This document shows positions 1 through 64,000 of a stretch of DNA of 64,000 nucleotides, piece by piece. This DNA comes from an uncultured virus (IMG/VR IMGVR_UViG_3300042006_000224). Taxonomy: Duplodnaviria > Heunggongvirae > Uroviricota > Caudoviricetes > Schitoviridae. How positions within the stretch are numbered: the stretch's first letter is position 1; every line of letters begins with the position of its first letter. Below the pieces are notes generated by a model, which worked only from the letters and a program-made list of their open reading frames with translations, did no database searches and was not told the DNA's origin. The position numbers and the translations under genes are program-made. The stretch lies in the IMG/VR virus record IMGVR_UViG_3300042006_000224. One strand, 5' to 3'.

Positions 1-2
1 TG

Positions 3-3000
3 AACAAAGATGGCCGCAACTTCCACAAGGGAATCTGGGCTACCGCAAGCCAGAATGAGAAGGATATCGCCAAAGCGAAATGGGACTTCGTGTTCCGTCC
101 GCAAGCGGGCATCACCGGCAAGAATGCTTACCTATCGCGCTTTGCAGCGTTGGGTCTGGCCTCGGCTGAAGTACGCAACGTACTGGCGTTCTCTACGGCG
201 AATCTGGAAACCCCACTGAAGGAACTGCCGTGGGCCAGCCGCCTGACCGAGCTGTTCCGTCGTCTGATGCAACGCCTGTCCTCGTTGATGACCAAGGTCA
301 CCCCGGGCATGGCGGGCAATCAGGCACTGCGTACCCTGGTCGAAGACCTGGTGGATATCGAAGCCAAGCGTAAAGCACGCATGGGCCAAGACAAGCTGGG
401 CTCGCTCGACCAGATCGAGACGGTGCTGACGGCAGCGGGTGAAACCGTGCGCGAGAAAGCGGATGCTTTCGGGCAGTCGAAATTCTTCCGCAACTCCCGT
501 ATCCCGGGCGTTCCGTTTGTGGGTGCAGCGATCTCGACACTGGCCGGCGACCGACTGGACGACGTGCTGGAGCACATCAATACCACCCGCGACGCTTACA
601 TGAAAGGTCGTCAGGGTCTGGCTACTGGACTGCTCAGCGAATGGCGCGGTGTCTATGACTCCCGTCGTCTGGCTGCCGAGCTGTTCAAAGGTGCCAAGGC
701 CATCGAGCAAGAGCGTAAAGCGGTGATCGAGAACACGGCGCAGGCTGTGAACGAGGCCTTCGCCAACCAAGGGCAGGATCTGACCCAGGACCAGCGCGAT
801 GCACTGACCAAGGTGTTCTTGCGCACCAACGCTCAGGCCATCGCCGCGGTGAAAGGTGTGTCCGGGCTGCGGGATCTGATGGAAGATCCGGCGCAAATGG
901 CCGCGTATCGGGCTGATCTGGAAGCTCAGGTCACGGCGATGTCGGGGAATGCCCGGTACATGATCAGCCAGACCAAGGACTTGGCGCACCACAAGGTGAT
1001 CGGGGGTTCGACTTCGGCCAACCTGATGCTGTCGACCGGTAATATCGCGGCCATGTACGGCACCAAGAAAGCTGGGCAGGATGCTCATCTTATTGCTGGT
1101 TTGACGCCGTTGCTGGAGCAGTTGGTGGGTGTGTACGCACTGGCTTACTCCGGTGATGTCGACCTGAACAATGCGAAGCAAGTGCTGCGTACCGAGATGA
1201 ACCGTCAAGACGGTGGCAACGGTATCGAGTTCATGCTGAAGCTGCACACAGGCCTGCAAGCCAAGGCGACCAAGGAGCTGTTCGCTGGTACCGAAGCGCT
1301 GCAACAGACCGGTTATGTGGCCGAGATCCATGACAACAAGATCGAAGTGTTGCTGGTCGATCAACGTGACGTGGAAGCTCACCAGCGCGCTGGGTACACC
1401 GTAGGCACCCGTCTGCAGATGGACCCGAACGTGAAGGCGCTGCAAGGCGGTTCGCGTGTCCTGATGACCCGTCGGGGCTCTGGCCAGAACGCCCTGTTGA
1501 CCGGCGCCATGTCGTTCACCGGAATGAACGCCAAAGGGTCGAGCCCGGTCACTGAAGCGCTGAACATGATGCAGGGCACGCAGACCACGTCGGCTGCCGT
1601 ACGCCAGCAGATTGCAGCGGCCAAAGCCGGGGCAATCGCCGACTTGTTCACCCGGGGTTCGAATTACGACCCACGCAATGCCCAAGCAGGGCACATGGCC
1701 CCCACCCTGGCGCCTGACGGTCGCATAGCTGACTACCGTCACCTGATGGTCGAACACAATCGCGATGTCCTGTTGGACCGCGATAATTCGATGGATCAGG
1801 TGATGGGAGTCATGGCCGGACAGATTGCGGACAAGGTGTCGTCTGCTGCGCAGAACGCGGATGTGGTGCGGTCGATGTACGACCAGTACCGTGCGGACTA
1901 CACGTCGCGCCCAGCTTCGTACTTGCGTGTGGCTGCGGATAGCAATGATGCAACGCTGGCTGAGGCATACCGCCTGCTGCCGGAAAGCACCAAGCGGGAA
2001 ATCAAGAAGGTATGGAAAGAAGACGCGATGTATGTGCCGGCTGACCAAATCGATCTGATTTTTGGCTACCGTAAGTTCAGTTTGACCAATGCGTTCGCTG
2101 CGCTGCCGACTGACCGTAACTTGATGGAAAAAACCCTTGTAGGGATCACTTCTGCCATGTTCGGTGAGAAAGCTGCACTGCGCGTCGGTCAAGCCGAAGA
2201 CATCATGCAAGCACTGGTCAAAGAGATGAAGGACATCCTCGTTGTGAAAAACGTGATGACTTTGGCCGGCAACATCATGTCCAACATGACATTGCTCGCT
2301 TGGGAAGGGGTTCCGCTGCAAAAGGCAATCTCTTCGCACGCAATCGCAATCAAAGGGGCTATCGACTACCGTAAGGATTCGAAACGCCTGATGCAGTTGC
2401 AGCAATCGGTTGAGATCGGCTACTTCGCGGATACTGAAGCGGCTGAGGTGGAAATGGTGGAATTGCGGGATCGTTTGGCGCGTAACCCGATCAAACCGCT
2501 GATTGATGCCGGACTTATGCCGACAATCGTAGAAGACGTTGAAGTTGACGATAATCGCTACACCTACAAGGCTCACTTGGAGCACAAGGTGGAACGGTTC
2601 ACTTCTAAGGTGCCAGCCTGGATGCGTGCAGTCGGTCGTCAGGTCTACATGACTCATGACACCGCAACCTACAAGTTCCTGAGCCAATCGACTCAGTTGT
2701 CCGACTTGGTGTCTCGTTATGCGCTCTATGAGCACGCAACGACTCGCCGGAAAGATCCACTGAGCAAAGCTGATGCATTGCGTCTCGCCGAGGACAGTTT
2801 CGTAAACTACGACCTGCCTTCGCACCGTACCCTACAATATCTCAACGATATGGGTATTGTGATGTTCACCAAGTATTACCTCCGGATTCAGAAGGTAATC
2901 ATGCGTTTGGTGAAAGAGCGTCCTGCACGCGGCCTGATTCTGGTGGCACTGGAACATTACCTGTCTGGTTTGCAGTCGGTACTGGATTCGAGCTGGACGA

Positions 3001-3086
3001 ACAAGATCGGCAACAATCCGCTGCAAGATGGGGCACTTGGTTACCTTGGCTCGTTAAAAGAGCTTCCGGCAATCAAGATGCTCTGA
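3..3086 (+). CDS. Virion-encapsidated RNA polymerase (N4 gp50-like), C-terminal part, 5' truncated by the window
   Basis: Frame is open from base 3 (NKDGRNFHKG...). More than 1000 aa with no Cys seen, Ala-rich, C-terminal 'FVNYDLP...YLNDMG..MFTKYYLRIQK' typical of N4-like vRNAPs. Converges on the replication genes as in N4. Confidence 0.88.
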   Translation, partial: NKDGRNFHKGIWATASQNEKDIAKAKWDFVFRPQAGITGKNAYLSRFAALGLASAEVRNVLAFSTANLETPLKELPWASRLTELFRRLMQRLSSLMTKVTPGMAGNQALRTLVEDLVDIEAKRKARMGQDKLGSLDQIETVLTAAGETVREKADAFGQSKFFRNSRIPGVPFVGAAISTLAGDRLDDVLEHINTTRDAYMKGRQGLATGLLSEWRGVYDSRRLAAELFKGAKAIEQERKAVIENTAQAVNEAFANQGQDLTQDQRDALTKVFLRTNAQAIAAVKGVSGLRDLMEDPAQMAAYRADLEAQVTAMSGNARYMISQTKDLAHHKVIGGSTSANLMLSTGNIAAMYGTKKAGQDAHLIAGLTPLLEQLVGVYALAYSGDVDLNNAKQVLRTEMNRQDGGNGIEFMLKLHTGLQAKATKELFAGTEALQQTGYVAEIHDNKIEVLLVDQRDVEAHQRAGYTVGTRLQMDPNVKALQGGSRVLMTRRGSGQNALLTGAMSFTGMNAKGSSPVTEALNMMQGTQTTSAAVRQQIAAAKAGAIADLFTRGSNYDPRNAQAGHMAPTLAPDGRIADYRHLMVEHNRDVLLDRDNSMDQVMGVMAGQIADKVSSAAQNADVVRSMYDQYRADYTSRPASYLRVAADSNDATLAEAYRLLPESTKREIKKVWKEDAMYVPADQIDLIFGYRKFSLTNAFAALPTDRNLMEKTLVGITSAMFGEKAALRVGQAEDIMQALVKEMKDILVVKNVMTLAGNIMSNMTLLAWEGVPLQKAISSHAIAIKGAIDYRKDSKRLMQLQQSVEIGYFADTEAAEVEMVELRDRLARNPIKPLIDAGLMPTIVEDVEVDDNRYTYKAHLEHKVERFTSKVPAWMRAVGRQVYMTHDTATYKFLSQSTQLSDLVSRYALYEHATTRRKDPLSKADALRLAEDSFVNYDLPSHRTLQYLNDMGIVMFTKYYLRIQKVIMRLVKERPARGLILVALEHYLSGLQSVLDSSWTNKIGNNPLQDGALGYLGSLKELPAIKML

Positions 3087-3087
3087 A

Positions 3088-3121
3088 ATAAAAAAGCCCC
3101 CTAATTTGGGGGCTTTTTCTT
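3088..3121. terminator. Bidirectional rho-independent terminator
   Basis: AAAAAAGCCCCC-TAATTT-GGGGGCTTTTTT between converging genes. Confidence 0.85.
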
Positions 3122-3310
3122 TGCATCGAACACGAACTCTTTGATCGCTGCCCAAACCAGAAAGACAATGAAGACAAGTACGCAGAGCAATGCCCCCAAG
3201 AAGGCAATGATCTTGAACACGTACCCAAACACCACGAATGTCGTGATCAGGGCGAGCAGCGCGCCGATCCCGAAAAATATTCCCAGAATCAGCCGTGCTG
3301 CCCGGATCAA
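3101..3310 (-). CDS. Small membrane protein (2 TM segments)
   Basis: 69 aa, strongly hydrophobic. Confidence 0.7.
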   Translation of the reverse strand: MIRAARLILGIFFGIGALLALITTFVVFGYVFKIIAFLGALLCVLVFIVFLVWAAIKEFVFDAKKKPPN

Positions 3311-3657
3311 TGCCGTACTGGGGATTTGATCATCACGGCTCGCCCGAGGGGGAGGTCGTCGAGGTACAAAGTGCCGGTGGCCGGGTCAATGTGCCAACCT
3401 TTAGGTTGATTCCCGGTAGCTGCAGCAGCCTGGGGTTTCACGTCTTCTGGCGCACCTTTAGATTCACCCGGCGAAGCGTGGCCAGCATTGCCAGCCTGAC
3501 CGGACACTTTCGGTTCTTCGAACAGTTTTGCAGCAGCTTTTGCCAGAGTCGTGGCTTCAGCGCTTTGATTGATGCCATAAAGCATCTTTGCAGCACTTGC
3601 CAGCATATTCGCCGCTTGGGCGTGTGTAAGCAGAGCTTCGTCGCAGATTTGGCACAT
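3307..3657 (-). CDS. Hypothetical protein (starts MCQICDE)
   Basis: ATG at 3657 with AGGA SD upstream; stop overlaps the next start. Confidence 0.7.
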   Translation of the reverse strand: MCQICDEALLTHAQAANMLASAAKMLYGINQSAEATTLAKAAAKLFEEPKVSGQAGNAGHASPGESKGAPEDVKPQAAAATGNQPKGWHIDPATGTLYLDDLPLGRAVMIKSPVRH

Positions 3658-3669
3658 ATTGCATTCCTT

Positions 3670-4560
3670 CTGTTGGTGGGTGTTCTGGAAGTACATCTGC
3701 CGTCGCTTCCCATGGCAACACTCATTCAGAGTGGCAGATGTACCACCAGAACACCATCCAAGTGCAAACCTCTCCGAAGAGTCAGCTTGCGGGGATAATG
3801 TTCCGGGAAAGTTACCAACTTTCAAGTTTATAGGTTATTAGTCACAAACTTGCTCGTTTGTGCATACCGGACTTCGGCGTTCGGTATGTTGTGCTGTGCT
3901 TCGATAACCCCTTCCCATCAGCGGTAAGGGGAACGCAATTGCGGCTAACTTGCTCGCTCGCGTACCACATTTCAATAGATGAATACTTGGGGCTTACTCG
4001 CCCCATGTTTCCTGATTTGTCAGTTAACAATACCCTAGGGGGGTATTGGGGAACACTTTACTCAGCCGGCTGCGCTACATCGCCAGCCTCCTGCCAACGG
4101 CCGGAGTATTCGCAAAGTGTTCCCCAATACCACCTCTACACTTGCCATGTGCAAGCACATCACAGTTACAGAGGGATATTGGGTTCGATCTTATGTTCGA
4201 ACAGACATACCGACTATATGCCAGTCGGGTCAGCAGCCCCTGCCCGGGGTCAGGGTTTAAGAGGCACCTCAGCATTGTTTCTGTACCTGCTGTAGCTAAC
4301 AGCGTTTCTGTGTCCAGAAGAGGTGCCAATTAGGCGGGGTTGTCGCATTGGCCGAGGCCCCACTACGAAATGCTGCGGACACGTACCGGGAACCGGCAAA
4401 CGTATCCTCATCAGCCAACCCCTTAAATCTTTGTAGAGTTTTTCCCAGCAGCTTTTCGCGGTAACAACCGGCGTGGCCACCAAGCCAAGGTACGATCCTT
4501 GGTTTCAGACATACAACAGTTTGGTCTGGTACGAGGCTTTTACAGTGCCAATGTGCGCAA
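3670..4560 (-). ncRNA. Candidate large structured non-coding RNA
   Basis: ~900 nt with no credible ORF and many nested stems, including a perfect 18-bp stem (4042-4059/4114-4131). cUUCGg loop and several G-U pairs on the minus strand. Confidence 0.5.
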
Positions 4561-4582
4561 CTTCCTCTGCTTTTTTACTGGT

Positions 4583-4786
4583 TTAGTCCAGTTCCGAACG
4601 CATCTCGCTTCTAGGAGCCCAACCGTTGCTGGTTTTCACCATGCAGCCGATTGAGCCGCTGAAGCGCACATTGCGTTCAGTTTGGTAGCCGTACCATTCA
4701 CACTTGCTCCAGCCGATGCCGTAGCCGATGGCCACGATAACGAGTACCAGAACGAGGATGGGCAGTACGACTTTACCGTTACGCAC
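4583..4786 (-). CDS. Small membrane-anchored protein
   Basis: N-terminal TM helix; adjacent to the TerB-like gene. Confidence 0.65.
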   Translation of the reverse strand: MRNGKVVLPILVLVLVIVAIGYGIGWSKCEWYGYQTERNVRFSGSIGCMVKTSNGWAPRSEMRSELD

Positions 4787-5233
4787 TCAGGCGCCTTTGC
4801 GGATTTCGAAGTGTTCTTCGCTGAGGCGATAGCCCAGCTCACGCGCGACTTCTTCGATCACCTTGCGCTCGGCCGGCTCGATTTCACCGTCCGACTTTGC
4901 GATGGCCAGGATGTTGAGGACCACGTCTTCGACGTGTTCATCGTTGCCTTGGATGTCGCGCAGCTCACGCAGGATTTTGCTACGGCCGACCAGGAAGTCG
5001 CCATCCAGCAGATCGCTGAAACGACGAATGGTCTTGCCGATTTCGGCGCCGAAGTGCTTCAGGTTTTCGTTACCGGAGATGAGCTTTTCGAGCTTGTTCA
5101 GCTCGTCCTTCTCGATGTCACCATCAGCAGCGGCGACCAGCAGGCCACCGCCAACGATGGCTTCCATCAGGTCACGGTTTTCAACTTTCTTGGCGCCACG
5201 GAACAGCTTGCCAGCGAATTTACCGAACATCAT
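4787..5233 (-). CDS. TerB-family (tellurite-resistance-like) protein
   Basis: Duplicated 'LVAAADGDIEKDE' and 'AIAKSDGEIEPAERKVI' motifs. Confidence 0.8.
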   Translation of the reverse strand: MMFGKFAGKLFRGAKKVENRDLMEAIVGGGLLVAAADGDIEKDELNKLEKLISGNENLKHFGAEIGKTIRRFSDLLDGDFLVGRSKILRELRDIQGNDEHVEDVVLNILAIAKSDGEIEPAERKVIEEVARELGYRLSEEHFEIRKGA

Positions 5234-5700
5234 TCATTCCTTATGAAAGCATCCCGTTCGGCTAAAAGCCGGGTCGGGGCTGCATCAATTCTGGTGCGCA
5301 TGTCTTGGGCACGGGCTACGCCCGCTTCCCATTCTGTGCGATTGAAGTCGTCACCTATATTAAAGGCGTTGACCAGTTGTGACGGGTTCGGGTGGGCAAG
5401 TGCCTGCTCCAAACCAAGGTTGTAAGCTGCGGTTGTCGCCGACGGTACCGGCTCCGGTGAAGTGCCGGTCAGTTCGTACTGGGTCATGAAGCCCACATAG
5501 GCCACGTTGACCAACACAGCCCCTTCTCCCAACTTGCGCTGCTCTTTAGCCGCGGTCAGTTGAGGGATGGTGAGGCTGCGCTTGTCGGACCAGACGTACG
5601 CACTGGCCGGCATATAAGAGCCGACCTGAGGGACAGACCACACCGCAAGGTACCAATGGCGCTTGCGGGCACTCGGGTCTTGTGACGGGTGCTGATACAT
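5230..5700 (-). CDS. Hypothetical protein
   Basis: 156-aa ORF in operon, ATGA overlap. Confidence 0.7.
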   Translation of the reverse strand: MYQHPSQDPSARKRHWYLAVWSVPQVGSYMPASAYVWSDKRSLTIPQLTAAKEQRKLGEGAVLVNVAYVGFMTQYELTGTSPEPVPSATTAAYNLGLEQALAHPNPSQLVNAFNIGDDFNRTEWEAGVARAQDMRTRIDAAPTRLLAERDAFIRNE

Positions 5701-5742
5701 GTTCTACCTCTGGTTTGCCCCAGTTGCCTGGGGCGTGCAGGA

Positions 5743-6105
5743 TCAGTCGAACAGGTTGTCGTCGTCACCACCACCAGCGGTTTCCAGCTCAGCAGTGGTA
5801 GTCACAGGCTCGACCACTGGCGCAACATGCGCAGGCTCTTCGGCAACCGCGACTGGTGCAGTGGCCTGGGCTTCCGCAACCGGCGCAGAGGTGGTCGCGG
5901 TCGGGGTCACGGCGGATTGCTTTGGGGCTTCAGCCACCACCACAACCGGTGCTTCGGTGTCCAGCACGCAGGTCAGTTCTTTGGTGCCACGCTTGAAAGC
6001 GAACTCGGCGGTGACAACGTTCGGATCGAACGCGGTCATGCCTTGAGCTTGCAGGTAAGCGCACAGTGCTTTGGTAACGTCGTTGTGAGTCAGAGTCAGT
6101 TGCAT
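5743..6105 (-). CDS. Hypothetical protein with Ala/Pro/Thr linker and acidic tail
   Basis: 120 aa ending DDDNLFD. Confidence 0.7.
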   Translation of the reverse strand: MQLTLTHNDVTKALCAYLQAQGMTAFDPNVVTAEFAFKRGTKELTCVLDTEAPVVVVAEAPKQSAVTPTATTSAPVAEAQATAPVAVAEEPAHVAPVVEPVTTTAELETAGGGDDDNLFD

Positions 6106-6665
6106 GTTTGCGTTCCTTTATGGAATTGAATGAGTTGTTTGTACTGATTCGTCAATAAACCAGCATAGATCGCGCCCACGGCATCAGCCATGTGCTCAGC
6201 GTCACCCAAATGGATGTCGCCATTGGACTTGCGCGGCCAAGGCGCTTCCGGGTGTTGCTTCACTGCCCAGTCGATCATTTGCTTCTTGGTAGCCGTGCGG
6301 CTGCCATGAGCGGCAAGCTTGACCTCGTTGGGCGTTACTTCAATGAATTGCGCGGAGGCGCGGAGGCTTCCCAGTATTCCAATACAGATCCCAGAACAGA
6401 GAGAGGCTCGGGCGCTTTGACTGCCTTGCGGAATCTCGGCGAAGATCAAGTTCGCAGCCAGGAAAGGCATCACGCCCTCATATAGCTGGTTTGCCGTGCT
6501 CAAGTCTTGTGAGTTCTGGCGGACCTGTTTGCCTTCGAGCGGATTGCTACGCACAACTCGAAGGGTTTTGATGGTCAGCACTCCGGTGTCGATATCGATC
6601 GAACCACCGGCAATTCCCCAGTTTCTGCTGGACGGGTCAAACCCAGCGATACTGAGGCGAGCCAT
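6096..6665 (-). CDS. RuvC-like Holliday junction resolvase
   Basis: 'GFDPSSRNWG', 'AEIPQGSQ', 'KKQMI', 'EHMADA' motifs. Confidence 0.8.
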   Translation of the reverse strand: MARLSIAGFDPSSRNWGIAGGSIDIDTGVLTIKTLRVVRSNPLEGKQVRQNSQDLSTANQLYEGVMPFLAANLIFAEIPQGSQSARASLCSGICIGILGSLRASAQFIEVTPNEVKLAAHGSRTATKKQMIDWAVKQHPEAPWPRKSNGDIHLGDAEHMADAVGAIYAGLLTNQYKQLIQFHKGTQTCN

Positions 6666-7216
6666 TACACGCCAGCGCGTGAAAGGCGACGCTGAAGCAC
6701 GGCAACATAGTCTTTCATCAAGCCATGTTGCTCACGCAGGTCAGCGATCTCTTCGATGGACAAATCCATCCAGTCGAGGACACCAGCATCCAACTTCACA
6801 AGGAATTCGGAAAGACCCATCAGACGAGCGGCAACCTGATACATCTCGGTGATAACACGCTGCACATGGTCAGGAAGCTCACGCTGTTCCTGAGTCAGTG
6901 GGCGATTACCGCGGTGGATGTCTTCAGCCAGCATAAAGCCGGCCAGCGGCCACAGTTGGTCACGCGCATCGCGCATTGCCAATTGTTTGGCCAACTCTTC
7001 GTCGTAGTTCTCCGGAGAGACGCTACCCAGGTTCTTGCCGACGACCGTGAGGCCGTTATGCAGGGTCAGGACGCAGAGCAGGATCGAAGGGTCGATCTTG
7101 ATTAGCTCAGTGGTCTTGATCATGGCATCCAGCGCGGCCGGTGTAACACGCGGCGCAGTGGTGAGGCCTTTGGCTTGAATCTTAGATTCCAGCGCTTGTT
7201 CAGCGGATACAGACAT
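6665..7216 (-). CDS. Gp49-like (PF13876-type) domain fused to a helical C-terminal domain; candidate anti-defence nucleotide sponge
   Basis: 'APRVTP...CVLTLHNGLTVVG...VSPENYDEELAKQLA...LWPLAGF' followed by 'HVQRVITE...EQHGLMKDYVAVLQRRL'; AGGAG SD before the ATG at 7216. Confidence 0.65.
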   Translation of the reverse strand: MSVSAEQALESKIQAKGLTTAPRVTPAALDAMIKTTELIKIDPSILLCVLTLHNGLTVVGKNLGSVSPENYDEELAKQLAMRDARDQLWPLAGFMLAEDIHRGNRPLTQEQRELPDHVQRVITEMYQVAARLMGLSEFLVKLDAGVLDWMDLSIEEIADLREQHGLMKDYVAVLQRRLSRAGV

Positions 7217-7260
7217 GGACAGCTCCTGAAAGGGGCCGGTTACCCGACCCATGGTGGTGT

Positions 7261-8043
7261 TCAGTCGAACAACGAATCGACTTCGGCGCCGGAAGCGTCG
7301 GTTGGGGTACCAGCAGGGCCGGCACCGCCAGCTTCTGGGACCAGATTTTCCTTCTTGACCTTGTCGATGACCTTACCGGCGTTGGCTTCGAGCCATTTCG
7401 GGTAGAAGTCAGCAACCGGAGTGGAACCGGACTGCTTGGCTGCACGCAGCTCAGCAATGGTGCACTTGTTGTCAGGGTAGAAGATTTTGCCGATTTCGTT
7501 GGTGAAACGGGTGATCGGTGCGCCAGTTGCGTCACAAACCGGCAGGTAGTCGTTGCCTACCTTTTTGGTTTTGTTTTCTTCGACCTTCAGCAGACCGAGG
7601 ATGAACTTCTTGCCGATCAGCTCGACGGCCATTGGCACTTCAGTCGGCACGTCGGTTTTGGTGTCGAAGTTGCGCAGCTTGACGATTTTGGTTTCGAAGG
7701 TCAGCGCGTTCAGCTCTTTCTTGGCGCAGAACATCGCGATGGCGTTCATGTTGTTGAAGCCAGGCAGGTAGGACTTCTTGCCGTCACGTTCGTAGTACGG
7801 CTTGTTGCCTTTGGCATCGCCCGAGGTGACCCACTCGGTGAACTTGAACTTGCGACCGTCCGGACCTTGAACTTCAAGGTTCATGGAACCGGCGCCGCCT
7901 TTCGACTTGCCTGCATAAGCAGACAGCACGGTGACTTCATAGGCGTTGGAATCCCAGACGAAGCTGCCGCCCAAGCGGTCGCTGTCGGTTTCGATGGATT
8001 CGTTGGTGGTGTTAGCGGTGTTGGCAAAAGGGTTGAGGCTCAT
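7261..8043 (-). CDS. ssb: Single-stranded DNA-binding protein (N4 gp45-like)
   Basis: 'DRLGG', 'YLPGF' motifs, acidic SLFD tail, conserved position. Confidence 0.8.
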   Translation of the reverse strand: MSLNPFANTANTTNESIETDSDRLGGSFVWDSNAYEVTVLSAYAGKSKGGAGSMNLEVQGPDGRKFKFTEWVTSGDAKGNKPYYERDGKKSYLPGFNNMNAIAMFCAKKELNALTFETKIVKLRNFDTKTDVPTEVPMAVELIGKKFILGLLKVEENKTKKVGNDYLPVCDATGAPITRFTNEIGKIFYPDNKCTIAELRAAKQSGSTPVADFYPKWLEANAGKVIDKVKKENLVPEAGGAGPAGTPTDASGAEVDSLFD

Positions 8044-8105
8044 GGTGTTGCTCCAAAATTATGAGAAGGAAATTCACAACAGCCCACGGAGGGGGCCACA
8101 GTTAC

Positions 8106-8819
8106 TCAGTTATAGTAGGAATCGAGACGGTCGATGACCATCTGGATGTCGTTGTCGATAAACGTTTCGTTGTCGCCCCAGAGCATCATCGGGCCACGGA
8201 TACGGGTGTTGATCGTGTCCTTGGTGACCTGAGTCTGGAAGACGTGTTTGAAGCCGACGACTTTCTCGCGGTCGGTGATCTTCAGCAGGTCGTTCTCTTC
8301 GGTGAGGTCGTCCAACTTGATCTTCTGGCACATCAGCACCATGGAGAAGTAGGCTTCGATGCCTTGGTTCTTCAGGGAGCCGGCGACCGGGATCGCGGTT
8401 TCCATGACCATGGCGGTTTCGTTGTACACGTCGAGGACGTGAGCCAGGAAGATGACCTTCTTGGAGGACTTGGCGACATCGACCTGCATGGTCGAGCGGA
8501 AGAATTCAGCGAAGTTGCCCCACGCGGCACGGCCGTCAACGGCGGTGCGAACGTACTGGCTGATGTACATATCAAGCCAGAAGGTCAAGGTGTCAACGAT
8601 GATGACCTTGATGTGGTCCTGCTTCTCAGCCCACGCGAAAGCTTCTTTCACTTGGTTTGGGTTGGTCACCGTCTTTTGGGTGAACTTCGCCGGGAAAGGC
8701 AGTCGCTTGCCCGCTTCACAGTTCAAATACAGAACCGATTCGGGATCGCGCAAATTGCGCAGGGAAGCAGACTTGCCACTGCCCGACTTGCCGCAAATGA
8801 GCGCCAAATGTTCGTTCAT
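8106..8819 (-). CDS. AAA/Sak4-like ATPase (N4 gp44-like)
   Basis: Walker A GKSGSGKS; Walker B IIVD. Confidence 0.8.
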   Translation of the reverse strand: MNEHLALICGKSGSGKSASLRNLRDPESVLYLNCEAGKRLPFPAKFTQKTVTNPNQVKEAFAWAEKQDHIKVIIVDTLTFWLDMYISQYVRTAVDGRAAWGNFAEFFRSTMQVDVAKSSKKVIFLAHVLDVYNETAMVMETAIPVAGSLKNQGIEAYFSMVLMCQKIKLDDLTEENDLLKITDREKVVGFKHVFQTQVTKDTINTRIRGPMMLWGDNETFIDNDIQMVIDRLDSYYN

Positions 8820-8873
8820 AGGAATACTCCTGAATGAGATCACAAAAGCCCCGGGACGGGGCCAGTGTGAAGG

Positions 8874-11030
8874 TTAAGGGCGGGCTGCCAGCTCTTTACC
8901 GACAGTGACCATGATAGAGCCCAGGATCTCGGCTTCGGACAGCTTGTCGGCCAACTTATCGTTGAGCGACGTGACGCAGTCCTTGATCTCCGCCCAGTTC
9001 TTCCCGGCTTCGATCAACAAACGGGCATAGCGGTGCAGCATGACATTACGGTTGCCATCACCCGTGTTGTTGATGATCCAGCGTTCCAGATTGTCCATTT
9101 GCTGCTGGGAACCCAGCCGCTGAAGACGTTCTTCGTTTTTACTGGTTTTCGGGATGAAGGGCAGGACATCAAACAGCTCGCCCTCGGTTTGCTCGAAGTG
9201 AGCGCCATGCGACATCCACTTCTTGCTCCGGTGAGTACAGGACTCATCCACTTCGAACGGCAGGGATTCCAGCACGTTCTTCATGAATTCCTTGTATTCC
9301 TTCGCGTCCATTTGCAGGACGTAGTTCGTCGGAAGAACAATGCGGAACCGGTTTGCATCGTCGGTGTGACGCTTGGTCGTGTAGTAGATCGCCGAATAAT
9401 CTTTCATCAGCATCTTCGCCGTGGACAAGTTCATCGTCCCGTCGATATCCAACACGATCATGTTGAAGCCGGGGATACAGGTATCCTCGGTACGATGGCC
9501 GCCGTGAACATGGTGATTAAGCCAGTGCAGGTCAGTTCCTGTGACAAGACGTTCCAGTTGAGTCCATGGGGCAGTCTTGTTTGCGTAACCATGCGCCGGG
9601 TGTTCACCGGCACCGCCACGGGCATACGACACCACCATCTTGGTCAGGTCAGTGACCTTCAGCTTCTCGCCGCGCAGGAACTCAATCCCGTCGGTGAAAG
9701 CCTTCTTGATGATGACGTTGTTCTTGTAGCCCCAGGCGATGGCCATCTTGACCATGTCGGCCCGCGATGCCTGACTGCCCTTGTAATAGGGCAAGTCTTG
9801 CATCAGGTCCGGTTCGGTCACTTCCGTGCCACAGTTGCCCAGGTAGTTCGCCAGCTTGACGTATGGGCGTTCACGAGACAGCAGAAGCTCGAAGGCCTTA
9901 CCGCTTTCTTCAGCCAGTCGAACTGCTTGGTAGAAATGCGTCTCCGTCAGCTCCGGGGAGCCGTCGATGAATGCATAGGCACCAGCAGCCTTCAGGGCTT
10001 TGAAATATCGGTGAGAGATTTCCGCTTTGCGTTGTTCTTCGTGTTCGGGCAGGGCATCGGCTAAACGCTCGCAGTCGATCTTGTACTGGATCACCAGCAA
10101 GCTGGTTTCCTTGGTCATGGTCAACACAGTATTCATGTTGTGCGAATCAGCCAAGTAACCCAGTTTTTCGCTGAAGTTTTCCACGAACGTGGACGAAACC
10201 TTGTTCGTCATGCGGTCGTAGATTTCTTCAGCCGACAGGGTCAGATCGCGGGTGCTTTCTTTGCCGTAGCTGAAGAAACAGCGGCGAGCGTAGCCGGTAT
10301 CGAGCAATGAGATCAGCTCGTCTTCCGTCTTGCCACCATCGAGCAATTTCGACGGTGTACCGAACATCATGAGGTTCGTTGGCGTGTTGCCGTCGATTTC
10401 CTCGTGACGGACGTTCTCGGCAGTCACTTTGGTGATCTTCTGGCGAATGCCGCCCATATCGAACAATTCCAGCAGTGTTGTGAGCACTTCGGAACTGGAC
10501 GACAGGTTGGAACCGATTTCGTCGATGATCAGGTTGACTGCGCCCGCATCTGCGAGCAACAGCTTGTGACGCATCTGCTTTACCGCAGCCGGGGTACCGG
10601 AGTCGAAGCTATAAACCAGAGGACCAAGGGAAGCGAACTCCTTCTTGATTTTCTCCAGCTCGAAGTCGTATTCCGTCGAATCCCGGGATGAACGCCGCAG
10701 CGCCAGCTTTTCGAGGTGCGGTTCAGCAGTGAACGGGAAGTTTTCGAGGAAACGGGTACGGAATTGGTTGGTTATCTCCTTTTCCAGAATGTTCGTCGAG
10801 AAGCCTTTACCGGCACCGGATGTGGCGAGGTTCAGCGCGTACATGTTGACCGGGATGTCACCCCGATCATGGGTGCGGATCAATACCCGCATCTGTGAGG
10901 CAATCATGCACAGGTGGAACGTCGTCAACACACGGAAGAACAAATGGTTCGAACTCTGTGTCTTTTCACACAGAATGCGCACCACGTCCTCCACTTCGGG
11001 GTTATACGACATGTCTTCGACAGCTTTCAT
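8874..11030 (-). CDS. DNA primase (N4 gp43-like)
   Basis: 718 aa, 'SGAGKG' P-loop, 'LDIDG' AEP motif, C-terminal 'GNRN' PriCT-like. Confidence 0.8.
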   Translation of the reverse strand: MKAVEDMSYNPEVEDVVRILCEKTQSSNHLFFRVLTTFHLCMIASQMRVLIRTHDRGDIPVNMYALNLATSGAGKGFSTNILEKEITNQFRTRFLENFPFTAEPHLEKLALRRSSRDSTEYDFELEKIKKEFASLGPLVYSFDSGTPAAVKQMRHKLLLADAGAVNLIIDEIGSNLSSSSEVLTTLLELFDMGGIRQKITKVTAENVRHEEIDGNTPTNLMMFGTPSKLLDGGKTEDELISLLDTGYARRCFFSYGKESTRDLTLSAEEIYDRMTNKVSSTFVENFSEKLGYLADSHNMNTVLTMTKETSLLVIQYKIDCERLADALPEHEEQRKAEISHRYFKALKAAGAYAFIDGSPELTETHFYQAVRLAEESGKAFELLLSRERPYVKLANYLGNCGTEVTEPDLMQDLPYYKGSQASRADMVKMAIAWGYKNNVIIKKAFTDGIEFLRGEKLKVTDLTKMVVSYARGGAGEHPAHGYANKTAPWTQLERLVTGTDLHWLNHHVHGGHRTEDTCIPGFNMIVLDIDGTMNLSTAKMLMKDYSAIYYTTKRHTDDANRFRIVLPTNYVLQMDAKEYKEFMKNVLESLPFEVDESCTHRSKKWMSHGAHFEQTEGELFDVLPFIPKTSKNEERLQRLGSQQQMDNLERWIINNTGDGNRNVMLHRYARLLIEAGKNWAEIKDCVTSLNDKLADKLSEAEILGSIMVTVGKELAARP

Positions 11031-11048
11031 TGATTTCTCCGTGTTTGA

Positions 11049-12032
11049 CTACAGGACCAGATCGCCGCACGCAATGAGTGCGTCTTTCTGTTTGCATGCG
11101 AGGAAGCCCGCGCAATATTTGCATCCTGTGACACCGCCGCGTTTGGTGACTACGACGCCACCCTTTGTGGCGACAAGAAGATCAGCATCGGCTTTGTTGT
11201 CAAAGTTTTTGGTAGATCGGGCACCGGGTTCGTGTGCTTTCTCCGGTTTGGCGAAATAACGATAGGTGTCCGGCTTTCTCCACAGATCCTTGTCGGAACA
11301 GGGAGGCATATCTTCTTCCGGCGCATGCTCAAGGTCAATGAGCTGCTGAACCTTGCCTTCGACATAGACTTGCGTCTCTTCGAGCGACAGGAGCTGCAGC
11401 TTGCGCGTATGCATGCGGGCAGGTGGGTAATTGTCCGGGTTCATGTTGCGATCCCGGCCATTCCAGTCGGTGAACTGGAATGTGAGGTTCATCCAGTCTT
11501 TCGTTACCAATTCTGGGTTGAGCCAGCGGTACATGCTGCCTTGCAGGACGTAATTCTCGAAGTCTGCGTTGAGGTACTTCCATACCGACGTATTCTTCAA
11601 ATCCTCGACGGCACCGTCACCGATGAAGTCAAACTTCCCGGATACGGTGATGCCAAGCACGTCCTTCTTGCTGCGGATTTCGGTGTACACCGGAATGATG
11701 CCACCGGCCGCAACTTCTTCTGCAGATGGGTTAACCCGGACCTTGCGCGCAACGCCGGGAGGATTACCCAGAGCAATCAGGGTATCGACCAGCTTGGGCG
11801 ACTTCCACGCTGCCTCAAAGGCGTCATGGATCGCGGTACCGTTACTGCTCGGGATCATGTCCGCAACGTCCTGAGACAGCATCCCAGGCGGTACACGGCG
11901 GGCCAAGATCACTTGCTTCACTGGTTTCAGCAGTGTGGTGACCGACAGGCCGGCTTCTTCCCGGTCGTACGTCTCATGCGCGAGGTAAACCTGTGCAAAG
12001 AGTGACAAACCAGTGTTGTTGGTGAATTTCAT
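11049..12032 (-). CDS. PD-(D/E)XK exonuclease (N4 gp42-like)
   Basis: 'GTAIH', 'GKFD...EDLK', C-terminal CxxC..C. Confidence 0.75.
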   Translation of the reverse strand: MKFTNNTGLSLFAQVYLAHETYDREEAGLSVTTLLKPVKQVILARRVPPGMLSQDVADMIPSSNGTAIHDAFEAAWKSPKLVDTLIALGNPPGVARKVRVNPSAEEVAAGGIIPVYTEIRSKKDVLGITVSGKFDFIGDGAVEDLKNTSVWKYLNADFENYVLQGSMYRWLNPELVTKDWMNLTFQFTDWNGRDRNMNPDNYPPARMHTRKLQLLSLEETQVYVEGKVQQLIDLEHAPEEDMPPCSDKDLWRKPDTYRYFAKPEKAHEPGARSTKNFDNKADADLLVATKGGVVVTKRGGVTGCKYCAGFLACKQKDALIACGDLVL

Positions 12033-12409
12033 GCTTGATGCTCCGGTTGTTCGGCCAGCCACGCCCCAAGGGTGCGGTGGGCTTCTTTGAGGTCGTGGTA
12101 GACGGATTTGCCACCAGTGCGACAGCCAGGCACCAGAAGCTTCTTGCGTGCGTGATACAGGCGCGAGGAAGGCAACGGGAATAGATCATCCACCCGATAG
12201 GTGTCGATGGCCCGCCAGTGCTCCGGCAGAGGCTTCCAATAGGCTGGAAAGTCCTTAGCCAGTTGCTCAGCTTCGGTATCGACTTGTCGGGTCTTAGCGG
12301 CAAAAAGCCCGTAATTCACCAACCCACCTACGTTATTGACGCGATAGATGTGATCTTCGTGCAAGACGTTGCCGTCCGTGTCTCGAATGTGCTTCATGGG
12401 GTCGATCAT
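12029..12409 (-). CDS. Hypothetical phage protein (possibly DUF3310-like)
   Basis: 'IDTYRV...HARKKLL..G.R..KS...DLKEA'. Confidence 0.55.
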   Translation of the reverse strand: MIDPMKHIRDTDGNVLHEDHIYRVNNVGGLVNYGLFAAKTRQVDTEAEQLAKDFPAYWKPLPEHWRAIDTYRVDDLFPLPSSRLYHARKKLLVPGCRTGGKSVYHDLKEAHRTLGAWLAEQPEHQA

Positions 12410-12867
12410 GCTGCATCCTTCTGTTGTTTAAGTCGCTGGCGTAGTTCGGCCAGTGTTGGGGTATGACGCACCAGTACACGAGGTGTCAGGTGCTTTGTCA
12501 TGCGGATAATGACCAGCTTGGCTGCAGCCATGTACCGGCGAGCTTGGCGGTCAGACAGGTTCAACACACAAGCCAGATGCTCACTGGAGATGTTCTCCAT
12601 GTACGAGAGCACTGCGAATAGGCGTGTCGGTGACAAGTTACCGCCTGAGCCGTGATCCAGCGTGCAGACCCCCGTGATGATGTTGTCGATCAGCACGTTC
12701 TCGTTTGCGTAGCGGAAGAAGGCGAAGCGTTGGTGGTGTGGGTTGTGCAAGAAGCGCACACGGTTGGAGCTGGGGTGCATGTCACGGTGTAAGTGCATGT
12801 TCACGCGATCCGTTCCAGATTGGCCCAATGAAGCGGCCAGCGTTGGGTAGCTATCCTGCAAGATCAT
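12406..12867 (-). CDS. Putative HTH DNA-binding protein
   Basis: 'SEHLACVLNLSDRQARRYM' resembles an HTH; AGGA SD. Confidence 0.5.
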   Translation of the reverse strand: MILQDSYPTLAASLGQSGTDRVNMHLHRDMHPSSNRVRFLHNPHHQRFAFFRYANENVLIDNIITGVCTLDHGSGGNLSPTRLFAVLSYMENISSEHLACVLNLSDRQARRYMAAAKLVIIRMTKHLTPRVLVRHTPTLAELRQRLKQQKDAA

Positions 12868-12914
12868 CGGATTCCTTGGTTAAAAAATGGTCAATCGAAA
12901 CGGACCCATATATA

Positions 12915-13100
12915 GAAGAGGGGACTCACCTCCCCGATTTGCCTCAGCAATCGCAAAGGCTCCCGGAGGGAGCAACGTCACCTCATCCCCACCAAACCCC
13001 CACCGGGGCACGACACACCTAGCCGGTGCAGTGCCGCTAGGGCCGCGCAGCGGACCCGACGCGAGCACGGAGTCCGGCGTAGGTGGGGAGTGACCAGGAA
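12915..13100. other. GC-rich multi-hairpin non-coding element
   Basis: GCTCCC-GGA-GGGAGC, CCGC-GCA-GCGG, CCTAGC/GCTAGG, enclosing CCCCACC/GGTGGGG. Confidence 0.55.
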
Positions 13101-13117
13101 AAGAAAAACTAATTAAA

Positions 13118-13516
13118 TCAAAACTTTAAAAACGATTTTTTGCCGAGAACCAAAGCCAAGGGATCAGTTACCCCTTCGTGGCTGGGACCGTCTTGCAAAA
13201 TAAATGGTGTTGTAGGTACGAGTTCTCGCATTTTCTCGCTTAAAACTGGGCGTAGCAGCGGCAGAGCGCCCCTTACCATGTCTGCACCTAGAAGCGCAGC
13301 CAAATCACATGTCAATACGCTTTCCATGGAAATTGGCGCGATAGTGAACATTTGCAGGGCAATCGGTCTATGCAAAGAAGTCCATTGCGTTTTCTTGCAA
13401 TCTATGAAGTGACTTCTAAGGCGATCACGTAGCTTGTGCGTATGCCCTACATACCAGCAGCTATGCTCCAAGCGAAGTATGTATAGCCAGCCTGGATGCC
13501 CGTCTTTACTACTCAT
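13118..13516 (-). CDS. Free-standing GIY-YIG endonuclease
   Basis: 'LYILRL...WYVGHT...RL..H'; lower GC; AGGAG SD. Confidence 0.75.
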   Translation of the reverse strand: MSSKDGHPGWLYILRLEHSCWYVGHTHKLRDRLRSHFIDCKKTQWTSLHRPIALQMFTIAPISMESVLTCDLAALLGADMVRGALPLLRPVLSEKMRELVPTTPFILQDGPSHEGVTDPLALVLGKKSFLKF

Positions 13517-13798
13517 TGGGGAACTCCTGTACAAAAAGTGATCAGACAAAGAAAAACCCCCAGAGAAATGGAGGTTTTTGGTCTTGAGCACTTTTTAACC
13601 AATTATAGGTGATGGATTCTGCTGCTGACCGGCCGCGATAGTAGTTTGTGGAATAGACGTACGTCAAGTGTCGCAAACCCCTGTCGTCTTACCTATCCCG
13701 GCGCGGTGTCGCTGCGCGAACCGCTTGGGTAGGACGACGACTGGTGTTTGCTAGGGAAAAGGGGTGTAGAATCGGCCAACTTATGTTAAGGGGGCTTT

Positions 13799-15079
13799 AT
13801 GAGCGAAGTTTGTTCCATCACCGCATCCGGTGACTATGTTTGTGGTACCGGGGGTTGGGGTGGCCCAAAGCCCGGAGATCCGAACACATCTGACCTATTG
13901 CTGCATGCAGTGCCTGCATTTGGCGGTATTGACCTGACTTGGACGTGGCCTGACACCTTTCCTGAAGCTGTAGCCTACACCACGATCTATCGTGGTCTTT
14001 CGGCTGACTTCAACGGTGCAGCGGTGCATGTCGCAGCAGCATCCGGTAATTTCTTCTACGACCGTATCGAATACGGTGTTGTGACCCAGTTCTACTACTG
14101 GATCATCGTTCACTCCGTTTACGGCACACCTTCGCGATTAATCGGCCCGGCCTGGGCAACTGCCAAGCCTCGCATCGAAGAGATGATCGAAGAGCTGACC
14201 GGGAAGATTGACGCTGGTGTTCTGGCAGTTTCGTTGAAATCTGAAATCGCCCGCATCGAATTGAACCACCTGAACATCACGCAGGAGCAATTGGATCGCC
14301 AAGGCGAAGATGATGCACTTGCGGCACAAATCACTGTGGTTGGTGCGTATTCCGACGAGACTCGCGCACTTCTGCAAACTGAAGTGCTTGCGCGTACGTC
14401 TTCGAACGAAGCATTCGTTTCGACGGTGAACACGCTGTGGGCTGAAGTGAACGGCAACATTGCCGCGGTGCAGACTCAAATCACTGCCGTTGTAGACGAT
14501 CAACAAGCTCTTGCACAGCAACTCACCACCTTGGAAACCCAGTTCGGTGAAGACTTGGCTCAAGTCTCACAAACGCTGGAGACTCAGATTGACGTAGTGG
14601 ATGGCAAGGTTGTGGCCATCGGTGCCTTGTACACGGCAAAAGTCAACGTGAACGGTTTAATTGGTGGCTTCGGTATCTATAACGATGGTACCGAGGTGGA
14701 GGCCGGCTTTGACGTGGATCGCTTCTGGATCGGTCGCACTGGCGCCAACAAGCGCAAGCCTTTCATTGTTCAGAACGATGTGGTGTACATCGACGATGCT
14801 GCGATCAACAAGCTGACCTTCAGCAAGCTGCGTGATGAATCAGGCAGCTTCGTTGTGGCCAATGGCAAGGTGAAGGCACAGTACATTGAAGTGGACACTT
14901 TGGTGGTGCGGGCAGCGCAATCGAACAACTATGTAAATGCCTCCACCGGTTGGTCGTTGGCTGCCAACGGTGACTTCCAAATCAACGGTCGTGGTGGTGC
15001 CGGGCGCTTGCTGATTCAAAGCAGCGGCGTTTACGGGTATCACTCCAACGGTGTCATGGCCTTTGCGTTGAGTATCTAA
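13799..15079 (+). CDS. Tail tip / host-specificity protein (J-like C-terminal, DUF1983-like)
   Basis: Fn3-like N-terminus, coiled coil, 'YTAKVNVNGLIGGFG...DRFWI...PFIV'. Confidence 0.7.
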   Translation: MSEVCSITASGDYVCGTGGWGGPKPGDPNTSDLLLHAVPAFGGIDLTWTWPDTFPEAVAYTTIYRGLSADFNGAAVHVAAASGNFFYDRIEYGVVTQFYYWIIVHSVYGTPSRLIGPAWATAKPRIEEMIEELTGKIDAGVLAVSLKSEIARIELNHLNITQEQLDRQGEDDALAAQITVVGAYSDETRALLQTEVLARTSSNEAFVSTVNTLWAEVNGNIAAVQTQITAVVDDQQALAQQLTTLETQFGEDLAQVSQTLETQIDVVDGKVVAIGALYTAKVNVNGLIGGFGIYNDGTEVEAGFDVDRFWIGRTGANKRKPFIVQNDVVYIDDAAINKLTFSKLRDESGSFVVANGKVKAQYIEVDTLVVRAAQSNNYVNASTGWSLAANGDFQINGRGGAGRLLIQSSGVYGYHSNGVMAFALSI

Positions 15080-15080
15080 T

Positions 15081-15383
15081 ATGGCTGGTTTACAGACGTG
15101 GGATAGCGCCGGGCGCCTGACTGTTGATATGACCATGCATATCAGCCAGATGCAGGGGTATGTGGATACCGGGGGTGGCAATGGGGCTATCGGCATCCCG
15201 GGACCGCCCGGGGGCAAGACTCAGTTCTTTATTGTGGTGCCCTTGCAGGACATGCAGAACGAGAAAGGTAAACGCCCCGGGGTGACCCTTTCCGGTGGTG
15301 TGCTGTCATGGGCCTACTCCTACGCTACCAATGGCTGGGGCTACTTTTCGGCGAACTGCCGCATTTTCTACGGGTATTACTGA
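15081..15383 (+). CDS. Tail-associated protein
   Basis: 'GLQTWDSAGRL' motif common in genes following J-like genes. Confidence 0.6.
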   Translation: MAGLQTWDSAGRLTVDMTMHISQMQGYVDTGGGNGAIGIPGPPGGKTQFFIVVPLQDMQNEKGKRPGVTLSGGVLSWAYSYATNGWGYFSANCRIFYGYY

Positions 15384-16276
15384 TGTCCAATCTGCTGGTT
15401 TACAAAGACACCGGGGAGCTGCTGTTTGACACCAACTTGATCAGCTATGGCTTGATCAAGTCCGGGTACATGGTTTATCTCGAATCATGGATACGTCGTG
15501 AGTACCTGAACAACAACCAAGACCCCAATAACGGGGCTAACTGGTCGCCAGTGCAAGTTCACTATGATCCGACCCACACTGACACGTTGCACGGGTTTAC
15601 CGTGTGGGGCTGGATCTCGCCGATCTGTTTCATCACGGGGCCAGGGTGCTTGAACGGTACCCGCATAAATGGGGATGGTTCCATGACGTTCCTGTATTCC
15701 AATGCCGGTACCTCCACCAAGTTCTTCTGCTTCGACCTGATGGCCGACAACTTAGGGGGTTCGACCTTCCTGAAGACCTGGGACACCACTGGACGCATCA
15801 CATTCAACTCGTTGCAGCCTCCATTAAACGTCGTGGCTGCCTACCAAGCGCCGGGGCCGGGGAGTGTTGATCAGTTTGGGCGTTACAAGGAAACCTATGC
15901 CGGTGGGTACACACAAAGTGAGCCGGAGCTGGGTCCGGCGTCTCCTTGGCGACGTAAGCGAGCAACCTCACGTGTTGACATCGGATTAAGCGGGGTTGAG
16001 TACGCTGTTTACTTGCCTTGGAGTCGGTCGGTCATATTCAACGACTTCAACGATTTCAACGGTTTCTTCAACGCATCTCAGTACGGCGGGCAAGAAGGTG
16101 CCTATGGGCGGTTTGGGGGTATCTCTTTCCTGTTTGGCGCTTCTGCCGGGACTACCAGTGGCAGTCTTAACACGGCGGGCTACAGTGCTGGCATTTCCTT
16201 CAGCAATCTACCAACTGATCGGTATCCGGTAGCTTTGATCATTCATACGGCTGGTTTGATCTTTCCGTATAACTGA
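15383..16276 (+). CDS. Tail-associated protein
   Basis: TGATG overlap; repeated 'D.TG.L.F' motifs. Confidence 0.6.
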   Translation: MSNLLVYKDTGELLFDTNLISYGLIKSGYMVYLESWIRREYLNNNQDPNNGANWSPVQVHYDPTHTDTLHGFTVWGWISPICFITGPGCLNGTRINGDGSMTFLYSNAGTSTKFFCFDLMADNLGGSTFLKTWDTTGRITFNSLQPPLNVVAAYQAPGPGSVDQFGRYKETYAGGYTQSEPELGPASPWRRKRATSRVDIGLSGVEYAVYLPWSRSVIFNDFNDFNGFFNASQYGGQEGAYGRFGGISFLFGASAGTTSGSLNTAGYSAGISFSNLPTDRYPVALIIHTAGLIFPYN

Positions 16277-16325
16277 TCCACAGCATGGCGGACGTAACCC
16301 GTCAATAATGATAAAGTTCGCCCTA

Positions 16326-16350
16326 CCGCCCACACTCGGGCGGTTTTTTA
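16326..16350 (+). terminator. Rho-independent terminator
   Basis: ACCGCCC-ACACTC-GGGCGGT followed by a T-run. Confidence 0.7.
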
Positions 16351-16363
16351 TAGGAGACAGCCA

Positions 16364-18496
16364 ATGACTGCTGTTTTGTTCAAATTTTCGCATCCTGACG
16401 GGACTCCGGTAGTTGATGCGCCGTTTCTCGTTACAACGCGGAAACCGAGCTTCGATGAGACGCTCAACAACGGTATTCAGGTGTCGGGTGATGTTAACGG
16501 CACCACTGACGCTCAAGGCGAGGCAACCCTCGAATTGATGGCGGGATTCGCCACGTATTACTTGATCATGAATAATCCCGGCGCGGTACCGGGTGATGAT
16601 GGTTGCACTGCTGGTTTGCGCTATCGCTTCATGGTCGTCGAGTCTGCAACCACACTGCATGTGGAAGACCTGATTGTTACAACCCCTACATGGTCGCGTC
16701 CGTGGGATGAGGTCGCTTTACAGATCATCATCGACGCCAAGGTCACTGCGACTGACGCCGCCGACCGTGCCTTAGCTTCGGCCGAGGCAGCCGACGCCAG
16801 TGAGTTGGCGGCCAAGACATCTGAGGACAATGCCAAGCTCAGCGAAAACGCGGCCAAGGCCAGCGAACTGGTGGCTATCGACAAGGCAGCTCAAGCCAGT
16901 GCTTCGCAAGTGGCTGCCCTGGCCTCCGAAGTTGCAGCGCAGGCCTCTGAGGATGCTGCCGCAGGTAGTGCCCTGGCAGCGCAAGCCTCTGCTGATTTCG
17001 CGGCTGGTGCCGTCGTGGATATGCAGGCGCAGGTCGATGAAGCCACTGCGCAAGCAGGCATCGCCACTACTGCGGCGAACACTTCGACTGCCAACGCTGC
17101 GCTGACTGCCGCGGACCGGGTTGCCACGGCTGCCGACGCTGTTGCTACGGAAGCGGACAAGGTGGCTACGGCAGCGGATGTCGTCACCATCACTGGTTTG
17201 AAGACTGACGTGACGGCCCTCAAGGATGAAACCTTGGGTTACCGCGATGACGCGATGGCCGCGGTGGGCACTCTCGGGGCAATCATCCAGGACGGTGGGC
17301 CTATCGACTTGTCTGGCGGTACGTACCCGACTGCACCGACTCACTCGACCATGTGGAAGGTCACTGTTGGCGGTACCGTGTCTGGCCCGCAAGGCGATAC
17401 CTACGGCATTGGCGATTCCTTGTTCTACGCCAAAGACCAAGACCTGTTTTACAAAATCGACAACACTGAGAACGTGTCGTCGGTAGCCGGCAAAACCGGT
17501 GTCGTGACGCTGGTTAAAGCGGATGTGGGCTTGCCTCTGGTAGATAACACAGCGGATTCGGCCAAACCTGTCAGCACGCCTCAACAGAACGCGCTGGACC
17601 TGAAAATCGACAAAACCAGCATCGTTGATGACCTGACCAGCACCGACGCCACCAAAGTGCTGTCGGCCAAGCAGGGCAAGTCGCTTTACGATCTGATCCA
17701 AGCCAACAACGTGACTCTGGTGGTTTACGAGTTCTTGGCCACGGCCGGGCAGACTGTATTCTCGGGTGTTGACGCCAATGGCCTGACTCTGCTGTACACC
17801 GCAGGCACGGGCACCATTGTGCTGCGCAACGGTGTGCAACTGGAAAAGACCGTCGATTACACGGCTACTGATGGCAGCTCTGTGACCTTCGTGACGGCGA
17901 ACGATTTGAATGACCTGATCCAAGTCATGGCGTTCGGAACCTTCTCGGTGGCCAACCACTACACCAAGGCTGAGGACGACGCGTTACTGCTGACCAAGGC
18001 TGACAAGTCCACCACTTACACCAAAACCGAAGATGATGCCCGGTTTGTACAGAAAACGGACGTTATCGACACCGCTCACGGCGGCACAGGTGCCACATCT
18101 ATGGGGGCAGGGGCAGTTGGGATTGTTTCCCAGGCGGCTGGTGTACCCACCGGGGCTATTTTACAATCGAGCTGGGGCGCGGGTGGTGGTTATATTAAGT
18201 ATGCCGACGGCACAATGATTCAGGTGATTAAACGGGTGGTTACTCGTGATATCAACCAAGCCTATGGCAGTATGTTTATCACCCCGGTTATTGAAGCCGC
18301 ACAAGCTTGGCCTATTCCGTTTGTTTCACTGGTTTTTGAGTCGGCTACAGTTATCGGCGAATCTCTATCTTGCTGGTGGGCAGGTGCTGGTTACGGGACT
18401 GTAACGCAAACCCAAGCAGGGTTCTTGTACAGTGCTGTCACTCGCGCCAGTTCTAGCTACACCATCACCTACCGAGCAGAAGGCCGCTGGTTCTAA
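16364..18496 (+). CDS. Tail fibre protein
   Basis: Ala-rich coiled shaft, 'VSSVAGKTGVV', 'DNTADSAKPVS', tip domain 'YIKYADGTMIQ...GRWF'. Confidence 0.85.
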   Translation: MTAVLFKFSHPDGTPVVDAPFLVTTRKPSFDETLNNGIQVSGDVNGTTDAQGEATLELMAGFATYYLIMNNPGAVPGDDGCTAGLRYRFMVVESATTLHVEDLIVTTPTWSRPWDEVALQIIIDAKVTATDAADRALASAEAADASELAAKTSEDNAKLSENAAKASELVAIDKAAQASASQVAALASEVAAQASEDAAAGSALAAQASADFAAGAVVDMQAQVDEATAQAGIATTAANTSTANAALTAADRVATAADAVATEADKVATAADVVTITGLKTDVTALKDETLGYRDDAMAAVGTLGAIIQDGGPIDLSGGTYPTAPTHSTMWKVTVGGTVSGPQGDTYGIGDSLFYAKDQDLFYKIDNTENVSSVAGKTGVVTLVKADVGLPLVDNTADSAKPVSTPQQNALDLKIDKTSIVDDLTSTDATKVLSAKQGKSLYDLIQANNVTLVVYEFLATAGQTVFSGVDANGLTLLYTAGTGTIVLRNGVQLEKTVDYTATDGSSVTFVTANDLNDLIQVMAFGTFSVANHYTKAEDDALLLTKADKSTTYTKTEDDARFVQKTDVIDTAHGGTGATSMGAGAVGIVSQAAGVPTGAILQSSWGAGGGYIKYADGTMIQVIKRVVTRDINQAYGSMFITPVIEAAQAWPIPFVSLVFESATVIGESLSCWWAGAGYGTVTQTQAGFLYSAVTRASSSYTITYRAEGRWF

Positions 18497-18526
18497 CTAA
18501 TAACAATCGCCCTGAAAAGGGCGGTT

Positions 18527-19324
18527 ATGGAGTTGTATATGACATCTAAAGCACAACGACTGTCGGGATTGGCCAAAGAGCTGGATGCTCTGGCCGCTGC
18601 TTCCAGCAGCACACTGATTGTTTATGAATACACCGCGACTGCCGGCCAGACTGTGTTCAGCGGCGCGGACAACAATGGCCTGACCTTGAACTACATCGCG
18701 GGCAACACCCTGGTCGTTTATAACGAAGGTGTGTTGCAGAAGACCGTGGACTACGCCACTACCAGTTCCAGTGTCCTGACGCTGACTTCGGGGGCTGAAG
18801 TGGGTGCATTGGTGCGCATGTATGCCTTCGGTACTTTCGCCGTGGCCAACGTGTATACCAAACCGGAAAGCGACACGATCATCACCAACTTGGCTTTGAA
18901 GTCTGCGTCTAAAGCCGACATCATTGGTACAGTAAGCCAATCTGGGGGTGTGCCAACAGGTGCCGTTATCGAATACACAACTGATGGGGCAGGGAGTACC
19001 TGCACACGTTTTGCCGACGGTACACAAGTATGCACTTATCGCTTTCGGTCACCATCCGTATATGCACTAGATGTTGCGGTAGGTCCTATGTGGCGAACAC
19101 GGGATACAGCCATTCTGGTGAGTGGCGTTAACTACCTTAAAGCCTTTGTTGGTGAGCTGCCCAAACTGAGTTATACAGTGCGCATGGATAGCTGGTATGG
19201 GTTTCCAGGGTTGCTTGCTGGCACCCGTACATTAACCTCCTGGGTGCCCGCTCATGTTATTGCTCTTGCGTCGGTATCCACCACGCTTGAAATTGACTGT
19301 ATCGCTTGGGGCCGTTGGTTCTAA
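18527..19324 (+). CDS. Tail fibre paralog (partial shaft plus tip)
   Basis: Shares 'YEYTATAGQTVFSG' and 'RFADGTQVC...GRWF' with the 16364 gene. Confidence 0.75.
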   Translation: MELYMTSKAQRLSGLAKELDALAAASSSTLIVYEYTATAGQTVFSGADNNGLTLNYIAGNTLVVYNEGVLQKTVDYATTSSSVLTLTSGAEVGALVRMYAFGTFAVANVYTKPESDTIITNLALKSASKADIIGTVSQSGGVPTGAVIEYTTDGAGSTCTRFADGTQVCTYRFRSPSVYALDVAVGPMWRTRDTAILVSGVNYLKAFVGELPKLSYTVRMDSWYGFPGLLAGTRTLTSWVPAHVIALASVSTTLEIDCIAWGRWF

Positions 19325-19364
19325 CTAATTACTGCCCCGAAAGGGGCAAACCAAGGAGTAACAC

Positions 19365-19823
19365 ATGTCTAAAGCACGATTGAAGTCAAAGAACGTCTTG
19401 GGGACTGCTGAAGGTGGTACCGGGGCAACTTCCATGGGGGCCGGCGCTGTTGGGGCAGTTTCCCAAGCTGCTGGTATTCCTACCGGTGCAATTGTTGAGT
19501 CAGGCTCTAACGCCAACGGTACTTTTACCAAGTACGCAGACGGTACAATGATCTGTGTACGCACCTACACAGTAACTGGGGTAAACGTTACTAACGCCAC
19601 AGGTTCACTGTTTTATGTTACGTGGACTGCGCAAACATTTGCTGCCACTTTTATTGCACCTCCTGTAGTACACAATGGAGCTTATGTTTCTGGTGCATCG
19701 ATTTGGGCTACTAATGGCAGCTCAACGGCTACGTCTACAGGTGCCTTTCTGGTTATGGCACCAAATTCTATTTCTAACGCCGCGATCACTGTACACATAA
19801 CAGCCATCGGCCGTTGGTTCTAA
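19365..19823 (+). CDS. Tail fibre tip paralog
   Basis: 'GGTGATSMGAGAVG', 'ESGSNANGTFTKYADGTMIC...GRWF'. Confidence 0.75.
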   Translation: MSKARLKSKNVLGTAEGGTGATSMGAGAVGAVSQAAGIPTGAIVESGSNANGTFTKYADGTMICVRTYTVTGVNVTNATGSLFYVTWTAQTFAATFIAPPVVHNGAYVSGASIWATNGSSTATSTGAFLVMAPNSISNAAITVHITAIGRWF

Positions 19824-19833
19824 AGGGGAATAT

Positions 19834-20334
19834 ATGAACATCAAACTCGCACACACTGCCCTGAACATCGCCATCGAGATTCTCGGCGACAAATACGGCA
19901 GCAATGAAGCCAAATTGCAGGTCTTGGCCATCGGCGGGCAGGAAACTAAATTCACTGCCCGACGTCAAATCATCAAGAAGGATGGCAAGTTGGTCCCTCT
20001 GGGTCCGGCTACCAGTTTCTGGCAGTTTGAGCAGGGCGGTGGTGTCAAAGGTGTGCTTACGCACGCCAGCTCCGCTACCCTGGCCAAACGTCTCTGTGCG
20101 GTACGGGATGTGGCACCAACGTCGGCTGCTGTCTGGTCTGCGATGGAACACGATGATGTTCTTGGCGCTGGTTTCGCTCGACTGCTCCTACTGACCGATA
20201 TGGGCAAATTGCCTAAGATCGGTGATGCTGAAGCAGGTTGGGCGACCTATATCAAGAACTGGCGCCCGGGTAAACCGCACAAAGACACATGGGCTACCGC
20301 ATACGCGAATGCCCGTACAGAATTGGGGGTCTAA
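19834..20334 (+). CDS. Putative endolysin (lysozyme-like)
   Basis: 'IGGQE...FWQFE.GGG...FARLLL...WRPGKPH'; directly upstream of the spanins. Confidence 0.65.
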   Translation: MNIKLAHTALNIAIEILGDKYGSNEAKLQVLAIGGQETKFTARRQIIKKDGKLVPLGPATSFWQFEQGGGVKGVLTHASSATLAKRLCAVRDVAPTSAAVWSAMEHDDVLGAGFARLLLLTDMGKLPKIGDAEAGWATYIKNWRPGKPHKDTWATAYANARTELGV

Positions 20335-20841
20335 ATGATCAAAGCCTTCCTCGGCGCGCACTGGATTGCTATAGTGCTCGTCGTCGGGGCTTTGGGCGTA
20401 GGTTTCGCTCAAGGCGTCGACTATAACGACAAGGGCTGGCTAGCCCGTTGGGAATCACGCAATGCGGATGAAGCGACGGCCAAGGCAGCATTCGAAACTA
20501 AGCAACGTGAAACAGAACGGGGATTACGCGATGACCTCGCAAATCAACTGGAAATCAACGATAAACAACGGGCTGAAAGCCAGCGCGTTAAATCTGATGC
20601 TGATGCTGCTCTTAACGGCTTGCACGGGGAAATCTCTTCCCTCCAGCTACGTTTACAGCGAACCAGTAATGCTTCCGGCAATTCCAGCACAGTTTCGTCA
20701 GTTACCCGCGCCGCAATGGTGCTCACCGACTTGCTTGCAAGCTGTAGCACAGAGCGACAAGATCTCGCGGGATCGTTTGACGAATCTCGCAACCGAGCCT
20801 TAAAAGTCGAGCAGATGTACGATAAAGCACGGGGCCAATAG
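20335..20841 (+). CDS. Rz-like inner-membrane spanin
   Basis: N-terminal TM segment plus coiled coil. Confidence 0.75.
   Translation: MIKAFLGAHWIAIVLVVGALGVGFAQGVDYNDKGWLARWESRNADEATAKAAFETKQRETERGLRDDLANQLEINDKQRAESQRVKSDADAALNGLHGEISSLQLRLQRTSNASGNSSTVSSVTRAAMVLTDLLASCSTERQDLAGSFDESRNRALKVEQMYDKARGQ
20531..20803 (+). CDS. Rz1-like outer-membrane lipoprotein spanin embedded in Rz
   Basis: Alternate frame with lipobox LLLTA-C followed by a Pro-rich segment. Confidence 0.7.
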   Translation: MTSQINWKSTINNGLKASALNLMLMLLLTACTGKSLPSSYVYSEPVMLPAIPAQFRQLPAPQWCSPTCLQAVAQSDKISRDRLTNLATEP

Positions 20842-20855
20842 GCCCCGCTTCTTTT

Positions 20856-21137
20856 TCAACCGATAATTGACTTGGCATCAATTTCGTTCTCTTCGCAGTA
20901 TTCCCGTACGCAATCATCTGCATCCTGGCCGTTGGCTTCCAGATTGTGGGCCAGCGCGTCATAGGCGGTCATGGTGTCGCCGCGCCCGCAAGAAACTACC
21001 TTCACCCCTTCAATGATGTCCGAATCCTCGGCCAATGACTTGGTGAACGGGCCGGCAAACATGCCGGTGAAGTTTTCTTCGTTGGTGATCTCGAAGACCA
21101 CGGTGAAGTATCTTTTTACTGGTTTGACGTCAGTCAT
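20856..21137 (-). CDS. Hypothetical protein
   Basis: Acidic ORF in operon. Confidence 0.6.
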   Translation of the reverse strand: MTDVKPVKRYFTVVFEITNEENFTGMFAGPFTKSLAEDSDIIEGVKVVSCGRGDTMTAYDALAHNLEANGQDADDCVREYCEENEIDAKSIIG

Positions 21138-21520
21138 GTGAGCACCTTGATCAGATACATAGCGATACCGCACGCAATAGCGAGCTGTATACCGAAGTTG
21201 AGGTTGTAAAGCGCACGTACTACGCGCTCTGGTTGATAACGGTCCCATTCTTGCACCGTCATGACGTAATACTTGTCCGACGGCTTGGCCAGCCGGTAGG
21301 TGCCCGCATGCAGGCTGGTACCTAACCCTTCAGTCCCAGGCATCAGACTTTGTCCTTGAACAAAACCAGACGGATGCGGATTGTTGACTATCAGCATATC
21401 GCCGATGTCCTGTGACTGTTTGCCACCGCCAATGTGCGGCGGGTAGTGGGAGATCGCCGTAGCGATGACGATGTCACCATGCAGCAGCCCCATTGGGTTG
21501 TTATTTCGGTCGCGTGCCAT
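21134..21520 (-). CDS. Hypothetical protein with C-terminal TM segment
   Basis: ATG at 21520; ATGA overlap. Confidence 0.6.
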   Translation of the reverse strand: MARDRNNNPMGLLHGDIVIATAISHYPPHIGGGKQSQDIGDMLIVNNPHPSGFVQGQSLMPGTEGLGTSLHAGTYRLAKPSDKYYVMTVQEWDRYQPERVVRALYNLNFGIQLAIACGIAMYLIKVLT

Positions 21521-21530
21521 ATTACACCCG

Positions 21531-21556
21531 TAAAAAAGCCCCGCAGTGCGAGGCTT
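21531..21556 (-). terminator. Rho-independent terminator after holin
   Basis: AAAAAAGCCCCGCAGTGCGAGGCTT. Confidence 0.6.
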
Positions 21557-21561
21557 GGTGG

Positions 21562-21891
21562 TTACTGTTGATCGGGGGTCGGTTTGTCGACTCCCCAACG
21601 TTTGCCTAACACTCCCTCGACAATCGAGAAGAGTTTGCCCCCGTAGTGCGCAGCGACCGATGTTGCAATTGGTTGGGTGAACCAACCCGGCACGCTGTCA
21701 GCAATGACTGGGTACATGTCCCAAACAAGCCAGCCGGCCAATACTGCGCCGGTCAATTGAGCAGAGAGCCACAACAGCGAGAATTTCTGGCCCTTGGCCA
21801 AGGCGGAAGCCACGGACAAGAAGCCAGAGAGTAAGCTGAGGACTACGGCGAAAATCGTACCGGATACGGTAGGATCGTGTTTCCATGGCAT
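21562..21891 (-). CDS. Putative holin (3 TM segments)
   Basis: 109 aa, three hydrophobic segments, 'AAHYGG', charged C-terminus. Confidence 0.65.
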   Translation of the reverse strand: MPWKHDPTVSGTIFAVVLSLLSGFLSVASALAKGQKFSLLWLSAQLTGAVLAGWLVWDMYPVIADSVPGWFTQPIATSVAAHYGGKLFSIVEGVLGKRWGVDKPTPDQQ

Positions 21892-21962
21892 AGCGAATCT
21901 CCGGTCAGAGGCCCAATCTGGCCAGCGCACATAATAGTGGCAAATTGACCGGAGAGATACAC

Positions 21963-22484
21963 TTAGCCCACCAAAGCCGTGCGTATTGTGGCGATTCGTG
22001 CAAACAAACCTGTGTACAACGGATGTTGCCCAAGGAAGCGTTCGCTTACTTGATTCGTCCACACTGGGCCGTAAATTTTGGACATCAATTCGCTGTTAAG
22101 CGCATGAAGACCATTTACGTCAGAAATAGGAGCGAACTCCTGCGTTCTGGCGGTTAACAGGACTTTTTGTTCATCGTCGATGTTTTCCGCTGCCTCAATG
22201 TCCAGCATCACGATGCCGGCCAGTGTTTTGGGGTCAATCTTGCGGTGCAGGGTGCCGAACGGGTCGAGACAGCCAACAATGTACTTGTCTGTCGCAGCGA
22301 GAAAGAATTCCCGCGTAGACAGCTTGCCCATGTTGCTCCAGTAGCAGCTATTGGTCTGCCCGCCGCCTTGCACAACAATGCGCCCAACACCGGGTGATTC
22401 ATCGACCAACGACACAATGATGACTTCCGCGGTGGCTTCGTCTTCAATGCGCAGGTCTTCAATCTTGCGGATACTTACCTTCAT
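21963..22484 (-). CDS. Hypothetical phage protein
   Basis: 173-aa ORF. Confidence 0.65.
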   Translation of the reverse strand: MKVSIRKIEDLRIEDEATAEVIIVSLVDESPGVGRIVVQGGGQTNSCYWSNMGKLSTREFFLAATDKYIVGCLDPFGTLHRKIDPKTLAGIVMLDIEAAENIDDEQKVLLTARTQEFAPISDVNGLHALNSELMSKIYGPVWTNQVSERFLGQHPLYTGLFARIATIRTALVG

Positions 22485-22487
22485 GGT

Positions 22488-22649
22488 TTACAGCTCCAAC
22501 AGGGCGTCGGCCACCGCCTGGATAATGGTGATGCTCTCTTCGGGCATCTGGCCGGTAGCAATGCTAACAGCCTGGTGACGGGAAGAGAGCGGGAAGTATT
22601 CGGGATGCTGCTCTTTGATGCGCAGCGCGACTTCTTCTGGCTCGCTCAT
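22488..22649 (-). CDS. Small hypothetical protein (53 aa, not in ORF track)
   Basis: MSEPEEVALR...LLEL; ATGA overlap with the upstream gene. Confidence 0.55.
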   Translation of the reverse strand: MSEPEEVALRIKEQHPEYFPLSSRHQAVSIATGQMPEESITIIQAVADALLEL

Positions 22650-22879
22650 TTCACTTCCTCGAACGAGTGCGTGACCTCGGTGCCGACGATACGGTCGTAG
22701 ATGACGGAGCCGCTTTGGAGCGCTTGGACGGCTTCGATGCTTTGCTCTTGGCGGGCGTCAATACCGAGGTTGGTATTGTAGGTGCCGAAGATTTCAGCTT
22801 TCGCGGTGGCGAATTCCGTGGTGTTTTCGGGATCGATGTCGATGATGGTGCTGATGGTGGTGGTGAGTCGGACTTGCAT
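22646..22879 (-). CDS. Hypothetical protein
   Basis: Strong AGGAGG SD. Confidence 0.65.
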   Translation of the reverse strand: MQVRLTTTISTIIDIDPENTTEFATAKAEIFGTYNTNLGIDARQEQSIEAVQALQSGSVIYDRIVGTEVTHSFEEVK

Positions 22880-23117
22880 GGAACCTCCTGATACAGCGTG
22901 GCATGAAGCGCTTTACGCTTCTTGAGAGGGATCTTCAGCGTTTCCTTACGGAACGCTACCCATTCTTCGAGGGAAACCTGTTCCCAGTTACCGGGTACCG
23001 GCAACGAGTCCATGTCCCAGCTCCGCACGCAGCGGCTGGTACGATGAACGAAGAAATACCGGCCGTTGACCGGTGCGTTACCGAACTTGCCGGGTGCATG
23101 CAGAGACTTGGCCATTT

Positions 23118-23573
23118 TTACTCCTTGAAGTGCGGCAGACTACGTACGTCGATACCGGCTTCAGCTAATAGCTCAATGCCGGTCATATCGTCGTGGAAAC
23201 GGTGGAAGAACACCCGGGCAATGCCGGATGGGATAATGGTGCGGGCGCAGACGTCGCAGGGCGCGACAGTGGTGAACATCCAGGCACCTTGTAGCGAAGT
23301 TCCGCTACGTAGTGCCCAACCCATGGCGTTGTTTTCGGCGTGAAGCACCGAACGATCGGTCTTCATGCGAGGCACGCCGTCTTCCTCGACTGGGGTGTTT
23401 TCGCAGCGGTTGGTGTGGTGGCCTGCGGGCTGTCCATTCCAGCCGGTGACCATTGCCCCCGAAGGGGACACGATCACGCAGCCGACCTGTTCCCGTTTAG
23501 CCTCAGACTGAGCCTCGGCGGCATAGGCCTGAGCCATGAACAGGTTCAGGTATTTGTCACGCAGTGGGCTCAT
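23118..23573 (-). CDS. dCMP deaminase
   Basis: 'VGC', 'GWNG', HAE and PCxxC zinc motifs. Confidence 0.9.
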   Translation of the reverse strand: MSPLRDKYLNLFMAQAYAAEAQSEAKREQVGCVIVSPSGAMVTGWNGQPAGHHTNRCENTPVEEDGVPRMKTDRSVLHAENNAMGWALRSGTSLQGAWMFTTVAPCDVCARTIIPSGIARVFFHRFHDDMTGIELLAEAGIDVRSLPHFKE

Positions 23574-24068
23574 ACGATGTCCTCGAACGTCGTGGTGACG
23601 TGGGACACGCCACTGATGAGGCCACGTTCAACCTGATCTTCAATCAGATCATTCACGATGGTTTCGTATTCGTGACCTTCCAGCTCTTTACCGGAGCCTT
23701 CAGGTACGTTCAGGATTACTTGGATCACTACTTGCATTGGTTTGCTCCTTTTCAAAGCAGGGGACGCACTTGGCGCCGCGCATAGGGCCACCCATGCCAC
23801 GGATGTAGAATCCGCAGCTCACACATGAGATGACGCACGCGGTGTAGACCATCCCGGGTTTGGTTGGGTGAATGGGGGTTCCGTCGCTTTTGTAGCCGAG
23901 AATGGCACTCAATTTGAGTGCCTCCAGCGAATAGTGCCGTCGGACATGGTGTCTTTAAAGCACCAGCCGTACCGGCCGTTGGCATTCGCCGCCCACGACT
24001 TTTCAGTGCTGATAATTGTGATCATACGAACGGCCTCACGTAAACGTAGTAAAACCAGGCAGTAGCAA

Positions 24069-26702
24069 TCATGCAGCTTCCTTTTCACGAATTTTGTCCA
24101 TATGCGCTTTGCACACGGCCTTGATGGTAGGGATGTCGGCGTTAACCGGCAATGTCACCGGGGTAGCCCAGTTCGGGTAGAACAGATCGAGTGCAGCACC
24201 GATCTTGACCGTATCGTGGTGCAATTCAGGCAGTTCCTGCCAAGACATCTCTTCGATCAGCACACGGTTCGCAAACTCCACCACCACCGGATCATTTTTG
24301 ATCAGGATATAAATAGCGTCGTGAATCAATGCAACTGGTTTGATGTCGTAGCGGAACGGGCTTGCATGGACACGTTTCATGAACGCTGCAGCCGCACGGT
24401 TGTTCAACAGACCATAAGACTGGCCCATTGCGTTGCCTGCGGTACGACCTTCGGCTGCCACCTCTTTCGGGGTGCAATCCAGGCCCAGATAGGACCGGCC
24501 GAGCATTGGCGTACGTAAACGCAAACCAAAGGCCACAGTGACGTAGCCGTCGCGGGTTGCTTGGTGCAAGCGGTCCATAATGTACTCGGTGGAGGCCTTG
24601 TACAGTTCGTGGAAGTTCGCTTCGATGCGCTTCGCCTTCTCTTCCGGCCAACCGAGGTTTTTCATCAGCGTGGCGAAGGTTCCCTGATAAGTCAGGGCGA
24701 ATGTTGGAGCTTTCGACTCTTGACGCAGTTCCGGGTACTTCTTGGCGATGCTGTTGATCGAATCAACCGAAGTCGGATCGATGTCAGGCATTTGGTCGCC
24801 AAAGTACGCATAAGCCCGCAAGCAGTGACCGTCGTAGCCGTCGATGTACACCTTCAGCTTGTTAGGGTCGCGGGTAGTCAAGGCAGAGATGTAATCTTCC
24901 AAACTGTTGAAGTCGGCCCCGGCAAAGATCCATCCGGGTGGCCCCATGAACAGTTCCTTGATCAGCTTGCCGTAAGCAGAGCCAGCGGGCAGGTTCTGCA
25001 TGTTTGGGTCGCTGGAAGACAGCCGGCCCGAAACGGTACCGCCGATGTTGAATACGCCATGCAAATAACGCATGCCATCGGCTTTGAGGATTCCATTCTC
25101 GAATGCAGGCATAAACGCCTGAAGGATCTTGGTCACCGCTGAATAGTCGATCAGAGCCTGTAACAAGGCCAGATATGGCTTCGCCCGTTCGTGATCGAGC
25201 AACTGCTTGATGATCTTGCCACCAGTAGCCGGCTGCTTGGTCTTGGTCTTCGCGAGGATGGGTAAATCCATCAATTCGTACAGCAGACGCTGTAATTGCA
25301 ACGGCGACCCTGGGTTGAACACGGTATCCGCGAATTTCTCCAGCGGGTGCTGTTTGACCTTCAACTTAGCGTTTGCCGCCTCCATCGCCGAGACTTGCAG
25401 CAGATAGTTCAGCTTTGTCACCATCGGATCATTCTGGATGGTCAGCAAGTATTGCTCTTGCAGCTTCTCCAGTTTTTCCTTGGTTTCGGTGACCTTTTTC
25501 GGGTCCATCGGCAGACCCACCAACTCTACGTTGATGATCAGCCGCATCGAGTCCTTCATCAGCCCGTTGTACAACTCAAGCTGTTGATCGGCTACCACCG
25601 TCGGCATGTGCTTGTCGTAGGCATAGTTCGTCGCCATGCAGTCCACTCCGTTGTATCGGAGCAGGTTTGGCAGGTCGATTTTACGGATGTCCTTGATATC
25701 GTCCTGTGCATAGTTGCCGGTGAACTCCTGCGACTGATACTTCAGGCCCAAGGTGTTACCGGAGCAAGAATTGACCGCCAGATAGCTCAGCACCTTGGTA
25801 CAGTCCAGATTGCGGGTCATGATGTCCAAACCTTCCAGACAGCTCTTGTAATCGAGCGGATCACGCATCCAGAGGTTGTAGATCAGGTGCTTTACGTCAT
25901 AGGTGGCACTGTGGAAGCGTTTGCCCCCCATGTACTGCCGAAGGAAGTCCTTGAGGATCTCACGAACCTCTTTGTTGTCCTTCCGGTAGTGGAAGTTGCC
26001 TTCGTCGTCCTTCTCGCCCAGATTGTGCAAGTCGACCGGGAAAGCAATGAAGTCATGCTGCGTCCAGGCCAATGCGAAAGTCGCAATGCCGGATTCGTCG
26101 AGTCGAAGGCTGTAGCCCTCAATGTCCATCGCCAAGTGCGGGAACTTGTGCAATTCCATCAAAGCGTTGCGGATTTCGTTGGCCGTCTTCGGGTAGAACT
26201 CCGAATGGATGATCTGGTCCCCGGGCGGTACGTAGTTGCCCTTGTACACGCTGCACAGTGCGTCCAGGCCTTGGTCGAGATGCGCCTTCTTGTCCGGTGC
26301 GTAAACCAGCACCTGATAATTGACGCCAAGCACGACTTGCATGTGCTCGAAGCCTGGTACCGCACAGGGCAGGGAATAACCGAGGTGAACCTCTGCCTTC
26401 TTCTGCCCGGTGAGGTATTTGAAATAGGTACCGTCGGTGCAATAGATGTATTTCACATGTGCACGCTCCAGCACCTTCAGCAAGTTCGCCGAATACGACT
26501 TTACCTGTGCCGCCGACACCTTTTTCGCACTTTCGTACGATAGGGTGAAGGCGATGCAGTCTTCCTGCGGAATCCCTCGATCTTTCAGCGGTTGGATGTA
26601 GTTCTTGTGGATCAGGGCCTGATCGAACGTGTATTGCTTCATCAGGACGGCCACCGGGTAGTGACCGCTTTGGTTCTTCTGAAAGAAGAGATGATGGCGC
26701 AC
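24069..26702 (-). CDS. DNA polymerase, family A, with 3'-5' exonuclease
   Basis: DIE exo I, 'SGRLSSSDPNMQN', 'DFNSLE', 'RQESKAPTFALTY', 'IHDA'. Confidence 0.95.
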   Translation of the reverse strand: MRHHLFFQKNQSGHYPVAVLMKQYTFDQALIHKNYIQPLKDRGIPQEDCIAFTLSYESAKKVSAAQVKSYSANLLKVLERAHVKYIYCTDGTYFKYLTGQKKAEVHLGYSLPCAVPGFEHMQVVLGVNYQVLVYAPDKKAHLDQGLDALCSVYKGNYVPPGDQIIHSEFYPKTANEIRNALMELHKFPHLAMDIEGYSLRLDESGIATFALAWTQHDFIAFPVDLHNLGEKDDEGNFHYRKDNKEVREILKDFLRQYMGGKRFHSATYDVKHLIYNLWMRDPLDYKSCLEGLDIMTRNLDCTKVLSYLAVNSCSGNTLGLKYQSQEFTGNYAQDDIKDIRKIDLPNLLRYNGVDCMATNYAYDKHMPTVVADQQLELYNGLMKDSMRLIINVELVGLPMDPKKVTETKEKLEKLQEQYLLTIQNDPMVTKLNYLLQVSAMEAANAKLKVKQHPLEKFADTVFNPGSPLQLQRLLYELMDLPILAKTKTKQPATGGKIIKQLLDHERAKPYLALLQALIDYSAVTKILQAFMPAFENGILKADGMRYLHGVFNIGGTVSGRLSSSDPNMQNLPAGSAYGKLIKELFMGPPGWIFAGADFNSLEDYISALTTRDPNKLKVYIDGYDGHCLRAYAYFGDQMPDIDPTSVDSINSIAKKYPELRQESKAPTFALTYQGTFATLMKNLGWPEEKAKRIEANFHELYKASTEYIMDRLHQATRDGYVTVAFGLRLRTPMLGRSYLGLDCTPKEVAAEGRTAGNAMGQSYGLLNNRAAAAFMKRVHASPFRYDIKPVALIHDAIYILIKNDPVVVEFANRVLIEEMSWQELPELHHDTVKIGAALDLFYPNWATPVTLPVNADIPTIKAVCKAHMDKIREKEAA

Positions 26703-27226
26703 TAGCTATCTCCTTGGATTAGGTTTGTCATTAAACGCACCTTGAGAGCGTCTAACGACTTTTCTCCGATGCCCATTTCGTGCGCGGCGTCGTCCATGTC
26801 AACATCGGTCAGTTGCAGACCCTCAGTCGCCAGAACTTGCTGGAACGGTGCACGTAGTGCCGTCGGCAAACGCTGAAAGAGAACTTCAGCATCGTCCGAC
26901 GAATTCAACCACTTCTGGATGTAGCCGGCCACCAGTGGACGTTCCTCACGCTCGATAAAGAGCTGTTCGAATAGAATCTTGTCCATTGCTGGTTTCAGGC
27001 TGTCAAACAGCTTGGGGATGTTCTGCGGCGGCCTCACATAGCGCGACTGCGTGTGGAACTTGCTGCGGTACATGAATCCGAAATATTGGATGCCGACCAA
27101 AGCGTCGTTCTCCGCAATTATCTCGGCAAGCTGTCGCTTGTGACGTTCATCGACTGGCGCATAGACAAATGCCAGCAGTGCGTCACGCACTTTCAGTTTG
27201 AACTGCGCTTTAGCACGGCGATCCAT
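26702..27226 (-). CDS. Hypothetical protein (conserved position in N4-like phages)
   Basis: Between helicase and polymerase. Confidence 0.65.
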   Translation of the reverse strand: MDRRAKAQFKLKVRDALLAFVYAPVDERHKRQLAEIIAENDALVGIQYFGFMYRSKFHTQSRYVRPPQNIPKLFDSLKPAMDKILFEQLFIEREERPLVAGYIQKWLNSSDDAEVLFQRLPTALRAPFQQVLATEGLQLTDVDMDDAAHEMGIGEKSLDALKVRLMTNLIQGDS

Positions 27227-28479
27227 TATTTCCTCCGTAAATCCCCGGTCATGATGATTCGGCTCCGGCCCCGGCTCAGTGCCACATACAAGATGCGGGC
27301 AAGCTGCGCCAGTGTCCGGCATTTAGAACAGATGTCGTTCAGGTCGACCATGACAATGTCATAGGTCGAGCCCTGGGACTTGTTGACGGTCTGGGCGAAC
27401 GATGGGCGCAGATCAATCCAAGTGTCGAGGATGATCTTCATCGCGCTGTAATCGTCCTCACGGACGGCCTGAGCGTGTGCCTTATCCTTCTGTCCGCGGT
27501 GCTTGGGCATGAAATAGTAGCTGCCTTTACCTCGCAAGAGGATCGAGTAGCCTTCCACGCCATACTCTTTGGTCAGCTCGACTTCTTCGAGAGTGACCTC
27601 TTCGTTGGCGCTGCACTTGCTGCCGTTGTTCTGTACCGCCTCGTTGACCAGCATACGCTGACCCGGCTGCGGCACGGTGGTACCCAGCACCTTCTTCGAT
27701 AAGAAGTTGTTGTACTGGGTGACACAGTTGTTGGTGTAAGCCAGGATCTTCACCTGCTTGTTCGGCTCTTTGGTAAACAGCCGGTAAGCTTCGGCATTGA
27801 AGTCCTCTTGGCTCAGTCGGTCGATAACGCCCGGGGTGAGCGGAAACTTTGACCAGTTGCCTTCCATTACCGCAGCGCGCAGGTTGCCCATGAGCGTTTG
27901 CAGAATGCCCCCTTCGAAGCGGACCAGATCGGTCAGTTCGATCTCGCAGGCGTTCATTTCGAACGCAGGCATGAAATCGTCTTCGATGGGGGTGAGTTGT
28001 GCAGGATCGCCGATGAACACCAGCTTGCAGCGCTTGGTTTGCTTGAGGATCTTCGCCAACAATTTCTTGTCGACAAAGCTGGCCTCGTCGATGAACACCA
28101 ACGAGTTTTCCAACCCGTCGCCGTACTCGGTGAGGTATTTCTCCTTGGTTTTGTAGTCGGTGACCAAACGCAGTTCGCAAGCGCTGTGAATGGTCTTGAC
28201 CTCCTGCTTGTAACCGACGGCCAGGGCAAATGCCTCGGCCGCTTGGTTGGTGGTTGCCGTCAGGACAATGTGTGGCGGAACGTACTCCGGGGCACAGAGT
28301 TTGGCCATGGCATCCATCTGTGGGAGATCAGCCAGTAACCGGCGAACGAGGGTCGTCTTGCCGGTACCGCTGTAGCCCTTGAGCACCATCACCGTCTGGT
28401 TAGGGTCAAGGTAGAAGGAGAGGAACGTGTCGTAGCCCCGCCCCTGACTGGGAGTGAGATCAAAAGGGATCATCATCAA
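27226..28479 (-). CDS. Dda/RecD-like SF1B DNA helicase
   Basis: GYSGTGKT, DEAS, GDPAQL, 'TVNKSQGST', 'YVALSR'. Confidence 0.92.
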   Translation of the reverse strand: MMMIPFDLTPSQGRGYDTFLSFYLDPNQTVMVLKGYSGTGKTTLVRRLLADLPQMDAMAKLCAPEYVPPHIVLTATTNQAAEAFALAVGYKQEVKTIHSACELRLVTDYKTKEKYLTEYGDGLENSLVFIDEASFVDKKLLAKILKQTKRCKLVFIGDPAQLTPIEDDFMPAFEMNACEIELTDLVRFEGGILQTLMGNLRAAVMEGNWSKFPLTPGVIDRLSQEDFNAEAYRLFTKEPNKQVKILAYTNNCVTQYNNFLSKKVLGTTVPQPGQRMLVNEAVQNNGSKCSANEEVTLEEVELTKEYGVEGYSILLRGKGSYYFMPKHRGQKDKAHAQAVREDDYSAMKIILDTWIDLRPSFAQTVNKSQGSTYDIVMVDLNDICSKCRTLAQLARILYVALSRGRSRIIMTGDLRRK

Positions 28480-29635
28480 CGTCGAACCTGATTGTGGTAC
28501 CGAAGTCGCAGTGGAACATGTCCTTGGAATATCCGTGGATCATCCACATAACCGGGCACCCGGGGTTGAAGGAAGGATGTGAGTATTCACCATCCGTGAA
28601 GACGCAGAGCGCTGTCGGTTTATTGAGCTTCGCCCATGCCATCAGCGGTTCGATGTCGGTACCGCCTCGTCCACGCAATTCCAGTGCCGCCAGCTCGCGA
28701 AGGGTCTTGAGCCGGTGGACGGACTTGATCTCGCAGGTGAACTGCACCAGGGTTATCTTTTCTGGTTTGAGGTTACGGATTACACCCATCAGCTCACTGA
28801 CGTAGCGCTGAATGTCCTTATCGCTGACCGAACTCGACATGTCGAAGGCGAACGCGATATGACCTAGCTTCTTACCCTGTAACCCGGGCATCAGCATCGG
28901 ATGGAACCGACGGTTGAGTTTTTGCCAACTGTAGTTGGATTTGTCGATGGCGTTGAAGAACTTGCGCAAATGCGCTGCCATCGGCAATTTCGGCTTCAGC
29001 AGGCTGTCGAGGAAGACTTGCACGTCGGCCGGGATCGAACCCGCCGCACTGCCGCCTTTCATCTTGGCCGCGACCGCTGCCGAGGTGATGTTGGCCTTGA
29101 TGGCTTGCTTGACTTCCGATTCGGACAGACCCGGTTCGGATGCCCCAGGCTTGCGCAGATCGTCCATCGGGAGGCCACCGCCACCACCTGAAGGTTCAGG
29201 ATCTTCCTGCAATAGTCGGTAGACTTCCAGCGTGTTCATGCCGCGGTATTTCACGTCATGGCACCAGTTGGGCAGTGGCTCAAAGCTGGCTTGTACCAAG
29301 AAGTCGTTGATCACGTAGTCAGCGGCGCGGTTGAAGCGCATATGGTTCTCGGGTGAGATGTTGTGTGCCTTGGCCAGCTCCATGTGATCGAGTGCCGCGT
29401 GCATTGCTTCGTGAGCAATCAGGGTCGGCCGCTGCTTGCGCGTCAGGCCGAGGAAGAACCCGGTGTTGTAGAAGATCGCCAGCCCGTCGGTGGCCGCCGT
29501 CATGTTCTGCGGAGTGTCGTCGATGATCTGTTTCATCATCAGAGCCAGGGTGGTCACGAACGTAGCCGCAGGCATTTGCATCAGGTCCAGACGCGCCTTG
29601 GTGACAGCCTTCCAGAAATCAGTATGTTGTTCCAT
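28460..29635 (-). CDS. Metallopeptidase-like (HExxH) plus vWA domain protein (N4 gp25-like)
   Basis: 'AATDG', HEAMH, 'DMSSS', 'GGTD', 'FTDG'. Confidence 0.85.
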   Translation of the reverse strand: MEQHTDFWKAVTKARLDLMQMPAATFVTTLALMMKQIIDDTPQNMTAATDGLAIFYNTGFFLGLTRKQRPTLIAHEAMHAALDHMELAKAHNISPENHMRFNRAADYVINDFLVQASFEPLPNWCHDVKYRGMNTLEVYRLLQEDPEPSGGGGGLPMDDLRKPGASEPGLSESEVKQAIKANITSAAVAAKMKGGSAAGSIPADVQVFLDSLLKPKLPMAAHLRKFFNAIDKSNYSWQKLNRRFHPMLMPGLQGKKLGHIAFAFDMSSSVSDKDIQRYVSELMGVIRNLKPEKITLVQFTCEIKSVHRLKTLRELAALELRGRGGTDIEPLMAWAKLNKPTALCVFTDGEYSHPSFNPGCPVMWMIHGYSKDMFHCDFGTTIRFDVDDDPF

Positions 29636-29660
29636 TGGTTTGCCTCCAAGGCAGGTATGG

Positions 29661-30098
29661 TTATTGAGAGAGCAGATTGCGCAGTTTGTGCATTTGCCCG
29701 TGTGCTTCGCGATCCTCCCACGACTCTTGGCCGCAGCAGACATGACAGATACGGAATCGCATCACATCATCCACTACGGAATCACCGGGAAGGAATCGAC
29801 TGTATACGGCAGCCAGTTGTGGGTCAGGTACCAAATTGGAGTACATATAGGTACCATCGTGGCCGTAACGCACTTGACCAGACTGATTGGCCTGCATTGA
29901 GTCTTTGACCGGGTATGTCGCAAAATTGAACGAAATACCCGCCACTTTCAGCTCAGGGCAGACCTTTCCTGCATGGCCGGATACCAGAAGCACTTGCATG
30001 TCGCCACATAGCCAGATTCTGGGCATTTTGCGAATGTTGAGTGCTTCCAGTACGGCAACGCAGTCGTCAGGTTTGAAACCAATTGCTGTGGTTGCCAT
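29661..30098 (-). CDS. Hypothetical protein with C-terminal Cys cluster
   Basis: ORF between the AAA and vWA genes. Confidence 0.55.
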   Translation of the reverse strand: MATTAIGFKPDDCVAVLEALNIRKMPRIWLCGDMQVLLVSGHAGKVCPELKVAGISFNFATYPVKDSMQANQSGQVRYGHDGTYMYSNLVPDPQLAAVYSRFLPGDSVVDDVMRFRICHVCCGQESWEDREAHGQMHKLRNLLSQ

Positions 30099-30123
30099 TT
30101 TGGTCCACCGTATTGGTCGGGGT

Positions 30124-31191
30124 TTAGCCGACGAAGTCTTTGGCATTGGCCTTCATCCATGCGGAAACCGCAGGATTGCCCAACACCGCCATGCCTTGAC
30201 GGCGGGTAATGTTGCGCATGGTGACGATTTGGAACTCGGACGGGATACGTTCGATGTATTCCATCATGGTCACCGCGTTGTCCGCTTCAAACCAGTCCCC
30301 GAGGGCACCGGTCAGGGCGTACAACGGACCCGGTTCATGCATGCCCGGTACCGGGGCAGTTTTCGGGTTGGCCAATACCTCGGACTTCTTCGGCAGGTTG
30401 GCACGCATGCCCGCGAACGCGACGAACTCGGTAGCGATGGCGTTGACGCAGCCGGCAATCGGCACCTGTTTACCCGTTGGATTGCCTTTCCAGACATCCA
30501 GCAGCTTGTTGACGAAGGTCCACGAACGTGGGCACGCAAACGGCTGATCCGGGTTCTTGTTGTCAAAGGTGTAGAACGCTGCAGGACGCCATTCCAGATA
30601 CGAAGTGATCAGGGAACGGATGTTGCCCTTCTGCGCCCAACGCATCCAGTGAGCCATGTCCTCGGTAACCGACAGGTTGATCAGACGGGAGATCAGAGCC
30701 GTGGACATTGGAACGGTCACCGCCTGGTCGTCGTCGTGGTTACCGGCTGCACAGATGTGAGCCAGTGGGTGAAGATCACGCTGACCAACCTTGCGGTCGA
30801 GGAAGAACTTGTAGCTGGCTGCTTGAACCATCTCCGGGGCGGAGGTGAGCTCATCACAGAACACCAGCCAGCCCGAGTACTGTTGACCAGTTTTCGGGTT
30901 GGTTGGCAGTTCGTCGGTGTCCAGCGGGAAGTTCTCCAGCGGGTAGTAACGGGCCACGCCTTTGGCCATGTCCAGCCCGGGGAAGCCGTTCATGTCGGTG
31001 GGGTCGAAGCCGGCGAAGCGGTTGTCGATCAACAGCAGGTTCAGTTCGTCAGCAATCTCGCTGATCACCGCGGATTTGGTGATGCCCGGGCTACCGCGCA
31101 GCATTGGCACGAGGCCCGCCAGCAGGATGTCACGGACGTGTTGAACTGCTTCGCCCATCGGGATTTCGAAGTCTTTGAGCATAGTTGCCAT
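30124..31191 (-). CDS. MoxR-like AAA+ ATPase (N4 gp24-like)
   Basis: GSPGITKS, 'FCDEL', 'AAGN', 'ALISR', 'PRSW'. Confidence 0.85.
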   Translation of the reverse strand: MATMLKDFEIPMGEAVQHVRDILLAGLVPMLRGSPGITKSAVISEIADELNLLLIDNRFAGFDPTDMNGFPGLDMAKGVARYYPLENFPLDTDELPTNPKTGQQYSGWLVFCDELTSAPEMVQAASYKFFLDRKVGQRDLHPLAHICAAGNHDDDQAVTVPMSTALISRLINLSVTEDMAHWMRWAQKGNIRSLITSYLEWRPAAFYTFDNKNPDQPFACPRSWTFVNKLLDVWKGNPTGKQVPIAGCVNAIATEFVAFAGMRANLPKKSEVLANPKTAPVPGMHEPGPLYALTGALGDWFEADNAVTMMEYIERIPSEFQIVTMRNITRRQGMAVLGNPAVSAWMKANAKDFVG

Positions 31192-31194
31192 GGG

Positions 31195-31419
31195 TTAGTA
31201 CACCTTTGAAAGATAGGAAGGATTTGCCGCGAGCTGCTCTTTGCACTTCTCGCAGGTTATGTTCTGGGGATTGCGGGTTGTATGGGCATGCCACGAACCG
31301 TTGCCACAAATGGGCATGGGTCCGTGGAAGTTGCCGTTGCTGCCGGTCTTGCGCCGCATCTCCGCTTCGGTGAGGCCGTAGTGGATATGCCCCAGCGTGC
31401 GCGTGTGCACTTCACTCAT
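31195..31419 (-). CDS. Small Zn-finger-like protein
   Basis: H..C...CEKC. Confidence 0.55.
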   Translation of the reverse strand: MSEVHTRTLGHIHYGLTEAEMRRKTGSNGNFHGPMPICGNGSWHAHTTRNPQNITCEKCKEQLAANPSYLSKVY

Positions 31420-31700
31420 TGTTCGAGCTCTTGACTGAGTAACTTGAGTAAGGACGAACTGTTTTTCACTAAGGGCGAATACGTCAGCTCGACTTGTTGT
31501 TTAGGCAGCACTTTGAGGGTACCGATCTGGAAACCCAGTTCAGTGCTGGCAAACTCGACGATGTCCCCGGGTGCGCCATAGCACAGGGCCAATTGCACAG
31601 CCCGGGGCATGGCAGTGTCCATCCAGTTGTAATAGCGGACCCAGACCACTTCTTGTTTCTTGCCGCGCAGCAGCGTGGCCACAATACGACGTTGTGTCAT
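31416..31700 (-). CDS. Hypothetical protein
   Basis: ATG at 31700 with AGGAG SD. Confidence 0.6.
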   Translation of the reverse strand: MTQRRIVATLLRGKKQEVVWVRYYNWMDTAMPRAVQLALCYGAPGDIVEFASTELGFQIGTLKVLPKQQVELTYSPLVKNSSSLLKLLSQELEQ

Positions 31701-31728
31701 GACAGTTACTCCTGTCTCACAGAGTTGA

Positions 31729-32553
31729 TCAGTCGTCGAACAAATCGACGGGAGTTGGCAGGGACAGAGCTTTTTTGAAGACTGCCTGCTTCTTCTCGGA
31801 CTTGAGCGAGCCATTAATGAAGAACTGGTGCAGCAATGCGGCAATCTGGCGATAACCGATCGTGTTCAGTTCATAGTTGTCGGTGACCACCTTCTGGACT
31901 TCGGCAACGACCTTGTCACGGTCGGCGTCGGTGAACAGCTTGCAGTAGTCGTCCAGTAATTCACTGGTTTCCACCGCTTGCAGCAGGTCGGCGAGTTTCA
32001 CCTTGTCCATGCCAAAGATCAGCCCGACACGCCCAAGCAGTTCGGTTTTTACACCGAATGCGCGCAGACGATCCAGATCGAGATCCGGTTCGCCGTTCCA
32101 GGCACCGCCGAAGACGAACAGACAGTGGTCGATGGTGATGTCCGCGTACTGACCGAAATTGCCGGTATAGACGCTGGTGGTCTTGCCTTCGAGCACCTTC
32201 AGCAGTTCATTCTGAATGCTGGTGGTAGAGTCGTCGGCCAGCTCGCTGTTGTTGTTGCCCCGAATGAATAGCTTGTCGAATTCGTCGAGGAACACGACCA
32301 TCGGGCACATACCGCTTTGCGCAATCGGGGCCAGGGCTTTCGACAACGAGTTGCCGGACAGGCCTTCTTTGGTGAGCTGTGCACAGTTGATTTCAACCAG
32401 CGGAATCATCAGCTCATCGCAGAGATTCGCGACGTTGTGCGACTTGCCGGAACCGGATGGCCCGGTCAGGAAGAAGTGCGGACGAATCCGCGCTTGCGAG
32501 GTGAAATGGATGTCGAAGATTCGACGCAGTTGTTCGATGGTCTGTTTGGACAT
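31729..32553 (-). CDS. ClpX-like AAA+ ATPase (reduced)
   Basis: GPSGSGKS, 'FLDEFDK', 'IQNELLKVLEG', 'FVFGGA', 'ELLGRV'. Confidence 0.8.
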   Translation of the reverse strand: MSKQTIEQLRRIFDIHFTSQARIRPHFFLTGPSGSGKSHNVANLCDELMIPLVEINCAQLTKEGLSGNSLSKALAPIAQSGMCPMVVFLDEFDKLFIRGNNNSELADDSTTSIQNELLKVLEGKTTSVYTGNFGQYADITIDHCLFVFGGAWNGEPDLDLDRLRAFGVKTELLGRVGLIFGMDKVKLADLLQAVETSELLDDYCKLFTDADRDKVVAEVQKVVTDNYELNTIGYRQIAALLHQFFINGSLKSEKKQAVFKKALSLPTPVDLFDD

Positions 32554-32585
32554 GATAGATCCTGTATAGTTGAACTTCGTTAAAA

Positions 32586-33206
32586 ATGGAGGTTTTTATG
32601 GCAAATGAAGTACAGGTAGTGCGTAAAACGGGTTTGGTGCCGCTTGAAAAACAAGTGATCGCTCATACTCTGCAAGGTTGGGCGCTATATGGCAGCCCTT
32701 TCGAAATTGGGGGTGAAGCAGTACAACTCATGACGAAAGTTGGCACAGTCCCTGATGTTGCGGGCCAGTACCAGATTGTCCAGAAAGCGTATCGAGCGCC
32801 ACTGGAAAAACGCATAACTGCTTTAACATCGGCCGGATGGTTTAGCTACGGTGAACCCTTCGAGTTAGGCGGTGCTGGCGCACAAGCCATGATCAAGGGT
32901 GATGTGCCAGTTCAACCCGGGAGCCCTGATGCCCCTAGCGCGTACAACTTGAAGACTTGGGCACTGACTTTGGCGTTTACGCTGCTTTCTGCTACGCGAG
33001 ACGCAAATGACGCAATAATCGAGGCGCAGATAAAGTGGCCTGATGGGGTGGAGGGTGTCTTTTTGTCTGACGTTTTGTCCACCGCATTCCCCGGCGCTAT
33101 TGATGCCTGGCATGGGACGCATGGGACGCAAACCATAACCCAGCCGTTGATGACACGCAATGCAAACGGGGCTGTGATAGCCCAACCTGAACCAGTCATT
33201 TCATAA
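32586..33206 (+). CDS. Hypothetical protein with two internal repeats
   Basis: 'GWALYGSPF' and 'GWFSYGEPF' duplicated module. Confidence 0.7.
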   Translation: MEVFMANEVQVVRKTGLVPLEKQVIAHTLQGWALYGSPFEIGGEAVQLMTKVGTVPDVAGQYQIVQKAYRAPLEKRITALTSAGWFSYGEPFELGGAGAQAMIKGDVPVQPGSPDAPSAYNLKTWALTLAFTLLSATRDANDAIIEAQIKWPDGVEGVFLSDVLSTAFPGAIDAWHGTHGTQTITQPLMTRNANGAVIAQPEPVIS

Positions 33207-33214
33207 GGTGACCT

Positions 33215-34399
33215 ATGAGTATTCTTGATGCCCCGGGTGTCACCCAAGCACAACTTAATGCGGCAGTGCCCAAGGCTACATTGCGCAACACCGCTACACG
33301 TTGCCGGACAAGTAACCAAAACAGCTCCACGTATAAGCAGATGAACACACGCACGATGCATATAAATCGTGGGTCGTCTGTAAATTTCCTGCAATTGGTC
33401 TTCGCCAATTGGTACGCGAGCGTGTCGTCGGAGAACTCTTTCGGGGTGTCCGCAACAATCTCCGCAGCCATCGAATATCCGGCCGGGGTATTCACTCAAG
33501 TTAAATTTGGCGGGCTCGCCCAGGGTACGATTGTTAGCGGCCTGAACATCGTGAGCGACAAGGTCTATGTTGCCCCGCCGCGTCACGCACGCTATTGGGT
33601 GCATTCTTATTTCCAATGCACTGGCGGCGTGTTCACTTCACCGAATAATGTGATGTCCCTCGGCGGTATCGCGGGCGAATACTGCGAGGCTACTGTCTCT
33701 GGGGGTGTGGACCGCACCATGACCGGAGGCGGTACCAACACCCCGCCGTTTACCGGGGCTGGCTACTTTCCCGTGGCTATTCTCGGGATGTCGCATGTCC
33801 CTAGTGTTTGCTGCTTTGGTGATAGCCGCACGTCAGGTCAAGGTGACGACGCACTAACCGATGCAGGTATGTTCAACATTGGTGAACTTGGGCGCACTCT
33901 TGGTCGTGACTTCCCATACACTCTAGTTGCAACACCGGGAGACAAACTGTCGGACTTCGTTACCCGGCGTGCAAAACGTGGCGCACTTGCGGTATATCAC
34001 ACGCATGTGAATTGGGGTTACGGTATTAATGACCTAGGCAATGGTGCTACTGCTGCTGCATTACAGGCGAACTGCGAGGCCATGTATGCAGCGTTCTCAG
34101 CATACAAGCAAAGTCAGACAACGCTAAGCGTACAGACATCCTCAACAAATGGCTGGATCGATCACGACAACCAATTCCAAGTTACATCGAGCCAGCCTCG
34201 ACTTACCTTCAACATTTGGGTGCGCACCAAGCCATCGCCACTGTATGCGATATTTGATGTCGCCCGGGCTACACAAGATCCGGCTGACCAACTCCGGTGG
34301 AAAGCACCGGGGTATACGTTGGATGGTACGCATGAAACAGCGCTGGGATACTCTGTAATCCCGGACTCTGGCTATTTCGATACCTCAGTGATCGTCTGA
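33215..34399 (+). CDS. SGNH/GDSL hydrolase, possibly a virion-associated esterase
   Basis: GDS, GIND, DGTH catalytic blocks. Confidence 0.8.
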   Translation: MSILDAPGVTQAQLNAAVPKATLRNTATRCRTSNQNSSTYKQMNTRTMHINRGSSVNFLQLVFANWYASVSSENSFGVSATISAAIEYPAGVFTQVKFGGLAQGTIVSGLNIVSDKVYVAPPRHARYWVHSYFQCTGGVFTSPNNVMSLGGIAGEYCEATVSGGVDRTMTGGGTNTPPFTGAGYFPVAILGMSHVPSVCCFGDSRTSGQGDDALTDAGMFNIGELGRTLGRDFPYTLVATPGDKLSDFVTRRAKRGALAVYHTHVNWGYGINDLGNGATAAALQANCEAMYAAFSAYKQSQTTLSVQTSSTNGWIDHDNQFQVTSSQPRLTFNIWVRTKPSPLYAIFDVARATQDPADQLRWKAPGYTLDGTHETALGYSVIPDSGYFDTSVIV

Positions 34400-35598
34400 G
34401 CAACTTTCACTAACAAGGTGTTGTGGTACGAACCAAATAGCTGACGCAAATGGTTCGTGGTCAACACCCCATCGTCCAGTGCATAGATAGCCTCCGCGAC
34501 TACGTCATGGAGGTTGTCATACACGGGAAAGACGGGGTTATGAACCGGAGGGATGAAATGATACATGAATGCTCCTAAACGGAGCTTTCGCTCCGGAATT
34601 CGATAATGGCGAGGTCAATGGCCTCACGTTTGATTTTGCGACCTTCTTCGCCGGCTGAATTGAAGTCCTCGGCGGTAAAGCGCATGGCAGGGTATTTTTT
34701 GTCGTCCATGACGCCTTCAGTGACATAAATGGCGTAATGGCGTCCTTCGCTGCCCCAACCTTCGATTTCAGTGACGACTTGACGGCCTTTACGCAAGATG
34801 AAGTCGAGGCGTTCGGAATCACTGATTTCATCCTTGGTTTCAGGATTCTCCAGGGAAGCCATGTATTCCCGGAATTCCAGTAGTAATGGGCGCAGTTCAA
34901 TCGGAGACTTGTATTGCTCCTGCTTGTTGCGGGTGACTACGCAGGTAAAGCCGCCATAGCGGATATGGATGACTTGCCACTGGCCAATGCCTGGGGTCCA
35001 GCCAATACCACGCTTGTCTAGCCACGCTTCCAAGAAGTCCTTGTCCGTTGAACGGAGATAGCCAATATCAGTTGCCATGATTACACCTTCACGTCGATTA
35101 GGGGGGAATCATCCACCAGACTTTCCTGATAGATGCCGTGGCGCTGGATCAGCGCGTAATACTTGTTGTTTGCGGCTTCTACTTCACGCATGCGGTCTTG
35201 ATTGTCACGCATTGCGCGCATGTGTTGTTTAGTCCACTTTTGCGATTCGTTGAGCTGCTTTTGTACCAACTCTAGCTCTTTCACCACGGCATCATACGAA
35301 GCCTTGGTGACCAGGGGGATTACGGTCAGATGTTCAACATCGACTGCCCAACCGGGATAAATCGAGTGTAGTGTTTCAGCTCCGTCAGAATCGCGGATCG
35401 CCCACATAGTTAATCTCGCAGTTCGGCAAAACCTTCGGCGACCATACGATCAAGCACATCTTTGCGCTTTTCGGTCTGGCCTTCAGGCTGCTCGTGGATG
35501 TTTTGGGATTCGTTACCGAGAACCCACATGTCATGCATGATGGAGCGTAGCTTCTCGGAACGGATTTTCAAGTGACGGGTGTAATGCGGATGGGCCAT
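34372..35598 (-). CDS. Cluster of four hypothetical genes (34372-34566, 34575-35078, 35081-35407, 35410-35598)
   Basis: Tightly packed co-oriented ORFs. Confidence 0.6.
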
Positions 35599-35609
35599 GC
35601 AATTCTCAG

Positions 35610-35972
35610 TTAAAGAAGCGCATCCCGTACAAGGAACAGCCGACGGCGGGAGATTTCCAAAGGTTTATCCACGAAACGCACAGATGCGTCGTGATACTTC
35701 GGATTACTCAAGCGCGGCATGTATCCCAACAGGAAACGCTTACGGACGATGATATATCGGTTGATGTGTACGAAACTGCCCGGGTGAGCAGCCAACATCT
35801 TCAACAACGACGTGTCGTTGGTGACAAGCATGTCCATGACATTGTCATGACGCATGTAGTGAATTTTGATCAGCTTTTCGTCGGCTTCCGCGTAGACGAT
35901 GCGCTTCGCTTCACAGACCTTTTGTTGGTCGCCGTAGTGGTACTGCCGGTACGTTGCGGTGCCGTCTTGCAT
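35610..35972 (-). CDS. Stand-alone LytTR-family DNA-binding protein
   Basis: 'IVYAEADEK', 'FVHINRYIIV', 'LEISRRR'. Confidence 0.7.
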   Translation of the reverse strand: MQDGTATYRQYHYGDQQKVCEAKRIVYAEADEKLIKIHYMRHDNVMDMLVTNDTSLLKMLAAHPGSFVHINRYIIVRKRFLLGYMPRLSNPKYHDASVRFVDKPLEISRRRLFLVRDALL

Positions 35973-38900
35973 GTTTGATTCTCCCGATAGAACTTCGGTG
36001 GTCGTTTGAAGAACAAGCCCATGTTGTGGGCATCCTTCTTCTTACGATACACGGTCAGACGGGGAATTTCACCCGTAAGGAAGCGGGCAGCATCTTTCGG
36101 GTCGACATAACCCAGCTTCCCGTTACACACGGTCAGCTCTTTACGTTTGAAGCCAGCTTCGAGAACTTTGCGGGCTTCTTTGAGGGCAGCGATCAGAACG
36201 CGGGCGCCTTCTGCTTGCTCTTCTGGTTTGGTGCCTGGGTCCATGGTTGCCAGAAACTTATCAACGGCTGCCAGTGGAATTGGGAGATTTTGCACTTGAG
36301 ACATGGGATATCCTTACTTGCGTGCGCGGATGCAGAATTCGTTCACTGCACCCACATCAATGGAAATTGAGCCGGCTTGCGGCAGGACTTGGTCGATGAT
36401 CTTGAGGCCCAGTTCGATAGTTGCATCTTGCTGTTCGATCACGTATTTAAAGCCGTCACCAAGGGTACGAATCTTCTCTTTGGCTTTGTTCAAGTCACGT
36501 TGCAGCTTGGCGATCATCAATCGATCGGTTACATCGGCACCTTGGCCCCGGAGTACCGCGACGGTGTGCAGATGCTTCTGCGCCAACTCTTTTGGCCACA
36601 TGCCGTGTCGCTCACCGCAGACGTGGCAGTTGTAAGTAGCCGGGCCGGAATTGCGTTCACCGGATGCTCCGAGGGTTTCACAAAACAGACAAATGTACTG
36701 CATGGATATAGCTCCTAAATGGCTGACTGCCCGGGTTGCCCCGGGCGGGTTTACTCAGAGGGATCATCAGACTGCGCGGAGCGCAGGGGAACTGAGGCCA
36801 TCATCACCTTGTTGTAGATCTTCTTGGCGTTGAAGCCAGGAATCCACGGATGATCTGGCCCACCATCGAACTGATCGGCGACCTCTTTCACTACGTTGCG
36901 CAGCATCGTGATTTCATCGTACTGCTTTGTGAGGAGGTCACTGATGTGCCGCGTTGACATCTCTTCGATGTAGGCAAAGCTGACCACGTCCCTGACGGTG
37001 CGTGGTTGTAGTTGTGCCTGGAGCTGGGCAATCTCAGCAGCTTGCGCAGCTTCTGCGGCCTGCCAGGTACTCCAGTAAGTGGCCATTGGGTTGGCCGCCA
37101 TGTATGCCGTGAACCCGGGCAAGCCGGTACCGGTACTCATGATCTCACCAGCCATGATTTCAGCTTGCCCCAGAAGCCCGTTGGTTCGCTCTGTTTCTTT
37201 ATCAGGGTAGCCACCAGAGGGTTCACTGGCTTCTGGTGCATGACCTGGGTCACGCCATGACTGTCCTGCAAGTGCAGACCGGTCTTCGCGTTGCGCGTAC
37301 GCTCTTCAGCCCCGTGACGGTAGCCGATGTGATAGCGGTGAACGTGGCGATGGGTCTTCTTGATGGTCTTGGGGTGGCCGGCAATGCCGTCACCGTAACC
37401 CCGGGTATACGTCTCGTGCCCGAGGTTGATCTCGGATTGGTTGCGTTGGGAATTTTTGCTCATGACAGCTCCTTGACGATGACCGAGGTGGCTTCTGTGT
37501 GCACAGCCTCGTATTGTTTACGGGTCAGACCGTTGTACGCAGGCGCAAAGGCGCCCGGGATACTGCAAGCCTCTATTTGGACCTCAGCAATTTCACAATT
37601 GCCTTGGTCGATCCAGACCACGGCAAATAGCTTCAACACCGGCATGATTACTCCTGAGCGCTGGGTGCGCCGATGTAAGGTTTGGTTTCCGGGAACTGCT
37701 GGCGCAAATCCCCGAAGATGGAACCGAAGCCCCAGGCCATGAAGCCGGGGGATTTGTTCTTGATCACTTCCAACAGCCGACCGACATCGTCCGGCAGGAA
37801 GGTATAGGACTGTTGCCCCAGATACTGCTTTTGACTTTTACCGACGTCATTTTCTTCGACCACATAGGCTGTGCGTTGCACTTCCAGTGAATCGACCTCA
37901 TGTCGCCGTGTTTCGCTGACTTTCTTCACGTAGGTGCCTTTCCTTTGCTTTGTGATACTTAATGGAGGACTTGGACATGCCGCGACGCTTAATGCGCCGG
38001 AATTGCACAGGTTCATACCCGAGACGTTTGATTACGATGTCCAAGCGTTGCTTGTCGCAAAAACCAATGAAGTGAGCAGCCTCTTCACCGGTATGTCCAA
38101 GTTTGGCTAAGCGAATCAACGCAGCCTGAAACTTTTCACCGGTAAGTTGCTCATACTGTTCAATGATCTTTGTGGCGTGCATCGCCATCAGTTGTTGAGG
38201 TGAAGTTCAGCATTTGCCAGATGAACCCAGCAGGCGTCTTGACGGCATGCCGCGTATTCAGTCAAAGCGCCTGTATCCATCTCTACGAAGCCCCCTTGAC
38301 AGCGGAGGTGAATACCGTCACCGCCGTGCACTGCGTACAGTTCGCCCACTTTGGTGTCTTCTTTTCGCAGTATGGTGATTTTTTTCTCGTTCTTTATGAT
38401 TTTCATGCTTGCTTTACCCACTTCCAGTAGCCACGGACAAACTTGATCTTGCCACGGGCTTTCCATTGACGAATGAGCTTGGCGGCTACGTCTTGAACAT
38501 CATCGACGGTAGCACGGGCTCGATTGACCTGATCCGCGAGGGTACCCAGGGTGAACGACGGTACGGTGCAGGCCCATACCGTTACTTTATTGGTTTGCTC
38601 TTCAGACAGCATGTTCTTCGTTTCCATCGCCTGCATCTTTCACTTCCTGTATTTTGAGTGCGCAAATACGCAGCATTTCGAGTCGTTGGATCAAACTGCC
38701 TTCGTATTTGGAGATTGTGTGTTCATACCATTCGGAGCCGAGATAAAGCTCTTCGCAGTTCTCGCTGATGTAGCTTTCGACTGCCTGAAGGCCGTTAGGC
38801 GCACGATCTCCTAGCAATGTGTTCACTGCGTCAGGGAAGCTATCGAAATGCATGTGTACCTGTTCAGGCGCATGCTTTTCCATCTCTTCGATGACCATTT

Positions 38901-39601
38901 CGAGCGTGATAGGCGCAGAGCCCCCAACCCACTCAGCAAGTTCGATATCATCGTCACCATCAGTGTAAGGAACGAACTCTTCCTCTAACAGCCTGCAACC
39001 TGCTTCGACCAGCACTTGTCGGAGCGCATCCTCATCAAGCTCACGCTTGTTGTAGTATTCCGGCTCCAACTTGCTGATCATGTACTGACAGACTGACTCT
39101 CTGGCAAGGAAGTCGATTCCATAGGCAGAACCGACCTTGAACACCAGCGAGTCGACATCACCATACATGGCGATACCGAAGCGACTGATAACCAGATCGA
39201 AGCCATAGCAGGAACTGCCTTTGTTGGTGCAGCGCCAGACTTCAGTCGGACCATTGCCACAAACGCGCTCGACTGTGTGGTCTTTCACGTTTTCAGCAGC
39301 CCATTGCAGCTCGCGGGCGAACTTGTCCTTAATCATCGAGTAACCCCTTGAACTTTATCTGACTGGCTTCAATAGGCCCGCCAACAAGCTGAGCAATCAA
39401 ATGTGCGCCATGCTCTACGTGAGCGATAAACTCAGCTTCGTCTTTGGCCAAAGGGTGGGCTGCGCTGAACTGGCGCATAGCGCCAATCATGTAAGCCAGT
39501 CGAGCCAGCAGGTATGCCACTTTGGCTGAGCCTTCAGGTACAACTTTGAGCGAAACAAGCTTCGCATCTTGGAAAAAGTCGGGGATGTCTACTTTGTTCA
39601 T
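35870..39601 (-). CDS. Cluster of ~11 small hypothetical middle genes (e.g. 36314-36703 Zn-finger, 37898-38188 HTH-like, 38602-39336)
   Basis: Contiguous co-oriented ORFs with overlaps and SD sites. Confidence 0.55.
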
Positions 39602-39637
39602 GGTTTACTCACCTCAGCCCTCTTCTGGGCGTCTTCT

Positions 39638-39680
39638 CAAAGAAAAAAAGATGTCCTCCCCCTTTCGGGGAAGGCTCATC
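39638..39680 (-). terminator. Terminator after the RNAP subunit gene
   Basis: CCCC-TTTC-GGGG hairpin next to an A-run on + (U-run on -). Confidence 0.65.
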
Positions 39681-39706
39681 AAGGTGCGGGGACCGCACCA
39701 CTCTAC

Positions 39707-40960
39707 TCATGACAAAGCGTAATTACTGTGCAGAATCATCTCTGCCAGTTCGTCAGCGTCGTGTTGACCGTCGTAAGTCGGGGTAACACCGGTGATTTGC
39801 TCATAGATGTCCTCAAGTACACGCGCACGGGCCAGATCGGCCATGATTTGTGCATAAGTGAGACGCATCCAGTTGCAATCGTTGGCATGGCACTTGAACT
39901 CATCGTGCACAGTCACGATTTCGAAGGGAACACGAGCCAGTACCTGTGAAGCCAGATGGATCATCTGAGCGATGTGTTTATCGGCCATGTATTGCACGTC
40001 GTCGCAGGTCAGGTAGCTGAACAGGCGAGCGGCCGGCATTTCGCAACCGCCCCAGACAGCAATGAGTTGCTGAGCCATGGTGGTTGCTTCATGCAGGTCT
40101 TGTTCCTCACGTATACCCTTGGCGCGCATGTCTTGCTCATATTGCAGCTCGTATAGTGCGTTCTTCACTGCGACGAAGTTGTAGTTGCAGCGCAGCTCCA
40201 TTTCACGAAGCAGGTAGGCGTCCAGTGAGTGAGTCACGTTGGCCACCAGCTTCAGGTCAGTCTTGGTACCCTCGTTGATGTAATAGTCATAGGTGAACGT
40301 AGCACCGTCCAGCTCATCGACCTCGACGCGCTCACCTTCCACCTTCTGCATCACCTTGATGCGCACGTTGAAGTTGTCCGGGCACACCCAGCGGTGTTCC
40401 AGCGCATACGGCTGCCATGCCAGGCGCAGGTCACCCAGCAGCTCTACGGCTTTCGGGGCTACTTGGCACAGGCCAGCGTAGAAGGCATCCAGCTCTGGCG
40501 TGTCACGTCCGAAGATCTCCCGGGGCGTAGCCTGGGAACCGTACAGTGCAGTCATGGTGGCCTGCTTGGCATCGTTGCGGGAGATGATCAAGTCACCTTC
40601 CAGCATGTCCGAGGCAGCCGCAGTCACCATGGTGTAGGCATCGTTACGCAGGTTGGGGTCGATCAGGTTGGTGGCCAAGCAGCCGGCCAAGCACTTAGTC
40701 ACCACAGACATGATGGACATGCCGGAGCAGGTGGCATCCAAGCCAACCATGTGGCCGATGGCTTCACCGCGGCAGGCACGGTACAGGGCATTAACGGCCT
40801 TGAGGTACAGCGGACGTTCTTTACTGCTGGTTTCGAGGTACGGCAGACGGTTGAAGTTATCCTTCACCCACTGAATTCTCTGTTCGAACAGAAGTTTATC
40901 TAGCCCTGCTTGGTTCCCAATGTCTATGCACAGAAACTCGTAAGCGGAATACTTTTTCAT
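39707..40960 (-). CDS. RNA polymerase II subunit 2 (N4 gp16-like, T7-type C-terminal half)
   Basis: 'LDATCSG' motif A, 'RNDAKQATMTALYG' motif B, 'VHDEF' motif C. Confidence 0.92.
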   Translation of the reverse strand: MKKYSAYEFLCIDIGNQAGLDKLLFEQRIQWVKDNFNRLPYLETSSKERPLYLKAVNALYRACRGEAIGHMVGLDATCSGMSIMSVVTKCLAGCLATNLIDPNLRNDAYTMVTAAASDMLEGDLIISRNDAKQATMTALYGSQATPREIFGRDTPELDAFYAGLCQVAPKAVELLGDLRLAWQPYALEHRWVCPDNFNVRIKVMQKVEGERVEVDELDGATFTYDYYINEGTKTDLKLVANVTHSLDAYLLREMELRCNYNFVAVKNALYELQYEQDMRAKGIREEQDLHEATTMAQQLIAVWGGCEMPAARLFSYLTCDDVQYMADKHIAQMIHLASQVLARVPFEIVTVHDEFKCHANDCNWMRLTYAQIMADLARARVLEDIYEQITGVTPTYDGQHDADELAEMILHSNYALS

Positions 40961-40982
40961 GGATTACTCTCCAATTGGGGAA

Positions 40983-41270
40983 TTAATTCAGAATCATGTC
41001 GGCAAGAATCATTTCTTGCCCTGATGGATCATCATTGAACGGGACACAGGTAATACATACTTGTTTGTTGCCCATCATCTTAAATGTCTGGGCAGCCCAA
41101 CAATTGCCATTGCTAACGAAACAAACGTAATTCACCCCGGTGTTGTTGGGGCCTTCAACTCGCAAACCATGTTCGTACAACACGTCTCGGTGAACGTAGA
41201 AGGTATCCCTGAGAACGCTTAGGTCAACTTCACATTCGACAGGCTTATGGCGGATAAATAGACGGGCCAT
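40983..41270 (-). CDS. Hypothetical protein, paralog of 41279-41569
   Basis: MARLFIRHKPVEC...MILADMILN. Confidence 0.7.
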   Translation of the reverse strand: MARLFIRHKPVECEVDLSVLRDTFYVHRDVLYEHGLRVEGPNNTGVNYVCFVSNGNCWAAQTFKMMGNKQVCITCVPFNDDPSGQEMILADMILN

Positions 41271-41278
41271 CACACCTC

Positions 41279-41569
41279 CTAGTTTAAAAGCATGTCGGCG
41301 AGCAGCATTTGCTGCACACATTCTTGGTCTTCGAGCTTCGAGCATAAAATGCGTACTAAACTCGTGTCCTCATGTGAATGAAGACTTCGCGCCGCCCAAA
41401 CTACTCCTTCGTGCACAATGCACACATAAACACAGTCATTAAGGTACGAATCCAATGAAATACCATTGTTCGTAAGCGATAGCCGTCGGACTACGAACAC
41501 ATGGGGTGCTCGTAGTCCCGGCTGTACATGACAATCGACAGGCTCATGCCTGATGAACAGGCGAGCCAT
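41279..41569 (-). CDS. Hypothetical protein, paralog of 40983-41270
   Basis: MARLFIRHEPVDC...MLLADMLLN. Confidence 0.7.
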   Translation of the reverse strand: MARLFIRHEPVDCHVQPGLRAPHVFVVRRLSLTNNGISLDSYLNDCVYVCIVHEGVVWAARSLHSHEDTSLVRILCSKLEDQECVQQMLLADMLLN

Positions 41570-41985
41570 TACTCAGGCTCGTCTTCGAAGACAAGTTCGG
41601 GATTCTGACGCTTACGCTTCAGATAGCCTTCTTCATTGAGGATAAAGTCCCCAATTTCGTAGATGCTAAGCAACTCTTCACGATTCAACGTGGAAGTGTT
41701 GCCCATGTCGGAAATGACTCCGAAAGTCTTGCCTGAGTGGCCGACATGATAAATCATACCGTTACCACGCTGACGTCCGTTGAGAGTGTACAACTGCGCA
41801 TACAGCACAGGCTCACCGCTGATATTGTGCGCAGAAGCCCACTCAGGGAGCGGACCCAGTTCTATTTCGAACTGCTCAAGTACTTCCCGTGCAGTAGCTA
41901 CAAGTTCAACTTGTTCTGGAGTCGTTGGGTTGACTAAATCAGCCAAAACCTTGAGTGCCAGATACATCATACGATCAGTTTGCAT
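41569..41985 (-). CDS. Hypothetical protein
   Basis: GAGGA SD, ATG at 41985. Confidence 0.65.
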   Translation of the reverse strand: MQTDRMMYLALKVLADLVNPTTPEQVELVATAREVLEQFEIELGPLPEWASAHNISGEPVLYAQLYTLNGRQRGNGMIYHVGHSGKTFGVISDMGNTSTLNREELLSIYEIGDFILNEEGYLKRKRQNPELVFEDEPE

Positions 41986-42087
41986 AATTGAATCCTCGGA
42001 AGGTGCCACACTTGGTGAAACGCATCGAACCGATGCGTCTTGGAGTTTTGATCTCTTTTACTGCTGGTTTTGGTTCAACTTTCTTCT

Positions 42088-43017
42088 TCACAACTGAAAC
42101 TCAGGTGGAACGTCGGTAACGACTTGTTTATGGGAGAACTCCAGCATGGCCTTCTTGTAAGGCGCACCTTGAGTTGAGATGTGATAACCGTTGGCGTAGA
42201 TACGCCCACGTTTATCGTATTTGTGGTGCAAGTAGAACTTATTACCCTGTCCTGCCATCAACAGGTAGAACTCATGTGATTGTCTCTTCTGATTCAACCA
42301 CATGGTTTGTTTCTCGGGAGAATCCAGCTCACTGTTCGGGTCTTCCTCAACAGTGCTCAAGAACTCCAGATCGAGCGACAGTGCGACTGAATTCTTCGAA
42401 TCCAGTACATCAAGGCACACATCGTCGCTGTGATGACCTTTATTCAGGATGACCGAGTCCTGCCCTATGGTCAGGTACGGCGTATCCTTGTTGTGGCGCA
42501 GCTTCTTCGGCGGGTGCACCAGAGGCGGCAGATAGGCGCAGTTGGCGATGTACTCTTCCAACTGAAGGGACAGGGTGATGTTGCTGATGATGTTCCAGCT
42601 CCCGAAGCGGTTAGCCTGGGTCAAGTCGAACAGATCCGTCTCACACAACACGGCCGTTATCTCGGCAATGGTGGTGATGCTGGACTTCTTGTCGTCCCAG
42701 CCCAAGACACCGGCCATACGGGCGGTGAAGCTGGTGAACAGTTCTTCGTGCTGGCAGTAGGCCGACGCCACGATGACATCAATGACCAGCTCACGCAGGT
42801 CCATGCCCCGCAAGCCAGAGATGCGGATGTTCTTGGACTCATAGCTGAAGGTCCGGGCGACCCACTCAGTGAGTAGTTCGACACCCTTATCCAGCAATGG
42901 CTGCACTTCTACGTCGGCAAGGACGTAGTCACGCATGTACTTGTCGATATGATGACGGGCAAAACGGTACTCGTTTGCACGTTGCATATCGTCGGTCAGC
43001 ATAAGGGTAGGTTTCAC
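42088..43017 (-). CDS. RNA polymerase II subunit 1 (N4 gp15-like)
   Basis: 'YLPPLVHPP', 'KYDKRGRIY..GYHI.TQG..YKKA'. Confidence 0.92.
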   Translation of the reverse strand: MKPTLMLTDDMQRANEYRFARHHIDKYMRDYVLADVEVQPLLDKGVELLTEWVARTFSYESKNIRISGLRGMDLRELVIDVIVASAYCQHEELFTSFTARMAGVLGWDDKKSSITTIAEITAVLCETDLFDLTQANRFGSWNIISNITLSLQLEEYIANCAYLPPLVHPPKKLRHNKDTPYLTIGQDSVILNKGHHSDDVCLDVLDSKNSVALSLDLEFLSTVEEDPNSELDSPEKQTMWLNQKRQSHEFYLLMAGQGNKFYLHHKYDKRGRIYANGYHISTQGAPYKKAMLEFSHKQVVTDVPPEFQL

Positions 43018-43027
43018 GGATAATCTC

Positions 43028-46000
43028 CTAGATTACGATCAATGCAGCCATTTTAATTGCATCAGGTACTTTATGGGCGTAAACCCAAGTAGAGCAGTGA
43101 GATGGGTTACCTCTGTGCAAGCAATCCCAGTATTCTTGTGAATTTGTGTAGCGATACTTGAATATCTGCCCTTTTTGGTAATTTGAGTTTACGTAATGCG
43201 GTTCATCATTGAATGAATCAACAACGGACACACTACCGTCAATATTCAGTATAAATATCAGCATAAGCCTCCTAGTTTACTAACAGTGCTGCAAGTTTGA
43301 TTTCTTCAGGCATATCTTTAGGCAGTCTGGCAGACCAGTAGTTATCGACGTACACATGCATTTGATTGTCCGGGGTAATACGATAAATCTTAGTATTGCA
43401 GCATCCTTGTAGGGTCACAGCTCGTTGGGTAGCCTCCCAAATGCCTACAACCTCGAAGTTCAGCTTCTTGCGGTGCATGTACAGCAGTGTATGGGCCATA
43501 AGTCACCTAATTTGTGCAGGTATGCACGACTTGTACAATTTCAGGTAATTGCTCGACGTTAATCGGCAGAAGTGCGTCGAAGTAACTCATCACGTCACTC
43601 TGACGGGTGCCACGTTGTAGAACCCGCCATTGCAATCCTTGAGGCTCAAGGAACCTGACATATAAGTCACCGAAGGGGAATTCAGAGGCTAGAACCGAAG
43701 AGGTTGTAGCCCAATGTTCTTTAAGCAGGCGAATCTCGCCTTCAACTACGTGAACTATCAGTGCCATGTATACCTCCGACAAGTGCCAACATTTTGATCG
43801 GTTCTGGTAATGCCATCGCGGCAGACCAGCCAATCCCATCAGGGTCTGAATATCCCCAACGGGATTGATCCTCCCAGTAGAAATAGTTGAAGTACCACTT
43901 CATTTGCAAAGAGTTTCCTTTAGAAAAACTCAGACGCATCTCAGGCCGGCCGCAGAATACACAGCCAGCCTTGTGTTTGTAGAACTCATCCCAATGTGGG
44001 CGTGAGTCTGCACTTTCAGTTTCAAAGACCGCTACTATCTGATCCTTGGTTTCGTTTAGGACTACCCAGATGCTGTTCATGGCGCCACCAGTTGCATCAT
44101 CAGGATTACGTCAGGCACTGCTGATAAACCCACAGCAGTGAACTTATGCCGCTTGTTTGCGTAACAATATTCGCCTTTGTACCAACGGCGTGCATCATCT
44201 TGCAGATACACCACACAGAATGGGTCATTTTTATGTGCTCCCTCGCATACTTGCATAAATGCGCTGAAAGAATCCCGAGAACTTACTTCGGGAACGTTAT
44301 TGACGATCAGGAATAGAATTCCCATAGATACCGGACAAATGTCTGGTGCCCAAGCATAGTTTCTCATTCGAGCATCATCCTCGTAAGTTTGACGATCTCC
44401 GGCACACGGTTAGTGGCCAACCACTCTTTGATCTGTACTCGCCAGATCAACCACATTTCACGGTTATCGGTGGTCATGTACCAGTGATACAGGGTGATTT
44501 CTGCGTTGACTGCGGCAGTGGCGAACATATATTCACCAATGCCATCAGCTACGGTGGATGCTTCCGCACTAAGCACAGAATCCTGCACTTTGTTGTAAAC
44601 GATGGTGATAGCTTTCATGACAGCATCATCATGGCGACTTTCACCACTTCTGGTATATCCGCGTCTACAACGTAGCTGTACCCTTGTTTTTCAGGTGTCC
44701 ACACTAACCATTGGGCACCATTGAACGAATACACGTCCATATCGTCACGAAGGTACGGAATGTTCAATATCTGAACATCAAGCACCAGTTCCTGCGTATT
44801 ACGGCACCAACCGACTTTCTTTATGCTCATGACAGTAACATGTACGCAAGACGCACAGCCTCCGGTACTTCGTCAGGCTTGAGGGGAACAGCGGTGTAGC
44901 CCGGATATTCGTGAGCGACTTCATAACGGAACCAACGATCTTTGACCTTGATCCCGTACAGCTGCCGATACGGAGAGCGAGGGGCTGACCATGTTTTAGG
45001 GAACGACACGACCTCGCGATCAATCGTGTCATAGACGGCAAAGAACGAACTCATGAGGCCACCATTACGGCCATTCGCACCAGCTCAGGTACGTCAGACT
45101 CCTGTAAGAACATTCCGTCACCATGGAAGCGCTCAAGAACCCAAGACAGGCTCTGACCGTGGTAGTAGGTGTAAGTCCAGTGGGTATCGAACAGGCTGCA
45201 ACTGACATCGCCACCGTCGACCACCTGTTGGGTGACGTAGTCCCAAAGGATCTTGGTACCGGTCACAGGCTTCCCGAAGATGTCGTTCATTTTACTGGTT
45301 TCCAGACTTGGATGTTACCCGGCAGAGGATCGATGAGCCCCTTGAGCAACCACTCAGGTTCGGTGTACCCGGGCCACTCCAGTGCATAGGTCTTGCCACG
45401 GTTGGCCAGGGCCACCGCGGTCAAGTCATGCAGCGCCTTGGACACCAAGCCGATGTTCACCCCGTTGCGGGGAACCTGCATGTGTTGTAGGATGCCCACC
45501 TTGCCAGAACAGCGCAGATAGAACTCACCTCCGTCACCGCACGTCTCCTTGATCCACGCTCCCATCTTCACCTTTAGGGTAGGGTATTTAAGACCCAACA
45601 CCCCGGCCAGACCATTGAGCATAATAAGCTCCCCTGTCTCAGCCTTCAGCTTACTTCCTACACAAATGATGAAATGATCGACTTTGTCGAAGACTTCCAT
45701 CATATCTCCGTAAATAATCTTGTTCATCGCATAATCTCCGCAGTTCGTACAATTTGAGGAACGCTATTCAGCAATTCAGGTTCCCATCGTGCATAAGCGA
45801 TACCCGCAGCAGGGATTGAGTACCAATCTCCATCTCGGGCACGCCACCACAGGTGACAACCTTCATAAGTAGCAACAACCTTGTGCATGTCGGCAATTGA
45901 CCAATTTGCTTGATCTACAAGGATGCCATCGACGTAATCACCGTCCCGGGTGACGTGATACATGAGCATAGCCATGACTTACCTCAACAAGTAGGCCACC

Positions 46001-46585
46001 AACACCACATCAGGCGGTGTTGCAGGTTTCCAGATGGAAAAGCGTATGTCGTTGGTGGCCATCCAAGCCCAACCAAACACAACACGGGTCCATACCCTAC
46101 AGTCAGGGTAATTCTTCGATTCCATCCGATATCCGAACGTATCAGCAGAATCTAGGTGAATAACACCTAGAAGTTCACCATCACGCTCGACATACCAGAC
46201 GGGAGTATCAACCTGCACAGAGCATTGCCACCTGAAGCTCAGGCGGCACCTCATCACGCGGAACTGTCATGAATGATGGACGACGGTACAAAGTACCGAC
46301 ATTCGCATTCTTCCAGCGTATTTCACGCCAAACATGGTCAACACCGGGACGGTAGAACATAACCCGGCATTTACCGAACTTGACGAACGCTTGACGTGCA
46401 TAGACAGCCGCATTGAAATCAGAACGCTCTTCAATATGCTTTACATCACCACTGTGGAACACAGAGCACAGAACTGAGTCTTTGACGTATGCGCGCTTCA
46501 CTACGTTGTTGTTAATGTTCATAGGATCGTGAAGATCTTCCATAGAGTTGAGTGACATACCGGAGTATTGCCCAATTTGGCTCAT
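43028..46585 (-). repeat. Tandem array of 12 small genes sharing a C-terminal VPExV(K/R)xAxLL motif
   Basis: ORFs at 43028, 43272, 43507, 43742, 44077, 44364, 44615, 44827, 45051, 45724, 45979, 46208. Confidence 0.85.
45287..45727 (-). CDS. Macro-domain-like (ADP-ribose binding/processing) protein
   Basis: 'IIYGDM', 'GELIMLNGLAGVLGLKYP', 'ALEWPG' follow the macro-fold pattern, degenerate. Confidence 0.5.
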   Translation of the reverse strand: MNKIIYGDMMEVFDKVDHFIICVGSKLKAETGELIMLNGLAGVLGLKYPTLKVKMGAWIKETCGDGGEFYLRCSGKVGILQHMQVPRNGVNIGLVSKALHDLTAVALANRGKTYALEWPGYTEPEWLLKGLIDPLPGNIQVWKPVK

Positions 46586-47941
46586 ACAGGCTCCAAGACA
46601 CCCAAAGGAGTCATGACATGGGTCATTGTGGTGCCAGTCCACACACATGCCCGCATAATGCGGAACATAGCGAATGAATTGACATATGCTTGCAACTCTT
46701 CGAGGGATTCAGCATGGTGCAGCACACGCTGCCAGCCAGAGCCCTCAAGATGTTTCAGATCGACCGCAAGACACAGCATGCGTGGCACTGTGGTGTACTT
46801 CTCACTACCTTTCTGGCTTTGCACCAGCTCAACGAGCACATGCACGATGAATGCGAGCATTGTCAGGATCATCAACACATCAATGATTGTTTGCATGGTT
46901 ATGCACCTTGTTTGTGAACGGAGCGCAGACGCCCGGTTTCGTTGAGAACAGCTACCTTGAACGCTTTACGGATGCTAAGAATCCGCATTTTGTCAGCAAG
47001 CACGTTATTGAACGCCTGCTGCATGGTGTTCTTACGGAACAGCAGATCATCGAAGTCTTGCTGTAGCCGATTGCGCGCAGCAACACTGTCGTCATACATA
47101 CTGTACAACTTGGTGATGGTATCAGCCTGATTGTCGATAGACTTCATCAGGAACTTACGCATTTGCTCACGCCCCTTCGCAGCGCCCTTACGAACGCCAC
47201 GAGTGTGCAGATTCTTAGCTTTCTGGCTTATAGCTGGATCAAGTGCCTGAGTTGCTGCCGATGCGCACAACATGTGCAGCATTTTCATAGGATCATCGCC
47301 ATGTTTGGAGAAATCCCAGAGGAAATCAACTGTCATGAGTTCAACGATAGCAGCGCGATACTTGTCCGCGAACTTCCAGTTGTTTTCGTACACAGCAGCC
47401 TGATTCTTGGCATCTTCCAGCAGTTCACGCCATTTGGCATCCACAGCTTGCAGGTGGTCACGTTGCAAGGCATTGGCATGCACTTGCTGAGCTTCTTGAC
47501 GGCAATAGCCCCACATTGCCCCTACAACGAGGCAGAACACTGCACCGATAGCACCCCAGCAATACAGATTAATCATTTCCATGGTTTAAACTCCGTAAAG
47601 GTTCAATAAGATATAGATAGCTGCAAACAGGCAGCAGAATTTGGTCATTTGTGCAGCAACGAGCTTCACCACGGGTTATTCCCCCGAGGTCCGCAGTTAG
47701 GCTGAGCTTTCGCCTTATGATGGCGATTGCGCTTACTTCTGGTCTGTTTCACACGCGTCCAGTCGATCATGTCAAACATACCGTAGGATTTGCCCATGCC
47801 TCTCGCTGCTTCGAATAGCACGGTCCCCTCTCGCACACCAACTGCGTAAACTGCAGTCATGTAGTCCTCAAGATGGGAGAAATCGATACCGGTCACAAAT
47901 GCCGGGTACTTCCGTGGACTCAACATACTTGCCTCCAGCAA
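46582..47941 (-). CDS. Three hypothetical early genes (46582-46896, 46899-47582 TM plus coiled coil, 47666-~47860)
   Basis: Co-oriented ORFs. Confidence 0.55.
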
Positions 47942-47982
47942 AAAGGATGGCCACCACCCCCAGAGGGATGATGGCCGTCGGG
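47940..47982 (-). terminator. Terminator after drc
   Basis: GATGGCCA...TGGCCGTC stem next to an A-run. Confidence 0.6.
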
Positions 47983-47983
47983 A

Positions 47984-48316
47984 TTACGTCAGGTCGAGCA
48001 TTGCTTCTTCGTCGGTGCGGGTTGGGTTGAAGCTGAATTCCAGCTTGCTCACCACTTCCGCCAGACGACGCGCTTTCTCAGCCGCGATCTCTTCAGGCGT
48101 GGTGTACTTCTCATCGCCCGGGCGAGTCATACCGAGGTACGCCGCCAGTTGCTCGTGAGAGCGATTGCCCTCAACGAAACGGATGGCATCAACACGGATC
48201 GGCGCACCAGCTTTGGTGGCCATGTTCAGGTTGAAGAAGCCGAGGGTCTTCTTCACGGAATTGCTGCTTTCAGCACGAGCAGGGGCAGCAGCGGTGTTTT
48301 TACGTTCAACAGCCAT
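47984..48316 (-). CDS. drc: Drc-like ssDNA-binding RNAP II cofactor (functional counterpart of N4 gp2)
   Basis: MAVERKN...FFNL..ATKAG..IR...HEQL...VSKL...TRTDEEAMLDL resembles Pseudomonas phage LUZ7 Drc as recalled. Confidence 0.7.
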   Translation of the reverse strand: MAVERKNTAAAPARAESSNSVKKTLGFFNLNMATKAGAPIRVDAIRFVEGNRSHEQLAAYLGMTRPGDEKYTTPEEIAAEKARRLAEVVSKLEFSFNPTRTDEEAMLDLT

Positions 48317-48373
48317 GGGAAATACTCCAGAATAATGGAACAGAATGAGATTTTGTGGCAGATGATTGCCTTT

Positions 48374-48389
48374 ACAGGGCCGAAGGCCC
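48374..48389 (-). promoter_or_regulatory. Candidate vRNAP hairpin promoter
   Basis: ACA-GGGCC-GAA-GGCCC on the template (+) strand upstream of drc. Confidence 0.65.
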
Positions 48390-48408
48390 AGGATCTTACG
48401 GGTGACGC

Positions 48409-48669
48409 TTAATTGGGCACAACAACGCCCAAATTGACAGTGAAGCCTGCATAAATGCATGCAACGTACAGAGCATCGAAGGAAATCTTCCATTCTTGCT
48501 CACGACAGATGAAACCGACCAGATTGTGACCAATGCCGAGAATATCGGCCGCTTCCTTCTGCGACCACGCATTATCTTTAATGATTTTGCGCAATTCACG
48601 AGCAAGCAGTTCTTTCTGGTGACCTAGGCACTGCCTTGCGAAGCAATTGGTGTGTTGGGTTTGTTTCAT
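48409..48669 (-). CDS. XRE-family HTH protein
   Basis: 'WSQKEAADILGIGHNLVGFI'. Confidence 0.7.
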   Translation of the reverse strand: MKQTQHTNCFARQCLGHQKELLARELRKIIKDNAWSQKEAADILGIGHNLVGFICREQEWKISFDALYVACIYAGFTVNLGVVVPN

Positions 48670-50407
48670 AGCTGATCTCCCGGTAATGGCTTCACATTGT
48701 GGGTAGCACGCCATTGCTCGATTCCATTCTGGAAACGTACCCAAGTTTGGGTATCGCGCTCGATTTGGCGAGCATTTGCAGGCGGACGCACCACAACAGC
48801 GATTTCGTCTCCAACAATTACACGTTGGCCTATTAAGTAGCTCATCACTCATACCTCTGGTTTAGGCTACCGCAAGGCCCCAAAAGGGGCACATAGCAGT
48901 ATGGTTTTCATCGCCGAAAAGGGCAATTATTGCATTGTTAGAATATCGGTTTCAGAACTTGAACAAGTTCACCTTTACACCCTGCGAACGCAGGTTGTTG
49001 TACTCGTTGATCGCACGACGCTCAGCCTCAGCCGGAGTAGTGCAAGCAGACTCCTTGCGGATAACAACCAGACGTAGATCACGCATTAAAGCTTGTTGAA
49101 TCGCACCATCCTGCAATAGTGCAGCTTGTTGCGTACAAGTAGTCATGTTCTTGGCCATGGAGTCCATTTCAGTATGGGACACTGCGCATTGCATGTCACT
49201 GGAGAAGTTCATAACGCAGGAGACGAAGTAAGCGGCTAGCATGATTATTCCTTAATCGTTTGGGCGTATTCGCCAAGCAAGTTGGCAATCGTTTCATCAC
49301 TGGTTTCCAGCAAGCCGGCTGCTTTAACAGCAGCATGAACTTCAGCCATTGAATGGGCGCAGTGATACGCCGCTTCAATAATCAAGTACATGGGATCTTC
49401 AGCGCGAAGCCTGGCAATCAGCCCACGATAGAACGTGAGTTGGTAATGCCGATACTCAGGGCTCAGCACAGCCACATGTTGTGGCATGGCCTTAGTGTCA
49501 CGCAGGTATTGGGCCAATGTAACCCAACCACCAAGCAGCGGCAGTATTGCATCCTTCGCATCATTGGCTTCCTGACCGGTGATGTAATCACGCACTGCCA
49601 TCCAATCAAGGTGGCAGCACATGTAAGCATTGCTGTCAGGATCGTTATCGAGCAGGCTCAGGGCCAACTCAAGTGTTTGTGAAACATGCATGGTTAAACC
49701 CTCTTGATGGCGCATTTGATAAGGAAGGTGTCGAGCTGATCATGCAGACGTTTGGCGTCTTCTTTGTTCAGCATCACACTGATCTTTTGATCTTGGGCAT
49801 TGGTCATGACCAAGGCAAACTCCAACAAGGGAGGTCGCTCAATGTCAGTTACATACGTAACTAACGTGTCCTTGGGATTAACAGTGCAATGGTATTGCTC
49901 ACTGATCTGGGGCATGGAGATAACTCCTAACGGGTGAGGATAAACTCACGTACTTGTTGAACATCGTTTAATGTAACTTGAGGCCAGCCCTTATCGTGGA
50001 TAACGGACAGCATCGCCTCTGGTTTGCTGCCATAAGGCGTAAGCATGACACACACTTGTGCAAGTGCGTCCGCAGCATTGTCCTGAGGGATCTGGCTGCT
50101 GATTGTCAGGAACTTCTGGATAATCACTATAGCTTGATCGCCAAGGGTGGCCATGGATATAACTCCTAAGTTAGAACGGAATGTAACCCGCTTGCGCGGC
50201 TTCAAGTTCAGCAATGTGATCAGCAACCAAAACAATGTGATCATCGCTGACAGAGCCGCAAGCAACAGTAAGTTGCATGGCTGCACGCAATGCATCGATC
50301 AACGGCGCACGCGAGCACTGTTTACACAGAAGATCGGCATTAACTTTGAAAGCAGCCTCTTTGTGGCAACCAACAGTAGTGCATTGCATAGTAGATAGAA
50401 AGCCCAT
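48666..50407 (-). CDS. Cluster of six small early hypothetical genes
   Basis: 48666-48848, 48952-49242, 49245-49691, 49694-49915, 49927-50155, 50171-50407. Confidence 0.6.
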
Positions 50408-50458
50408 GGGAATACCCCTAATTGATTAATTGAATACCAACACAGGCCCGACAGGGCA

Positions 50459-50686
50459 TTAACTCAGCATAGCAGCAAGTTTAATGACATCAGGCAGCGC
50501 ATCATCACTGATTTGCTTGGGACACACCTTTGGAGTGTCGGGTTTAATACAGGACCAGCGGAAGTTGTCATTCCACCAGTAATAGGCAACACCACCGTAA
50601 TCATGCAGTGCATCGATCACATCCTCATGCATTGCCAAGCATTCGAACGCTTTAACACTGCCATCAGACAACAACATGTATTCCAT
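50459..50686 (-). CDS. Dispersed member of the VPExxxxAxLL family
   Basis: Ends ...DALPDVIKLAAMLS; GAGG SD. Confidence 0.7.
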   Translation of the reverse strand: MEYMLLSDGSVKAFECLAMHEDVIDALHDYGGVAYYWWNDNFRWSCIKPDTPKVCPKQISDDALPDVIKLAAMLS

Positions 50687-51246
50687 GATGAATACCTCAA
50701 TAGATAACCGGTACATGCCCGAAGGGGAACGATACACCATGGTAATGCATAGGTATGACGAATGGGGATGACAGGATACAGGAATGGGGAAACCATGCAT
50801 TAACACAGCACAGATCCACTGCGTAGCTCACTAAACCTCCCCTATTTCTCCCCCTATGGGGAATAACTCTCGACGAGTGGTATTAGTAGGGGAATCTGCC
50901 CTAAGTGCTCGCTTCGCGTGCAAAGGAAAGGATTCTTCCTCACCAACTGTCTAAAGGGGAGAGAGATGTGTGCTTTGTGTGTGATCTATGTGTGCTTTGA
51001 AAAAAGATGCCTCACCTCCGGAGAGGTAAGGACTTGGTGAAGACGGTATGCAGGTACCAACCAATAGCGATGACAGACCAGACGAAGGCACAGGACAAGG
51101 CAAGGGATTGCTCAAAGGACACGGTTATTCACCTAGATTGGTGGAGAACACCATGTACAGAGCAGTGGTACCGAGAACGACAGTAAAGCCGAGCAAGATA
51201 GCTTGATATGCTAAGGACATGGGATTCTCCTAGTTACGAAGGGTGA

Positions 51247-51552
51247 TTATGCAGCTTTGGTTTCAGGTTGGGCAGGAAGCTCAGCCTTGAGTGCAGCCAG
51301 TTTGGCAGCGAGGTCAGAGGCAGAGATAGCAGACTCAGCGGCGCGGATACGGGAGTTGATGTCGTATTTACCACGGAGAGTGTCGAGTTTCTCGTTACGT
51401 TCGAGAGTAGCGATCTCATTGAAGCCTTCAGCAGCACCTTCTACCCAAGAGGCAGAGTGAACAGCAGCATTGGACAGCTTGGTACCAGCAGTGAACAGGT
51501 TGGTGAGCATCAGGAAGAACTGAGCAGCCATTGCAAAGAATTGTGCGAACAT
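51247..51552 (-). CDS. First early gene (hypothetical)
   Basis: GGAG SD; preceded by hairpin motifs. Confidence 0.65.
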   Translation of the reverse strand: MFAQFFAMAAQFFLMLTNLFTAGTKLSNAAVHSASWVEGAAEGFNEIATLERNEKLDTLRGKYDINSRIRAAESAISASDLAAKLAALKAELPAQPETKAA

Positions 51553-51712
51553 GGTGTATCTCCAATCGATTGGTAAGGAAGGGCACCGAAGTACCCCTCA
51601 CATAGCCGAAGGCCTAGGTTAATAGATCCTCTACGTAATGGATGATAGCTAGCGTACAGAGCGCAGTGATCAGCATAGTAAGAGTCCATGGACAGTACAG
51701 GAGTGTACCGAT

Positions 51713-51728
51713 ACAGGGCCGCAGGCCC
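51713..51728 (-). promoter_or_regulatory. Candidate vRNAP hairpin promoter
   Basis: ACA-GGGCC-GCA-GGCCC, near-identical to the 48374 copy. Confidence 0.65.
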
Positions 51729-51902
51729 GTAAGGTAACAAGGGTGGTGGGTGCTTGAGGAAAACTCAAAGGACCAGACCCCGGGGGGGGTGGTTCGCGTC
51801 AAGGGGGTAGCCGCTACATATGCCCTGCATCAGCCTGTCTATGAGAAATTTCCAACATACTGCGACGAATGGTATCTATACTCCCCCATATCTCATTGAC
51901 GG

Positions 51903-52211
51903 GTGGTTCCTATGACTGTTCAACACTATTCGAAAGCGGGCAGCCCCTTCCAGTACATCGCTGCACGAATGGGCGGACCATTCGATCCCTTGCCTTCTTG
52001 GTTTCCGCTTTTGCAGCAAACCGGTAATCTAAGGTACGATAGCGAACATAATGTCGAGGTTCGTACGATTACGGGTGCTTGGCAGACTGTTCAGCAGGGT
52101 GATTGGGTGGTTCTGCAAAGAGCCGATCCCAAGGCCGGGGTAGGGTTCGATAAGTGCGCTGTGTGGCATGTCGAGCATGTAGACTTCATAAAATTATGGA
52201 ATGCGATATGA
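51903..52211 (+). CDS. Hypothetical protein
   Basis: 'TITGAWQTVQQGDWVV' common phage motif. Confidence 0.6.
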   Translation: MVPMTVQHYSKAGSPFQYIAARMGGPFDPLPSWFPLLQQTGNLRYDSEHNVEVRTITGAWQTVQQGDWVVLQRADPKAGVGFDKCAVWHVEHVDFIKLWNAI

Positions 52212-52606
52212 CTAAAGCAGTTTGGATGCACCATGGCCCTTTCCCCAGTGAATCGGTGTTTGTGCCGAACAAGGTGGAGTGGAAGAAGCTGATGCGCAAG
52301 CTGAAGGCGGAAGATGAGCCGTACCCGGTAAAGGATGCCTGTGTCACAACGTTCTTCGACAGTCCGATTGGTCGTGTGCGTGTGTTGACGGTCGGGGATC
52401 ATCTGACCAAGAAGTGCACGCCGCTGCGCTTGGCTGCGTTGATTGGGCATGAGGTGCAGCATATCTGGCAGGGTATCAAGGTAGACGCCGGGGAGACTGA
52501 GCCGGGTAGTGAATGTGAGGCTTACATGGTGCAATGGTTGCTGACCCAGGCGCTTGAAGCGTTTGAGGCCACGCGGTTCAAATTGTTTAAGGGGGCGGCA
52601 GCATGA
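52208..52606 (+). CDS. Hypothetical HExxH protein
   Basis: 'IGHEVQH...ECEAY'. Confidence 0.6.
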   Translation: MTKAVWMHHGPFPSESVFVPNKVEWKKLMRKLKAEDEPYPVKDACVTTFFDSPIGRVRVLTVGDHLTKKCTPLRLAALIGHEVQHIWQGIKVDAGETEPGSECEAYMVQWLLTQALEAFEATRFKLFKGAAA

Positions 52607-52682
52607 CTTACGAATGGGGTGCCGAGGCGCAGTTTGATTCTTGTTTTGGTTTTCCTGTGCGCCTGCGTAAAGGGGAAGACGT

Positions 52683-53369
52683 ATGACTACTGCACTGACA
52701 CCAGATGAGTTCAAGATGGTGCTCCCGGCACAGTTCCGGGGGAATGTGACACAAGAGGTCATGGATGGGGTCAATGCGTTGTTGGCTGACCCGAATCTGG
52801 CCGAAGCTTACCGTGAGCGCATGATTGGGCATACGTCTGTGCTGCGCGAGGGTAAGTTCAAGCTTGAGAGTTATCTCGGTGCCGTGAAGTACGTCACGCA
52901 GAAGATGATGAACAAGAGCAATCTGGATGCGTACATTGCGACCTTTCCTGATAAATATCAGGACTTTGTTGCGCGAGGCGTAAGCCAGAAGGATATCAGC
53001 TCCTACGTGTCGGCTTTCAACAAGTCGAAGCTGGTGACGCTGATCATGGAGCAGGCGTTGATCCCCGCGTGGATCGGCAATCAGGACATGTACCAGCAGG
53101 CGTTGAATGCACAGTTTGACCTGGGTATGAATGCGTCCAGTGAGAAAGTGCGCGTGGAGGCGCTGAACAGTGTGCTGGGGCAGCTCAAGCAGCCGGAGAA
53201 GACCAAGATCACGCTGGATATCAGCGAGGAAGTAGGCGATACCATGGGTGCTGTGCGTAAGCAGATGCAGGATCTGGCCGAGCAACAGCGGCAGTTTATT
53301 GAAGGTGGTTTCGGCAATGCCAAAGAGGTCGCGGCTCAGCGCCTTCCATTTGAGATCACTCAACAATGA
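52683..53369 (+). CDS. Putative terminase small subunit (N4 gp69-like)
   Basis: 'AVKYV', 'AYIATFPDKY', 'SEKVR'; directly upstream of terL. Confidence 0.75.
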   Translation: MTTALTPDEFKMVLPAQFRGNVTQEVMDGVNALLADPNLAEAYRERMIGHTSVLREGKFKLESYLGAVKYVTQKMMNKSNLDAYIATFPDKYQDFVARGVSQKDISSYVSAFNKSKLVTLIMEQALIPAWIGNQDMYQQALNAQFDLGMNASSEKVRVEALNSVLGQLKQPEKTKITLDISEEVGDTMGAVRKQMQDLAEQQRQFIEGGFGNAKEVAAQRLPFEITQQ

Positions 53370-55030
53370 ATGTTACCGAAATGGAAGTCGCGGTTGATGA
53401 GGTGTATCAATCTGTAGATGGTTGGCTTGATGGGGTCGATTACTCCATGGACCCGACTTATGTACCGTCGCAGTTTGCTTTGGAGTTCGTGACGTTCATT
53501 AAGCTGGTAAACGGCGGGCAAGGCGAGGAAAACGAGACACCTGTGCTGCACTTGCACATGCTCGACGAGATTGAGTTCGTTGAGTACGACGAGAAGGGTG
53601 AAGTTAACCGATTCCCGCGCATTGCCAACATGGTGTTCCGTGGTGCGGCAAAGACCACGCTGATGGGTGAATACCTGTTCCTTTACATCGGAATGTACGG
53701 TGGGCTGCCGAACTTCGGTAAGATTGAGCTGGCTCTGTACGTTTCCGACAGTATGGAAAACGGCGTAAAGAACATGCGCAAGAACTTGGAGTTTCGCTAT
53801 GAAAATAGCGATTTCCTCAAGAAGTACATGCCGGCCAAATCCGCGGACAACCCGGGGGGTACCGACTTCACCGATATCCGCTGGAAGTTCGTGAACCTGG
53901 ACGGCAACGTGTTCATCGTCAAAGGCTACGGCGCCAAGACCGGTGTCCGGGGTTCCAAGGAAATGGGTAAGCGCCCGCGTCTTGCGGTGCTCGATGACTT
54001 GATTTCCGATGATGATGCACGTTCGCCGACGGTTATTGCCGCCGTAGAGGATACAATCTACAAAGCGGTGGACCACGCCCTGCATCCGCAGCGAAACATG
54101 ATCATCTGGTCGGGTACCCCCTTTAACGCCAAAGATCCACTGTATAAAGCGGTAGAATCGGGCGCTTGGCGGGTCAACGTGTACCCTGTGTGCAATCAGT
54201 TCCCGTGTGCGGAAGAAGACTTCCTTGGTGCCTGGCCCGACCGCTTTCCGTACAGCTTCGTGAAGAAGAAGTTCGATACGGCGATGAAGGTGGGTAAGGT
54301 CGACACATTCAACCAAGAACTGATGCTGCGCATCATGTCCGACGAAGATCGTCTGATTCAGGACGGTGAGATCAGTTGGTACCGCAAGAAGAACGTGTTG
54401 AAGTTCAAATCTAACTTCAACTTCTACATCACCACTGACTTCGCGACTTCCGAGAAACAATCGGCGGATTTCAGCGTAATCTCGGTGTGGGCGTACAACT
54501 ACAACGGTGATTGGTACTGGGTAGACGGTATCTGCCGCCGGCAGGACATGTCGGCAAACCTGACTGACCTTTTCTCCTTGGTTTCGAAGTGGCGTCCTTT
54601 GGGTGTTGGTATTGAGGTATCTGGTCAGCAATCTGGTTTCATTCCTTGGATTCTGGACATGATGATCCAGAAGAACATCTTCTTCGTGCTGACTTCCGAG
54701 AACAACAGCACTAAGCCGGGTATTCGACCGAATACCAACAAGATGCAGCGATTCAACACGGTTGTGCCCCTCTTCAAGCTGCACAAGATATATTTCCCCG
54801 AAGAGGAAAAGACCACGCCGGTTATGATGGAGATGGTCAACGAATTGAGTCTTGCGTCGGCAAGCGGGTTCCGTTCGAAGAAAGACGACTTCATTGATAC
54901 CATTTCAATGCTATCGGTCATGCGTCCGGTCGCGCCGACCTCTCAGGACATCGAGCAGCGCGAAGGCGGTGGAATGTGGGATGATGACTTCGCTCCGGAG
55001 CCCGGGGCACTGGCCAACTACTTAGCGTGA
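53366..55030 (+). CDS. terL: Terminase large subunit
   Basis: 'FRGAAKTT', 'LAVLDD', 'TTDFA', 'DDFIDTIS'. Confidence 0.92.
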   Translation: MNVTEMEVAVDEVYQSVDGWLDGVDYSMDPTYVPSQFALEFVTFIKLVNGGQGEENETPVLHLHMLDEIEFVEYDEKGEVNRFPRIANMVFRGAAKTTLMGEYLFLYIGMYGGLPNFGKIELALYVSDSMENGVKNMRKNLEFRYENSDFLKKYMPAKSADNPGGTDFTDIRWKFVNLDGNVFIVKGYGAKTGVRGSKEMGKRPRLAVLDDLISDDDARSPTVIAAVEDTIYKAVDHALHPQRNMIIWSGTPFNAKDPLYKAVESGAWRVNVYPVCNQFPCAEEDFLGAWPDRFPYSFVKKKFDTAMKVGKVDTFNQELMLRIMSDEDRLIQDGEISWYRKKNVLKFKSNFNFYITTDFATSEKQSADFSVISVWAYNYNGDWYWVDGICRRQDMSANLTDLFSLVSKWRPLGVGIEVSGQQSGFIPWILDMMIQKNIFFVLTSENNSTKPGIRPNTNKMQRFNTVVPLFKLHKIYFPEEEKTTPVMMEMVNELSLASASGFRSKKDDFIDTISMLSVMRPVAPTSQDIEQREGGGMWDDDFAPEPGALANYLA

Positions 55031-55037
55031 GGCAACA

Positions 55038-55703
55038 ATGAAACTGTCCTATATTTTCAGCCAACTGGAAACCAGTGAGCTGAAACAACTGAGCTGTATC
55101 GATCCTGCCACCGGCAAGATCAAGGCTGAGCAGTACCAGGGTATCGTCGACGTGATGAACCAAGGGCTGGTCGACCTGCACACGCGCTTTGACCTGAAGA
55201 TCGGCAAGGTCGAGGTACCGATTGATCCACTGGTTTCGGTGTACGACATGACCGCGGTGGACCCGCAGGTGCGTGGCCGCTTCCTGCAACTGCACAAGGT
55301 GACCGATGAAGCCGGCCGTGACCTGCAGGTCAACGCCTTCACCGATTACTCGCTGAGCTTCCGCAATCAGTACGTGTTTGAGGTGCCGGAGTATCTGCGT
55401 ACGGTGCATCCGCTGGTGCGCGTGAATGTCCTGTACCGCTCGCTGCCGACCAAGATCGGTGACTGCTACGGCGATCTGGACCCGGAGCTGGTCGAGGTAG
55501 ACCTGCCGATGGCCTACGTCTGGGCCCTGTGCCTGTATGTAGCCAGTCGATTGCACACACCAGTCGGTTTGCAGGATGGGACTTACCGAGTGAATGCGTT
55601 CCTCGGGCTGTTCAACGCCGAGTGCACTCGACTGGAGGAATTCGGTATGGATCTGGACTTCCAACGGGATCTGGGCCAACTCCAACGGGGAGGCTGGGCA
55701 TAA
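55038..55703 (+). CDS. Virion structural / head-tail adaptor (N4 gp67-like)
   Basis: Position after terL; 'L.DLHTRF', 'ALCLYVASR', C-terminal GW. Confidence 0.7.
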   Translation: MKLSYIFSQLETSELKQLSCIDPATGKIKAEQYQGIVDVMNQGLVDLHTRFDLKIGKVEVPIDPLVSVYDMTAVDPQVRGRFLQLHKVTDEAGRDLQVNAFTDYSLSFRNQYVFEVPEYLRTVHPLVRVNVLYRSLPTKIGDCYGDLDPELVEVDLPMAYVWALCLYVASRLHTPVGLQDGTYRVNAFLGLFNAECTRLEEFGMDLDFQRDLGQLQRGGWA

Positions 55704-55705
55704 AG

Positions 55706-55738
55706 CAAAAAAGGGGCCGATTGGCTCCTTTCTTTTTG
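55706..55738. terminator. Bidirectional terminator
   Basis: AAAAAGGGGCC-GATT-GGCTCCTTTCTTTTT. Confidence 0.7.
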
Positions 55739-55797
55739 AATAGGTGGCGGGATTACGCTCCCGCCTGTTCGCTCCACTCTTCGCAGTGGCGCAGAAT

Positions 55798-55968
55798 TTA
55801 GTTTTGCCGCTTCATGTCGAGCCACGACAGTTCTTGTTCAAACAACTCTTCTTCTGGCATATCTTCTGGCATCCAGGCATCGCCATGTTGTGCGAGCTTC
55901 TCGGTGTTATATACGAGAAATTGATCAAGTTCTGCTTTGCGTAGCGCAACATATTCCGTAAGGGTCAC
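55798..55968 (-). CDS. Small acidic hypothetical protein (56 aa, not in ORF track)
   Basis: GTG start overlaps the dut stop; MTLTEYVALRK...KRQN. Confidence 0.5.
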   Translation of the reverse strand: MTLTEYVALRKAELDQFLVYNTEKLAQHGDAWMPEDMPEEELFEQELSWLDMKRQN

Positions 55969-56390
55969 TTACCGGTGCTCCCGAAGCCACCCGCACCGCG
56001 CGTGCTGGAATGGGTGAACTCGCTGACAAATTGCAGCTCTGGTGTCGATACCGGCACAACAACGAACTGAAACAGGCGCTCGCCTGCTGCCCACTGCACA
56101 TAATCCCCGGAACGTCCTTGAACGTTCACCTTCCATTCGCCTTCGTAATCGGAATCGATAACGCCACAGGTATTGCCCAGGCGGATACCCGATTTCACGC
56201 CTGCACCCGAGCGCGGCAGAATAAGGGCAACATGTCCGGCCGGAACCTTGGCTGCGAAGCCAAGTCCCTGCAATTCTGCATTACCGCTCACGGATGTACC
56301 GGCTTTAGGCATATACAGGTCATAACCCGCAGCACCTTCCGTTCCGCGAGTTGGTGTGATCAAATCCGGGTGAAGTTTGATGATTTCCAC
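55965..56390 (-). CDS. dut: dUTPase (trimeric)
   Basis: AGYDL, PRSG, GVIDSDYEG, RGAGGFGSTG. Confidence 0.95.
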   Translation of the reverse strand: MEIIKLHPDLITPTRGTEGAAGYDLYMPKAGTSVSGNAELQGLGFAAKVPAGHVALILPRSGAGVKSGIRLGNTCGVIDSDYEGEWKVNVQGRSGDYVQWAAGERLFQFVVVPVSTPELQFVSEFTHSSTRGAGGFGSTGK

Positions 56391-56427
56391 TATGATGCTT
56401 CCCTTTACTGGTTTAGGAGATGTGCCA

Positions 56428-58581
56428 ATGGCACTTGATGAACAACAACCGCTCGTTACTAAGAACGAGCATAGCTTAACGGATTGGTCGAAAGAACCAA
56501 CCCTTTCTGAGCTGAAGGCTGACGTTGAGGGCTCGAACAACTCCCATAACGCACAGGTTCAGCAAATTGACACTTGGCTGGACTTTCTCCATACCAAAGG
56601 TGCTGGTGCCGCGCCGAAGATTAAAAACAAGTCGCAGGTGCAGCCAAAGACGATTCGGCAGCAGGCAGAGTGGCGATATGCATCGCTATCCGAACCGTTC
56701 CTGTCGTCTTCTGACATCTTCGAACTGAAGCCAGTGACCTGGGAAGACCGCAACGCGGCGATCCAGAATGGCCTGTTGCTCAACAACCAGTTGAACACCC
56801 GCATCGACAAGCAGCATTTGGTCGACACGATGGTGCGCTGCGCCGTGGATACCGGGGTGGCTTTCCTCAAGGTGGGCTGGAAGCGTGAGACGAAGATGTC
56901 GAAGCGCATGGTTCCGCAGTACGAGTTGACCTCGAACCCGGAATACCTGCCAATCATGCAGGAACTCGACGCACTCAAGGCCGAATCCCCCTCGCAGTAT
57001 TACGAAGTGGACGAAGGCTACCGTCTTGCACACGAAACCTACGAAACCGACGGTATTCCGTACGCTCCGTTCCAAGTTGGGATGATCGAAGAAGAATTCG
57101 AAGAAGTTCTGGCGAACCATCCCACTTTGGAAGTGGTATCGCACAAGAACGTTATCGTCGACCCTTCCTGCAACGGTGTGTTGGAAAACGCCGGGTTCGT
57201 GGTGCACAAGTTCCTGTCCAGTCAGGCTGATCTGAAAAAGGACGGTCGTTACAAGAACCTCGACAAGATCAAAGCAGACCAGTCGAATCCATTGTCCGAG
57301 CCTGACTATGCGGTGAATGCGAAGGATAAGACCTTCAACTTCGCAGACAAGGCGCGAACCAAGTTCGTGGTGTACGAATACTGGGGCTTCCGCGATGTTC
57401 ACGGTAAAGGTGATCTGACTCCGTTTGTTGCAGCCTGGGCCGGCGATGTGCTGATCCGGATGGAAGAGAATCCGTTCCCAGACAATGCAATTCCGTTTGT
57501 GGCGATCCCTTACCTGCCGGTGTTCGAATCGGTCTATGGCGAGAGCGATGGCTCGCTACTGATCGAAAACCAGAAGACGATCGGTGCAGTTCAGCGCGGA
57601 ATGATTGATGTGCTGGCCAAGTCGGCCAACGGCCAGACTGGTATCGCAAAAGGTGCACTCGATGCGGTGAACCAGCGCAAGTTCGAAGAAGGGCGGGACT
57701 ACCAGTTCAACCCGGGCAACGACCCGCGTACGGCGATCCATACCCACACCTTCCAAGAGCTGCCGACCTCGGCGTGGCAGATGGTGCAGAGTCAGAACCA
57801 ACAAGCGGAGGCCATGACCGGGGTACAGGCTTTCTCTGCTGGTTTGAGCGGTTCGTCTCTGGGTGATACGGCAACTGGTGTGCGTGGTGCGCTTGACGCT
57901 GCATCCAAGCGTGAATTGGGCATTCTACGGCGTATGGCCGCAGGTGTGGTCAAAGCAGGGCGCAAGATCATCGCCATGAACGCTGTGTTCTTGGAAGACC
58001 GTGAGGTGATCCGGGTTACCAATCAATCGTTCGTGGACATCCGCCGCGACGACTTGCCAGGTAACTTCGACATCAGTCTGGCGATCTCGACTGCCGAAGA
58101 GGACAACGCCAAGGCGCAAGAGCTGTCGTTCATGCTGCAAACGGTAGGGCCGAACGCAGGTTGGGGCGTGACTTCGCTGATCCTGGCTGATATCGCCCGT
58201 CTGCGTAAAATGCCGGACTTGGCAAAGAAGATTGCGGACTACCAGCCAGAGCCGGACCCAATCGCACAAGCCAAGGCACAACTGGAAGTTGCACTGCTGC
58301 AAGCACAGATCGCGACCGAACAAGCGAAGGCCGCGCACTATGCAACCGGCGCACAACTCGCTTCTGTGAAACAAGGCACTGAAGTTGCGAAAGCCAACGC
58401 ATTGAATGCAAGCGCTGACAAAACTAACCTCGACTTCCTTGAACAAGAGTCTGGTGTAGCACAAGAGCGCAACTTGCAGTCTCTTGACCGTCAAGCAGAA
58501 GGTCAGGCACGATTGCAGGCAGTTCAGTCGGTTATCCGTCAACAAGAGGCCAGCCAAATGAATAAACCTAGCGCAACGTAA
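56428..58581 (+). CDS. Portal protein (N4 gp59-like)
   Basis: 'LTDWSKEPT', 'QAEWRY..LSEPFL'; AGGAG SD. Confidence 0.9.
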   Translation: MALDEQQPLVTKNEHSLTDWSKEPTLSELKADVEGSNNSHNAQVQQIDTWLDFLHTKGAGAAPKIKNKSQVQPKTIRQQAEWRYASLSEPFLSSSDIFELKPVTWEDRNAAIQNGLLLNNQLNTRIDKQHLVDTMVRCAVDTGVAFLKVGWKRETKMSKRMVPQYELTSNPEYLPIMQELDALKAESPSQYYEVDEGYRLAHETYETDGIPYAPFQVGMIEEEFEEVLANHPTLEVVSHKNVIVDPSCNGVLENAGFVVHKFLSSQADLKKDGRYKNLDKIKADQSNPLSEPDYAVNAKDKTFNFADKARTKFVVYEYWGFRDVHGKGDLTPFVAAWAGDVLIRMEENPFPDNAIPFVAIPYLPVFESVYGESDGSLLIENQKTIGAVQRGMIDVLAKSANGQTGIAKGALDAVNQRKFEEGRDYQFNPGNDPRTAIHTHTFQELPTSAWQMVQSQNQQAEAMTGVQAFSAGLSGSSLGDTATGVRGALDAASKRELGILRRMAAGVVKAGRKIIAMNAVFLEDREVIRVTNQSFVDIRRDDLPGNFDISLAISTAEEDNAKAQELSFMLQTVGPNAGWGVTSLILADIARLRKMPDLAKKIADYQPEPDPIAQAKAQLEVALLQAQIATEQAKAAHYATGAQLASVKQGTEVAKANALNASADKTNLDFLEQESGVAQERNLQSLDRQAEGQARLQAVQSVIRQQEASQMNKPSAT

Positions 58582-58646
58582 CGACAATCGGTAATATGCG
58601 GGACTTCTCACGAAGTCCCCTCTAATTTCTCCAAGGAGCACCCCAA

Positions 58647-58988
58647 ATGGGCAATGCCGTTAAACAAATCGAAATCACCATCGAACAATGCAAAGAAGTC
58701 ATTGAACGCGGCAAAGCGCTCAATCGTTTGCTGGAAAACCCCGATTTCAGTTCGCTTATCATGAAAGGTTACATGGAGCGCGAGTCGCACCGTCTGACCC
58801 TGCTGCTGGCCGATCCTTCCTGCGAAACTCCGCAAGCCCGCGAGAATATCGTGCGTGACCTGTCTGCCATTGCGCAATTGAACGCGCACTTCCGCACTAT
58901 CCGCACTGCGGCTGAAGTTGCTCAGCGCACCCTGGTCGAACACGAAGAGTTGCTGCAAGAAGAACTCGTCGCAGACTTGGAGGCTTAA
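58647..58988 (+). CDS. Hypothetical protein (N4 gp58-like)
   Basis: 'ALNRLLENPDF..LI..GY'. Confidence 0.7.
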   Translation: MGNAVKQIEITIEQCKEVIERGKALNRLLENPDFSSLIMKGYMERESHRLTLLLADPSCETPQARENIVRDLSAIAQLNAHFRTIRTAAEVAQRTLVEHEELLQEELVADLEA

Positions 58989-58991
58989 GCC

Positions 58992-60179
58992 ATGTCTTCT
59001 GACTTCCTGACGATGTCCGATGCTGACTTCATGGCGCAAGGCGCTGGCAAGTTGGCTGAAGTTCAAGCGGCTGCCCAAACCAGCACCCCTGACGCAACTA
59101 CTCCCGATAACGTGGAGACTTCCAATGCCGACGCCACCGCTGCTGCCGAAGCACTTGCCGCTGGAACTGATACTGCTCCCGATACAACTGCTACCCCGGA
59201 AACAGACGAAGAAGGCGAAACGCAGAACGAAGGGGGCGAGCAGGAAGAAGGCGGCGAACTTGGTGACGGAACTGACGAAACGAATCCGGCGCAGCCAGAA
59301 CTGGGCGCTGATGGTCAACCAGTCACCAAACCAGAAGTAAAGAAGGCAGAAGTCTCCACTTCTGATACTGGTTTGCCGGAAGGCGCTGAACGCATCTTCG
59401 CAACCTTCCGTGCGAACGGTCGCGACATGCAAGTGAAGTCTGTGGACGAAGCAATCCGTCTTATGCAGATGGGTGCCAACTATTCGCAGAAACAGGCTGT
59501 TGCCAAGAAAGATCGCGCATATGTGAAAGTTCTTGAGCAGAACGGCTTACTTGACCATGAAAAGTTGGCGTTTGCTGTTGACTTGATGGCCGGAAAGCCC
59601 GAAGCTATCGGCAAGTTGCTGAAAGACTCCAAGATTGACGTTCACGACATCGATGATGACAAAGTTGCAGCATACCGCGCAGAATCTCGCGCACCGAGTG
59701 CAGCATCTCTGGACCTCGACGAAGTTGTAGCAGAAATCGAAGGTACTGCTCACTTCACTCGCCTTGTAGGCGAAATGAAGACTTGGGATCAAAAGTCCCA
59801 GGCATTGTTGGGCAGTCACCCGCAAGCGCTGAAACAGCTCACTGAGCAGATGGAATCCGGCGTTTACGACAAGATCATGGACGAAGTCAATCGGCAACAG
59901 GTATTGGGGGCGATGACAGGTGTGCCGGTAATGCAGGCATACAACGAGATCGGTCAGAAGATGGCCGAAGCTGGTGCTTTCAACGCCCCGGCTCCGAAGG
60001 GTCCAGTAAAGAAGCTGGTCACTCCGGGCAAAAAGACTTCGCCGGCTACGAAGGCCGATGAGGAACGCCGTCGCGCTGCTGCCCCATCGAAGGGTGCAAC
60101 GACTGCAACACAAGAAGCGAAGAAACCTGACTTCCTCTCGATGAGCGATGCAGAGTTCTTGAAGCAATCCAAACCGTAA
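58992..60179 (+). CDS. Scaffold / 'tape-measure'-annotated protein (N4 gp57-like)
   Basis: Acidic N-terminus, 'FRANG', 'LMQMGANY', MSDA(D/E)F repeats at both ends. Confidence 0.75.
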   Translation: MSSDFLTMSDADFMAQGAGKLAEVQAAAQTSTPDATTPDNVETSNADATAAAEALAAGTDTAPDTTATPETDEEGETQNEGGEQEEGGELGDGTDETNPAQPELGADGQPVTKPEVKKAEVSTSDTGLPEGAERIFATFRANGRDMQVKSVDEAIRLMQMGANYSQKQAVAKKDRAYVKVLEQNGLLDHEKLAFAVDLMAGKPEAIGKLLKDSKIDVHDIDDDKVAAYRAESRAPSAASLDLDEVVAEIEGTAHFTRLVGEMKTWDQKSQALLGSHPQALKQLTEQMESGVYDKIMDEVNRQQVLGAMTGVPVMQAYNEIGQKMAEAGAFNAPAPKGPVKKLVTPGKKTSPATKADEERRRAAAPSKGATTATQEAKKPDFLSMSDAEFLKQSKP

Positions 60180-60194
60180 TAAGGAAAACCCGCG

Positions 60195-61379
60195 ATGGCA
60201 GCTCCAAATACTTACACTCCGGCTTCGTATAATGCCCCACCGGGCACACCGTCCAGCATCGGCCCACAGGCCTATGAAGAGTATCACCAGAAACAAGCGC
60301 TGATCGAAGCGCGTAAGGAACAGTTCTTCACCCAACTGGCCGACGTTACCGTCATGCCGAAAAACATGGGCAAGAAGATCACCAAGTTCCACTACATCCC
60401 ACTGCTCGACGACCGCAACGTCAACGACCAGGGTATCGATGCCAACGGCGCAACCATTGCCAACGGCAACCTGTACGGCTCCAGCAAGGACATCGGTGTC
60501 ATTACCGGTAAGCTGCCAGCTCTGACCGAACACGGTGGCCGCGTTAACCGCGTTGGTTTCACCCGTATCGAACTGGAAGGCACGCTGGAAAAATTCGGCT
60601 TCTACGAAGAATTCACCCAGGAATCCCTGGACTTCGACAGCGACGCCGAGCTGGACATGCACATCACCCGTGAAATGGTGAACGGCGCTCACCAGATGTC
60701 CGAAGCTGCTCTGCAGATCGACATCCTGAACGCTGCCGGTGTAATTCGTTACGCTGGTGATGCAACCTCCAACGTTACCCTGAACAGCGGCGACGTTGTT
60801 ACTTACGACGACCTGTTGCGTCTGGGTATCCAACTGACCAACAACCGTACTCCGCGTACCATTACGCAGATCAACGGTACCCGTCTGACCGACACCCGTA
60901 CCATTCCGGGCGCACGTCCACTGCACTGCGGCTCCGAGTTGATCCCAACTCTGAAAGGCATGAAGGACATGCACAACAACCCTGCATTCATCTCGGTCGA
61001 GAAGTATGCGGCTGGCGGTGAAACCCTGATCGGCGAAATCGGCCAGATCGATGAGTTCCGTATCATCATCGTGCCGGAAATGCTGAAGTGGTCTGGTGGT
61101 GGCGCTCTGGTCACCGACGCGCTGTATCACGACAACGGCACCAACTACGACGTGTTCCCAATGCTCTGCATCGGCGACGGTTCGTTTACCACCATTGGTT
61201 TCCAAACCGACGGTAAATCGGTGAAGTTCAAGATCATCAAGAAGCTTCCGGGCGTTGAAACTGCGGATCGCCTGGACCCGTACGGCGAAATGGGCTTCAT
61301 GGCCATCAAGTGGTACTACGGCTTCATGACTCTGCGTTCCGAGCGCATTGGTCTGATCAAGACCCTTGCCCTGCTGTAA
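60195..61379 (+). CDS. Major capsid protein (N4 gp56-like)
   Basis: 'MPKNMGK..HYIPLLDDRN.NDQGIDA', 'DPYGE.GF..IKWYYG'. Confidence 0.93.
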   Translation: MAAPNTYTPASYNAPPGTPSSIGPQAYEEYHQKQALIEARKEQFFTQLADVTVMPKNMGKKITKFHYIPLLDDRNVNDQGIDANGATIANGNLYGSSKDIGVITGKLPALTEHGGRVNRVGFTRIELEGTLEKFGFYEEFTQESLDFDSDAELDMHITREMVNGAHQMSEAALQIDILNAAGVIRYAGDATSNVTLNSGDVVTYDDLLRLGIQLTNNRTPRTITQINGTRLTDTRTIPGARPLHCGSELIPTLKGMKDMHNNPAFISVEKYAAGGETLIGEIGQIDEFRIIIVPEMLKWSGGGALVTDALYHDNGTNYDVFPMLCIGDGSFTTIGFQTDGKSVKFKIIKKLPGVETADRLDPYGEMGFMAIKWYYGFMTLRSERIGLIKTLALL

Positions 61380-61399
61380 CGGCAACTGCAATACCATTT

Positions 61400-61422
61400 G
61401 GGGAGCTTCGGCTCCCCTTTTG
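61400..61422 (+). terminator. Terminator after the capsid gene
   Basis: GGGGAGC-TTCG-GCTCCCC-TTTT. Confidence 0.85.
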
Positions 61423-61454
61423 GGTACAACTCGCACCGTTTCCGGAGAAACGCA

Positions 61455-62177
61455 ATGTCTGATGACCAAGCTGTACCTGATGAACTCGAATCTCTCAAAG
61501 CCCGAGCTACTAAGCTGGGGATTACTATTGACGGTCGCTGGGGCGTAGAAAAGCTCCGCGAAGTCGTGAACGCCGCAATCCAAGGTGATAAGCCAGTGAC
61601 TGAACCAACTACCGCCCCTGCTCCACAACCGGCTCCAGCTACAGTAGCTGCGCCAGCTCCCGCGGTTAAAGCGGTCGAGCAAGCACCCGCTGTCGTGAAA
61701 GAAGCGCCGGTCGAGAACGAAATCAAATCCCCGGTCGAAGTCACCAAGATGCCTTCGCTGGCTGACGCCATGAAAGAAGTTCCGGTGGATGCTGGCCCGG
61801 AAACCGAAGGCCAGAAGAAGAACCGTCTGCGCCGTGAAGCGATGGCCCTGGTGCGTGTGCGTGTGTCCTGCATGGACCCACAGAAGAAGAACCTCAAGGG
61901 CGAATTGCTCTGCGTATCGAACCGTAACTTCGGTACTGTGCAGCGTTTCATTCCATTCAACCGTGAATGGCACATCGAGAAGGTGCTGTACGACGCGATG
62001 ATGGAAAAGGAATACATGGTGTTCGACCGTGAGAAGACCGGCCGTGCTGGCATCGAAGTCGTGACCCCGCGTAACGTCCCGGCGTTCAACATTCAGGTTC
62101 TGCCACCACTGACCAAGGGTGAGCTGAAAGATCTGGCTCAGCGTCAAGCCATGGCCGACGGTACCCGTCAGGAGTAA
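61455..62177 (+). CDS. Structural protein (N4 gp55-like)
   Basis: 'LKARA..LGI', 'LPPLT..EL..LA.RQ'. Confidence 0.75.
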   Translation: MSDDQAVPDELESLKARATKLGITIDGRWGVEKLREVVNAAIQGDKPVTEPTTAPAPQPAPATVAAPAPAVKAVEQAPAVVKEAPVENEIKSPVEVTKMPSLADAMKEVPVDAGPETEGQKKNRLRREAMALVRVRVSCMDPQKKNLKGELLCVSNRNFGTVQRFIPFNREWHIEKVLYDAMMEKEYMVFDREKTGRAGIEVVTPRNVPAFNIQVLPPLTKGELKDLAQRQAMADGTRQE

Positions 62178-62183
62178 TAACGT

Positions 62184-62918
62184 ATGGCAGTTACCCCGAT
62201 TACCCTTGCTGACTTGACTCAAGCCACAGTTGGGGGTACCGGGGCATTCGATACGCTGATGCGTTCGATGGTCGGTCACCTCGAATTGGAGTTCAATAAA
62301 GGACGCCTTCGAGGGGCTGACTATGCCAACGTCTACCTGAATGCACTGACCCCGGTATTGCAAAATGCCGTGGTCTTTTTGCTTCAGAAGGACGAAGCGG
62401 CGAACAAAGCAGCCTTGGTCGATGCTCAGGTACGTTTGACCGAAGTTCAGATCCTCTTGGCGGAAGCCGAGCTGGAACGTGAGCTGATCAACAAGGAACT
62501 GGTGCAGGCCCAGGTATCCAAGACCATTGCTGAAACCGTGAACCTCGGCCAACAGTTGTTGAACCTGCGGGCTGAAGAGTGCGTACTTAAATCGCAATAC
62601 GACATCAACCTGTCGCAGAACCTGCAAGTCGTGGCGCAAACCAGTCTGGTTAACCAGAAGGTGGCAACCGAGAAGGCGCAGACCTCCGGTATCGCGATTG
62701 AGCCGAATTCGGTGATTGGTAAGCAGATCACCCTGTATACCGCTCAAGCCAATGGCTTCGACCGGGATGCAGAGCAGAAAGCGGCCAAGGTGATGATCGA
62801 CTCGTGGAACGTACGGCGAACCACGGACGTGGGTACCGTTGCCGACGGAGTCAACCAACTCCACGATGCCAACGTGGGCCGCGCAGTAAATGCGCTCCTT
62901 GGTGGCGTAGGGGCTTAA
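62184..62918 (+). CDS. Structural protein (N4 gp54-like)
   Basis: 'GTGAFDTLM', 'F.RDAEQKAAK..DSW'. Confidence 0.75.
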   Translation: MAVTPITLADLTQATVGGTGAFDTLMRSMVGHLELEFNKGRLRGADYANVYLNALTPVLQNAVVFLLQKDEAANKAALVDAQVRLTEVQILLAEAELERELINKELVQAQVSKTIAETVNLGQQLLNLRAEECVLKSQYDINLSQNLQVVAQTSLVNQKVATEKAQTSGIAIEPNSVIGKQITLYTAQANGFDRDAEQKAAKVMIDSWNVRRTTDVGTVADGVNQLHDANVGRAVNALLGGVGA

Positions 62919-62934
62919 ACCAGCGTGATAGGAT

Positions 62935-62962
62935 AGGGGAACTTCGGTTCCCCTTTTTCTTT
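62935..62962 (+). terminator. Rho-independent terminator
   Basis: AGGGGAAC-TTCG-GTTCCCCT followed by a T-run. Confidence 0.85.
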
Positions 62963-62973
62963 TGGAGCAATTC

Positions 62974-64000
62974 ATGGGGCTTTTCAGCAGCAAGAAGACT
63001 TACACGGTCAACGTCACAGTTAGCCCCGTGTTTGAAGAAGAACAGATCCCCACTAGTGCCCTTAACGGCTTAATCAAGGGGATCATGCAGGAACAGGACA
63101 TTGTTCCGTCGATGCTCGACGAAATCTCCCAGTGCATGGGCATTCGTGCCATGACGGCGCTGCACAACACCCAAATGAAGGGTTATGAGCCAGGCATTCC
63201 CTCGGCACAAGTGGCGACCTACATTCAAGCCAAGGATCAAGTAATCAGCGCGATTGAGGCCAATATCGGCCGACAGATCGATGTTGAGTATTACTACATG
63301 GGTCCGCTGAACTCGATGCACTTCGGCTGGCAGTATTGCCACGATTCGCTTGGCTACAACGTGGCCACCAACGAACTGACGGTGCTCAGTGCCTCTACTG
63401 GTTTCCCGTGCTACCTGTCGGACATGAAGGCCACGTATCTGCGTGAAGACTTCGACTGGATGATCCAGACCAACGATACCGGAATGCTTGCGCAACTCGG
63501 CCCGTCTCCACGTTCTGGTTTCCGTCCTTCGGCGCCGTACAACATGCTGAGTGGCATAGGCCAGTACGCCCAGCAGCCAGCGTACGAGGTGAGTGACGTT
63601 TCGACGGAAGACTACGTGACCATCCAATATGAGTTCCAAAACGCCAGCGGCGCCTTTGAGACTCGTGGTATCACTGTCTCCATGGCCTCGCTGGACAACA
63701 TCGCCGACTTCCACATGTGCCGCTACAAGGATTCGACCGGCAAGACCGGGTTCTTCACCTATCTGCACGGCTCCGGTACCTATCCATCTATTGATCTGGC
63801 TTACGCCCTGGAACACAGCCCGCTGGGTACGTACTTTCCGTGGGCCTACTTCCGTCACCACGGGCAAGACGCTTACGACATCGAATCAGCTACCAGCATG
63901 GGGCAGATGAAGGCTTGGTGTGAACAACTGGGGGTGAGCTACGATCAACTGTATGACGGGGTGCATGAAGACCCGAATGTGGACGATACAGAGCAAAGTT
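62974..64000 (+). CDS. Structural protein (N4 gp53-like), 3' truncated; not in ORF track
   Basis: MGLFSSKKTYTV... apparently open to the window end. Confidence 0.75.
   Translation, partial: MGLFSSKKTYTVNVTVSPVFEEEQIPTSALNGLIKGIMQEQDIVPSMLDEISQCMGIRAMTALHNTQMKGYEPGIPSAQVATYIQAKDQVISAIEANIGRQIDVEYYYMGPLNSMHFGWQYCHDSLGYNVATNELTVLSASTGFPCYLSDMKATYLREDFDWMIQTNDTGMLAQLGPSPRSGFRPSAPYNMLSGIGQYAQQPAYEVSDVSTEDYVTIQYEFQNASGAFETRGITVSMASLDNIADFHMCRYKDSTGKTGFFTYLHGSGTYPSIDLAYALEHSPLGTYFPWAYFRHHGQDAYDIESATSMGQMKAWCEQLGVSYDQLYDGVHEDPNVDDTEQS

Follow-up and report, generated by a model that had tools for sequence, protein, structure and literature searches.

Long hairpins processed by RNase III lie between the early genes of phage T7, and phage T4 produces stable non-tRNA RNAs (species 1 and 2) that are co-transcribed with its tRNAs. 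Phage non-coding RNAs are nevertheless poorly charted. Among N4-like phages, the gap between orf69 and orf70 of LUZ7 is described as a hotspot of abundant non-coding RNAs of <250 nt, at least one of which seems to arise by processing (Putzeys et al., 2022; PMC9163698). On a larger scale, GOLLD and ROOL RNAs are described as associated with phages and with tRNA genes (PMC12286853).

A gene-free gap in the slot of the LUZ7 small RNAs

The window analyzed here (the whole 64-kb stretch of DNA) derives from an N4-like (Schitoviridae) soil Pseudomonas phage whose nearest named relative is Pseudomonas phage phCDa. PHROG annotation gave the gene order exonuclease, primase, Sak4, SSB, gp49/66-like, RuvC/gp46-like, TerB, a 67-aa gene, the gap, gp05, gp06 and the convergent vRNAP. 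The gap occupies the distal end of the block of replication genes, immediately ahead of the convergent virion RNA polymerase gene. Since the gp05-like gene starts at an ATG at 3657 on the minus strand, with an AGGAA ribosome-binding site ahead of it, and the upstream 67-aa ORF is a genuine gene by its match to phrog_27356 (E 5e-22), the structured gap extends over 3658-4582 of the minus strand (925 nt). Its neighbors are as follows:

4583..4786, minus strand: 67-aa gene, phrog_27356; upstream neighbor of the gap
3307..3657, minus strand: gp05-like gene, 116 aa; always 3' of the constant domain described below

An unannotated gap of 1012 nt occupies the same position in phCDa. The gp05 protein has no Pfam or PHROG family match, and the mean pLDDT of its AlphaFold model is 59. 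Literature searches returned no paper describing the gap locus, and its contig ids were absent from the six files searched of an IMG/VR RNA catalogue of 8,495 candidates (PMC10690425), four large files of which lay outside the search.

The orf69-orf70 gap of LUZ7 holds the same slot, i.e., after exonuclease, primase, Sak4, SSB and gp46-like genes and separated from the convergent vRNAP by a few small genes. It is also ORF-free and heavily structured (fold z -6.15), and a long Y-shaped hairpin stands directly ahead of the orf70 ribosome-binding site, as hairpin M16 does near gp05. However, the LUZ7 gap measures 398 nt versus 925 nt in the window, and the LUZ7 and Litunavirus gaps carry, by eye, a promoter-like site (TTGACT... 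type) together with an intrinsic terminator, whereas none was found in the window's gap. BLASTP gave no similarity between gp05 and LUZ7 gp70. The two gaps showed no sequence similarity, and a covariance model (R1) restricted to M15-M16 detected no homologue in LUZ7, a Litunavirus, Zuri, SP5M or Horatius, its best LUZ7 score (9.2 bits, E 4.5) falling elsewhere in the LUZ7 locus; the gap is therefore linked to the LUZ7 small RNAs by position only. In Zuri and SP5M, tRNAs are found at the corresponding junction. Judged by gene order, then, the slot of the gap is that of tRNA genes or of the LUZ7 small-RNA cluster in other N4-like phages, and in the window, which represents another N4-like genus, this slot would hold a much larger RNA element, composed of a conserved domain and an exchangeable, tRNA-linked cassette domain.

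The first-pass annotation had described ~920 nt without a credible ORF, and this description was borne out. Unannotated small protein genes might conceivably occupy the gap, since the minus strand has ORFs that begin with ATG (53, 66 and 54 aa), one frame is open over -330..-180 in several relatives, and tiny genes are frequent in this part of N4-like genomes. However, these ORFs lack ribosome-binding sites, and their start codons and frames are disrupted or frame-shifted in relatives. None of the six gap ORFs tested had a PHROG match at E<=0.1, and substitutions in the gap showed no third-codon-position excess, unlike those in the adjacent gp05. Furthermore, radical amino-acid changes would result from the covarying stems described below. 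Small protein genes are extremely improbable here; the gap is non-coding.

Modules of the gap and their predicted folding

The dense structure claimed for the gap was upheld by comparison with dinucleotide shuffles. The minimum free energy of the minus strand was -372.5 kcal/mol, as against -297.2 +/- 8.6 for 20 shuffles (z -8.72), and the plus strand gave a z of -6.59. Two coding controls of 925 nt each, taken from the same window, gave z values of -3.16 and -4.07; therefore, the background is not zero, and the gap departs from its shuffles roughly twice as far. The predicted domains and modules, all on the minus strand, are listed here:

3673..4232, minus strand: constant 3' domain, a chain of local hairpins, collinear in 10/10 relatives (motif matrix)
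4233..4582, minus strand: variable mosaic 5' domain, with modules present, absent or relocated among relatives
3673..3761, minus strand: M16, an 89-nt Y-shaped long hairpin with stems of 10 + 11 bp, two apical hairpins and invariant GAGUGUUGCCAUGGGAAGC
3764..3790, minus strand: M15, a hairpin ending in a cUUCGg-type tip; two of its G-U pairs are invariant
3807..3823, minus strand: M14, a 6-7-bp hairpin with a 3-5-nt loop; its stem covaries (AU to UA or GC)
3826..3841, minus strand: nearly invariant A/U-rich single-stranded linker CUAAUAACCUAUAAAC, single copy in the window
3843..3888, minus strand: two hairpins with covarying stems and the conserved loops GAGCAA and CCGAAGUC
3909..4004, minus strand: three hairpins with covarying stems: CCCCUU/AAGGGG; a GC(R)AGU(N)AGC tip; GGGGC-GAGUAA-GCCCC
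4042..4131, minus strand: F scaffold, a 20-bp stem GUAUUGG.../...CCAAURC with a tip core of ~45 nt that differs between relatives; z -7.4
4133..4174, minus strand: M10 hairpin, only in the window and relatives L012 and L013
4175..4209, minus strand: E-core, 35 nt, near-invariant in the clade (a 31-mer is exact in 9/10); hairpin GUUCGA-ACAUAAGA-UCGAAC
4204..4255, minus strand: M8 and M7 hairpins; M7 is GC-rich CCCUGACCCCGGGCAGGG, in 7/10 relatives
4258..4332, minus strand: D module, a closing stem and an inner hairpin between two ACAGAAAC motifs
4333..4422, minus strand: M5, a three-way junction (4336-4422) whose 7-bp acceptor-like stem stacks on an arm of 5 bp; G-CC follows
4425..4442, minus strand: conserved linker AAAACUCUACAAAGAUUU, in 4/10 relatives, single copy in the window
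4444..4570, minus strand: M4, M3, M2 and M1 hairpins of the variable domain; M3 is CCAAGG-AUCGUA-CCUUGG

All helices listed by the first-pass annotation exist. The arms of M16 (3673-3701/3733-3761; 29 nt) are 86% complementary, and those of the F scaffold (4039-4059/4114-4134; 21 nt) are 95% complementary around the perfect 18-bp stem that had been pointed out at 4042-4059/4114-4131. The helix at 4263-4270/4320-4327 belongs to the D module, whose arms (4258-4270/4320-4332) surround two sub-hairpins as claimed, and that at 4336-4342/4416-4422, with further stems inside, closes the three-way junction of M5. Local folds also contained the short hairpins near 3843, 3863, 3908, 4141, 4210 and 4485 and the minus-strand cUUCGg loop at 3772-3781. 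Elsewhere in the 64-kb window, no copies of the modules were found, and when the gap was compared with the entire window by blastn-short to find antisense targets, the search returned only the gap's own arms and chance matches of 13-14 nt.

Conservation, covariation and the favored strand

The locus is present in ten viral contigs, and an eleventh contig holds a truncated copy. In addition, 18 metagenome runs contain 29% or more of its sequence words. Between the window and distant relatives, the last 190 nt of the gap share 76-90% identity, whereas the first 138 nt of gp05 share 58-65% in the same pairs. Covariation among homologues was found as well. RNAalifold, applied to an alignment of the 3' 575 nt of the gap (A6), gave 110 consensus pairs, and compensatory changes had occurred in 37 of these; the pairs form local hairpins throughout, except for one 2-bp contact. 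In alignment A5 (42 pairs), 99.7% of cells were paired and seven pairs had changed on both sides. When A5 was compared with 500 shuffles, none reached the observed value for four of five measures, and 102 did so for the fifth (further pair types), while slid controls were 39-50% paired with no double changes. Compensatory pairs numbered 9 of 51 in A3 and 10 of 23 in A4. These statistics rest on few events, because there are only ~6 independent lineages (seven distinct rows in A5). As judged from the alignments, the RNA structure of the gap is evolutionarily conserved and covarying, and under clear selection.

The minus strand, which matches the flanking genes, had been proposed as the structured one, and our comparisons agree. 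The alifold energy was -133.8 for the sense versus -109.0 for the antisense strand, with 110 versus 96 pairs. At mostly Watson-Crick pairs, minority states were G-U in 37 cases and A-C in 10; on antisense-predicted pairs, the corresponding counts were 24 and 13. The sense fold was more stable in 8/10 sequences, the antisense fold in L019 and L020. M15 has invariant G-U pairs as well. Alifold energy and the balance of G-U over A-C states thus favor the minus (gene-sense) strand as the one that would fold.

Searches for single motifs added little to this set of relatives. A 19-mer of M16 occurred in three metagenome and seven genome contigs, where the match covered only 19-26 nt and the flanks fold differently; we treated these as chance, since ~9 chance hits were estimated (one two-fold-degenerate position, ~1.2e12 bases). 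The D-core pattern occurred in two extra contigs, which were rejected as homologues, both being ACAGAT tandem repeats. The M5 pattern search returned only the window's own contig and that of L017.

We weighed whether the gap could be a single large ornate RNA like GOLLD or ROOL, folding, and perhaps multimerizing, as a whole. The first-pass annotation had suggested this likeness, and there is a resemblance in the length (560-925 nt), the very many helices, the phage setting and the association with tRNA genes nearby. The likeness found no support on closer comparison. Rfam cmscan gave no matches in the whole window at gathering scores, and its sole match at E<=10 in 3400-4900 was mir-4860 (20 bits versus a cut-off of 100); the locus therefore belongs neither to GOLLD or ROOL nor to the ribozymes or tRNAs. 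The Rfam models of self-cleaving ribozymes (hammerhead, twister, pistol, hatchet) likewise had no matches, and a hammerhead reading of CUGAUGAG in M5 was rejected because GAAA is absent after the second stem. Unlike GOLLD and ROOL, the window's locus resembles beads on a string and is confined to one small phage clade; its conserved helices are all local, a covarying long-range helix is absent, and modules are gained, lost and relocated between close relatives. A single RNA of this kind is very unlikely. From its predicted and consensus pairs, the gap is instead a string of ~20 local hairpins and three-way junctions, not one globular RNA. The other option that had been raised, a cluster of small RNAs or decoys, is the better fit, given that the 110 pairs are local and the modules relocate.

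A second alternative is that selection acts on the DNA, i.e., that the gap consists of nested palindromic mobile elements, recombination hot spots, a replication origin or a protein-binding array. Such an element could account for the long perfect inverted repeats (18-21 bp), the strong folding of both strands, the exchange of modules and their nesting in each other's loops, and the perfect 10-bp palindrome within the near-invariant E-core. Moreover, N4-like polymerases are described as using DNA hairpins as promoters (PMC9163698, PMC3715699). However, pairing is kept through different sequences on both arms (37/110 pairs) while the loops are the conserved part, sense-strand G-U mismatches are 2-4 times as frequent as A-C, and no module has a second copy in the window. 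The helices of the gap are also far longer than the N4/LUZ7 hairpin promoters, and are branched, with sense-strand G-U pairs. A scan of the whole window for N4-type hairpin promoters (perfect stem of 5-8 bp, 3-4-nt loop, template strand) found 35 short GC-rich hairpins, none of them in 3087-4921, and GC-rich hairpins with the GGA triloop of the promoter type occur four times elsewhere in the window and not inside the gap. A DNA-level element is, on balance, quite unlikely. Sigma-70-like sites numbered zero in 3000-8200, and no terminator, processing site or binding partner was identified for the gap. The conserved linkers and M7, which had been considered as recurrent promoter motifs, were rejected since each has one copy in the window.

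Exchangeable modules, tRNA-like cassettes and a proposed role

The motif matrix showed the 3' domain to be collinear and the 5' domain to be mosaic. The F-scaffold stem occurs as at least five distinct, fully complementary sequences with three core types. The D-core has eight occurrences, each as a separate hairpin or at the tip of the F scaffold, and its closing stem and inner stem both covary; in four relatives, the D-module core is at this tip and not at its own site. Metagenome contigs were also found in which the inner 4040-4111 is replaced by 71 other letters. Conserved cores are retained even as they shift between sites that lie 200-350 nt from each other, and this speaks against a cis role that depends on position. 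One sequencing run labelled RNA-Seq, but probably of DNA, yielded a single 264-nt contig over 4428-4684 and was not counted as evidence.

As had been noted, the window lacks a tRNA cloverleaf: ARAGORN found no tRNA genes in it, and the Rfam tRNA model had no match at E<=10 in 3400-4900. Its relatives, however, carry tRNAs in or beside the locus. Under relaxed settings, ARAGORN called a tRNA-Thr-like gene of 98-100 nt in L019, L020 and L176 but none in the window, and true tRNAs lie 3' of gp05 in L016, L017 and L020. In a variant metagenome contig, the sequence from 4334 onward, i.e., in the M5 slot, runs into a canonical T-arm and acceptor 3' end. M5 itself is predicted to stack 7 + 5 bp followed by G-CC, a geometry like that of an acceptor and T-arm, and the T73 module has an arm of 5 bp with a 7-nt loop at tRNA positions 49-65, although its T-loop is not canonical. 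A reading of the Fc-core as a tRNA D-arm was dropped, since the pattern is degenerate (>119 matches) and none of 24 checked matches had a tRNA. The locus thus resembles phage tRNA islands in that cassettes are gained and lost, and differs from them in that the window has no canonical tRNA and most of its modules, including the entire constant domain, have no tRNA features.

Our preferred reading, which we give about an even chance, is that the gap is an array of processed structured RNAs that also serves as the leader of the downstream gene, a minus-strand non-coding locus acting through RNA structure. The gap would be transcribed by read-through from the upstream genes, and the transcript would be cleaved by host RNases: RNase III might cut the helices of 20-25 bp, RNase E the conserved linkers rich in A/U, and RNase P/Z those modules that resemble tRNAs. 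Cleavage would free small, stable RNAs; their conserved loops and cores, carried on covarying stems, may bind proteins of the host or the phage as decoys or sponges, while M16, the last hairpin, would stay as the protective 5' end of the gp05 message. The long, slightly interrupted intergenic hairpins of 20-25 bp within one operon, one of them directly upstream of a ribosome-binding site, recall the RNase III hairpins of T7. In the window, however, the elements are far more numerous and branched, their loops and cores are conserved, and cleavage is putative.

M16 ends 16 nt from the ATG of gp05 in 10/10 relatives, and the constant domain always adjoins this gene and is better conserved than it. 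Together with the Y-shaped hairpin that abuts the orf70 ribosome-binding site in LUZ7, this would also suit a purely cis-acting role, in which the gap serves the gp05-gp06 message as a long structured leader or as an intercistronic spacer. Its hairpins would control how stable the mRNA is, how it is processed or how the downstream gene is translated, perhaps under feedback from gp05, and no trans-acting RNA would be made. A span of 560-925 nt with ~20 hairpins is well beyond the needs of known leaders, however, the ribosome-binding site is left free in predicted folds, and the 5' half is a mosaic with tRNA-like cassettes. We therefore regard a purely cis-acting leader as possible but somewhat unlikely.

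The locus can also be imagined as an RNA cassette array, an RNA counterpart of an anti-defense gene island. The long-stem scaffold (GUAUUGG.../...CCAAUAC) and its sister stems would display interchangeable cores of ~45 nt, with tRNA-derived modules alongside; recombination among co-circulating rhizosphere phages would exchange the cassettes, and the processed RNAs would be decoys for host RNA- or tRNA-targeting defense or for RNA-binding proteins. This proposal is tentative, and we consider it unlikely as a whole; if the modules are indeed protein decoys, the counter-defense idea put forward for tRNA islands would extend to non-tRNA RNAs. The locus offers defined units that can be tested, namely the E-core and D-core, the scaffold whose tips are swapped and the tRNA-like module M5, and a cultured relative exists in phCDa, which grows on Pseudomonas fluorescens and carries a fragment consisting of a T-arm and GCCA.

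Genomic setting and relatives of the gap

The window is most of an N4-like podophage genome (Schitoviridae). Among named phages, the one closest to it is Pseudomonas phage phCDa of the genus Shizishanvirus, which infects P. fluorescens; megablast aligned 33% of window 1-20000 at 78% identity. The minus strand was mapped by PHROG and Pfam scans.

Gene map of the window in minus-strand order (PHROG/Pfam)
~51.6 to 43 kb, minus: small early genes
next after the small early genes, minus: two RNAPII subunits
between the RNAPII subunits and the exonuclease, minus: DNA polymerase
11052-12062, minus: exonuclease
8877-11030, minus: primase
8109-8843, minus: Sak4
7264-8043, minus: SSB
after SSB, minus: gp49/66-family gene
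after the gp49/66-family gene, minus: RuvC/gp46-like gene
4790-5233, minus: TerB
4583-4786, minus: 67-aa gene, directly preceding the gap
3307-3657, minus: 116-aa gene, equivalent of phCDa gp05, directly after the gap
after the 116-aa gene, minus: 69-aa gene, last of the block
ends at 3086, plus: virion RNA polymerase (vRNAP) gene, convergent with the minus-strand block

Since the vRNAP gene is convergent and ends at 3086, the ORF-free gap (3658-4582) sits at the distal end of the replication genes rather than in an early region at the end of the genome. The phCDa GenBank record begins within the SSB-gene homologue (window 7000-7815 versus L001:6725-7546); the record was either cut or permuted at this point, and its "gp01" does not mark a physical end of the genome. 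The motif AAACCAGTRAA has eight minus-strand copies and one plus-strand copy in the window, partly within genes (e.g., 4574, 9138, 21115, 45291, and 56404).

An exact 31-mer from the gap retrieved nine viral contigs, while a gp05-like protein profile and a 19-mer of the last hairpin (M16, 3673-3761) each retrieved the same ten, two of which are phCDa and the contig of the window itself. An eleventh, truncated contig came from a subsequent scan. In the INPHARED phage collection, phCDa alone was found, with an unannotated gap of 1012 nt. Metagenome and bacterial contigs matched by the 19-mer were chance hits, sharing 19-26 nt and nothing further.

Coding potential, strand, and folding

The minus strand of the gap holds ATG ORFs of 53, 66, and 54 aa, whose starts and frames are not preserved among relatives, and none of six gap ORFs tested matched a PHROG at E<=0.1. 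Substitutions between window and relatives are spread evenly across the three codon positions of the gap (e.g., 9/7/10 and 25/25/32 against contig L016); over codons 1-46 of gp05, third-position changes predominate (14/11/25 against L016). All of this speaks against genes, as the first-pass annotation had judged in seeing no credible ORF, and it makes a set of small ORFs, which fits the data more poorly, highly improbable.

The minus-strand direction proposed earlier was likewise backed. The consensus fold of A6, an alignment of the entire 3' 575 nt, reached -133.8 kcal/mol with 110 pairs in gene sense and -109.0 kcal/mol with 96 pairs in the complement. Exceptions at its mostly Watson-Crick pairs were G-U in 37 cases and A-C in 10, and G-U still led (24 vs. 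13) when pairs were taken from the antisense prediction; hairpin M15 (3764-3790) has two invariant G-U pairs. Counting against this strand, the antisense local fold was more stable in two of ten sequences (L019 and L020).

All helices named at first reading were found again. The minus-strand gap folded at -372.5 kcal/mol (z -8.72 against 20 dinucleotide shuffles) and the plus strand at -354.7 kcal/mol (z -6.59). Since two coding controls of the same length gave z -3.16 and -4.07, the folding excess is real, yet stands against a non-zero background. Rfam, a check suggested in the first-pass annotation, had no match anywhere in the window at gathering scores, and at E<=10 over 3400-4900 its sole match was a meaningless 20-bit microRNA. 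ARAGORN detected no tRNA in the window, in keeping with the first-pass annotation, which had found no cloverleaf.

Covariation and modular architecture

Covariation among homologs, also suggested then, was evident in four alignments of gap portions, though by sequence the contigs represent few independent lineages (about six). In A5 (the last 125 nt), 42 consensus pairs were formed in 99.7% of cells and seven were altered on both sides. None of 500 column shuffles matched the observed pairing, double changes, or covariation score, while the "further pair types" measure was equalled by 102; sliding partners by 1-3 columns lowered pairing to 39-50% with zero double changes. In the alignments spanning more of the gap, compensatory changes occurred in 9/51 pairs of A3, 10/23 of A4, and 37/110 of A6. 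Constant loops (GAGYAA-type hexaloops, CCGAAGUC, and the 19-mer in M16) sit on stems of changing sequence. The last 190 nt of the gap share 76-90% identity with distant relatives vs. 58-65% for the gp05 start; at the sequence level, the gap RNA is better conserved than the neighboring gene.

Because every conserved helix is local, the RNA consists of modules strung together and not of a single fold. Thus, of the large structured RNA first envisaged, the conserved structure stood and the one-fold form did not; a single ornate RNA fits the data more poorly and is distinctly unlikely. With moderate confidence, we favor an array of processed structured RNAs.

A motif matrix divides the locus into a constant domain (3673-4232) and a variable domain (4233-4582). 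The constant domain keeps its order in 10/10 sequences (E-core, F scaffold, G hairpins, AU-rich linker, M14, M15, M16), with nearly equal distances from its modules to the gp05 start. The main rival, that the gap serves gp05 purely as a cis-acting leader, is compatible with a processed array and is possible, if rather doubtful. In the variable domain, hairpins M1-M5, the B linker, T73 (a 73-nt tRNA-shaped module), D-core, and Fc-core are present, absent, or relocated. The E-core (35 nt) is near-invariant. The F scaffold, a long stem at 4042-4131, has a constant first 7 bp, after which ~12 bp take five or more different sequences, each of them fully complementary. DNA-level palindromes, a poorer fit to the data than the array or the leader, are unlikely. 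The tip of the scaffold is Fc-core in the window, L012, L013, and phCDa, D-core in L014, L015, L019, and L020, and a third core in L016 and L017; in the window, D-core forms a separate hairpin 200 nt upstream of the scaffold. Rhizosphere metagenome contigs showed more swaps, one near-identical contig having 71 other letters for 4040-4111.

An M15-M16 covariance model weakly matched hairpin M10 plus the F scaffold (4033-4160, minus; 15 bits, E 0.16), both units have the form "small hairpin + long GGUG...CACC stem", and the match hints at an ancient duplication. At its 3' end, the E-core has an invariant stretch (CCCAAUAUC, 4175-4183) similar to the F scaffold's 3' arm (CCCCAAUACC, 4122-4131), and both can pair with GGUAUUGGGG (4042-4050). 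The local fold chose the alternative pairing in L012 and L013, and a structural switch may exist here.

tRNA links, the equivalent slot in other phages, and a proposed processing scheme

At 4334, one metagenome contig passes into a canonical T-arm plus the 3' strand of an acceptor, with the trailer N-CC-UAAUUGG after them; the same trailer follows M5 in the window. M5 has a 7-bp stem, stacked on an arm of 5 bp, with G-CC after it. In T73, a 5-bp/7-nt-loop arm lies where tRNA positions 49-65 would be, without a canonical T-loop. The phCDa gap (L001:4556-4583, minus) contains an isolated canonical T-arm, GGGGG-UUCGAUU-CCCUC, then GGCAUCC-G-CCA; no matching 5' tRNA half was found, and from its sequence the fragment looks like a tRNA 3'-half remnant. 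A Thr-like gene of 98-100 nt in L019, L020, and L176 was recovered by ARAGORN at relaxed thresholds only. True tRNAs, either tRNA-Arg(TCT) or tRNA-Leu(AAG), lie downstream of gp05 in the same orientation, some 550-650 nt past the gp05-like start (L016:3057-3130, L017:3087-3160, and L020:3068-3151), where the window has its 69-aa gene. N4-like phages of other genera carry tRNAs at the same junction, three in Zuri and two in a 1.7-kb ORF-poor stretch of coliphage SP5M (L044:7250-8940). Both SP5M tRNAs are Rfam-level and one is annotated; more T-arm and CCA-like sequences were seen in the fold.

LUZ7 has the order exonuclease, primase, Sak4, SSB, orf66, gp46-like, orf68, orf69, 398-nt gap, orf70-72, and convergent vRNAP, its orf69-orf70 gap being the identical slot. 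Putzeys et al. (PMC9163698) describe this gap as heavily transcribed late in infection and as the source of several RNAs shorter than 250 nt that have no coding potential (sRNA1-3); for one of them a start site of its own is missing, and it is probably a product of processing. Strong structure is also present in the LUZ7 gap (z -6.15) and is less pronounced in that of the Litunavirus (z -3.81). As the M15-M16 model found no homologue in either, what links these gaps to the present one is position and kind rather than demonstrated homology.

With structure, strand, modularity, and synteny shown by these comparisons, we infer transcription, cleavage, and action in trans as follows. Transcription would read through from upstream genes, cleavage would occur at long helices, AU-rich linkers, and tRNA-like modules, stable modules would present conserved cores to proteins, and the gp05 mRNA would be left with M16 as its 5' end. 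In a scan of the window, perfect, GC-rich GGA-triloop hairpins of 6-7 bp were absent from the gap and occurred at four places elsewhere, on the plus (template) strand of minus-strand genes:
8848-8862, plus: primase-Sak4 intergenic space, nearest upstream of the gap
12959-12973, plus: GGA-triloop hairpin
36772-36786, plus: GGA-triloop hairpin
39683-39699, plus: GGA-triloop hairpin
These look like N4/LUZ7-type hairpin promoters. Parts of the locus may already be listed as anonymous candidates in a 2023 catalogue of viral candidate RNAs.

Follow-up and report, generated by a model that had tools for sequence, protein, structure and literature searches.

A lineage-specific array of small paralogous proteins with a conserved C-terminal helix in an N4-like phage

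Organization of the array

The window, i.e. the whole stretch of 64,000 nucleotides analyzed, originates from an N4-like (Schitoviridae) phage with Pseudomonas phage phCDa as its nearest relative. It carries 13 minus-strand ORFs of 71-116 aa each that end in a common motif (the tail). Twelve are located within positions 43028-46648 (starts trimmed) and the thirteenth at 50459-50686; their presence at these positions and the C-termini read in the first-pass annotation were both confirmed. In the following list, bit scores are those of a PSSM of 12 positions derived from the 13 tails, and genome counts give the occurrence of the respective orthogroup.

RNAPII small subunit (N4 gp15-like), 42088-43017, minus strand: phrog_2166, 5.5e-104
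P1, 43028-43264, minus strand: 78 aa; tail VPDAIKMAALIVI; 29.3 bits; 6/9 genomes
P2, 43272-43499, minus strand: 75 aa; tail MPEEIKLAALLVN; 29.1 bits; 8/9 genomes
P3, 43507-43767, minus strand: 86 aa from an internal ATG; tail LPEIVQVVHTCTN; 21.2 bits; 9/9 genomes
P4, 43742-44080, minus strand: 112 aa; tail LPEPIKMLALVGG; 25.0 bits; 9/9 genomes
P5, 44077-44367, minus strand: 96 aa (82 aa if from 44325); tail VPDVILMMQLVAP; 26.6 bits; 9/9 genomes
P6, 44364-44618, minus strand: 84 aa; tail VPEIVKLTRMMLE; 29.5 bits; 6/9 genomes
P7, 44615-44830, minus strand: 71 aa; tail IPEVVKVAMMMLS; 33.1 bits; 9/9 genomes
P8, 44827-45054, minus strand: 75 aa; tail VPEAVRLAYMLLS; 29.2 bits; member chosen for modeling
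P9, 45051-45290, minus strand: 79 aa; tail VPELVRMAVMVAS; 27.9 bits; 7/9 genomes
Predicted macrodomain gene, not a family member, 45287-45727, minus strand: 146 aa; TARG1/DarG type; ATGA overlap with both neighbors
P11, 45724-45975, minus strand: 83 aa; tail VPQIVRTAEIMR; 22.7 bits; 7/9 genomes
P12, 45979-46257, minus strand: approximately 91-92 aa; start uncertain, overlaps the end of P13; tail PPDVVLVAYLLR; 24.4 bits
P13, 46208-46558, minus strand: 116 aa; tail VPPELQVAMLCAG; 23.6 bits; 8/9 genomes
Terminator-like hairpin, 47949-47976, minus strand: 12 pairs plus a T run
Conserved hairpin element, 48374-48389, no strand assigned: 5-bp stem, 3-nt loop, GGGCC-GAA-GGCCC
P14, 50459-50686, minus strand: 75 aa; tail LPDVIKLAAMLS; 28.4 bits

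P1 is the final array gene ahead of the RNAPII small-subunit gene, which follows 10 nt past P1, immediately downstream as had been proposed, and which was used as anchor for locating syntenic loci. The ORF of P3, whose tail is the most divergent of all, is open to 43839, and P4 continues for 9 residues beyond its tail, into the start of P3. For P13, with an ORF open to 46648, the ATG matching phCDa gp39 was taken as start. P14 is a detached copy in a second transcription unit, and relatives carry 1-3 tandem copies.

The array had been described as consecutive; the tandem family is real, but the 146-aa non-member at 45287-45727 splits it. Coupling by ATGA overlaps was found at seven junctions (P11/macrodomain gene, macrodomain gene/P9, P9/P8, P8/P7, P7/P6, P6/P5, and P5/P4), and the reported AT-richness was reproduced, with a GC content of 0.45-0.53 over 43-47 kb versus approximately 0.54 in most of the window. 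One protein family takes up about 3.4 kb of the phage genome, whose size, judged from relatives, is roughly 73 kb. When the array was compared with 50,697 phage records by megablast, a single match was obtained, a 225-nt stretch of phCDa in the macrodomain gene.

The hairpin at 47949-47976 separates a gene annotated as 'toxin' from the unit holding the main array. The element at 48374-48389 has further copies at 51600-51615 and 51713-51728 (three exact matches in the window), and the three copies are candidate vRNAP early promoters. We infer early expression of the array; against this timing, the strong terminator-like hairpin separates the array from the nearest promoter-like hairpin. The array is probably co-transcribed with the RNAPII genes.

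The C-terminal motif is conserved at the protein level

All 13 ORFs end in the motif [VLIM]-P-[DE]-x-[VI]-[KR]-[LMV]-A-x-[ML]-[LMV]. The corresponding regular expression matched 13 of the 870 stop-to-stop ORFs (at least 40 aa) and no others, a count that is circular because the expression was derived from these hits. With the PSSM, the 13 tails scored 21.2-33.1 bits, and none of the remaining 857 ORFs exceeded 10.5 bits; leave-one-out scores of the tails were 5.1-23.7 bits. For 10 of the 13 paralogs, the leave-one-out score exceeded those of all 2000 shuffles of the same protein, and the observed score was equaled by 2, 5, and 16 of 2000 shuffles for P13, P11, and P3, respectively.

The mean information per tail codon position was 0.71, 1.25, and 0.39 bits at positions 1, 2, and 3. 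Third positions are thus near random, indicating that the tail is conserved in the protein; a DNA or RNA element and recent gene conversion were ruled out as sources of the motif by the same values. The family and its motif are real and selected at the protein level. The Trp noted upstream of the motif was at least 90% conserved and located approximately 23 residues ahead of the Pro.

Among 88 unique tails, the Pro was invariant, positions -6, -1, 2, 3, 5, 6, 8, and 9 relative to it were hydrophobic, and polar residues were confined to positions 1, 4, 7, and 11, with position 11 after the Pro being variable. The conserved hydrophobic face of the helix covers approximately 220° of the helical wheel. 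The distance from the Pro to the C-terminus is 11-12 residues in 99 of 108 members. The final residues of the 13 tails, in contrast, differ (I, N, N, S, P, E, S, S, S, R, R, G, and S).

Paralogy and distribution of the family

All 13 ORFs encode one small domain and are ancient paralogs arranged in a fixed order. Across nine genomes, 21 orthogroups in conserved order were distinguished, with P3, P4, P5, and P7 present in 9/9. Members were gained and lost between genomes, and the copy number varied, with 9-16 copies at each of eight related IMG/VR phage loci.

The claim that the proteins share little beyond the tail held at the sequence level and failed at the fold level (see below). Body-only leave-one-out HMMs recovered no held-out paralog at E<0.2, and decoys scored equally well. 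Tail-less body profiles linked 3 of 78 orthogroup pairs (P11-P12, 83%; P3-P1, 63%; P14-P1, 33%), the other 75 being without similarity. Identity between paralogs was 0.32 in the tail and 0.15 in the body, and within orthogroups the tail was conserved above the body in 10 of 12 cases (e.g. 0.82 versus 0.58 for P8, and 0.78 versus 0.39 for P2). The bodies retain 36-65% identity inside orthogroups, which implies paralog-specific function.

Littlefixvirus phages contain about 6-8 copies with the variant tail ...M..L[IV]GA, and other Pseudomonas N4-like genera borderline single copies. Searches with family HMM and PSSM of eight Schitoviridae early regions (PA26, PA152, Horatius, P184, Arace01, ZC08, phiAxp-3, and 24-32N) identified no clear members, with borderline single ORFs in ZC08 (gp78, E 0.007) and PA26 (gp18, E 0.009); borderline single-copy relatives adjoin RNAP1 in Litunavirus and Luzseptimavirus. 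Most of the sampled Schitoviridae genera lack the family or carry no detectable copy, although all possess RNAPII. A profile search of 1.84 billion protein representatives gave 19 matches, 17 of them orthologs, and no fused forms.

None of the 13 members matched a PHROG by hmmscan (E≤0.01) or a Pfam family; P1 alone reached PF18066 (Phage_ABA_S) with 14.7 bits at E 0.05, below the gathering cut-off of 27 bits, and as 1 of 85 members at E≤1 it was rejected as evidence of membership. In the Pfam scan of these 85 members, 17 families were matched by 1-2 members apiece, and the scattered matches were therefore assigned to chance. In agreement with the first-pass annotation, no function is described for the family in the accessible portions of the literature on phCDa, Littlefix, N4-like early genes, and LUZ7/LIT1; in the available text of one report (PMC12943162), phCDa is mentioned only as a metagenomic bin. 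The family is lineage-specific and undescribed.

Predicted fold of the family

The AlphaFold2 model of P8 (pLDDT 80.3, pTM 0.67) comprises five strands (residues 4-9, 14-17, 30-37, 40-46, and 53-58) followed by a C-terminal helix (residues 65-74), in line with the beta-rich N-terminal parts and the conserved C-terminal amphipathic helix that had been proposed. Confidence peaks in the helix block (pLDDT approximately 90). In a Foldseek search of BFVD, the P8 model matched six phCDa proteins (TMq 0.62-0.76, probability 0.97-1.00) and three Littlefix proteins (TMq 0.55-0.63). The paralog alignment fed to AlphaFold2 may bias the P8 model; the BFVD models are independent of it. The six phCDa matches fit gp39, 40, 42, 43, 44, and 46 by length only, with 96 aa being ambiguous. 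Since the P8 model matches predicted structures with the lengths of other orthogroups, the bodies are predicted to share one fold, and the 'variable bodies' of the first-pass annotation would thus not be unrelated.

Among experimental structures, Foldseek of the P8 model against the PDB yielded nothing at E≤1e-3, and fold matches found by VIA-align were unconvincing (best Z 4.3). Alignment to anti-CRISPR folds (AcrIF9/AcrIF13) gave Z 3.1 for entry 7chr_A and Z 2.8 for 7fi4_A. The top ESM Atlas score for P8 was 0.75 (DUF6718), under the threshold for a lead, and the paralog profile (n=13) gave a single chance match to PDB sequences (E 1.8).

The tail had been regarded as a constant element that can be detached from the body. 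A fixed 5-residue connection, rather than a flexible linker of variable length, joins strand 5 to the helix, and the spacing between the hydrophobic -6 residue at the end of strand 5 and the helix is fixed and gap-free in all 88 unique tails. On the basis of pLDDT, its residue pattern, and structural alignments over the full length, the conserved tail looks like a core helix cradled by the sheet, not a detachable docking tag. A terminal motif on small proteins that cannot be aligned otherwise can thus be the last recognizable piece of a common fold and should be read as a tag with caution.

Burial of the helix within a common single-domain fold is near the outcome that the first-pass annotation had itself named as speaking against its proposal.

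A predicted macrodomain protein is encoded within the array

The AlphaFold2 model of the 45287-45727 product was of moderate quality (pLDDT 73.7). Foldseek gave six PDB matches at E≤1e-3 (2e-4 to 1e-3, TM 0.55-0.65), four of which were macrodomain entries, namely TARG1/C6orf130 (2lgr, E 2e-4) and DarG (5m31, 5m3i, and 5m3e, TM 0.60-0.65); the others were the designed serine hydrolases 4kyb and 4k0c. More macrodomains were found just under the threshold. Identity to DarG and TARG1, in contrast, was only 12-17%. In the atlas neighbor cluster (score 0.95), 11% of the members were assigned to Macro; Pfam gave nothing at E≤1. The protein matched phrog_335, unlike the 13 family members. It is predicted to adopt a macro fold, nearest to TARG1/DarG, and a gene of this type beside the array hints at counter-defense against ADP-ribosylation.

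Possible role of the family

We favor, with moderate confidence, a single-domain, lineage-specific host-takeover or counter-defense family in which the tail is part of the fold core. The domain of approximately 70-85 aa would begin with a beta-hairpin and continue with three more strands, one of which bears the near-invariant Trp; a helix of three turns, capped at its start by Pro-Asp/Glu, would close it at the C-terminus. As the hydrophobic core helix of the fold, the tail would be the last part to diverge, and strands and loops, having drifted beyond sequence recognition, would carry the specificity of each paralog. The proteins would be produced from the vRNAP-driven early region, translationally coupled, alongside the macrodomain and RNAPII genes. 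We infer a role in target binding in which each paralog would bind a different host protein and neutralize or redirect it, and duplication, loss, and divergence may track the defense and physiology repertoire of the fluorescent Pseudomonas hosts. Gene order kept across two genera together with varying copy number are hallmarks of host-facing genes. Against this reading, the anti-defense hotspot of N4-like phages sits elsewhere, in the primase-vRNAP interval, according to the part of the source that is accessible (10.64898/2026.06.04.730250). Any target, inhibited defense, or partner found for the family would be new, and the 21 orthogroups provide a ready natural panel for screening.

The first-pass annotation had proposed an adaptor library, in which the bodies bind different targets and the shared helix docks on a common partner such as a phage ATPase, RNAPII, or a host protease; a host chaperone would be a further candidate. 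The higher conservation of the tail, both in orthogroups and between paralogs, its strict C-terminal placement, and its persistence over two genera, with a variant form in Littlefixvirus, all agree with such docking, and phage-encoded protease adaptors provide a precedent, an SPO1 protein acting on ClpCP according to the available text (bioRxiv 10.1101/569657). The excess of tail over body conservation goes beyond the strict need of fold maintenance, and a binding function common to the members would agree with it as well. However, all paralogs share one predicted fold, so that the bodies would not be modular; the linker is fixed and not flexible; the model is compact, with its highest confidence in the helix; and an exposed hydrophobic arc of this width would be insoluble. 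An adaptor library is therefore less likely than the single-domain takeover family, and we consider it unlikely. A related version, in which the helix is exposed on demand or shown together with the Trp and plugs the 9-16 paralogs into one phage or host machine, appears improbable; if true, the array would be an adaptor library through which many host proteins become targets of a single protease, ATPase, or RNA polymerase.

Alternatively, the co-translated paralogs might form homo- or hetero-oligomers through pairing or bundling of their C-terminal helices. The ATGA overlaps imply that the proteins are made in a coupled manner, perhaps at fixed ratios, the hydrophobic arc exceeds the usual need of a single helix-sheet interface, and in a protein of 75 aa one face of a five-stranded sheet would presumably be exposed otherwise. 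On the other hand, helices of three turns are rather short to bundle stably, and the varying copy sets argue against a single obligate hetero-complex. We consider oligomerization unlikely.

That the proteins serve transcription or replication of the phage itself, e.g. by binding ssDNA or RNAPII, instead of acting on host targets is very unlikely. The position directly upstream of the RNAPII genes and the borderline single-copy relatives beside RNAP1 are consistent with it, as is the use of small ORFan cofactors such as Drc by N4-like phages, as described in the accessible part of PMC7145618. The weak fold echo of SsgA-like 3cm1 (Z 4.2), however, is within noise, core machinery seldom needs 9-16 diverged paralogs subject to gain and loss, and the family is missing or undetectable in most sampled genera, all of which have RNAPII. 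A degron or membrane-targeting amphipathic helix, suggested by the hydrophobic helix at the extreme C-terminus, is highly improbable, as the last residues vary among the 13 paralogs and those of ssrA-type degrons are conserved, one acidic and one basic position are conserved without the basic face of MinD- and FtsA-type membrane helices, and P4 orthologs tolerate the 9-residue extension.

Comparison with known systems

The array resembles the cluster of 29 small genes of LUZ7 (Luzseptimavirus) in being a long tandem run of lineage-specific ORFans (approximately 60-70 aa in LUZ7) in a Pseudomonas N4-like phage; according to the accessible text, the LUZ7 cluster differs in adjoining the right terminal repeat (Ceyssens et al. 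2010, PMC3715699). The LUZ7-type small ORFs of PA152 likewise have a common helix-like motif at the C-terminus; it reads ..W..[VA]W...[VA]..[VI], unlike that of the window array, and neither PSSM nor HMM of the family matched the PA152/LUZ7-type array. In L011, PSSM scores remained below 12.5 bits with the best ORF outside the LUZ7-type array, and the family HMM found nothing at E<0.05.

The family is without a Pfam, PHROG, or clear PDB relative. An antiparallel sheet crossed by a helix is also found in polo-box (6mf4_A), SsgA-like (3cm1_A), and CdiI immunity (5t87_E) proteins, to which residues 1-75 of the P8 model were aligned by VIA-align with Z 4.3, 4.2, and 3.8, respectively (rmsd 2.9-3.9, 55-60 residues aligned); identities were 5-8%, and the Z values, for which about 8 or more would mark a match well above background, are within the range of chance arrangements.

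To our knowledge, host-takeover modules such as that of SPO1 do not consist of one paralogous family. With the 26-gene module of SPO1, the array shares the clustering of small, early, mostly ORFan genes, which in such modules are thought to act on different host processes, as far as described in the available text (bioRxiv 10.1101/569657). Unlike in these modules, all members of the window array have one predicted fold and one C-terminal motif.

Identity of the phage and features around the array

PHROG scans of 51 window ORFs identified an N4-type primase, an exonuclease, a DNA polymerase, a Dda-like helicase, an SSB, a portal protein and a large terminase, together with the RNA polymerase genes listed below. 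Among 50,697 phage records, the closest was Pseudomonas phage phCDa (Schitoviridae, Shizishanvirus; host P. fluorescens), with approximately 80% DNA identity in the RNAPII region and 86.7% identity of the RNAPII small-subunit protein.

Genes and hairpins of the window
90–3086, virion RNA polymerase (vRNAP), C-terminal part (PHROG scan)
39707–40960, other RNAPII subunit (phrog_2051, E 2.5e-137)
42088–43017, minus strand, RNAPII small subunit, RNAP1 (phrog_2166, E 5.5e-104)
45287–45727, minus strand, predicted macrodomain gene, 146 aa, ATGA overlaps on both sides, not a family member
47976–47949, minus strand, strong terminator-like hairpin
51031–51010, minus strand, strong terminator-like hairpin

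Thirteen paralogs with a conserved C-terminal motif

The first-pass annotation had described an uninterrupted tandem array of small ORFs (P1–P9 and P11–P13, upstream of RNAP1) plus a detached copy (P14), all ending in one helix motif, here called the tail. All 13 ORFs were recovered on the minus strand at these positions and with these C-termini; the array is, however, interrupted by the 146-aa nonmember gene. The starts of P3, P13, and P14 were trimmed to ATG codons at 43767, 46558 (in agreement with the annotated phCDa gp39), and 50686, respectively. Seven gene junctions are ATGA overlaps, the GC content is 0.45 to 0.53 over 43 to 47 kb versus ~0.54 elsewhere, and a Trp approximately 23 residues before the tail Pro is ≥90% conserved, as had been noticed.

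A regular expression for the tail, circular in that it was built from these same 13 proteins, had these 13 as its only matches among the 870 stop-to-stop ORFs of ≥40 aa. With a position-specific scoring matrix from the 13 tails, members scored 21.2 to 33.1 bits, and the top of the remaining 857 ORFs reached 10.5 bits. Leave-one-out tail scores exceeded all 2000 same-protein shuffles for 10 of the 13 paralogs; the exceptions were the three paralogs with the most divergent tails, P13, P11, and P3, whose observed score was reached by 2, 5, and 16 of 2000 shuffles, respectively. The tail is conserved at the protein level: averaged over its 12 codons, the information was 0.71 bits at codon position 1, 1.25 bits at position 2, and 0.39 bits at position 3, which excludes both a conserved nucleic-acid element and recent gene conversion as the source of the motif.

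Transcription signals

Three exact copies of the 16-base element ACAKRGCCGMAGGCCY (48374–48389, 51600–51615, and 51713–51728) are its only exact matches in the 64 kb. The element holds a hairpin with a 5-bp stem and a 3-nt loop, sizes that resemble those of N4 vRNAP promoter hairpins. The copies are candidate vRNAP early promoters by analogy with N4, whose vRNAP early promoters are single-stranded hairpins according to PMC3715699. The main array has no promoter-like hairpin of its own and continues directly into the RNAPII genes; because RNAPII is needed before middle transcription, this layout suggests that the array is transcribed early by read-through. A small gene at 47984–48316 (minus strand), the C-terminal part of ORF 47984–48493, matched phrog_6271 ‘toxin’ (E 4.9e-8). 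The gene is also conserved, under the same annotation, in PA26, Horatius, Littlefix, and 98PfluR60PP; in the window it forms a short unit of its own, with the third promoter-like hairpin on one side and a strong terminator-like hairpin on the other.

Orthologs in close relatives

Eight IMG/VR loci were obtained with the RNAPII small subunit as anchor (RNAP1 86–99% identical). The family was present in all eight, on the RNAP1 strand and at most 10 kb upstream of RNAP1, with 9, 10, 11, 12, 12, 13, 13, and 16 copies (ORFs of at least 12 bits; some contigs are incomplete). The 109 proteins from the window and the eight loci, with starts assigned, fell into 21 BLAST orthogroups, no two window paralogs sharing one, and family gene order was identical across the nine genomes. 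P3, P4, P5, and P7 were found in all nine and P2 and P13 in eight; the presence of P1, P6, P8, P12, and eight orthogroups without a window member was variable, and P14 occurred as one to three tandem copies per genome. phCDa has 13 to 14 family copies, of which two or more lack annotation (9685–9894 and 11660–11890 of its locus, L001); one unannotated copy overlaps gp40/gp41 in another frame without a good start codon and is possibly a decaying P12 copy.

Predicted fold of the bodies

Mean identity between window paralogs was 0.15 for the bodies (the proteins without tails) and 0.32 for the tails, and body-only leave-one-out HMMs did not retrieve held-out paralogs better than decoys. Profile-profile comparison of tail-less orthogroups linked 3 of 78 pairs (P11-P12 83%, P3-P1 63%, P14-P1 33%), the remaining 75 staying below 6%. 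An AlphaFold2 model of P8 from a 30-row family alignment (mean pLDDT 80.3, pTM 0.67) consisted of strands 4–9, 14–17, 30–37, 40–46, and 53–58 and helix 65–74, the 61–70 block being most confident (~90). Foldseek comparison with BFVD models, which were made independently, retrieved six phCDa proteins (TMq 0.62–0.76, probability 0.97–1.00), three Littlefix proteins (0.55–0.63), and, more weakly, proteins of phage phi176 (0.59) and Caulobacter phage CcrBL9 (0.52). The six phCDa proteins probably correspond to gp39, 40, 42, 43, 44, and 46, as assigned by protein length only (96 aa is ambiguous); these are orthologs of P13, P11, group n1, P7, P5, and P3, respectively. Thus, bodies that are unrecognisable by sequence are predicted to share one common fold.

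No match to the P8 model was found among solved structures in the PDB at E ≤ 1e-3 with Foldseek. VIA-align of 48,161 chains gave unconvincing top Z values of 3.8 to 4.3 for a CdiI immunity protein, an SsgA-like protein (4.2), and a polo-box, each an arrangement of a sheet crossed by a helix. Pfam gave no consistent family (a PF18066 lead in 1 of 85 members scanned), and members matched no PHROG family.

The tail helix

Among 88 unique tails, the Pro (position 0) is invariant, preceded by Val/Leu/Ile in 77 and followed by Asp/Glu in 71. Positions −1, 2, 3, 5, 6, 8, and 9 are hydrophobic (position 6 Ala in 61) and cover ~220 degrees of the helical wheel; positions 1, 4, 7, and 11 are polar or variable (position 4 Lys/Arg in 60). 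Position −6, Ile/Val/Leu in 62 of 88, is ungapped and coincides with the point where strand 5 ends in the P8 model, so that a turn with a constant length of five residues, and not a linker, connects the helix with the sheet. In 99 of 108 members the C-terminus lies 11 to 12 residues past the Pro, and the near-invariant Trp is located in strand 4. Taken together, the tail pattern with the model's confidence values, the fixed turn, and the Trp suggest that the tail serves as the core helix, begun by a Pro-Asp/Glu cap, within a small alpha+beta domain.

The embedded macrodomain gene

The 146-aa product matched phrog_335 ‘phosphatase’ (E 1.4e-6) and an Atlas neighbour cluster (score 0.95) with Macro in 11% of members. 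Foldseek of its AlphaFold2 model (pLDDT 73.7, pTM 0.70) retrieved TARG1 (E 2e-4) and DarG macrodomains (TM 0.60–0.65), and it is predicted to be a DarG/TARG1-type macrodomain. The gene is found at the equivalent position ahead of RNAP1 in Shizishan-, Littlefix-, Lituna-, and Luzseptimavirus, four N4-like genera of Pseudomonas phages, and could possibly counter ADP-ribosylating defences such as DarT.

Distribution beyond the genus

In the next genus out, Littlefixvirus (Littlefix, 98PfluR60PP; RNAP1 62% identical), approximately 6 to 8 family copies lie on both sides of the same macrodomain gene, with the tail variant ...P..[IVL][KQS]M..L[IV]GA.; eight of 1312 ORFs had family-HMM E values of 7e-6 to 2e-3. 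The family HMM and scoring matrix found no clear member, and borderline single ORFs only, in eight other Schitoviridae early regions: PA26 (Litunavirus), PA152 (Luzseptimavirus), Horatius (Cbunavirus), P184 (Efbeekayvirus), Arace01 (P. syringae), ZC08 (Zicotriavirus), phiAxp-3 (Achromobacter), and 24-32N (E. coli). Borderline were ZC08 gp78 (L026 6206–6454; tail LPEFVRALIVIYDI, E 0.007) and PA26 gp18 (E 0.009), which is immediately flanked by the macrodomain gene on one side and RNAP1 on the other. Single small genes next to RNAP1 also include PA26 gp20 (gp18 and gp20: L010 5569–5877 and 6834–7094) and one in PA152 (L011 10933–11256); like gp78 and gp18, they encode a Trp and, after it, a helix-like C-terminus of the form P-x-x-hydrophobic-K/R. 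Such single genes of other Pseudomonas N4-like genera may represent low-copy ancestors of the expanded family.

The 13-paralog profile gave 19 matches at E ≤ 1e-3 among 1.84 billion representative proteins, 17 of them small proteins 48 to 92% identical to members of the 21 orthogroups; two further matches, to proteins of 4211 and 1210 aa, lack credibility, and no fused forms were found in this search. Given its distribution across relatives, other genera, and these proteins, the family is, as far as sequence can see, confined to N4-like Pseudomonas phages; it is expanded in the lineage infecting the P. fluorescens group.

Interpretation

The 13-copy family with a shared C-terminal helix is genuine. 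The family, its fold, and the degree of expansion appear undescribed in the literature searched. On balance, we favour diversified single-domain early proteins that interact with the host, in takeover or counter-defence. The first-pass annotation had instead proposed that the array resembles an adaptor library, with bodies for different targets and a tail docking on a common partner. That proposal is partly supported: the family and its helix stand, but a single fold built around a core helix fits the evidence better than modular bodies bearing a docking tag. In 10 of 12 orthogroups, conservation is higher in the tail than in the body, which counts against a core helix only and leaves room for an added shared function. 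With the common predicted fold set against it, the adaptor library is unlikely. Oligomerisation through the C-terminal helices is slightly less likely again, a phage-internal cofactor role quite improbable, and a degron or membrane anchor very improbable.

Comparison with known systems

LUZ7 carries 29 small genes in a cluster reported in PMC3715699 to be without recognisable feature; like the array described here, it is a tandem array of small early ORFans. In PA152 (vB_Pae-PA152; L011 1–4356), approximately 22 consecutive ORFs of 60 to 70 aa share, by eye, the C-terminal motif ..W..[VA]W...[VA]..[VI]. This array probably corresponds to the LUZ7 cluster and would be a second array of paralogs that end in a conserved helix, apparently unrelated to the 13-copy family. 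N4-like phages have an anti-signalling hotspot (Bes1 RuvC-like, Acb4, Sequestin, Tad) between primase and vRNAP, according to a 2026 preprint (10.64898/2026.06.04.730250). The vRNAP-primase interval of the window (~3300–8840), with a RuvC-like gene (6096–6665, phrog_159), the SSB (7261–8043), and several family-less ORFs, matches this hotspot by position; the array of the 13-copy family lies elsewhere.
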